A stretch of DNA of 32,000 bases from Erysipelotrichaceae bacterium (GCA_963663995.1 OY760660.1:1110001-1142000); one strand, 5' to 3'. Numbered from the stretch's first letter, positions 1 through 32,000 are shown. A program made the numbers and translations. The notes: a model not told the origin generated them from the sequence alone.

Positions 1-120
1 ATCTATTTCTGGATCAAGTGGATCATCTAGTATAACGGATACAACTAAAATTAGGATTATAGCGAGAAATAGCGCTGTCAAGAACATAAAGATGTACTCA
101 AAATATTTAGATATTTTCAT
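1..120 (-). CDS. 5' fragment of a small membrane protein gene (continues beyond window start)
   Basis: ATG at 120 on the minus strand, with 40 codons open to the window edge. MKISKYFEYIFMFLTALFLAIILILVVSVIL is a hydrophobic helix. The only AGGAG is distant, 13 nt upstream. Confidence 0.3.
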   Translation of the reverse strand, partial: MKISKYFEYIFMFLTALFLAIILILVVSVILDDPLDPEID

Positions 121-207
121 CGTAGCAGGAATCTCCTAATATAAATCAACTAATTAGTAGACAAGTTTAATTGCTTTAAATGGAACTAAACAATAATAGT
201 ACAGATC

Positions 208-1395
208 CTATAATTTAAAATTCAATAAAAATTCTTCTATATTAATATGTTTAATTCCATTATATGAAAAATCCACGGAATCCATTGATAGAACTAATTT
301 AGGATATGAGTCATTGATAGAATTTAGAACACTAAATTCTCTTTCTCTGGTCGTTTCTGAACCAAGTAAATAGGATACTTGTATATATAACTTCTCATCA
401 TTTTTAGTGGCAATAAAATCAATTTCCTGTTGATTTAACTTCCCGATATTTATAGTGTACCCTCTTCTCACAAGTTCAATGTAGACAATATTTTCTAAGA
501 TTAATTCAATGGCTGCTTCATTATTCCCTACAACAGCTTCTCTAAAACCGTGGTCAGCAATAAAGTATTTTTCTTCTGTTTTTAATAATGCTTTCCCATT
601 GATGTCATATCTTGAAGCTTTATATAATATAAAACCCTTTTCTAGGATATCAATATAATGAAGTATTGTATCAACACTAATTTTTATGTTTTGTGATTTT
701 AGATATTTTGAAATGGACAGAGCTGAAAAAGTTTTAGATGTATTCGCACATAGATAAATGATAAGTTTTTCAAGTGTTGCTGAATTTCTAATATCATAAC
801 GTTGGATAACATCTTGAAGAATAGCTGATTGAAAACTGTCTCTAAGTACAGTCATTGATAAATCATAATTTAAGTCAAAAACGGTTATCGAAGGTAGTCC
901 ACCGAAAGTTATATAGTCATTAAATGTAGCTTGTTTATGATAGTTTTTAAATTCTTTATAAGAAAAAGGGTGTACTAAAATCTCTACATATCTTCCAGCT
1001 AAATAAGTAGATAAGTCTGAAGACATTAAATCTGAATTTGATCCCGTAATATAGATATCAAATTTATTCATCGCATGGAAAGCATTGACGGCTTTTTCCC
1101 AATCTTTTATCCTACCTACTTCATCAAGAAATAGATATAATTGTCCACTGCACTTTTTATCCCATTCTAAAACATTGTTAGTTAAATCTTTATAGTCCTT
1201 AATGTCGAAGTTCTCAGGAAGTTCAAAATTTAACTTAAGAACATTTATTTCTCTTGTAGCATTTTTTATTAAATCTGCAATATACATGTCCAAAAGAACT
1301 GATTTTCCAGAACGTCTTAATCCAGTGATTACTTTTACAAATGGCTTGTCTTTAAAATCACCTAGCTTTTGAATGTATTCTATTCGCTCAATCAT
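208..1395 (-). CDS. AAA+ ATPase of the AAA_14/DUF4143 type (COG1373-like)
   Basis: 395-codon ORF with Walker A GLRRSGKS and Walker B LYLFLDEV. The C-terminal half resembles DUF4143. Both Trp codons are TGG. Confidence 0.8.
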   Translation of the reverse strand: MIERIEYIQKLGDFKDKPFVKVITGLRRSGKSVLLDMYIADLIKNATREINVLKLNFELPENFDIKDYKDLTNNVLEWDKKCSGQLYLFLDEVGRIKDWEKAVNAFHAMNKFDIYITGSNSDLMSSDLSTYLAGRYVEILVHPFSYKEFKNYHKQATFNDYITFGGLPSITVFDLNYDLSMTVLRDSFQSAILQDVIQRYDIRNSATLEKLIIYLCANTSKTFSALSISKYLKSQNIKISVDTILHYIDILEKGFILYKASRYDINGKALLKTEEKYFIADHGFREAVVGNNEAAIELILENIVYIELVRRGYTINIGKLNQQEIDFIATKNDEKLYIQVSYLLGSETTREREFSVLNSINDSYPKLVLSMDSVDFSYNGIKHINIEEFLLNFKL

Positions 1396-1584
1396 AATAT
1401 CTACCTCTATTTCGATTATATTCTAAATAATATCATATTTCAAATATTATTTCGATTATAATCTAAATTAATATTTATTGATAAAACAAAATAGCCAGTC
1501 TATTTCATGAATTTCTTAATGATTCATATTTATGTATTAAGACTAAAACAAAAGAACATCTTTTAGATGTCCTTAATTGATACA

Positions 1585-1605
1585 TGGTGCGCGTGACAGG
1601 AATCG
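1585..1605. repeat. Distal att direct repeat: displaced copy of the 3' end of tRNA-Leu
   Basis: TGGTGCGCGTGACAGGAATCG is identical over 21 nt to 29203..29223, which is the complement of the 3' terminal 21 nt (including CCA) of the tRNA-Leu gene. Identity ends at the next base. Confidence 0.8.
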
Positions 1606-1681
1606 TATTACATTGCCAAAACTTCCCAAACACTACCATTTCATGCCATTTCGTCCCAAATCTTCCCGTATCTTCCCATAT

Positions 1682-1705
1682 TAAAACTAGGGGCAGACTA
1701 GGGGG
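1682..1705 (+). promoter_or_regulatory. Candidate integrase arm-type site (two direct ACTAGGGG units) on the distal arm
   Basis: TAAAACTAGGGGCAGACTAGGGGG lies about 80 nt inside the left repeat. It matches TAAAACTAGGGGCGAACTAGGGG at 29083..29105, about 100 nt inside the right repeat, in the same orientation. Three CTTCCC units lie at about 1622-1678. Confidence 0.45.
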
Positions 1706-1887
1706 ATTAAAATTTAAAGTGTGTTGTTTATTTATCATTGATACTATCGTTAAGATATTTTTGTAAAAGTAAACAAAAGTATTCATACTACAATAATATG
1801 TATTCATATTCCCCTTCTCACTACATTTTTCAATAGAAATATATAAAAGGACAAGTTAATCTTTTTAGACCATCTTGTCCTAAATAA

Positions 1888-2907
1888 TTATTTTACTTTA
1901 AAGCCGTTTTCTTTCATCCACGATTTATACGCACCCATATTTTCGCTGAAAGTATTCCAAACTCTATGTTTATATGGAGTTTCTCCTTCGTACCAATGAC
2001 CAAATATTTGTGATTGACCATGACGTGCAAAGTTTGGTTCTTTTGTGAATCCTTTTGATCCATATTCACCAACAACATGAATCTCTTTACCTCCAAATTT
2101 CCAAACATTATCCACACAAACCGTAGTTCCATCATCTACATAAGGTAATTCTTCCCAAACACCTTCGTTTACAACTTCATCTGTTATAATTGGTTCTTCA
2201 CCTTCTAACCAATAAATACCATGTCCTTGGCCGTTTTTATGTCGAATCAAACCAGTAAAGAACTCTTTTCTTCCATCTTCACGTATTCCAGAACACCAAC
2301 AAGAAATATATTCAGTTGCATTTTTTATAATCTCATCTTCTTTACCCACAGGCGAGAAAATTCGATCAATACACGCTAGGAATTCAACGGGTTTATTTTG
2401 ATATGTACCTTTTAAGTGAACTGGAAGATGTTGAAAAAGGATGTTATATTCTGATCCTAGATGGCAAATTAAACCAAATGGAAACCATTCACCTTTTACA
2501 TCTAAAATCGAACCATTTTCTCCTTCAACTAAACAACAACCGTCTTCGTTATAGGTGAACTCCATATTGATTCCTGATAGTGTTTTTACCCCATAAGTAA
2601 TGGGATCATCACTCACTTTTCCATATGTTGAAAGCTGATCTGTTTGTGCTGTATCTGTGTTTTCAACACCTTCTTGCAGTGATAATGGACCATCACCGAG
2701 TCTAATAAATCCAGACCACCTCGAGGAGAATTCATTCATATTATGAAAATAATAATGTGGTCTATCATTTTCCCTCAAAATCATTCCGCAATTGTCATGC
2801 CGTATTAAACGACTTTCTAATTCTGGATAATCTTGTTTAAAACATTTGGGTGTCTTGCTAAAATCGTCATTTGTAAATTTTCTAAATTCTATTTTTAAAT
2901 CTTTCAT
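1888..2907 (-). CDS. Uncharacterised cytoplasmic protein (339-345 aa), terminal gene of the PTS operon
   Basis: Long uninterrupted ORF (track 1888..2925). The ATG at 2907 is preceded by GGAGA at 5 nt. It lies 64 nt downstream of the EIIBC gene on the same strand. No family recognised and no signal peptide. All 9 Trp codons are TGG. Confidence 0.7.
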   Translation of the reverse strand: MKDLKIEFRKFTNDDFSKTPKCFKQDYPELESRLIRHDNCGMILRENDRPHYYFHNMNEFSSRWSGFIRLGDGPLSLQEGVENTDTAQTDQLSTYGKVSDDPITYGVKTLSGINMEFTYNEDGCCLVEGENGSILDVKGEWFPFGLICHLGSEYNILFQHLPVHLKGTYQNKPVEFLACIDRIFSPVGKEDEIIKNATEYISCWCSGIREDGRKEFFTGLIRHKNGQGHGIYWLEGEEPIITDEVVNEGVWEELPYVDDGTTVCVDNVWKFGGKEIHVVGEYGSKGFTKEPNFARHGQSQIFGHWYEGETPYKHRVWNTFSENMGAYKSWMKENGFKVK

Positions 2908-2989
2908 ATTTGTCTCCATCTTCAATTAAATTAATGTATTTTCTCTTATAAAAAGAGTTAATTTTATTAACTCTTTTTATCAAGAAATT

Positions 2990-4411
2990 CTAAGCATCTT
3001 TATCGTTTATACTAGTAAATCCAAATAAATAAGTTAAACCTGCCGCAACTACAAACGCTATTCCACCGCCAATAAATCCATTAACTGTGTTTGATGTTGT
3101 AGATCCTAAAAAACCCGTGAAAGTCAAAAAGTTAGCAGCTGGTGGAATTGTATAAGTTGCAGTATTTGTAATCGCATAATAGACTGAACCTGCAAAACCA
3201 CCAACACAAGCAAATAAGAAAGGCTTTTTATATTTAATACCAATACCGAAAATAGATGGTTCAGTAACACCACCAATAACTTGTGTAAACAAATAGGTTA
3301 GTGCTAAACCTTTTTCATTCTTATCCTTTAATCTTAATAGTGCACCAGTAGTCATACCAGCAATCGCGACTGAAGCGGCAATAACACCAGTGAAAATGAT
3401 ACCATCAAATCCATTAGCCAAGAACAATTGTAGTCCAGCAATAAAATAAGTTAAATGCATACCAAATAGAACTAGGACATTCCATAATCCACCTGATAAA
3501 CCTGCAACTAAAATGGTTCCTAAAATACCAAATGATGAAATAGCCAACATTGAATCAGTAAACAAAGTTCCTAAATATGTACCAGCTGGACCGATCACTG
3601 TTAAAGCTATTGGAAGCATAATTAATATAGTTAAAGTTGGTGTAAATACCATTCTTAAAGATGCGGGTAAAAATTTATCTAATGAATGTTCAATATAAGA
3701 CATTACCCACACAATAAGAATAATAGGGAAAGTAGACGATGCATAATTTACCAAGGTCATTGGAATACCATATACATCAAAGACCGCACCTGTAGAAACT
3801 AAAGATGTAAGCGTTGGATGCAATAATATTCCAGCCATAAACATACCTAAAACAGGTGTTGCTTTGAAGTATTTTGCAGTTGTATAACCAATATATATAG
3901 GTAAAAAATAGAATCCCGCGTCGCCAGCAAATGTAATCAAAATATAAAAATTGCTTTCAGGATTTATAAAATTAAGCATTGTTGGTCCAAAAATCACCGC
4001 TATTGATTTAATAAATGATGCTGCTAGGATTACTGGAATCAATGGAATAATACATCCAGAAATCGCACTTAAGATTTTTGATCCGATCCCCTTTTGAACT
4101 TCTTTTTCATTTGATGTTGCCTTAGAAATTGGATTACCATCATCATCAACTTCTCCACCTTCTGTGTTAGGTAGGATTTTCGTTAATTCATCATAAACAT
4201 TTGAAACATCAGGACCTATGATCAATTGCAATTGACCACCTTTATAAACGGCACCTGCCACACCTTCAATTTTCTTAAAAGAATCTAAATTTAAGTTATC
4301 ACTGTTCTTTAAAGTAAAACGCAAACGTGTTGCACAATGTTGAATGAAACTGACGTTTGAAGTATCATCAATCACATCCAGAATACTCTTCGCTAAATTT
4401 TTGTTATTCAT
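2990..4411 (-). CDS. PTS beta-glucoside/glucose-superfamily EIIBC component
   Basis: N-terminal EIIB motif CATRLRF (phospho-Cys), followed by a polytopic EIIC domain. SD AAAGGAG precedes the ATG. Confidence 0.85.
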   Translation of the reverse strand: MNNKNLAKSILDVIDDTSNVSFIQHCATRLRFTLKNSDNLNLDSFKKIEGVAGAVYKGGQLQLIIGPDVSNVYDELTKILPNTEGGEVDDDGNPISKATSNEKEVQKGIGSKILSAISGCIIPLIPVILAASFIKSIAVIFGPTMLNFINPESNFYILITFAGDAGFYFLPIYIGYTTAKYFKATPVLGMFMAGILLHPTLTSLVSTGAVFDVYGIPMTLVNYASSTFPIILIVWVMSYIEHSLDKFLPASLRMVFTPTLTILIMLPIALTVIGPAGTYLGTLFTDSMLAISSFGILGTILVAGLSGGLWNVLVLFGMHLTYFIAGLQLFLANGFDGIIFTGVIAASVAIAGMTTGALLRLKDKNEKGLALTYLFTQVIGGVTEPSIFGIGIKYKKPFLFACVGGFAGSVYYAITNTATYTIPPAANFLTFTGFLGSTTSNTVNGFIGGGIAFVVAAGLTYLFGFTSINDKDA

Positions 4412-4446
4412 TTTTTTCTCCTTTAAATCGAAAACAATCGATAAAA

Positions 4447-4474
4447 GGTCTAGCCAGCCATACTGTAACTATCC
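4447..4474 (-). promoter_or_regulatory. RAT-like antiterminator target upstream of the EIIBC gene
   Basis: The minus strand reads GGATAGTTACAGTATGGCTGGCTAGACC, which resembles the BglG/LicT RAT consensus GGATTGTTACTG...GCAGGCAAAACC. It sits in the 92-nt gap between the antiterminator and EIIBC genes. Confidence 0.5.
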
Positions 4475-4503
4475 AGTAAAATTAAAATACCTCCGTTTCT
4501 TAT

Positions 4504-5352
4504 TTAATCTTGCTCTGTTAACTTAATAACATGTACAAGTAAATATAAAATTTCACCATCATAAACTTCATCATATTTTTTTGAAATAAATTTAATAATA
4601 TTTAAAACACAGTCATATTGTTGTGGATATTTTTGACTTAAGACTAATAATAAATCACTGCTTTTTTCAGTTTTTAAACTTTCTTGAATTAAAATCCTCT
4701 CAAAGAAAACTCTTAAATGCAAAATAAATCTAGAATAACTTATACTCTCTAGGTCAAACTCTATATCGAAGTCACTAGCGACAATATCAAGAATATCTTC
4801 TATCAAGGCTGTAACTTCAAAAGTTGCATGGATTTCTTCATTTAATTCGGCATTCACTATGTGTAAAGCTATAAAACACGCCTCATCTTTATCAATTTTG
4901 AGATCGAATTGCTTTACCAACATGTCAACGACTTCTCGTCCAATTTTATATTCATTTTTATATATTCGTTTCACATCCCACAAAATAGCATTATCAAATG
5001 TGTATCCATATTGTAATCGTTCAATTAAATTAGATATATGGTCTGTAAGCGTAACATAAAGATTATCGCTTAATTTTTTGTCTATTTTGCTATGTATATA
5101 TTCAATAATTTCAATACTAATATCACAGATATCGTTTGGGATTGAAACTATAAGTTCTTGGTACTTTCGTTTGATTTCAGGTGTACTTAAAATAAAGATC
5201 TTTTCAATCTTCTCTTCTTCCACAAAATCACCAATTATACTATTATAGGCAATACCTTTCCCTCTTATAATAATTTCTTCATTGGCTTGGTCGCGACAGA
5301 TTAAAGCATTATTATTTAGTAATTTAGTTATTTTGTACTTCATTTTTTTCAA
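4504..5352 (-). CDS. BglG/LicT-family transcriptional antiterminator (CAT + two PRD domains)
   Basis: N-terminus KITKLLNNNALICRDQANEEIIIRGKGIAY is a typical CAT RNA-binding domain. PRD-like His-containing repeats follow (ALHIV, ILHLR). The gene overlaps the end of the EIIA gene. Confidence 0.85.
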   Translation of the reverse strand: MKKMKYKITKLLNNNALICRDQANEEIIIRGKGIAYNSIIGDFVEEEKIEKIFILSTPEIKRKYQELIVSIPNDICDISIEIIEYIHSKIDKKLSDNLYVTLTDHISNLIERLQYGYTFDNAILWDVKRIYKNEYKIGREVVDMLVKQFDLKIDKDEACFIALHIVNAELNEEIHATFEVTALIEDILDIVASDFDIEFDLESISYSRFILHLRVFFERILIQESLKTEKSSDLLLVLSQKYPQQYDCVLNIIKFISKKYDEVYDGEILYLLVHVIKLTEQD

Positions 5353-5788
5353 TTCCCATTATTCGATCATTAAGACTTAAGGTAATATTTTTTGTGATAT
5401 CAATAGTATAATTCATATAATTTGTAACCGTGATGATAATATCGGTTTGAAAACCAAGTAACTTTATAAAATCTAAATCAAATTCTGTAATTAAATCTCC
5501 TCTTTCCACTAAATCTCCAACTTTAAATCTAGACTTAAATGTACCTTCATTCAACTCAACAGTATCAATTCCTATGTGAATCAATAGTTGTGCACCATTC
5601 TCAAGTTCAAGACCATAAGCATGTTTTGTTGGAAACATCATTATTATTTTTGCTGAACAAGGTGAATAAACTTTCCCTTCTAATGGAACAACAGCTAAAC
5701 CATCACCTAGCATTTTTTGAGAAAAAGCATCATCTTTTACTTCCTCAATATTTTTATAATTACCATTTGCTATAGAATATAAGTTCAT
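5324..5788 (-). CDS. PTS glucose-family EIIA component
   Basis: Motifs GDGLAVVP, TKHAYGLE and LIHIGIDTVELNG-like (phospho-His region). SD AGGAG precedes the ATG. Confidence 0.85.
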   Translation of the reverse strand: MNLYSIANGNYKNIEEVKDDAFSQKMLGDGLAVVPLEGKVYSPCSAKIIMMFPTKHAYGLELENGAQLLIHIGIDTVELNEGTFKSRFKVGDLVERGDLITEFDLDFIKLLGFQTDIIITVTNYMNYTIDITKNITLSLNDRIMGIEKNEVQNN

Positions 5789-5812
5789 TTTTTTCTCCTA
5801 ATAAATATAAAA

Positions 5813-5874
5813 GACCCATCTACAAATCAAAACGATTTGTATACAGGCCTTGCTTAACTTAATAATCACAATAC
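5813..5874 (-). promoter_or_regulatory. Leader RAT-like element overlapping a terminator hairpin (antitermination switch)
   Basis: The minus strand has ATTGTGATTATTAAGTTAAGCAAGGCC (RAT-like). Its 3' part is shared with a long hairpin GGCCTGTATACAAATC/GATTTGTAGATGGGTC, which is followed by TTTTATATTT. Confidence 0.5.
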
Positions 5875-5889
5875 TGTGTGTACATTATT

Positions 5890-5919
5890 ATTATAAGTTA
5901 CTAGAATTATAAATGTCAA
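5890..5919 (-). promoter_or_regulatory. Sigma-70 type promoter of the PTS operon
   Basis: Minus strand TTGACA (5919..5914), an 18-nt spacer, then TATAAT (5895..5890), just upstream of the RAT/terminator leader. Confidence 0.55.
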
Positions 5920-6265
5920 CACTATACAATTCGATAACTGAATTATTATTTTTAATTCCGTTTTTTTGTTTTTAACGGAATTTAGTGTGAGAAATGTTTA
6001 GTGATACGGTGGAATTTACTAAGTCCATATTTTTACCCTTAACCCTTAATATATTAATGTAACAATAGAATCATAATTTTTTAAATTACTACATCTGCAA
6101 GTTTATAATTCAAATAACTATCTACCCGTAGAACGGGTAGTTTTAGTTTCGCCCTATAAGGGCATCTTGCTTACAGTAGCTCTAAAGAGCTATTGGATGA
6201 CTGACAACCGTACTCTCTTACTGAGTTACACCTATAACATTAAAAAACAACACAATTCAAATAAA

Positions 6266-7869
6266 GGCGCTTTAAAATATCGTGTGGGTGTGGGCACCCT
6301 ATAAAAAATCGTGTGGGCGATTTTAGGGGGGTATTCAAATATCGTGTGGGGTCTCTATAAGATATTGTGTGGGTGAACTTTAAGGTTTGGTGTGGGAAAA
6401 TAAAAAACCTTCGTGTTAATTTAGAGTTACGAGCTAAAAAATTACACGTAGGAGAAATCTAATGATCCCACAGCCCGATTTTAACACAGCTTTATTTAAT
6501 GTTCATCCAGATAAAATTGAGTCGATTGAAACCTATAAGTTAGACAATACTTTTCATTATCACATTCGACTTAAACTCTCAAAACACACTTGTCCGTTTT
6601 GTGGCGCGGATGCCATATCTCATGGAACTATAGAGAAACTTATCCATCATCCCAATATTATTGGTTTTGATGGCGTTATTCATTATCACGCAAGACGTTT
6701 TAAATGTAAGGATTGTCATCGAACTTTTTTCGAATCCAATCCTTTTTCTTATCCAGGATTTAATAATAGTTTTGCGCTAATGGATCGAGTGATGACTCAG
6801 CTCGGCAAACTCGATCTTAGTTTTAAACGTATCGCAGAAGATAATCATATCTCGGTTACGACAGTACAGTTATACTTAGACTCTTACGTCCTTATCCCTC
6901 AACCTTCATTACCAGAAAATTTAGGAATTGATGAATTACACTCAAAGATGGCTTATCGTGATTCAGCTTATTTATGTGTGCTTATTGATAATGAACACCG
7001 ATATCCTGTCGATATATTAAACTCACGCTCTAAAGCTCACTTGAATCGTCATTTCAGCCAGTATTCAAAGGCTGAAAGAGATAAAGTGAAGTACGTAACC
7101 ATTGATATGTGGGAACCCTATAAAGATGTCGCATTAAGACAATTTAAAAACTGTCAGGTCGCGGTAGATCCTTTTCATGTAGTTAAAAATCTATCGATGG
7201 CTTTTACACGTGTAAGACTCAATATTATGAATCAACACATTCACGGAAGTAGTGCTTATTATCTTCTTAAGACATGGCATATCTTACTGGATTTAAAAGA
7301 AGTGAATCTCGATAACGAACCTCAATACAATCATCACTTTGGTCGTAAACTAACCAAGCGACAAATTCAAGAAATGATTTTTTCTTTATCAGATAAACTA
7401 TTCGAGGCTTATAATCTAAAAACAGCTTATCAATTATTCAATGATGTCGCGACCTATGAAAATGCAGGTCCTTGGCTAGATAATCTTATCCAAAAATTTC
7501 AAAGTTCCGGAATTGTTGAATATGATGAATTTACACGCATGTTAATTCACTGGAAACCTGAAATCATTAATTCTTTTCAACGTCCTCATAATGATCGTAA
7601 ACAATCCAATGCTTTAGCTGAAAATATCAACAGTCACCTAAGAGCTTATATATCCTTAGTACGTGGTTCTCAAAATTTTACTCGCTTTAGAAAAAGAGTT
7701 CTTTATGCGCTTAATCCTAAGATATACTATGCGATTTCAGATCGAATTTCTTCTAATAAAATCTCTAAAATTCAAAAGAAAAAAGAGTAGGATTTTCAAT
7801 TTTCCTACTCTTTACCCACACAATATCTTATAGCGTGATTTTTCAAACCCACACGTTATTTTATATTGC
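6266..7869 (+). mobile_element. ISL3-family insertion sequence (about 1.6 kb) with target-site duplication
   Basis: Imperfect terminal inverted repeats: GGCGCTTTAAAATATCGTGTGGG at the left and CCCACACGTTATTTTATATTGC at the right. The element is flanked by the direct repeat TCAAATAAA (6257..6265 and 7870..7878) and encodes a single transposase ORF. Confidence 0.75.
6462..7790 (+). CDS. ISL3-family transposase
   Basis: 442 aa, with an N-terminal zinc-finger-like CPFCG...CKDCH and a central DDE-type region (GIDE..., VTIDMWEPY, AVDPFHVVK) typical of ISL3/IS1165-like transposases. SD AGGAG. Confidence 0.85.
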   Translation: MIPQPDFNTALFNVHPDKIESIETYKLDNTFHYHIRLKLSKHTCPFCGADAISHGTIEKLIHHPNIIGFDGVIHYHARRFKCKDCHRTFFESNPFSYPGFNNSFALMDRVMTQLGKLDLSFKRIAEDNHISVTTVQLYLDSYVLIPQPSLPENLGIDELHSKMAYRDSAYLCVLIDNEHRYPVDILNSRSKAHLNRHFSQYSKAERDKVKYVTIDMWEPYKDVALRQFKNCQVAVDPFHVVKNLSMAFTRVRLNIMNQHIHGSSAYYLLKTWHILLDLKEVNLDNEPQYNHHFGRKLTKRQIQEMIFSLSDKLFEAYNLKTAYQLFNDVATYENAGPWLDNLIQKFQSSGIVEYDEFTRMLIHWKPEIINSFQRPHNDRKQSNALAENINSHLRAYISLVRGSQNFTRFRKRVLYALNPKIYYAISDRISSNKISKIQKKKE

Positions 7870-7878
7870 TCAAATAAA

Positions 7879-8496
7879 CTACCAATTAATGTTAAGTTCA
7901 AGATTTAAAACTGCATTATTATCATTCCAAGTATAGTGTAATTGCAAATATAGTTTTGTAGGTCGATCATTTCCCAAATCATCTATAGGTACTTTTATAA
8001 CAAATTTATATTCTAAATCAGTAAATTCTATAGGCACTGAATCTTCAAGTGTTTCTTTTAACGATATTTCACCATAGTCTTTCCAGATTATTGAATAATT
8101 GCTATTAATTTCTGGCAATAATTCAAGAACAAGAATACCCTTATCTATTTTAGGCGCATAAAAATTCCATTTATCTGAATTAGATCCTTGAACATGGAAC
8201 CAACTAAAAACGGATTCCTTAGAAATTATCATTGAAGGACCTTTGCTCACATAAATTTTTACTTGCGTGTTTTGTTCTACTTCTTCACCTTTTACAGGGT
8301 ATGTTCGTATAACTGTCCCTTCATCTATACTATTGCTATATTCCTCACTGACAATTGGAATAAGTCTATTATCAGTAATTACAGTTTTGGCTGTATCAAT
8401 ATCAGCTCCTGTAACATCGGGAATCTCAATTAAATTTGTACATCCAACTAAAAACAAAACACTAAAAATCAAAATTATACCTTTTATTATTTTCAT
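7879..8496 (-). CDS. Lipoprotein with an N-terminal PASTA-like domain
   Basis: Signal peptide MKIIKGIILIFSVLFLVGC with a lipobox Cys. IPDVTGADIDTAKTVITDNRLIPIV...VKIYVSKGP matches the PASTA fold pattern. The C-terminal 110 aa are unassigned. Confidence 0.65.
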   Translation of the reverse strand: MKIIKGIILIFSVLFLVGCTNLIEIPDVTGADIDTAKTVITDNRLIPIVSEEYSNSIDEGTVIRTYPVKGEEVEQNTQVKIYVSKGPSMIISKESVFSWFHVQGSNSDKWNFYAPKIDKGILVLELLPEINSNYSIIWKDYGEISLKETLEDSVPIEFTDLEYKFVIKVPIDDLGNDRPTKLYLQLHYTWNDNNAVLNLELNINW

Positions 8497-9029
8497 AATA
8501 TTACCCCACACATTACTTATTAATACTACACATTTTGTAGATGAATGTAAATTGATCTAGATTTGTTCTCTTGATTTTTTTACGATTTATTTCTGTAAAT
8601 AAAAATCTTGCATTGGATACAGTTTATCGAAAAGGAACTGTTAAAGAAAAAGCTTAAGAGTTAGTAATTGTTAAGTCTTTAACTTTTATACAAAACAATT
8701 ATTTTTTCGTTCCGGCAAAGGCATTCAACTATTAATTACATTATGCATAACTTAATAACTACAAACATAAAAATAATTTTCAACTGAAAAAAATATAAAA
8801 GTTTAGGATATTATATCAATTCACAGGCTTAAGTTTCCTATTATTTATATATAATATTCATATAACTCAACAATTTCAAATTTATTTCGATTCTTAATAT
8901 TTTTCATTCTCTTATATAATATTTAAGTTGGTATACAAATATACGTATCCATGAACTCATAGTCAAAAAATCTTTTAATAATATTAAGCAATGCTTCTAT
9001 CTTAATTTGAATTTAATTGTCTTTTCTAA

Positions 9030-9206
9030 TTAATTTTTTATAAAATATTTTGGTAACGAGACTAAAAATATTACAATAGTATACGGACTCAAATAAATAT
9101 CTAAAATATTCATAGATGATGGAATGAATAATAAAATAAATGTTAAAAAAGTCATTGACCAAAATCCATAAAAACAAAATTCAACTATCCACCAAAAATT
9201 TTTCAT
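9030..9206 (-). CDS. Possible 58-aa hydrophobic mini-protein
   Basis: ATG at 9206, sequence MKNFWWIVEFCFYGFWSMTFLTFILLFIPSS..., two predicted TM helices. It falls below the ORF-track cutoff and has no clear SD. Confidence 0.25.
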   Translation of the reverse strand: MKNFWWIVEFCFYGFWSMTFLTFILLFIPSSMNILDIYLSPYTIVIFLVSLPKYFIKN

Positions 9207-9636
9207 TAACTATCTTTTATTATCAATTATGTTTGTAAATCGATAATTTCCTTTCCTAAGCTTATTTATTTCTAATATTAGTGTTTGGCCAATGGGCCAT
9301 CATTAATTTCATTGTAGATTTACATTTTATACTTAAAACTTTGACTGTTTAGAGGTGATTTCTGACAAAGATCTTTTGAAATGAAAATAAGTTATAATTA
9401 TTTTTAGTTGAAATAGATCCAATTTGAGTTACTTCTTTAGAAATTAAATCTACATATTTTAAATTAAATGAATTTTTAATTAGTCATTATATAGCATCAA
9501 TAAAAAAATAATACACATAATTTTTTTCTATTACAGTTAAAATTTAAAATTTAATTAATAACGTAGAGCTTTTACCTCTAGTGAGTGTAATTCTTTAGTA
9601 AGCTTATGACAAACTGAGCATGCTAACCAATTCTTT

Positions 9637-9711
9637 CTAGATATCAGATTTGCATTTTATTGCTTTTAATGCAATTTTAATCCCTTCAATCCCAAACATC
9701 GATTTGAACAT
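9637..9711 (-). CDS. Possible 24-aa amphipathic peptide
   Basis: A strong SD (AAAGGGGGAAAT) lies directly before the ATG at 9711. The product is MFKSMFGIEGIKIALKAIKCKSDI, ending at TAG. Confidence 0.3.
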   Translation of the reverse strand: MFKSMFGIEGIKIALKAIKCKSDI

Positions 9712-9994
9712 ATTTCCCCCTTTTTTTATATTTTACTACAACATACTAGAATTTATTAGCATAAATGATTTTACACTAGATTCTGGACTGGAAAAGAGGT
9801 TTGATAATTTAAATTAACACATCATTAGCAATGTATACATATCCTTTTTTGTATTTTCATAAAACAGAAGGATGTTCACGTGGCAGCAATACAAATTCAT
9901 TTATATCAATTTTTCTTATTTTTTAAAACACTATTTTTTGCATAAAGCAGGGTTTGACACATCAAGATTTTATTTCATTTTATCATTACAACAT

Positions 9995-10018
9995 AAGAGC
10001 TCGAATGAGCTATGGAGA
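9995..10018 (+). promoter_or_regulatory. Conserved leader hairpin plus SD (copy 1)
   Basis: AAGAGCTCGAATGAGCTATGGAGA has stem AGCTC/GAGCT and ends in a GGAGA SD. A near-identical 24-mer (1 mismatch, in the loop) lies at 25703..25726. Confidence 0.5.
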
Positions 10019-10021
10019 TAT

Positions 10022-10720
10022 ATGATTATGAATAAAAAAGAAGCATTTGCATTGTACAAAAAAATGAAGAAAATCATTGAGACAAAAACCCCTTTTTATT
10101 TATCTTATGAAAATTTAAATGGAGATTTAACAGGCGTTTGGAAATACAATTCTGTTGAAATTTCTGTAGGCTTTGAATGTTGGGGCAGAGGTAAATATGT
10201 TTTCTATTGCGTTTATAGAAATAGTTTTGGGTTAGGCGAAAATTTTAAATTTTCAGATGATGTATCTGTTAGTATTGCTAAAATGCAATTTATTAATATG
10301 CTTAAACATTTTGATGAAACGCTTTATCTGCAACAAATTGATAATAAATATTGTGAAAATATTCTAAAAGAATTAGAAATGATTGAGTTACAAATAAGAA
10401 ATAAAATCTTAGATAAAAGAAAAATCTTGAGTAATTTCATTTGTAACAATCCTAAAAGATTTTCAATTTATCAAGATTATTGTGATTCAATTGATAATTT
10501 ACAAAAGCAATATCATCAGGTTTACGAAAACTGTCTTGATATTCAAATCTATTTTACTAAGAAAAGGTTAAACAATAATCCTAGTGAAAAGGAGAAGAAA
10601 CTTATTATCTTACTTATTGAAGTAGATAAAATTATTAATATGATTAATGAATTAATAGTAAAACTATATGATGATAAACTAAAAATGTATAACGAGATTA
10701 AGTTGAAAAGTAATAAATAA
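10022..10720 (+). CDS. Hypothetical protein (about 232 aa), with an N-terminal domain paralogous to the 25735 gene
   Basis: The ORF track gives 9872..10720. The likely start is the ATG at 10022 or 10028, just after GGAGA. The C-terminal half is coiled-coil-like. Both Trp codons are TGG. Confidence 0.6.
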   Translation: MIMNKKEAFALYKKMKKIIETKTPFYLSYENLNGDLTGVWKYNSVEISVGFECWGRGKYVFYCVYRNSFGLGENFKFSDDVSVSIAKMQFINMLKHFDETLYLQQIDNKYCENILKELEMIELQIRNKILDKRKILSNFICNNPKRFSIYQDYCDSIDNLQKQYHQVYENCLDIQIYFTKKRLNNNPSEKEKKLIILLIEVDKIINMINELIVKLYDDKLKMYNEIKLKSNK

Positions 10721-10875
10721 GAGAGACATTCTTTATTTTTAAATTTGATAATACAGCTATTTTTTATATCAATTTTCCAGAGCCCTATAATAAAAGTAAT
10801 TGTCGAATTATCGTATTCAAATTTTGATTAGCTTCAATTTTATGCACTAATAAACAGTGCGAGGAGATATATATT

Positions 10876-12132
10876 ATGGATAAAACAGTAATTGAATTGT
10901 TTGCAGGAGTAGGTGGTTTTAGAGTTGGATTAAATAATATTGCTGAATTTGATGGAGACGGAAAAGCGATTGAGAAGAATGATTGAAAGTTTGTATGAGC
11001 AAATCAATGAGAACCATCCACAAAATCACAACATGCATTTGAATGTTATGTTAAACGATTTGATAATCTAGGTGAAAATAGTAACACTGATATATCAATT
11101 GTAGATAAGAAATCCATTCCAAATCATTCAATTCTAGTAGGTGGATTCCCCTGTCAAGACTACTCAGTTGCGAGAACTAAAAGTAATGAAAAAGGTATCC
11201 AAGGAAAAAAAGGTGTTTTATTTTGGCAAATTGCTGAAATACTTGAGAATAAACATACACCTTTCGTATTATTAGAGAATGTTGATAGGTTAATAAAATC
11301 ACCTGCTCGGCAACAAGGAAGAGATTTTGGAATAATGCTTAGAACTTTTGCAGACCTTGGATACAACTTGGAATGAAGAATTATAAATGCAGCAGATTAT
11401 GGATGCGCGCAAAGAAGACGTAGGATTTTCATTTTTGCTTGAAGAAAAGAACTAAAATATAATGCGTGTTTAGAAAATCACTCAAGTGAAGCATTTTTGT
11501 GAGAACACAGTTTGTTCACAAAATCTTTTCCAATTAATTCTGAGAAATCATCTAGTCTTGATGTTAAGTCGGTTGATCTTAAGGATTATACTGATACTGT
11601 TTCTATTACTGACATGTTTAATTTTAAATTCGAAAACAGTGGATTCATGAAAGATGGAGTTGTTTTCACTGCAAAAACAAAGCCTGTGTTGGAAAAACCA
11701 ATTAGTTTATTTCAAATTAGAGATGAAAATTCTGATTTATCGAAATATCATCTATGTGAGAAACAAATTGAAAAAATGCAATACTTTAAAAACAGTAAGC
11801 GCATCAATAGAGTAAAACCTAATGGAGAGTCTTATGTATATTCAGAAGGAGGAATGAAATTCCCAGATAGTTTAGATTTACCAGGAAGAACAATTTTAAC
11901 AAGTGAAGCAAGCATTAACAGAAGTACACACGTTATTGAAGATAAATCAACTGGAAAACTACGTTTTATTACTCCAATTGAAGCAGAGCGCCTGCAATGT
12001 TTTCCTGATGATTGGACAAACACTGGTATGCCAGAATCTAGGAGATACTTCATGATGGGAAATGCTCTAGTTACAAAAATTGTAAATCGACTTGAACCTG
12101 AGTTAAAAAAAATAATTGAAAATGAACAATAG
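10876..12132 (+). CDS. DNA (cytosine-5) methyltransferase, intact only with TGA=Trp (six in-frame TGA)
   Basis: SD GAGGAG precedes the ATG at 10876. Motifs present: I FAGVGGF, IV GFPCQDYS, VI ENV, VIII QRRRRIF and the C-terminal GNA. In-frame TGAs at 10984, 10996, 11008, 11374, 11440 and 11500 give VWANQWE, LEWRIINAADYG and IFIFAW. There is no frameshift and no TAA or TAG over 418 codons. Confidence 0.85.
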
Positions 12133-12160
12133 TTTCACTTTCCAAATATATAAAGATTAA

Positions 12161-12187
12161 AAAAACAGTCTCATACAGACTGTTTTT
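12161..12187. terminator. Bidirectional rho-independent terminator
   Basis: AAAAACAGTCT-CATAC-AGACTGTTTTT is a perfect 11-bp stem flanked by A and T runs. It lies between the convergent methyltransferase and membrane-protein genes. Confidence 0.75.
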
Positions 12188-12527
12188 GATATTTGGTTTT
12201 GTACCAATTGGTACCTATAAAAATTAAAAAGATACTGAATATAATTCCTACAAAGACTTGCCAATTAGAATAAATCAGCTTCCCTATCCATATGACGCCA
12301 TATGTCAATAGCCAAATAATGAAAAAGAGAGATGTGCGAGTAACCCAATGTAAGACGCTCCCTATCGCTCTTCCATGAATTAATCCATCTCTATAAAAAT
12401 CTCCAACAAAACCAAATGCAACATTATATGTAATTGTTCCTAAAACCAATAATATAGCCCATTCCCAGATTGAATCTAAAATCGGTAATCCTATTGAGGA
12501 TGTAATTATGTTATAAATAAATGACAC
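12171..12527 (-). CDS. Small polytopic membrane protein (118 aa)
   Basis: Three to four hydrophobic helices. All 7 Trp codons are TGG. The gene ends at a TGA that lies inside the terminator hairpin. Confidence 0.6.
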   Translation of the reverse strand: MSFIYNIITSSIGLPILDSIWEWAILLVLGTITYNVAFGFVGDFYRDGLIHGRAIGSVLHWVTRTSLFFIIWLLTYGVIWIGKLIYSNWQVFVGIIFSIFLIFIGTNWYKTKYQKQSV

Positions 12528-12549
12528 TTTATTTTCTCCACTTCATCAT

Positions 12550-13143
12550 TTAGTTAGAATTTTCTAAAGATTTTAAATAATTGTAGTAAGTACGTCTTTT
12601 AATCACTGCAATATCACATGCTTCTGTTATTGTACGTCCTGTTTGTACTAAGTCGAATGCAATTTTTAATTTTTTTATGTCAGCTCTTGGTCGACCAAAT
12701 TTTATGTTTCTTTTTTTTGCTGATTCTATTCCCTCTGCTTGCCTTTGTTTATTGAAGGCACGCTCTTGTTCAGCCACATATCCTAATATGGATAGCACAA
12801 TATCCACAATAAATTTTGTCTGTAATCCAGTTCCTAGTTCTTGGTCTGTATTTAAGATTGGCATATCTAGAACATGAATATAAACACCCTTATCTGTAAT
12901 GGCTTTAAATTCTTTTTTAATTGCTTCATAGGATCTACCTAGACGGTCAATTGATTTAATCACACAAATATCCCCAGTTCTAAGGGTTCTCTTCATGTTC
13001 TTATATTCAATTCTTTCAAAGTTTTTCCCACTCGCTTTGTCAATAAAGATGTTTTCCAGAAGGACTCCATTTTCTAGAAATGCATCGACTTGCCTAGCTG
13101 CATTCTGGTCTTGGGTACTCACACGTGCATATGCAAATATCAT
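12550..13143 (-). CDS. Serine recombinase (resolvase/invertase family)
   Basis: MIFAYARVSTQDQNAARQ contains the catalytic Ser motif, and there is a C-terminal HTH (RTITEACDIAVIKRRTYYNY). SD GGAGAG precedes the ATG at 13143. The ORF-track start at 13194 is probably too long. Confidence 0.85.
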   Translation of the reverse strand: MIFAYARVSTQDQNAARQVDAFLENGVLLENIFIDKASGKNFERIEYKNMKRTLRTGDICVIKSIDRLGRSYEAIKKEFKAITDKGVYIHVLDMPILNTDQELGTGLQTKFIVDIVLSILGYVAEQERAFNKQRQAEGIESAKKRNIKFGRPRADIKKLKIAFDLVQTGRTITEACDIAVIKRRTYYNYLKSLENSN

Positions 13144-13161
13144 AAATACTCTCCAATTTTT

Positions 13162-13272
13162 GTGCAAAAATGTATTGTCATACTTTATGCACATATTTTA
13201 CCATTTTTATTATCAAAAAGCCCATTATAATAAGGGCTAGCTGTCTGTGCAAAATTGTATACATTTTTGCAC
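13162..13272. promoter_or_regulatory. res-like recombination sites upstream of the resolvase gene
   Basis: A 26-bp near-perfect palindrome GTGCAAAATTGTATACATTTTTGCAC lies at 13247..13272. A related imperfect dyad, GTGCAAAAATGTA-N6-TACTTTATGCAC, lies at 13162..13192. Confidence 0.45.
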
Positions 13273-13392
13273 TACATAAGAAATGATGAAAATATTTATT
13301 TTGTCAAAAGTAATATCAAATTATATAAAAATTACTTGATTTTATTATTTAAGTATCTAACTTCTTGAGGACTTGTTTTAATCAATGTTGGC

Positions 13393-14085
13393 TTATAAGG
13401 CACCCCCCATTTTTTTAATATCTTTCTTTAAAACTCCTATTTGTTCAGAAGTATTTTTAATGATGATAATTGGGTCATTAGAGTTACCATAACTAAAAAT
13501 AATATAATCAAGCTTTGTTGATTGTTCTAATTCTTTAATAAACTCAATATTATCGAAAATATTTATTTGTATTGGAATTCCTTCAATATCAATATAATTA
13601 CCTAAAGGTGTATTATCTGTAATTAAAAAGACAATTTCAATTTTCTTTACTGATTTAGTTTTTTCTTTAATGAATTCTTTATATTTATCTATAGAGTTGT
13701 AATGACTTCGAAATTTTAATAGCAAATTTTCTATATAATATTCGTAACTGCTTTCTAACGAAATACTACTATGCATTACCACATTAACTTGATCAAGATT
13801 TTTATTTTTTATCAAATCAATGAATTTTTTATCTTTAAAGTTCTCTGCTTGTTTATTAAAACTTCCACCATTAGAAAACTGAATTGACGAATCAAATTCG
13901 AATTCTTCTATTATAATTATTTTATCTTTTAATTCTAGATACAAATCGGGACGATTCTCACTATTATTTACAATCTTGTTATAACTAGTTTTAATTTCCA
14001 TAAGAAATTCTAAATCAGAAATATTGTAGTACCTATAATTATTGCATAGCGCATTATACAAGACATGTTTTTCATTTTTCTTCAT
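13393..14085 (-). CDS. Hypothetical protein (230 aa) downstream of the restriction gene
   Basis: ORF with probable start MKKNEKHV at 14085. No family recognised. The segment RPDLYLELKDKIIIIEEFEFD is only loosely nuclease-like. Confidence 0.55.
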   Translation of the reverse strand: MKKNEKHVLYNALCNNYRYYNISDLEFLMEIKTSYNKIVNNSENRPDLYLELKDKIIIIEEFEFDSSIQFSNGGSFNKQAENFKDKKFIDLIKNKNLDQVNVVMHSSISLESSYEYYIENLLLKFRSHYNSIDKYKEFIKEKTKSVKKIEIVFLITDNTPLGNYIDIEGIPIQINIFDNIEFIKELEQSTKLDYIIFSYGNSNDPIIIIKNTSEQIGVLKKDIKKMGGAL

Positions 14086-14231
14086 GAAATTATAATAACA
14101 AATAAATAAAACAAAAAAATACACCTTGTTGAATATTTCTTATTACATTGCATAATTTTGAATTAACTAAAGCGCTTATTATTTTCAAGTTTAACTATAT
14201 ACATATAACAACTAATAAAATTGATTACACA

Positions 14232-15770
14232 TTAAAAGAGACGCTCTTTATAAATATCCATAGTTGAAGAAAAATGTTTTTGCATGTCTTCAAGATTTTC
14301 TAATCTTTTAGTTACATGTACAAACTCTAGAATGTTATATGTTTTGAGATTAATTTTCTTGTATTCAACAAATTGCTGAATTAGACGAATATCATAAAAT
14401 GTTTTTGTATCCTCATGTACTATTGGTGCAACAAATGAAATATAACCTTCTCTCTCATCATTCTTCATATGTCTAATAACAGATGAAGTCTCAGAGTTAT
14501 ATTGCTGTTGTTTATTTTTAATCAAAGTTACTTCAATTAGCCAATTAATTTGATCTGAGAAAACATAAATATCTCCAATCCCTCCTGGAGCGTGAGAGAT
14601 TGGTATACCGAATGAATCAGTTTTATATTTAGGTTCAATTTTATATTTATCTCCATATGCAATGAACAATAGAAGTGAAATATAGAATTCAAGTTTCAAA
14701 GGATCATTAATATATTTAAATTTTTTATCTCGATTTTCATTTAAATCTTTTAACATTAAACTAATATCATCTAATCCAATTTCATATGTATCAACAATAC
14801 TTTGAAGTTTTGCGGCAGAGTTCTCTGGTGTATCAATAATCCAATTTGATGAAATTTCTAAAACTTTTATTGCATTTTTATTATAGTTTTTAAAGAACTC
14901 TAATTTATCAGTTTTCTCTTTATCCGTTTTTTTATAATCGTTTTTGAAAAGTGTTGTTATTAATTCAAAATTGTCAGAATTAATATATATTCTAAGACCT
15001 CTTGAAAGATATTTAATAGAAATTATACCAGTAATAGTTAACAACCTGAGTACAACGTCAGGGTAATCTCTTGTAATAGTACCTTTAGTGTTTAATGCTT
15101 GTAGCTTGTTTTTTGCATATAAATACACAGAATCACTATTTGGAAAATGGTTTTCTCTTATTAATTCAAGAAATTCTTCAACATTTCCATTTTTACTAAA
15201 CATTGCAATAGTTAATTGCTCATATGAAATTCCTTTATCTTTTATTTCGTTACTAATTAAAACTTCAACGATAAATTTAAAAAAATTGAAATCATTACTA
15301 ACGTTTCGAAATGGTGATTTTCTATTATATAGAACGGATGATGTTAAAAATACAATTTGATTATCAAGCTTACCCTTTATGAATAGTTTGCATAAATCAC
15401 TCAATTCTAGTTTTTCATTATATTCAACTCTAACTAAGCCAAATTCAGAAGGAGTTCTCATGTATGTCCAAAATCTCGACGCATAACCCGAAGGGAATCC
15501 ACCATCAGCTCTTCTAGTTCTATTCACATTTTTAACAAGCGCCTGTTGTGATTCTACTGGTAACATTGCAAAATCATTCGTTGATATTTCATTTGTCTTA
15601 AAAATACCTTCGCGATATAATTTTGTAACTATTATCAATAAATTCTCATCATTTAATTTAAAATAATTAAATTCAGAGATAGCATTTAAAATCGAAAGGT
15701 ATCTCTCGGGATTTCTAACTGCTGTCTCAAATGCCAACTGTTTAAACTTCGACGCTCTATGTACAACCAT
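14232..15770 (-). CDS. Type IIS restriction/nicking endonuclease of the AlwI/MlyI/PleI/BstNBI family
   Basis: 512 aa. The C-terminal block PISHAPGGIGDIYVFSDQINWLIEVTLIKNKQQQYNSETSSVIRHM...ISFVAPIV parallels the catalytic region of N.BstNBI (PVTHAAGNQPDMEIIYEDFIVLGEVTTSKGATQFKMESEPVTRHY...LFIAPEI). The gene lies directly downstream of two methylase genes. Confidence 0.65.
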   Translation of the reverse strand: MVVHRASKFKQLAFETAVRNPERYLSILNAISEFNYFKLNDENLLIIVTKLYREGIFKTNEISTNDFAMLPVESQQALVKNVNRTRRADGGFPSGYASRFWTYMRTPSEFGLVRVEYNEKLELSDLCKLFIKGKLDNQIVFLTSSVLYNRKSPFRNVSNDFNFFKFIVEVLISNEIKDKGISYEQLTIAMFSKNGNVEEFLELIRENHFPNSDSVYLYAKNKLQALNTKGTITRDYPDVVLRLLTITGIISIKYLSRGLRIYINSDNFELITTLFKNDYKKTDKEKTDKLEFFKNYNKNAIKVLEISSNWIIDTPENSAAKLQSIVDTYEIGLDDISLMLKDLNENRDKKFKYINDPLKLEFYISLLLFIAYGDKYKIEPKYKTDSFGIPISHAPGGIGDIYVFSDQINWLIEVTLIKNKQQQYNSETSSVIRHMKNDEREGYISFVAPIVHEDTKTFYDIRLIQQFVEYKKINLKTYNILEFVHVTKRLENLEDMQKHFSSTMDIYKERLF

Positions 15771-15778
15771 ACTTCCCC

Positions 15779-16669
15779 CTAATAATTAGTTATTAAAACT
15801 TCTAATGTTTCTTTTATTCTATTATCATGATAACTAATATAATTACTTTTAATTTTAGTAACTTTGTATTTCTTTGACCATTCTATCAATAAATCGTTAG
15901 AACAATTCTTATGATAAAAAACATTTGATAATGCGAACCTAACTCCATTTTCGTTTAATTTATCGATGATAGCTAGTAATCTTTTCTCTTCATCTAAAGT
16001 CCAATTTTTATTATATTCACTTGAACTAATCAGATATGGCGGATCGAAATAAACAAAATCGTTTTCTTTAAAAACTGCATTATCTAAAAATACTTCAAAA
16101 TCAAAATCACTGAATGAAATATCATTATTTTTAACAAAGTCAAAATAATTATTTAATGAATTAACAACATTTTTATTATAATCAACATTTCCCACAGGAA
16201 GATTAAACATGCCATTTTTATTAAATCTAATCATATGATTGAAACCGTAAATTAAAAGTAGATATAATCTAAATAAGTTACTACTGTTTTCATTAAAATC
16301 ATTTCTTAATTGATAATATGCTGATTTATTATAATGGGCATAATAAGTCTTAACATATTTTTTTTTCATTTCATCATCTACAACTTTACCTAAGTAGGAT
16401 GCAGAAAGTTTATAATAACTTATCATATTTTCAATTTCTTTAAAAAAAATCGTTTTTCTATCCTTATAAGAATATAGAAATTTGTGTAAATCAATCATTG
16501 ATTTATTCTTATCATTGCATTTAAATTTCTTTGCTTCTACATTTAAAAACACACTACCACCACCTACAAACGGTTCAAAAAAAGTTTCAATTTGACTTGG
16601 AAAATTTTTTTTAAGTTGGCGAATTAATTTATATTTATCTCCAACATAAAAAAATGGTGACCTATTCAT
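15779..16669 (-). CDS. N6-adenine DNA methyltransferase, Dam/D12 class (M2)
   Basis: Motifs YVGDKYKL, FEPFVGGGSVFLN (AdoMet binding) and FDPPYL (catalytic). The start overlaps the stop of the upstream methylase gene (ATGAATAG). Confidence 0.85.
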   Translation of the reverse strand: MNRSPFFYVGDKYKLIRQLKKNFPSQIETFFEPFVGGGSVFLNVEAKKFKCNDKNKSMIDLHKFLYSYKDRKTIFFKEIENMISYYKLSASYLGKVVDDEMKKKYVKTYYAHYNKSAYYQLRNDFNENSSNLFRLYLLLIYGFNHMIRFNKNGMFNLPVGNVDYNKNVVNSLNNYFDFVKNNDISFSDFDFEVFLDNAVFKENDFVYFDPPYLISSSEYNKNWTLDEEKRLLAIIDKLNENGVRFALSNVFYHKNCSNDLLIEWSKKYKVTKIKSNYISYHDNRIKETLEVLITNY

Positions 16670-17690
16670 TAAAGATTCCTACCTTTGTAACAAATAAAAA
16701 CTCTTTGTGTTCATTCAAATCAGTTTTACCTGCAGAAAAAGCCTTGTGTTCTTTACTAAATACTTTCGTGTTCCCAATACTTGACAAAATTTCTTCAATT
16801 TCTTCTAAAGTCATTTTATTTTTTGATGATTTACTCTTAGATTTGTACGTATTATTATACGAAACAACAATATATTTTGAATTAATTTCATTAACTAGTT
16901 GTTCAAAAAAATATGCCGCTTTTGCTTTAGAATATTCGCTAATATTTTCCGGTTCAGGTTTTAAAGCCTCTCCAAACAACTCTGGTTTATCCCATTTGGT
17001 GATTGTCTCTAATACATGATAAAACCTACTATATTGTCTTGATGAATAAGGAGGGTCTATATATGTAATATCAGAAGAAATTTTTGAAGCTAATTGATTA
17101 GAATCTTCTCGATAGATTACAAATTTCTTTCCTTTATAAACATTATTGTCATAATTAACTAGGTTAAAAATAAACGAATTCTTAATACTATTATTTTTGA
17201 TATAAGCATCATAATGACCTACTGTATTCGAAATTCTGTCTAATGAATATAGTAACGATGCTATCAATATACTATATTCTCTTTTATTTAAATATCCTTT
17301 GTTTTCTTCGATGTCATCTCTAATATAGTCAATTTTCATTGCATCAACTTTTGAAAAATATTTATCTCCATAACTATTTGCAACAAAACCGCTATATAAA
17401 GATTCAGCAGCAATGTTTGTATATTTTTCTTTAAAAAATTTAATTTTTTTATCATCTACTACTTCTGTTCCATAAAAAGACTTATAAATAACCTCATTTG
17501 AATATAAAAAATCATTCAAAATAAACGTATCATATAAATCTAATACACCAAAAGTAACACTACCAGTACCTGCAAAAATATCACAAAAAGAATTGCAATC
17601 TTTGCATTCTTTATTTAATACATCTCTAATCCATAAAATTAGTTTATTTTTACTTCCAGTATAACGCCTATTTGTAATTTCGAATGTCAC
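16662..17690 (-). CDS. N6-adenine DNA methyltransferase, Dam/D12 class (M1)
   Basis: Motifs RRYTGSKNKL, DIFAGTGSV and IDPPYSSRQYSRFYH. GTG start at 17690. Confidence 0.8.
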   Translation of the reverse strand: MTFEITNRRYTGSKNKLILWIRDVLNKECKDCNSFCDIFAGTGSVTFGVLDLYDTFILNDFLYSNEVIYKSFYGTEVVDDKKIKFFKEKYTNIAAESLYSGFVANSYGDKYFSKVDAMKIDYIRDDIEENKGYLNKREYSILIASLLYSLDRISNTVGHYDAYIKNNSIKNSFIFNLVNYDNNVYKGKKFVIYREDSNQLASKISSDITYIDPPYSSRQYSRFYHVLETITKWDKPELFGEALKPEPENISEYSKAKAAYFFEQLVNEINSKYIVVSYNNTYKSKSKSSKNKMTLEEIEEILSSIGNTKVFSKEHKAFSAGKTDLNEHKEFLFVTKVGIFNE

Positions 17691-17807
17691 GTGAGTTATT
17701 CATCTACTTTCTACTAAATATTAAATATTAATCAACATAATATAATTACTATACCATTTCTGCATTTATTTAAAGTTAATAATCTATATTTGTGACTAGT
17801 TTCCCAT

Positions 17808-19289
17808 TTATTTTCAATTTCTTTTAGTCATAACTTTACTGTATTTATATATTGTCGGTCTAGACACACCAAGTTCTTTTGCATATTGTGTTGGAGATTT
17901 ACCTGGATTTTCTCTAATATATTTAATAACCATTTCCTCTAGAGGTTTTCTTCCATTATTTTCTCTTCAATTAATCCCTTTTTTGAGATTTCTCTTTTGC
18001 TGATTTCTCGCCATTCACAGATGACGTTTTTGTGTTCTTTTGTTTCTCTTATTTCGTTCAATTTTTATTCCAGTCTTTAATTCAATTCACTTTAATGACA
18101 TTTGAAAATTTTCATCATCGTTGTATATTTTAAGAGCTGTTCAAACATCAGCTTCTGTGAATTCATTATGCTCAGAATTATCGATTGAATTAAATAATGG
18201 TATTAATTCAAATGCATCTTTTTCTAGTTGTTCAAATGATGTGTTTGATTTCTTAGCGTAAACGGCTAAAACAGCAATACATCAATAACGTGCACCTACC
18301 CTCACTTCTTTCTTGATTAAATTCAACCATCAGAAATAAACCTCTTTTTTTACTGTTCAATGCTTTTTAGGTTCTTTATTTACTACTCTTCTCTTATACC
18401 AGTCTGGATGTTCCTTTTTCATTTTCTGTAATTTCTTACTTTCTCCTTTTCCAAAATCTTCCAAACTGAATTTTTTATTATTACTTCTAGATTTATACAA
18501 AACATTATGTTCGTTGAGGAATGTCAAAAGTTCTTCTAATTTGATACTATCTCCATATTGGTACGTTTTTGCTAAATGACCACGACCAAATTTTGTTGCT
18601 GATGTAGGTAATCTAAAACTTTGTAATAATCCTAAACTTTGAGGTATAGGAATATTACTTGTTAAGTCATTTCAAATTATGTTTGTTAATTCTTTTTTAA
18701 CTAGGTCAAGAGCATTATAGTTTTCAACGCTAGCAGCAATCGGCTCATCAAAAACATAGTATAAATGAAGACCATTTCCTGAATTAGTAATGAAGGTAGG
18801 TTTAAGTATAAACGATTGGTCAATAAGATGAATGAGAGTTAGTAAATGTTCAGATGTAACTCCATCTAAATCAAATGTCAAAGCATGAATGTTTTTCATA
18901 TTAACTTTTCTAGGACTATTGCCCACATATGTAACAGGGGACATATAAGCAAAACTAGCATTCTCAAAATATTCTAGATTCTCCAATTCATCAAATAGTA
19001 TAAAAGGCTTCACATAATATCTATCTTTTGTCTTGTTTAGAACATTAGACTCACACATGACTATAACATTCCCACGTTTATTAGAAGTCTCATTTTTCTT
19101 CTGCAATGAACCACTGGGGAAAATGCATCTAACAAAATCTTTTAAAGAGGTTTCTTCGAGAAAAGTTGATAGTAATTTTTCTTTGTTATAAAAATCTTCT
19201 AGACCTTTTTGATTTTTACAATTGATTTCTTGTGCTGGCCTTATATTTAAAAAATAATTCTCATAATTTCAATCTAATCTTTTGTGCAT
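17808..19289 (-). CDS. Archaeo-eukaryotic-type primase-polymerase / replication initiator with C-terminal HTH, intact only with TGA=Trp (ten in-frame TGA)
   Basis: SD GGAGGTG precedes the ATG at 19289. The 493-codon frame was checked triplet by triplet and contains no TAA or TAG. In-frame TGAs at 17814, 17967, 18015, 18087, 18141, 18282, 18330, 18357, 18672 and 19269. AEP motifs FDLDG (DxD) and NSGNGLHLYYVF (sGxGxH). C-terminal HTH is SPTQYAKELGVSRPTIYKY. The ORF track sees only 18672..19106. Confidence 0.8.
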
Positions 19290-19423
19290 TTTATAGCACC
19301 TCCAAAATATTTGTGAATAAAAACGGTTAAAGTAAAGTCCAAAACATATAATACAGATCACAATTATAAGATTTATTACAATCCATTCAATAAGCTATTC
19401 AAGCTAATATCAAAGAATATGCA

Positions 19424-19602
19424 ATAAGCTAAGCTGCTTTAGAGAATCACTTAGAGTTCATGCGTTGATCGTCCACCGTTTATACATTGCCTTTGCAAAT
19501 AGACTCTGAGTTGCTTCAGTACATGAGTAGCCATAACCCCCTGAGTCAGAACTTGTTTCACTACGCCGTTGTGTTTCAATCCATACAGTGATATAAGCTA
19601 AG
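19424..19602. other. GC-enriched non-coding module bracketed by 10-bp direct repeats (candidate ori, small RNA or miniature insertion)
   Basis: ATAAGCTAAG occurs at 19424..19433 and again at 19593..19602. The roughly 160 bp between them is visibly richer in G+C than the surrounding sequence and lies 135-310 nt upstream of the primase-polymerase start. Confidence 0.35.
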
Positions 19603-19937
19603 TAACTCGTGTTCAATTGTCTAGTCTAGTAATGTCACCTATATTATCAATTCTTTTTTTTTACACTTTTATTCTATTGTGAAGATTAAAAAGAATAAAA
19701 ATAGGGTGTTTTAAGAATTTTGGATAAACAGACAAGTCTTTCAACATTTTAGAGACAAATCAATTCTGGCAAAAAATCAATCGGTAGTAAATTTATTCAT
19801 GCCTGTTTTAGTATCAAAATAGACTGTATTTAAAGAATTTATAGTAGACTCGATAAAAGATATACTAAAATTTAAAATGTTTTGAATTGAGACTATTTTA
19901 TAAGTTTATTCGATTAAAGCCATTTTGATGTCTTCAT

Positions 19938-19961
19938 AAAAAAAAAGAGAAGCAATTTCTC
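19938..19961 (-). terminator. Probable rho-independent terminator after paralog A
   Basis: The minus strand reads GAGAA-ATTGC-TTCTC followed by T9, about 45 nt downstream of the TGA at 20007. Confidence 0.45.
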
Positions 19962-20006
19962 CTCGTTTAATATTTTTATATTCTGTGCATTAACAATGAC
20001 TTTAAT

Positions 20007-20426
20007 TCAAGCTTCATATGGGTAGAGTGATAATTCATAAGTGTTATAGAAATCTTCATTGCTTATGCCATTATCAATACTACATTGGTTTTTATATGCA
20101 TCATTACATAGTTCATCATCAGGAAATCGACCATTGTTATCAGCAAATACAATGCGCCAAATAGTCTTATCAGTATCTAATAATGAATTCATTTTTTTAA
20201 AACGAACTGGTCTTTTAAATGCATTGAATTTCTTCTGCTCACTTAATGCTTGTTTGTGTTCTCTACAAACTTCGACAATTGTATCAATTAACCTTTCTGC
20301 TTGTTTAAGATCAAGTGGTAAATTGAGTTCAACTTCCAACCCACAATATTTGTCTGCGCCACTTGTAATAAACACTAAACCATTCCTATAAAAAATACTT
20401 ATCTTCCAATCATTGATTTCTCTCAT
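20007..20426 (-). CDS. Small cytoplasmic protein, paralog A of a three-member family (DUF4262-like pattern)
   Basis: 139 aa with SD AAAGGAG. It shares NGA(D/A)KYCGLE(I/V)ELNLPLD and IWRIVFAD.N..FP(D/E)D with 22122..22541 and 22733..23155. Trp codons are TGG. It ends at TGA at the same alignment position where the paralogs end at TAA. Confidence 0.7.
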   Translation of the reverse strand: MREINDWKISIFYRNGLVFITSGADKYCGLEVELNLPLDLKQAERLIDTIVEVCREHKQALSEQKKFNAFKRPVRFKKMNSLLDTDKTIWRIVFADNNGRFPDDELCNDAYKNQCSIDNGISNEDFYNTYELSLYPYEA

Positions 20427-20538
20427 TTTCTTGCTCCTTTTTCAATCAATGATTTATTCTATTGGGTTAATTCTAGAATTATCAGAATTTAAAAAAATTC
20501 AGAAAGAATGATAAAGAACCAGAGGATTGATATGTAAC

Positions 20539-20805
20539 TCAAGAACTCTGATAAATCAAGTTGTGTAAGTAACGTCCAAATTTAATCATTATTTTTCTAA
20601 ATGCAAAATACAAATAGATAAAAATAAAACTCGAAAGTATACCCTTCCAGGTTTGAGAGAATGTGACTGACTCGACAAAGAGTGTATAAAAAAACAATAC
20701 TATTCCTGTTGCAGCGGCTATTACGAAAGAAAAGAGCATGATTTTTGTAAGAAACGGTAAGATCGATTCAACACCAACTGTAAGAAAAGGTCTTCTTTTA
20801 TTCAC
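20539..20805 (-). CDS. Small two-helix membrane protein (88 aa)
   Basis: GTG start at 20805, 7 nt after GAGGAG. Two hydrophobic helices. Ends at TGA. Confidence 0.5.
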   Translation of the reverse strand: MNKRRPFLTVGVESILPFLTKIMLFSFVIAAATGIVLFFYTLFVESVTFSQTWKGILSSFIFIYLYFAFRKIMIKFGRYLHNLIYQSS

Positions 20806-20869
20806 GTAAAAACTCCTCAACTACTATGCAACTTTTGCTTCAATCATCTTAAATGGTTCATGGAACAGT

Positions 20870-21352
20870 TTAATTATTATTTGTTAAATCCACAATAGCA
20901 ATCACTTTACAAGCGATTTGAGAGCCTTTTAACGGACCCCTTGTTCGAGAATCATAACTATTTGAATAGTTATCCCCAAGCAAGAAATATTCCCCTTCTC
21001 CTAGGATATAATGTTGGTCATTAATAGCTTTGAGTTTTACATTTGTTAATGTTACACCATTGATTGTGACGTTAAATCCATCAACCAATACTTCATCACC
21101 TGGAACACCAACAACTCTTTTTAAGTAAGGTTCTAGGGTTTTCCCATCCGCAGCAGCCCAATCATTAATTCTGTTTGTACTTACGATGTCGCCAACTTCA
21201 TATCCAAAGTTAACGCAAATACCAACACCGATATCGCCTGTTCCAATTGTAGGCTCCATAGAATTACCAAAAGGGAATATAGGTCTAAATGTGTACATAA
21301 CAAATACCAATAATGTAAATTTTACTAAGAAGTCTTTGTCGATTTTTTTCAA
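20870..21352 (-). CDS. Signal peptidase I (S26 family), short form
   Basis: Motifs GNSMEPTI (catalytic Ser), YLKRVVGVPGDEV (Lys box) and GDNYSNSYDSR. 160 aa with an N-terminal TM anchor. Confidence 0.85.
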   Translation of the reverse strand: MKKIDKDFLVKFTLLVFVMYTFRPIFPFGNSMEPTIGTGDIGVGICVNFGYEVGDIVSTNRINDWAAADGKTLEPYLKRVVGVPGDEVLVDGFNVTINGVTLTNVKLKAINDQHYILGEGEYFLLGDNYSNSYDSRTRGPLKGSQIACKVIAIVDLTNNN

Positions 21353-21590
21353 AATATGTCTCCTTTAGTCTATTTGACTAATTATTTTAATGAGACTTAT
21401 ACAATGACCTCTTATTTGTTCCCTTTTATACATATAAATTATATCATGTTTAATTTAATTGTAATAACAATTCAAATATCAATGAATCCATTTTATTATC
21501 GTAATAAATTCTTAGTGTTATTTAATTCTTCAACAGGTTTAAAAAGAAAACACCCTTCAAATTGAATGATGTTTAAATGTACAAACTTTT

Positions 21591-21923
21591 TTATCCAACT
21601 GTACCATCTATGTATAAAAATGAATAATAATCACTTTCATAATAAGTGTAGTAAAGTTGAAAACAATTTTCTTTAGGTCGAAAAACAATAGATTTTGGTA
21701 ATAAATTTTCTCTTGCTTCTAAACCGAAACCATTTAGAAAATTGATAATAAGTCATTTTGCAAATTCTTTTTTTACATTTGATAGGTGTGACATTCCTTC
21801 AATTTTCAGAATATCAAACTCTAGAACCTTTTTAACTTCTTCACAGGTTTTAAATTTACCATTTTCTATTTTGTGAGCAATATATGCATATTCCACATAT
21901 GGATACCGTAACGGTGTTTTCAT
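21591..21923 (-). CDS. Hypothetical protein (110 aa), intact only with TGA=Trp (one in-frame TGA)
   Basis: SD AAAGGAG lies 8 nt before the ATG at 21923. The frame continues 55 codons past the TGA at 21753 with no TAA or TAG, reading ...KEFAKWLIINFLNGFGLEARENLL...YIDGTVG. Confidence 0.5.
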
Positions 21924-22121
21924 TCTTTGAACTCCTTTCAATCTTTTCAGATATGTTCTCATTCTATATCGACAAAACTATTTAGTTTTTAATAGGTGGT
22001 TTCAGCATTTAAAAACATGCTTTAGCAATCTTCTAGCTGATCACTCTAATGAAATTGAAGAGGAGTTTTCAATCTCATCTTGATTGAATATTAAACAAAT
22101 TTTAAAAAATGCTACATGCAT

Positions 22122-22541
22122 TTATGCATCAAACTTTCTTGCTCTTGTTAATGTATATACTAAAAAGTCTAATGGATCCATGTTACGTTCATCTTTCAAT
22201 TGATATTTAAAGTGAATATCACAATTTGAATCTTCTGGAAATAGATTGTTCCAGTCTGATAAAACCACTCGCCATATTTGCGTTTTTCCATTTATAAATG
22301 AGACTTCTTTTTTAATTCTAATTAAATTTTTGATAATACTTAGTTCCGTAATTTCAGAAGGTTGTATATTCTCATCTCTACACTTTTCAATAATAGCATC
22401 CATAATCTCTTCAGCGTTGTTTAATAGAATTGGAACAATGAATTCAATTTCTAGACCACAATACTTATCTGCTCCATTTGATATTAGCGCACAAGCAAAT
22501 TGATTATTTACGTCAAATTCCCAATCTTTATTCTTTTTCAT
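22122..22541 (-). CDS. Paralog B of the three-member small-protein family
   Basis: 139 aa from the ATG at 22541 (SD AAGAGG). The ORF-track start at 22574 is probably too long. Ends FDA-TAA. Confidence 0.7.
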   Translation of the reverse strand: MKKNKDWEFDVNNQFACALISNGADKYCGLEIEFIVPILLNNAEEIMDAIIEKCRDENIQPSEITELSIIKNLIRIKKEVSFINGKTQIWRVVLSDWNNLFPEDSNCDIHFKYQLKDERNMDPLDFLVYTLTRARKFDA

Positions 22542-22732
22542 TCTGTACCTCTTGGACATCTGTTTTGATATCACTTTACTAGATGATTTTGATTTTATAA
22601 GATGTTAAAAGATAATTGTACGAAACCTTGCATTAGCAATCTTCAAGCTGATCACTCTAATGAAATTGAAGAGGAGCTTTTCATCTCCTCTTGATTGGAT
22701 ATTTAACAAATCTTAAAAAATGCTACATGCAT

Positions 22733-23155
22733 TTATGCATCAAACACCTTTTTAAAAATATCATATTGATTTAAATATTCTTCATAATTCATGTCGTTAT
22801 CTACACTTAGCTGTCTCTTATATATTGATTCACATGCAGGGTCTTCAGGGAAAAGATTATTTGAATCAGCAAAAACGATACGCCACACGAGTGTTTTTTC
22901 ATCAAATAAGGAAATCATTTTCTCGAATCTAACGGGACGTTTGATTCGTTCGTTTAGTTTCTGAATTTCATGTACTGACTTATTCTCATCTCTGCATGAT
23001 TCAATAATAATGTCTAATAATTCCCTTGCACGATATAAATCAAGCGGTAAGTTGAGCTCAATCTCTAATCCACAATACTTTGCAGCACCATTTGAAATGT
23101 ATACTGCTCCATTGCGCATGAATACACTCATGCGCCAGTCTTTTTTCTTTGTCAT
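22733..23155 (-). CDS. Paralog C of the three-member small-protein family
   Basis: 140 aa with SD AGGAGG. Closest to paralog A. Ends FDA-TAA. Confidence 0.75.
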   Translation of the reverse strand: MTKKKDWRMSVFMRNGAVYISNGAAKYCGLEIELNLPLDLYRARELLDIIIESCRDENKSVHEIQKLNERIKRPVRFEKMISLFDEKTLVWRIVFADSNNLFPEDPACESIYKRQLSVDNDMNYEEYLNQYDIFKKVFDA

Positions 23156-23427
23156 TTTGGACCTCCTGGATATCTATTTTGATATCCCTTTTTGACTGAT
23201 TTTGATTTTATAAGAAGTTGAAAGACATTTGTACGAAACCTTGCATTAGCAATTTTGACACTAGATTTTCATATCAATTTCAGATCAGTGATTCAGATTT
23301 AGAAAAAGAGAAACACGCATTTATGTCTCTCTTATCTGAAGGCAATGTTATGGTTGGGGGGAAGTTCATTGCCTTTATTAGTATTCTAACTGATTAACTC
23401 TTTTAAGTTGTCTCAAATTCGTCTCAA

Positions 23428-24414
23428 TTACACTTTCTTTTTTTCAAGTTCTAATCACTCAGGGTCACTCTTCTTAAGTAAGCATCGATTTTCATCTCTA
23501 TTTCAATAATTTATCCCAGTCATATTAAAATGTCGATTCACATTCACATTTACAAATTTGTAACCATCAAATGTTTCATCGAACCTTTTCTTTTCTGGTG
23601 TTGCCCTTCCAAAATTGCTGACTCTACCCACATTGTTGGAAGTGACTCTCATATGACTTTCATACAGTTCTTTTTTACGCTTATTTCATACATAGAATGT
23701 TATTGAGTAGTGATATGCCATTTGATGATACTCCATGAAGTCATTGATTCTTCGTGTTATTTCAATCAGTTTTTGATTTGTTATATTATCATCTGAGTCT
23801 AAAACCATGAACTCGATGCTTTTCAAATGCTTTGACTCATCTAATTTAGGTCGTAGATAGATGTGTCGACGATATAGCATTAATAAGGTAACTTTGGGTT
23901 TCTCTGGTGCATTCTTTATATTAATGAACTTATCTTTTGAAGCATCACCTTTTCTATTTCTATTCTTTAAACTTTGATTTTTATGGTCAAGATGAAATTG
24001 CATCCATTCTTTACCTTTATAGAGATGTGCTGATAATTGAATATTATTACCCAAAAAATCTTTAGATACAGGTCTTGTTCAATTTATCAGTGCATTGTAC
24101 AAATAGGGTATTTGGTTCATGTTAATAAACCATGGAAAATCAAACCCTTCTTCATCTTCAATCGCTTTTGCCATTATTAATAATCGTTTTTTATTTATTC
24201 TCATTCCATTTGATTGAGTAACGAATAAACTATTCTCTCGTTCATTATAGTTGACCACATTTATTCCAGGTATTTTCCTGAGATATTCAATAAAGTAGTT
24301 TTGTGATGGTCTTTCACTTTCTGGCAATGCATCATATAGTTGTTTAACTAATAAACCACCATGTTTTTTTACAAGTTCAATAATAACTTCATCATTATAT
24401 TTTTTGCGTTTCAA
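23428..24414 (-). CDS. Hypothetical 328-aa protein, intact only with TGA=Trp (four in-frame TGA)
   Basis: TTG start at 24414, 5 nt after GGGAGG. The frame joins track ORFs 24079..24414 and 23686..24054 and extends to the TAA at 23428. In-frame TGAs at 24079, 23686, 23503 and 23455. The junctions were checked and contain no TAA or TAG. The N-terminus looks like a winged helix. Confidence 0.65.
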
Positions 24415-24931
24415 ATTGTCCTCCCATACGGCGTGCGAATTCGCGTTTCTTTTCGATATGTTCTTTTGTGTAATGAGTGGTTGTTATTTCTATAAAAACC
24501 CACTCACCATTATCCTTTCTATATGCTCCATCACAAACTGATAGTTTATCCAGTTTCAACCCTTTATCAAATGCAAGTTGCCTTAATTCACTTTCTGTTT
24601 TTCAAGAACATTGCTCACTCTTAGATCTACTTGCAAAGTAATCAAATAAAACTTTGTCATGTGAATAACTATTTGATACATAGGGATGAACTCATGTTTC
24701 CTTTTCAAAAACTTCTCTACCCTTCTGTGTTGTTCTATATCATGAATGATTAGCATCATATTCATCAGTAATTCACCCAAGATTTTTTCAAGTAAATAAT
24801 CGGTTCTTTGAAATGCCTGAATAGGCTATCGCATCCTCTTTTGATAGATTACAGACAATATTAAATAGACGTGCACATTTTATATCACTATCCATTCAGG
24901 TATTCATTTTTCAATCACCTTTTCGACTCAT
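24395..24931 (-). CDS. wHTH protein resembling the replication-relaxation family, intact only with TGA=Trp (seven in-frame TGA)
   Basis: SD AGGAGG precedes the ATG at 24931. The 178-codon frame was checked triplet by triplet. In-frame TGAs at 24911, 24896, 24788, 24773, 24740, 24692 and 24602. The pattern WKNLGWI...YRTTQKG...SHDKVLFDYF...CDGAYRKDNGEWVFIEITTTHY parallels Replic_Relax-type proteins. The gene overlaps the next gene by 20 nt. Confidence 0.6.
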
Positions 24932-25164
24932 TAATATAGACCTCCTATAGTTTATATGTGTTAATTAAAACAATTGAAAATACTTTGTTGATTTTAATAT
25001 TTAAAAATTGTCATGTTCAAAATTTTATTCAAATCTTCTATTCATTTGAAATAAGCTTTTTCTTTGTTACGCTTTTATATACATACACAAGCAAGAATCA
25101 AGTATGTCCAATTTCTATTGAAATGATCAGACTTTAAACCACTTTTCTTAGTTTTCTTAATCTG

Positions 25165-25518
25165 ATGGGGGGGTTAGTCTTAAAACAGCTATGGTATGTT
25201 AGCATTTTGTATAATTTGAAGTTGCTAATAATCTATAGTGTTAATATATGATGTCTAGTTTTGGTTTATTCTAAAATCATAAGAAAGTGAGTTCCTACGT
25301 ATAAAATACAAATTAATTTCTATAACGGTGAAAATAAAGGTCAAGAATGGATTCTTAAAAATCTAAGTATTGAAAATGTAGTTTCTTTTTACAAACGACT
25401 ACCAAAGAATTATTCAAATACGATGATCATTTATGTTTACCATGTTAAAAAAAGAATTTTGATTAGTGATTTTATATTAGACAATTTAACAACTCAAAAC
25501 AAACAAACAATTAGTTAA
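25165..25518 (+). CDS. Hypothetical 117-aa protein with an N-terminal TM helix, intact only with TGA=Trp (two in-frame TGA)
   Basis: The frame is open for 127 codons apart from TGAs at 25249 and 25288. The ATG at 25165 is followed directly by a G7 tract. There is no obvious SD, so the start is uncertain. Confidence 0.45.
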
Positions 25519-25702
25519 GATTTTTTATTTTTACTTTTTAGTTCTTACACATTAACTTTGCATTTCATTGCTACTTAATAACTGATAAACATAGTTTTCA
25601 TGTATTTAGAGATTTAAATCAACAATAAACTTTACTTTCAGTTTCCTAATGCAAACTTTCAAACACAAGTTTTTTCTTTGTTTTATTATCTGCATATAGA
25701 AC

Positions 25703-25726
25703 AAGAGCTCGAACGAGCTATGGAGA
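25703..25726 (+). promoter_or_regulatory. Conserved leader hairpin plus SD (copy 2)
   Basis: AAGAGCTCGAACGAGCTATGGAGA matches 9995..10018 with 1 mismatch. About 50 nt of upstream sequence is also similar between the two copies. Confidence 0.5.
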
Positions 25727-25734
25727 ATAAGAGT

Positions 25735-25965
25735 ATGAAAGCAAAAGAATTAGAAGTTTTATTCAAGAAAGTTTGGAATGATTTAGAGTTAAATAAGGAT
25801 GCAAAGATTCTTCATTATCAATGTGATAAAAATTTCCATGTCGTGTGGCAAACAGATGGTTTAGAATTTTCTATGAAATATGATTATATCTCTGAGAATG
25901 ATTATCATTTTGCACAATATATAAAAGAAATTTCATCAGGAAATTTTATCATGGATATTAAATAA
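25735..25965 (+). CDS. Hypothetical 76-aa protein, paralogous to the N-terminus of the 10022 gene
   Basis: The ATG at 25735 lies 8 nt after GGAGA (alternatively ATG at 25721). ELEVLFKKVWNDLE...FHVVWQTDGLEFSMKYD aligns with EAFALYKKMKKIIE...LTGVWKYNSVEISVGFE. Confidence 0.55.
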   Translation: MKAKELEVLFKKVWNDLELNKDAKILHYQCDKNFHVVWQTDGLEFSMKYDYISENDYHFAQYIKEISSGNFIMDIK

Positions 25966-26097
25966 GGTTCATACATATAAAATATGGTTTTGATTATTCT
26001 TTTCCTTTGAAATATGAATGAACAAAATCAACTAAATGTAATAATCTTAAAATAACTATCTAAAATATAAGTGTTAAAACAAAAAGGATGAAGAAAA

Positions 26098-26283
26098 TTG
26101 AAAATAGATATTACAATCAATTTCTGGATAATTGTAAACTCCTTTTCTTCGATTTGAGATGATAAGCAATTCGACCCCTTTCCCTTTAATACAATTGCAA
26201 AATTCAGTAGTTTAAATTCAGATACTTATAACTGAACAACTACTATCCAATTCATCTTTGTTTTAATAGCTACCTCAAGGTAG
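26098..26283 (+). CDS. Possible 61-aa protein needing TGA=Trp (two in-frame TGA)
   Basis: TTG start at 26098 after AAGGA (or GTG at 26071). In-frame TGAs at 26155 and 26233. The stop TAG lies inside a strong terminator. Confidence 0.3.
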
Positions 26284-26291
26284 CTTTTTTA
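26268..26291 (+). terminator. Rho-independent terminator
   Basis: AGCTACC-TCAA-GGTAGCT followed by TTTTTT. Confidence 0.7.
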
Positions 26292-26528
26292 TTCAACAAA
26301 TAAGATAAATCAAAATTGATTTTAAATAAAATTAGTTGGGCAATTTTCATATTTAAAAAGTGAGATTAATTTCTAATGCAAGTTTTTTTCGAGAAATGGC
26401 TTAGTTTCTTGAAATATTTTTTTTTTGCGTTACCATTAAATCATAAACAGGAAAATTGTTATTACAACCACTATGGACTGTTTATAAAACATCAATAATC
26501 CGTTGTGGTTATTAGAAAATACACTAAA

Positions 26529-26578
26529 CATTACTTGTTAAAAAAAACAAGCAATGTAGTCAAGAATTTGTTCTTGAC
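26529..26578. promoter_or_regulatory. Pair of dyad symmetries (candidate operator sites) in the region between the replication and integration modules
   Basis: CATTACTTGTT-A8-AACAAGCAATG (26529..26556) is followed immediately by the perfect palindrome GTCAAGAATTTGTTCTTGAC (26559..26578). Further hairpins lie at about 26625 and 26680. Confidence 0.35.
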
Positions 26579-27122
26579 ACACAAAATCCTTGTATGAATT
26601 AGCTTGATTTGTATGTAAATATGACCTTAAGTCAAGGTTTGATACATGGACACCTGTTTCAGGTATAAGATTTAAGAAATCGTATGCTACGATTTAATTA
26701 TTGAAAGGAAGTTGGTAGTTATAAGAGAAACACATGAACAATATTATTAATCTTCAAGAGATTAAAACAACAAACAAAAACGTTACTTAATACACATTGT
26801 TGTACAAATAAGTAATGTAATCGGGATATATAATCCTGATAATAAATGCATTGTATTTGATAAAAATAATAGTGAGTAACACTAATAAGAGTTAATAAAA
26901 TTATTACGCAAACCACTATTGAAAACAAGAGAGCGTAACATCAGTAATAAACAGCTGGTGGTCTAATCTTAAAAATTAGATTTGGGTATGTTCTCATTAA
27001 GGTATAAAATCCTTAGCAAACTAAAATTAGTGTATTGTCACTGGTGTTTTAAAAGAACTCAAATTTTACAACAATACATAATTTAATGAAGTAATAATTT
27101 GCAGAAAGTTGAGGATACAGAG

Positions 27123-27311
27123 ATGAATTTCTGTACAGTAAATACACTTATTGATTTCGGTTTTGCAAAAAACGAATCATATGAAATTATGCATGCGATG
27201 AAGGATGACTATACATCTGCTGGTTATCGTCTTGCTGTTAGATATTTAAGAATACCTATGGAATTTGCTAATCAATGGGCTAAAGATAATTTGGGTACAT
27301 CACTTATTTAA
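27123..27311 (+). CDS. Small protein (62 aa), possible excisionase or regulator
   Basis: ATG at 27123 after GAGGA. It is the first gene of a three-gene plus-strand set that ends with the integrase. No confident family match. Confidence 0.45.
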   Translation: MNFCTVNTLIDFGFAKNESYEIMHAMKDDYTSAGYRLAVRYLRIPMEFANQWAKDNLGTSLI

Positions 27312-27324
27312 AGGAGCTACACAC

Positions 27325-27789
27325 ATGAAAAAAATGAAAACAGAGAGATCAGAATCTTATTCTCTTTTTACTAAAGAAATTACAAATGATGTTCAATTAA
27401 CAAACGCAGAATTGAATCACCTTTTTGATGCTTTTATTGATAAATATGGAAAAAATTTTAAACATTCATATTTCAATACTGAGCAAATTTTGGAAACTTA
27501 CGATGAATTAATTAGAGATACATTAGGACTAGTTGATATTAGTAATTTAAATCAAAAAATAATCGATGATTGGGTTGAAGAGGAAGTAAAAATATTATTA
27601 GAAATATTTGGAGATGCACCAGAAATAGATATATGGTTAGAAAATTATATTAATCATAGTTTATCCATTCTAGAATATATTAAATTTTATGCGATGTTTG
27701 ATTTAAAAGTTACTTTGCATTATGACATTAGAAAAATTAATATTCACTCTGTTGAGTCAAAGATTAGGAGAAGAGAAAATGTTAAATAA
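27325..27789 (+). CDS. Hypothetical protein (154 aa)
   Basis: SD AAAGGAG precedes the ATG at 27325. The gene overlaps the integrase start by 11 nt. Confidence 0.6.
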   Translation: MKKMKTERSESYSLFTKEITNDVQLTNAELNHLFDAFIDKYGKNFKHSYFNTEQILETYDELIRDTLGLVDISNLNQKIIDDWVEEEVKILLEIFGDAPEIDIWLENYINHSLSILEYIKFYAMFDLKVTLHYDIRKINIHSVESKIRRRENVK

Positions 27790-29059
27790 AAAATTACCTA
27801 TTTACCCATTACATAAGGATTCAGACATTGGTTATAGAATTAGACCTTCATTAAGAAATCCTTATACACATCGAAGTGAACAGAAAGATTTTCAAGATAG
27901 TAATTGGACATATGAAGACGCAAAATATGAATTAGAAAAGATAAAGAAAAGACCCGATTTATACTTCAAACCTATTGATGAAGAAACTGAAGCAAAACAA
28001 AATATCGGAAAGGTTTTAATTAGTAAATCTATAGCAAAGCAGAACTCTATACAATCTATGACCTTAAATGAATTATACGAATTATGGCGCCAATATGCTT
28101 CAGAACATAAATATAAAGAATCCACGATACAAGGAAAAGAATATTCATATAATAATTACATCAGAGAAAAATTAGGCTTTGAAAAACTTAAAGACATTTC
28201 GCAAGCAATGGTTACAGATTGGTCCAATAAACTGGAGATAATTGAAATTGAAGAAAGAGATAAAACTGGTAAATTAATAAAGAAATTAATTGAGAAAAAA
28301 TTATCTGATAATACCAAGAGTCTTATTGTAGATGTAATGAATAATATAATTAAATATGCATCAGAATACCAAGGAATAGATTTAAAATTAGAAGCACCTA
28401 GATTTAAGAAAGATAAGAATGCTAGGGTTCCTATAACTTTATCAAATGATCAGCTAGCTGAATTTTTAAACATCATAAAAGCAGATAATTATTTATATTT
28501 TGCTTTTTTCTCCTTCTTAGCTCAAACAGGTGTCAGAAAAGGTGAAGCCAGGGGATTACTTTGTGATAAAATCGACTTCGTTAACAAGAGAGTTTTAATT
28601 GATAAAAATCTTGTTCGCTGTAAGAAAGGCAAAGAAAAGAATTCTAAAAGTTACACAGTCGGACCAACTAAAGGAAATGACTCTACATATCTACCTCTTA
28701 CAGATTACGAACTCATCCCTATAAGAAAATTAATTGATGAATATGAAAAGGAAGATGATTATAATCCAAAAGAGTATTTTGTCTTCGGTGGTTTAGAACC
28801 ACTGTCTGAATCTGATTTAGCCAGAAGACTTGCTAAATATAAAGCTAAACTTGAAGTATTATGTCCTGAGATTGATTCTAACTTTACATTTCATGATATT
28901 AGACACTCAACTGCCACTGACATAACAAACAATTATGGTATAAACGAAGCAAGAATGCAGTTAAGACACAAAGACCCTAAAACTACTGCTGGCTATGTTC
29001 ACACCGACATAAATAGAGAAATTAACGAAAAAAGAGCTAAATCTCTTCATAAACATTAG
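27779..29059 (+). CDS. Tyrosine recombinase / phage-type integrase
   Basis: ATG at 27779 after AGGAG. The C-terminal catalytic region has GVRKGEARGL, HDIRHSTATD and LRHKDPKTTAGYVH (R..H-x-x-R..Y). It lies adjacent to the tRNA-Leu att site. All three Trp codons are TGG. Confidence 0.9.
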   Translation: MLNKKLPIYPLHKDSDIGYRIRPSLRNPYTHRSEQKDFQDSNWTYEDAKYELEKIKKRPDLYFKPIDEETEAKQNIGKVLISKSIAKQNSIQSMTLNELYELWRQYASEHKYKESTIQGKEYSYNNYIREKLGFEKLKDISQAMVTDWSNKLEIIEIEERDKTGKLIKKLIEKKLSDNTKSLIVDVMNNIIKYASEYQGIDLKLEAPRFKKDKNARVPITLSNDQLAEFLNIIKADNYLYFAFFSFLAQTGVRKGEARGLLCDKIDFVNKRVLIDKNLVRCKKGKEKNSKSYTVGPTKGNDSTYLPLTDYELIPIRKLIDEYEKEDDYNPKEYFVFGGLEPLSESDLARRLAKYKAKLEVLCPEIDSNFTFHDIRHSTATDITNNYGINEARMQLRHKDPKTTAGYVHTDINREINEKRAKSLHKH

Positions 29060-29083
29060 GAATTGAGAACCAATTCCTTTTTT
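29059..29083 (+). terminator. Rho-independent terminator of the integrase gene
   Basis: GGAATTG-AGAAC-CAATTCC followed by TTTTTT. Confidence 0.7.
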
Positions 29084-29126
29084 AAAACTAGGGGCGAACT
29101 AGGGGTTTTTGTAAAACCCCTAGTTT
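29083..29126 (+). promoter_or_regulatory. Candidate integrase arm-type sites (ACTAGGGG twice direct, once inverted)
   Basis: TAAAACTAGGGGCGAACTAGGGG is followed by TTTTTGTAAAACCCCTAGTT, forming a 13-bp dyad. The unit matches 1682..1705. Confidence 0.45.
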
Positions 29127-29153
29127 TGGGGGTAGTATGAAAAAGACTAGACA

Positions 29154-29190
29154 TAAAAAAACCCAGTATTTATCGAGTAATACTGGGTTT
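29154..29190 (-). terminator. Terminator downstream of tRNA-Leu
   Basis: Minus strand AAACCCAGTATT-N8-AATACTGGGTTT followed by a T-run. Confidence 0.6.
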
Positions 29191-29202
29191 CGTGCATTTA
29201 AT

Positions 29203-29223
29203 TGGTGCGCGTGACAGGAATCG
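29203..29223. repeat. Proximal att direct repeat (3' end of the intact tRNA-Leu)
   Basis: Identical 21-mer to 1585..1605. Confidence 0.8.
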
Positions 29224-29287
29224 AACCTGCACGGGTCACCCCGCTAGATCCTAAGTCTAGTGCGTCTGCCAGTTTCGCCACACGCGC
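29203..29287 (-). tRNA. tRNA-Leu (anticodon UAG), class II with long variable arm, encoded CCA
   Basis: Folded by hand. Acceptor stem GCGCGTG/CACGCGC, anticodon stem CTAGA/TCTAG with loop CTTAGGA, variable arm CGGGGTGACCCGTG, and T-loop TTCGATT. 85 nt. Confidence 0.9.
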
Positions 29288-29335
29288 AAATGCTAGTAAA
29301 TTATAACATAAACCTTGTTTATGACAAATACTTAT

Positions 29336-29749
29336 TTAGTCTTTTTCAAAGATTAATAATTCATCTGTGTTTTCGAGAAATACTAGATGATTATCATTCA
29401 TTTCAAATCGATTTATTTTCGATAATAATTCATAATATTCCAATTCTAATTCATTTAACTCTGGATCCATACTAGCCATTTCAGTATGGAAGATATCAGA
29501 AAATTCTATTGAATCATTTTTTATGATAATAGATCCACCATAGTGGTTAACAGCTGATGTACCCTCTAATTTCCCATCCTTATCAATCGCTAATGTAATT
29601 CTCCCTTTTGATAAAATTTTGGTATCCAAACTTCCATCAATGAGATGATGTTCACCGATTATTTCTTGGGGAATATTGTTCGCAAATAAAAGAGAATATG
29701 CTGTAAATATTAATAGTGCTCCCAATACTACTTCAATGATTTTCTTCAA
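29336..29749 (-). CDS. Secreted or membrane-anchored META-domain (HslJ-like) protein
   Basis: N-terminal hydrophobic anchor. The pattern SAVNHYGGSIIIKNDSIEFSDIFHTEMASMDPELNELELEYYELLSKINRFEMNDNHLVFL fits a META domain. Confidence 0.5.
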   Translation of the reverse strand: MKKIIEVVLGALLIFTAYSLLFANNIPQEIIGEHHLIDGSLDTKILSKGRITLAIDKDGKLEGTSAVNHYGGSIIIKNDSIEFSDIFHTEMASMDPELNELELEYYELLSKINRFEMNDNHLVFLENTDELLIFEKD

Positions 29750-29761
29750 AAGATTAACCTC

Positions 29762-30274
29762 CTAAAAACCTGCTTCTAACATGCGTTTTTTAACAAGTTC
29801 TTTTTGTTGATGAAACCTTGAAATAAGATGTTTTGGAAAGACTGTCTCACTCATTTCTGATTCTAGTTCTTCCATACTTACCCATCTGTGATCAATCGTC
29901 TCTTTATCTTGGTATCGGATTTTAGGTTCATGATTTAGAAACAGAATATAACTAGACCAAATAGAAAAATCTTCTGCATGTTCCATCAAGAAATGCAAAC
30001 GAGAAAGGGATACATCTATTCCTGTTTCTTCATAGAGTTCTCTTTGAGCCGCACGATGTTTATCTTCACCTTTTAAAACAGAACCTGCGGTAATCTCCTA
30101 TAGATTACGAAAAGTTTTTTCAGGATGTCTTAAGGTTAATAAAATTTTACCCTCAGGATTAATTGAATAGATACAAACAATACGATGATACACACCTTTC
30201 GGTATTTTTTGGCCACGAATTAGATCATAGCCTAAGGCATTCCCTTCAAAATCTAATGCATCAAACAATTCCAT
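29762..30274 (-). pseudogene. Nudix hydrolase gene interrupted by a single in-frame TAG
   Basis: Single frame from the ATG at 30274. The Nudix box GSVLKGEDKHRAAQRELYEETGI lies just after a TAG at 30098..30100, which occupies the position of the usually conserved Trp (..FRNL*EITAGS..). The ORF track sees only 29762..29998. Confidence 0.65.
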
Positions 30275-30275
30275 A

Positions 30276-31139
30276 TTATTTTAAAGACCTAACATAGGCA
30301 ACAGCTTCTAGTCCTGCTGTGCATCCTTCACCAACTGCTTTTGCAATCTGCATAAGTCCTGGTGTACAATCACCGGCTGCAAATAGTCCAGGTACATTCG
30401 ACGCTTGTTTTTCATCTACAATAATTTTATTCTTTTCAACTAAGGCACCCATCTTAAGTGCTAAGTCGGTTGCGCTAGCTGAACCAACTGCCACAAATAC
30501 ACCAGCTACTTCAATGAGTTCACCATTTTCAAGTTGAACTCCTTTTACTGTATTTTCACCAATGATTTCCACTACTTTATCAGTGATGATTTGTACTCTT
30601 TCATCAAAATGACCACTTGCTTCTAAACCATTTGTAAAGACGATGACTTTATCGGCTACTTCAACTAATTCATGCGCTTCTTGTGCTGCATAATCAGCAT
30701 TACCTAAAACAGCTACAATTTTCTTACGATAGAAAAATGCATCACAAATCGCACAATATGATACACCCTTACCTTCGTAATTTTTTAAACCTTTTATAGG
30801 AAGGCTTGCGCGTGGAGACCCTGTCGCAAGTATGACTGCCTTTGCCTCATATTTACCTTGACTTGTAGATACATCAAATCCACCCATCATCGCGTAACTT
30901 ACACCTGTAACTTCTTCACTTTTTATTTCAATATCTAACTTTCGAGCTTGATCAAGTCCCTTTTCTAAAAGATCTGGTCCAGTAATCAAATCAAAACCAA
31001 AGTAATTCGCAATCTTATCTGTTTTCGCAAGAGCACCACCATCTTTGCCAATAATTAAAACATTCATATTTGCTCTTTTCGCATAGACTGCAGCTTGTAT
31101 TCCTGCTGGTCCTTTTCCACATACTATCACATCATACAT
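30276..31139 (-). CDS. trxB: Thioredoxin-disulfide reductase-like FAD/NAD(P) oxidoreductase
   Basis: Motifs VIVCGKGPAG (FAD), the redox CAIC within VSYCAICDAFFYRKK, VLGNADYAAQEA (NADPH) and GLFAAGDC. At 287 aa it is slightly short for TrxB. Confidence 0.75.
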   Translation of the reverse strand: MYDVIVCGKGPAGIQAAVYAKRANMNVLIIGKDGGALAKTDKIANYFGFDLITGPDLLEKGLDQARKLDIEIKSEEVTGVSYAMMGGFDVSTSQGKYEAKAVILATGSPRASLPIKGLKNYEGKGVSYCAICDAFFYRKKIVAVLGNADYAAQEAHELVEVADKVIVFTNGLEASGHFDERVQIITDKVVEIIGENTVKGVQLENGELIEVAGVFVAVGSASATDLALKMGALVEKNKIIVDEKQASNVPGLFAAGDCTPGLMQIAKAVGEGCTAGLEAVAYVRSLK

Positions 31140-31670
31140 TTAGGTACTGTCCTCTTAACTTTTGTTTAATATACACTAAAACCATTATAAAGGAAAAGCT
31201 TATGACTCTTTAATAAAATCATCCATTTTCATTTATTAAGTTTGGTTAAAGCGTTCTCTTCAAATGCATATTATTACTTTATAAAACTTCAATCTTCATT
31301 TTTTCATAAAGCATCTTGTCAATTTTCTTAAAAGCACTACAATTCCTCAAATAATTTAATAATAAGTTTTCTCTAAACAAATCTCTTTAACATAAAAAAA
31401 TGAATCATTTTTTCACTTTATTCTACATCGATTAATATAAATTTAAGCATCATTTATTACAAAATCTTACTCTGGAAGACTAAGTGAAAACTGCTTTGCT
31501 TTTTCAATCTATGATGTATGATTTAATACGGTTCTTGACATTAGAAGCGTGATACTCAAAGTTGCGATAAATACAAGAATAATCATTGGTGATATGACTA
31601 TTTATAATTATATGATGTGAATTTAACACTTATAATTTGAATTGCTCGTTTGGATGCTTAGAAGTTAAAA

Positions 31671-31693
31671 AAACAGATGAAATGCATCTGTTT
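31671..31693 (-). terminator. Rho-independent terminator
   Basis: AAACAGATG-N5-CATCTGTTT, with a T7 run on the minus strand. It overlaps the stop codon of the CBS/ACT gene. Confidence 0.65.
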
Positions 31694-32000
31694 ATCCAAT
31701 TTCGTCTACTGTATACCCGTGAGATTCCAACATTTTTTGAAGTTTTTTATGATCGGTACTATCACAACGAATGTGATAGCCGTCTTCAATGATTGCAGCA
31801 TGGGTGACGTTGATCTTATTTTCCGCAAACAATTTAGTAAAGTCGGCTAAGACACCTACTTGATTACTTGAGAAACGACCTGAAATTCTAGTTGAACCTT
31901 CTAGTGTGTGTCCCATTAATTCAACAAAGGTTTTTAAAACATCACCTGTTGTTAAAATACCCAGTAAGACATTCGCATCACCAACAACTGGTAGACAACC
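31692..32000 (-). CDS. 3' part of a CBS-pair plus ACT domain protein (AcuB-like), continues beyond the window
   Basis: The frame is open from the window edge. GCLPVVGDANVLLGILTTGDVLKTF is a CBS motif, and the C-terminal portion is ACT-like (GVLADFTKLFAENKINVTHAAI). Confidence 0.6.
   Translation of the reverse strand, partial: GCLPVVGDANVLLGILTTGDVLKTFVELMGHTLEGSTRISGRFSSNQVGVLADFTKLFAENKINVTHAAIIEDGYHIRCDSTDHKKLQKMLESHGYTVDEIG

Follow-up and report, generated by a model that had tools for sequence, protein, structure and literature searches.

How genes that are intact only when TGA is read as tryptophan come to lie in a chromosome that apparently uses the standard code is the question raised by a 32,000-nucleotide stretch of DNA (the window) from an Erysipelotrichaceae bacterium (GCA_963663995.1 OY760660.1:1110001-1142000). 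The initial annotation listed seven such frames, with 32 in-frame TGA codons, each with its own Shine-Dalgarno (SD) sequence and free of frameshifts, TAA and TAG. ORF re-calling across the window, with TAA and TAG as the sole stops, bears this out for five frames holding 28 in-frame TGAs, all with strong SD sequences upstream:

10876..12132, + strand: orphan C5 cytosine DNA methylase (PF00145, 5e-63), recoded, 6 TGA and 2 TGG
17808..19289, - strand: RepA-type plasmid replication initiator (Rep) with a C-terminal HTH, recoded, 10 TGA and 3 TGG
21591..21923, - strand: 110-aa protein, recoded, 1 TGA and 0 TGG; also adjoins Rep in related loci L001 and L002
23428..24414, - strand: p328, a 328-aa partner of p178, recoded, 4 TGA and 2 TGG
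24395..24931, - strand: p178, a 178-aa winged-helix protein and putative distant Replic_Relax relative, recoded, 7 TGA and 1 TGG

The remaining two frames are unsupported:

25165..25518, + strand: doubtful ORF, its 2 TGAs upstream of the sole homologous part (the C-terminal ~70 codons)
26098..26283, + strand: unsupported 61-codon ORF, 2 TGA

The first begins with an ATG lacking an SD, and the homologue of its C-terminal part is a 73-aa protein of another related locus, L173. For the second, a homologue was sought in all compared loci and none was found.

The five supported frames form a class (class R) in which TGA encodes Trp and never ends a gene, and their 1,527 codons, at ~30% GC, contain no TAA, TAG or frameshift. 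Six candidate ORFs, a count that takes in the doubtful ORF at 25165-25518, hold 30 TGA and 9 TGG codons, whereas the window's remaining 23 genes hold 0 TGA and 59 TGG (Fisher p = 1.5e-17). The +4 context of the in-frame TGAs is in no way special (p = 0.25). A selenoprotein reading, with TGA as Sec, does not fit, as the TGAs align with Trp and number up to ten per gene; a Rfam search of the window found no SECIS element.

Alignment to homologues places the TGA codons of Rep, the methylase, p178 and p328 at conserved Trp columns, the outcome expected if the earlier reading of TGA as Trp is right. In Rep, four TGAs occupy invariant Trp columns. Rep has 310 homologues, with E-values down to 1e-129, mainly from small plasmids of Clostridium perfringens and Paraclostridium sordellii, and matches 214 plasmid records, some of them annotated ‘repA’ on Campylobacter plasmids. 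The homology to annotated plasmid initiators is full-length, in a RepA-type family that has a C-terminal HTH and no Pfam model. Initiators of small plasmids of this type (Clostridium perfringens, Paraclostridium, Staphylococcus, Enterococcus, Campylobacter) share 29-36% identity with Rep over ~90% of its length, but their genes contain 11-13 TGG and no internal TGA, and the plasmids are not integrated. The TGAs of the methylase align with Trp columns of all-TGG homologues, four being common to locus L169, and its closest named relatives are all Erysipelotrichaceae (Faecalicoccus, Floccifex, Dubosiella and one Erysipelotrichaceae MAG).

The p178 and p328 families are likewise informative, with the TGAs of the window coinciding with conserved Trp in both. 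All three database homologues of p178 contain in-frame TGA. PDB profile and fold matches support a winged helix in the N-terminal part of p178; p178 itself does not match Replic_Relax (PF13814), whereas 6 of 35 profile-detected relatives match weakly (best E 2.4e-4). Homologues of p328 are found in L001, L173, L171, L170, L177 and L180, and at the ‘Y[VT]w’ and ‘Yw’ columns the codon is TGA wherever Trp is present.

In a second class (class S), all Trp codons are TGG and TGA may serve as the stop. Its members are the integrase, three ~140-aa paralogues, a signal peptidase, and a cassette with a resolvase and an AlwI-type system, and they lie among the following features:

9872..10720, + strand: 282-aa ORF, its N-terminal part homologous to a 107-aa protein of L173
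12171..17690, - strand: TGG-only cassette separating two recoded segments (Pfam; codon counts)
20007..20426, - strand: member of the ~140-aa paralogue family, TGG only (3 TGG), ending in TGA where its paralogues end in TAA
20870..21352, - strand: S26 signal peptidase (PF10502, 4.7e-21), standard code
22122..23155, - strand: two further ~140-aa paralogues (22122-22574 and 22733-23155), TGG only
27722..29059, + strand: tyrosine integrase (Pfam Phage_integrase, 5.7e-20, and Phage_int_SAM_3), 0 TGA and 3 TGG

The cassette encodes a membrane protein, a serine resolvase, a 243-aa protein, an AlwI-type IIS endonuclease and two D12 m6A methylases. Codon counts confirm that the integrase and this restriction-modification cassette are TGG-only, as originally stated. 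Within the island TGA serves as a stop twice, in the membrane protein gene (12171-12527) and at 20007-20426, and the L002 homologue of the latter stops with TGA at the identical place. The 282-aa ORF, in which Trp is TGG in the window and TGA in the L173 protein, could indicate where the left part of the recoded element lies. Codon usage of the two classes is closely correlated (r = 0.95).

The element lies next to a tRNA gene, with the following boundaries:

1585..1605, + strand: left-hand att repeat, 21 bp, TGGTGCGCGTGACAGGAATCG
29203..29223: right-hand att repeat, the 3' end of the tRNA-Leu gene
29203..29287, - strand: tRNA-Leu gene, anticodon tag (ARAGORN; Rfam tRNA, 56.7 bits)

A tyrosine integrase gene thus adjoins a tRNA gene whose 3' end recurs as a direct repeat, the arrangement by which tRNA-targeting integrative elements are recognised. 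The 21-bp repeat bounds a variable tRNA-Leu region (1606-29202). As window positions 455-1628 align to 19684-20861 of L003, the nearest relative, which retains a copy at the same junction, the left copy is probably an old scar, and the repeat bounds a hot spot and not necessarily one element. The PTS genes, the 345-aa protein, the IS and the lipoprotein lie between the two copies and therefore belong to the variable region and not to the backbone, so the host/island boundary first drawn was wrong. The TGG-only background also described is real in 23 genes, most of which are not host backbone. The island is composite, holding an IS, and the recoded element is interrupted by the restriction-modification and resolvase cassette.

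Only two Trp codons and no TGA stop occur in the window's true backbone genes, so the window alone cannot establish the host code, which relatives must supply. In L003 (TrxB 91% identical), a complete OppD ends in TGA directly before OppF, and ten backbone genes hold no in-frame TGA, 28 TGG and one TGA stop. In the host flank of L170 the alanine racemase gene (Alr) ends in TGA; the L171 flank contains an ATGA overlap, and TGA also closes its esterase gene. Altogether, in-frame TGA is absent from about 40 host-flank genes, in which TGA stops occur at ordinary frequency. A table-4 host appears unlikely, as core genes of the L003, L170 and L171 flanks use TGA as a stop and never in frame; on this check, run on relatives' backbone and flanks, the earlier reading of a standard-code host is not contradicted. 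The source host is an uncultured Erysipelotrichaceae, and the comparison with L003 indicates that it uses table 11. Within Bacillota, published work confines table 4 to Mycoplasmatales (10.64898/2026.05.24.727570).

The same split is seen in at least six related elements of 27-41% GC, where Rep, p178 and p328 contain TGA and the integrases and cargo are TGG-only. Expressed as TGA/TGG, class R and class S counts are 5/7 and 0/10 in L001, and 14/3 and 0/23, integrase included, in L180; Rep is 3/5 in L002, its adjoining genes being all TGG, and the methylase of L169 is 4/3, with 0/8 in neighbouring complete genes. In L170 and L171, where the elements lie within standard-code chromosomes of 41% GC, class R counts are 11/23 and 13/14, and the restriction-modification genes and integrase are all TGG. 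Integrases are 0/3 in the window, 0/2 in L170 and 0/4 in L180. Trp columns carrying TGA are often identical between elements. Together, these data establish the split as a conserved property of the element family, and its recurrence in other hosts makes it look maintained, not decayed. As the recoded class of L171 also takes in surface and membrane proteins, a rule of ‘replication genes only’ fails for the whole family. Table-4 bacteria could be the hosts of L001, L002, L173-L177, L180 and L169, all of them unplaced contigs; L001 and L173-L177 are plasmid-like, with no host genes or tRNA.

Class R genes are under purifying selection while containing TGA, with dN/dS of 0.11-0.39 at dS > 1 for pairs sharing TGA positions (0.11 for the methylase against L169), and every class R gene is intact in all three or four integrated copies. 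In composition they follow their standard-code hosts, GC3 of recoded genes against host being 0.204 vs 0.203, 0.455 vs 0.471 and 0.482 vs 0.431, where 0.455 and 0.482 are class R values in 41% GC hosts. The TGA share of Trp codons falls with GC, from about 80% at 29% GC to 32-48% at 41% GC; neutral drift with table 4 effectively in force would produce this trend, so the TGA share need not reflect selection for TGA itself.

The search for a decoder found no tRNA(UCA) in the window (ARAGORN, Rfam), in the 172 examined loci or in L180, nor did the elements show a gene for a release factor or TrpRS; ARAGORN and Rfam confirm that tRNA-Leu is the only tRNA of the window, as first reported. Leaky readthrough cannot account for class R expression, since the figure of about 6% per UGA that PMC7918605 cites for B. 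subtilis (Karow 1998) gives, by our arithmetic, a negligible yield across 7-10 UGAs.

The best explanation, which takes about half of our confidence, is a plasmid-derived integrative element in a tRNA-Leu hot spot of an uncultured standard-code Erysipelotrichaceae, whose replication module is gated by the genetic code. In the resident state the host would terminate at UGA and only class S would be made, so that the element would remain integrated and its defence genes would be kept. Translation of the replication and relaxation module would have to wait until UGA is efficiently read as Trp. The decoder, encoded outside the element, may be a host gene with conditional expression, or else another phage or element resident in the cell may bring a tRNA-Trp(UCA) or a variant of tRNA-Trp that reads UGA. 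Passage from the integrated to an autonomous state would thus be controlled by the code, on the model put forward for recoded prophages. This adopts the annotation's second alternative, a UGA decoder supplied in trans, which fits the conserved split, the class S TGA stop and the lone tRNA-Leu; its satellite and helper-phage part is conjecture, and its silencing of methylation genes does not extend to the AlwI cassette, whose methylation genes are not recoded.

Holding a smaller but appreciable share of the probability is a shuttle or spill-over element. Here the family would replicate as a plasmid, with a working Rep, in productive hosts that use table 4 (uncultured Mycoplasmatales); in a table-11 Erysipelotrichaceae host the code-neutral class S genes alone would function, so that the element could do no more than integrate and its recoded module would stay silent. 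A TGA share of 75-86%, as in the low-GC members, is typical of Mollicutes, the Rep of the plasmid-like contigs has 3-6 TGAs that must be decoded for replication, and a two-host element would need a class S free of sense TGA. However, class R GC3 matches every table-11 host, including those at 41% GC, where values of 0.455 or 0.482 would be unusual for Mycoplasmatales, and the closest named methylase relatives are Erysipelotrichaceae. Furthermore, the 120 best Rep matches include no named Mollicute protein, four ‘Mollicutes’ plasmid records match at <35% identity, one class S gene stops with TGA in two elements, and class R is intact in all three or four integrated copies.

Less probable again is an ambiguous host code, in which these Erysipelotrichaceae would read UGA as Trp at useful efficiency while keeping RF2, using either a chromosomal tRNA-Trp(UCA) or a tRNA-Trp(CCA) whose anticodon stem has 4 bp; this would be an intermediate stage of the Mollicute reassignment exploited only by mobile elements. 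Among bacteria with the standard code, Erysipelotrichaceae belong to the nearest relatives of Mycoplasmatales, and the elements have no tRNA of their own. UGA-reading tRNA-Trp variants are on record, as are suppressor tRNAs, in 0.3% of standard-code genomes (PMC13092985). Against this, the host flanks have ordinary TGA stops (ATGA junctions, OppD/OppF) and no in-frame TGA in ~40 genes, and under constitutive decoding the complete avoidance of TGA by class S would be needless.

We regard it as quite improbable that the TGA genes are dead cargo, whether pseudogenes or non-functional remnants of a recent table-4 capture. In favour of that reading stand the interrupted element, the composite island with its IS and the failure to find a decoder in the window or the 172 loci. 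Their uninterrupted frames at low GC, the recurrent split across divergent elements and hosts, the shared TGA columns, dN/dS, and GC3 ameliorated toward each host all argue otherwise, and these values, the methylase relatives and the TGA genes of L170 and L171 speak against recent capture from a table-4 Mollicute, the annotation's first alternative. A chimeric assembly of table-4 and table-11 DNA can practically be dismissed, as at least four junctions would be required in the window, the interleaving recurs in independent ENA, JGI, NCBI and Logan assemblies, and codon usage of the classes is correlated.

Among known systems, the element resembles Garnet and Topaz, TAG-recoded prophages (TAG = Gln) with unrecoded integrases at tRNA genes of standard-code hosts (Borges et al., 10.1101/2021.08.26.457843). 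Shared with these are a size of about 20-25 kb, tRNA-gene integration in a standard-code gut bacterium, many genes with an in-frame reassigned stop that still terminates unrecoded genes, an integrase free of it, and a code proposed as the switch between integrated and active lifestyles. They differ from the present element, which recodes TGA (Trp), resides in Erysipelotrichaceae and has, in place of structural and lysis genes, a plasmid replication and putative relaxation module plus a methylase as its recoded genes. No PHROG match rose above noise and the element has no INPHARED or IMG/VR match; it lacks the recoded structural and lysis genes that mark a phage, and Rep belongs to a plasmid family. 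Three hallmarks of recoded elements (10.1101/2021.08.26.457843) are present, namely in-frame TGA at Trp columns, a standard-code host (via relatives) and a recoding-free integrase; on-board machinery for changing the code (suppressor tRNA, release factor, aaRS), frequent though not universal among recoded phages, is absent.

Agate, Jade and Sapphire are TGA-recoded lytic phages of 127-200 kb, often with a suppressor tRNA, RF1 or TrpRS (10.1101/2021.08.26.457843). They too read TGA as Trp in standard-code Firmicutes, with gene-class-specific recoding that can arise among close relatives; the elements here span about 10-25 kb, and none of them encodes a tRNA, release factor or aaRS. As in Mycoplasmatales, TGA encodes Trp and is preferred over TGG at low GC, but recoding is limited to a gene subset of a mobile element, with host core and class S TGG-only and using TGA stops. 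By functional analogy only, PICIs and satellites are also small integrated elements with an integrase, an initiator of their own and possible dependence on another element; here dependence would act through the genetic code. Pfam and PHROGs recognised no packaging or capsid-redirecting genes, several ORFs lacking annotation, and the literature searched yielded no description of satellite dependence at the level of the code. If the preferred reading is true, code gating of the kind proposed for recoded prophages would also operate in a non-phage element that has no suppressor tRNA aboard.

Re-calling open reading frames (ORFs) with TAA and TAG as the sole stops recovered the frames of the initial annotation, bearing out its observation of genes with in-frame TGA, and all seven TGA-bearing frames are free of internal TAA or TAG:

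10876-12132, plus strand, methylase frame, 6 TGA and 2 TGG
17808-19289, minus strand, Rep frame, 10 TGA and 3 TGG
21591-21923, minus strand, p110 frame, 1 TGA and 0 TGG
23428-24414, minus strand, p328 frame, 4 TGA and 2 TGG
24395-24931, minus strand, p178 frame, 7 TGA and 1 TGG
25165-25518, plus strand, doubtful ORF, 2 TGA and 2 TGG
26098-26283, plus strand, unsupported ORF, 2 TGA

The claim of seven TGA genes was too generous: strong Shine-Dalgarno sequences accompany the first five frames, but none was found for 25165-25518, where the sole stretch with a homologue lies downstream of both TGAs, and 26098-26283 has no support whatever. The accepted set is therefore five genes with 28 TGAs. The first six ORFs hold 30 TGA and 9 TGG codons versus 0 and 59 in the window's 23 other genes (Fisher p = 1.5e-17, a count that took in 25165-25518 and left out 26098-26283).

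The recoded genes, here termed class R, comprise a RepA-type initiator (Rep), p178, p328, p110 and an orphan methylase. Homologues of Rep number 310, the majority from small Clostridium perfringens and Paraclostridium sordellii plasmids, and its family is annotated repA on Campylobacter plasmids. A p178 profile search returned 157 relatives, one of them fused to a RepB primase, and 6/35 match PF13814 weakly; with an AlphaFold model of pLDDT ~64 that gave weak winged-helix matches only (Foldseek against the PDB), p178 is a putative winged-helix protein and probably a remote relative of Replic_Relax, a plasmid family. Its partner, p328, is encoded by an overlapping gene. The TGG-only genes (class S) comprise an integrase, three ~140-aa paralogues, an S26 signal peptidase and a resolvase/restriction-modification cassette. 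Foldseek of the AlphaFold model of the paralogues (pLDDT ~64) against the PDB gave no match, and their reading as anti-restriction proteins was dropped, having nothing in its favour. The compact cassette (12171-17690; TGG-only, GC3 0.19) encodes a serine resolvase, an AlwI-type IIS endonuclease and two D12 m6A methylases, and looks like a mobile restriction-modification cassette, inserted later between two recoded segments. In the related element L180, a comparable AlwI-like endonuclease fragment lies beside the integrase. Searches for phage identity (INPHARED megablast and tblastn, PHROGs, and IMG/VR with Rep and p178 profiles) returned nothing relevant, and a search for a near-identical plasmid found none.

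Where homologues can be aligned, TGA stands at tryptophan, as the check on conserved columns confirmed for Rep and the methylase. In Rep (493 aa), four TGAs fall on invariant Trp columns; in the C5 methylase (PF00145), all six fall on Trp columns of all-TGG homologues, except for one non-conserved position. As controls, 80 standard-code metagenome Rep homologues have 9-16 TGG, in most cases 11-13, and are essentially free of internal TGA. TGA also fills two further columns, 'NSw' in p178 and 'Y[VT]w' in p328, each in 6/6 members having Trp there; such recurrence at identical columns across elements is suggestive only, as relatedness and small numbers weigh on it.

The same split was sought in a comparison set consisting of the fetched DNA of the closest homologues. 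In L001, a 10.4-kb plasmid-like contig with ParA, Rep has 3 TGA and 5 TGG and the p328 homologue 2 and 2, versus 0 and 10-12 in all others; L002 has a Rep with 3 TGA and 5 TGG among neighbours that use TGG throughout. The p178 and p328 pair is almost wholly TGA in L173-L177, and 3/3 database homologues of p178 are untranslatable under table 11. In the 12.6-kb L180, Rep (6 TGA/1 TGG), p178 (2/1) and a p328-like gene (6/1) are set against the integrase (0/4), PemK (0/2) and two cargo genes (0/13), or 14/3 pooled for class R versus 0/23 for class S. In L169, the methylase has 4 TGA and 3 TGG and the complete neighbouring genes 0 and 8.

The most informative of the related elements are L170, a JGI contig, and L171, from the NCBI Erysipelotrichaceae MAG GCA_030604855.1, both at 41% GC and integrated beside tRNA genes in chromosomes. 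In-frame TGA is present in their homologues of p178 and p328 as well as in several surface and membrane proteins, and the standard-code gene caller cuts these into 46-211 aa fragments. The integrase and the methylase and MutH-type endonuclease pair are all TGG. L171 and L172 are identical, leaving no micro-evolution between them to read. Amid the recoded membrane and leucine-rich-repeat proteins of L170 lies a TGG-only gene (4250-5311; 353 aa) whose product joins an N-terminal membrane helix to a C-terminal baseplate Gp10 domain (PF21939, 2.7e-22), the sole phage-like domain seen in the element family. The recoded methylase is an orphan in both the window and L169, whereas its all-TGG homologues lie in divergent orientation beside a MutH/Sau3AI-type endonuclease in L170/L171 (8279-11254), and adjoin a Vsr endonuclease and an integrase in L178/L179; recoding thus coincides with loss of the restriction partner.

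Within the same elements TGA also serves as a stop. The gene at 20007-20426, one of the paralogues, ends in TGA exactly where both others have TAA, and its L002 homologue has a TGA stop at the same position; the membrane-protein gene at 12171-12527 likewise stops at TGA, with 39 bases separating its end from that of the recoded methylase. Class R genes stop at TAA or TAG only. With TGA a stop in some genes and Trp in others, the two gene classes presuppose two readings of TGA. In L180, two small table-4-called ORFs (4202-4507 and 11272-11742) probably end at TGA, one with the TGA directly followed by TAA, while the other would stop 30 bases before the next gene start; this suggests that L180 is likewise in a TGA = stop setting.

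As the window's true backbone holds two Trp codons and zero TGA stops, the host code was read from relatives. Of the genomes found, OY781039.1, a MAG chromosome ('Erysipelotrichaceae bacterium', L003), is closest, with TrxB 91% and the AAA ATPase 92% identical. Ten of its backbone genes carry 28 TGG and lack in-frame TGA; their single TGA stop closes a complete OppD (ABC_tran and oligo_HPY) nine bases ahead of a complete OppF. TGA stops are also seen in chromosomal genes flanking L170/L171 (alanine racemase and an esterase, plus an ATGA overlap), and a 2026 survey restricts table 4 within Bacillota to Mycoplasmatales (10.64898/2026.05.24.727570). On this evidence, the host lineage is judged to use table 11. 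A host-flank ABC ATPase of L171 (13013-13897) has an in-frame TAG between its ABC_tran and DrrA C-terminal domains, which share a frame; the split may reflect a pseudogene, a misassembly or some other cause.

An exact copy of the tRNA-Leu 3' end (29203-29223) stands at 1585-1605. The PTS operon, 345-aa protein, ISL3 transposase and PASTA lipoprotein, earlier taken as host backbone, lie between these repeats and belong to the variable region. The 345-aa protein (1888-2925; 9 Trp), which adjoins the beta-glucoside-type PTS operon, has no Pfam or PHROG match. Between this operon and the lipoprotein, a 442-aa ORF (6462-7790), read by eye from the sequence, is what we take to be the ISL3-family transposase. 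L003 shares this tRNA-Leu and the flanks, yet the DNA between them is a different 8 kb with four repeat copies. The site is thus a hot spot, whose left repeat is taken to be an old scar common to both genomes. No internal att site giving the recoded element's left end was found in the window. Behind the tRNA-Leu of L003 (11432-19727), two 423-aa ORFs of identical length lie between the four copies, in what looks like tandem accretion of small islands. A 22-bp motif, AAAACTAGGGGC(RR)ACTAGGGG, lies 40-100 bp from repeat copies in both genomes (window 1683-1704 and 29084-29105; L003 18621-18642 and 19648-19669), in the window at both ends of the variable region and within it, and may be an arm-type integrase site or a relic of older island ends.

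In pairs with common TGA positions, which must have diverged after recoding, dN/dS (at dS > 1) is 0.11 for the methylase, 0.22 for Rep, 0.13 for p178, 0.28 for p328 and 0.39 for p110. GC3 of the recoded genes follows the host (window 0.204 vs 0.203; L171 0.455 vs 0.471; L170 0.482 vs 0.431); the restriction-modification cargo of L170/L171 is atypical (0.34). Codon usage of the two classes in the window correlates at r = 0.95, and among named relatives, those nearest to the methylase are from Erysipelotrichaceae. The data show conserved, selected and gene-class-specific use of TGA = Trp by an element family in table-11 hosts.

The genetic code may act as an expression gate in these non-phage, plasmid-like integrative elements of Erysipelotrichaceae, where genes for replication and relaxation, joined in some members by surface and transfer genes, would be readable only if an element-external factor decodes UGA as Trp; we place this somewhat short of an even chance. 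Class R would be silent until UGA is decoded efficiently, candidate decoders being a suppressor tRNA from a recoded phage or element resident in the same cell and a host tRNA expressed under certain conditions. Variants of tRNA-Trp that read UGA are documented, and suppressors occur in 0.3% of standard-code genomes (PMC13092985). Natural leakiness would yield no product through 7-10 UGAs at ~6% per UGA, the B. subtilis value of Karow 1998 as quoted in PMC7918605. Licensing by a decoder supplied in trans, already proposed in the initial annotation, is the best available reading, but its key component is missing: no suppressor tRNA was found in the window (ARAGORN, Rfam) or on related loci (ARAGORN). 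The decoder would be encoded outside the element.

The main rival holds that the productive hosts are table-4 bacteria and that the Erysipelotrichaceae copies can only integrate; unplaced plasmid-like contigs fit this, but the host-matched GC3 of the recoded genes and the intactness of all integrated copies speak against it. Constitutive UGA decoding by the host is unlikely, given the normal use of TGA stops in the hosts and the avoidance of sense TGA in class S. Recent capture from a table-4 Mollicute as dead cargo, the other earlier proposal, is also unlikely: the dN/dS values, GC3, codon usage and methylase relatives argue against it, and likewise against a chimeric assembly. A simple pseudogene reading is rejected by dN/dS, selenocysteine by the alignments, and a special readthrough context by the base after TGA, which is A in 19/30 cases in the window and, pooled over nine elements, in 46/90 versus 26/63 after TGG (p = 0.25).

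The closest parallel is with the TAG-recoded Garnet and Topaz prophages, in which the integrase is in standard code and the rest is proposed to be gated (10.1101/2021.08.26.457843). The window's element would follow the same gating logic, but by phage criteria it is not a phage and hence stands outside that group. It differs in using TGA rather than TAG, in belonging to plasmid-like integrative elements instead of phages, in recoding a replication module (with surface genes in some members) instead of late genes, and in having no code-change machinery on board. In the part of the literature searched, no report was found of recoding in plasmids or integrative elements of standard-code Firmicutes; stop-codon recoding in standard-code cells is described there for phages.

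Because standard-code gene callers shred the recoded genes, such elements are systematically mis-annotated in MAGs. If Erysipelotrichaceae truly translate the recoded replication module, mobile DNA in general, and not phages alone, would use code switching as a means of regulation. The bacteria that fixed UGA = Trp have Erysipelotrichaceae among their closest standard-code kin, a relationship that opens the origin of the reassignment to experiment. Should the decoder prove to be host-encoded, as a UGA-reading tRNA-Trp alongside RF2, the hosts would represent a still-living intermediate stage in the Mollicute reassignment of UGA to Trp, and mobile elements its first users.
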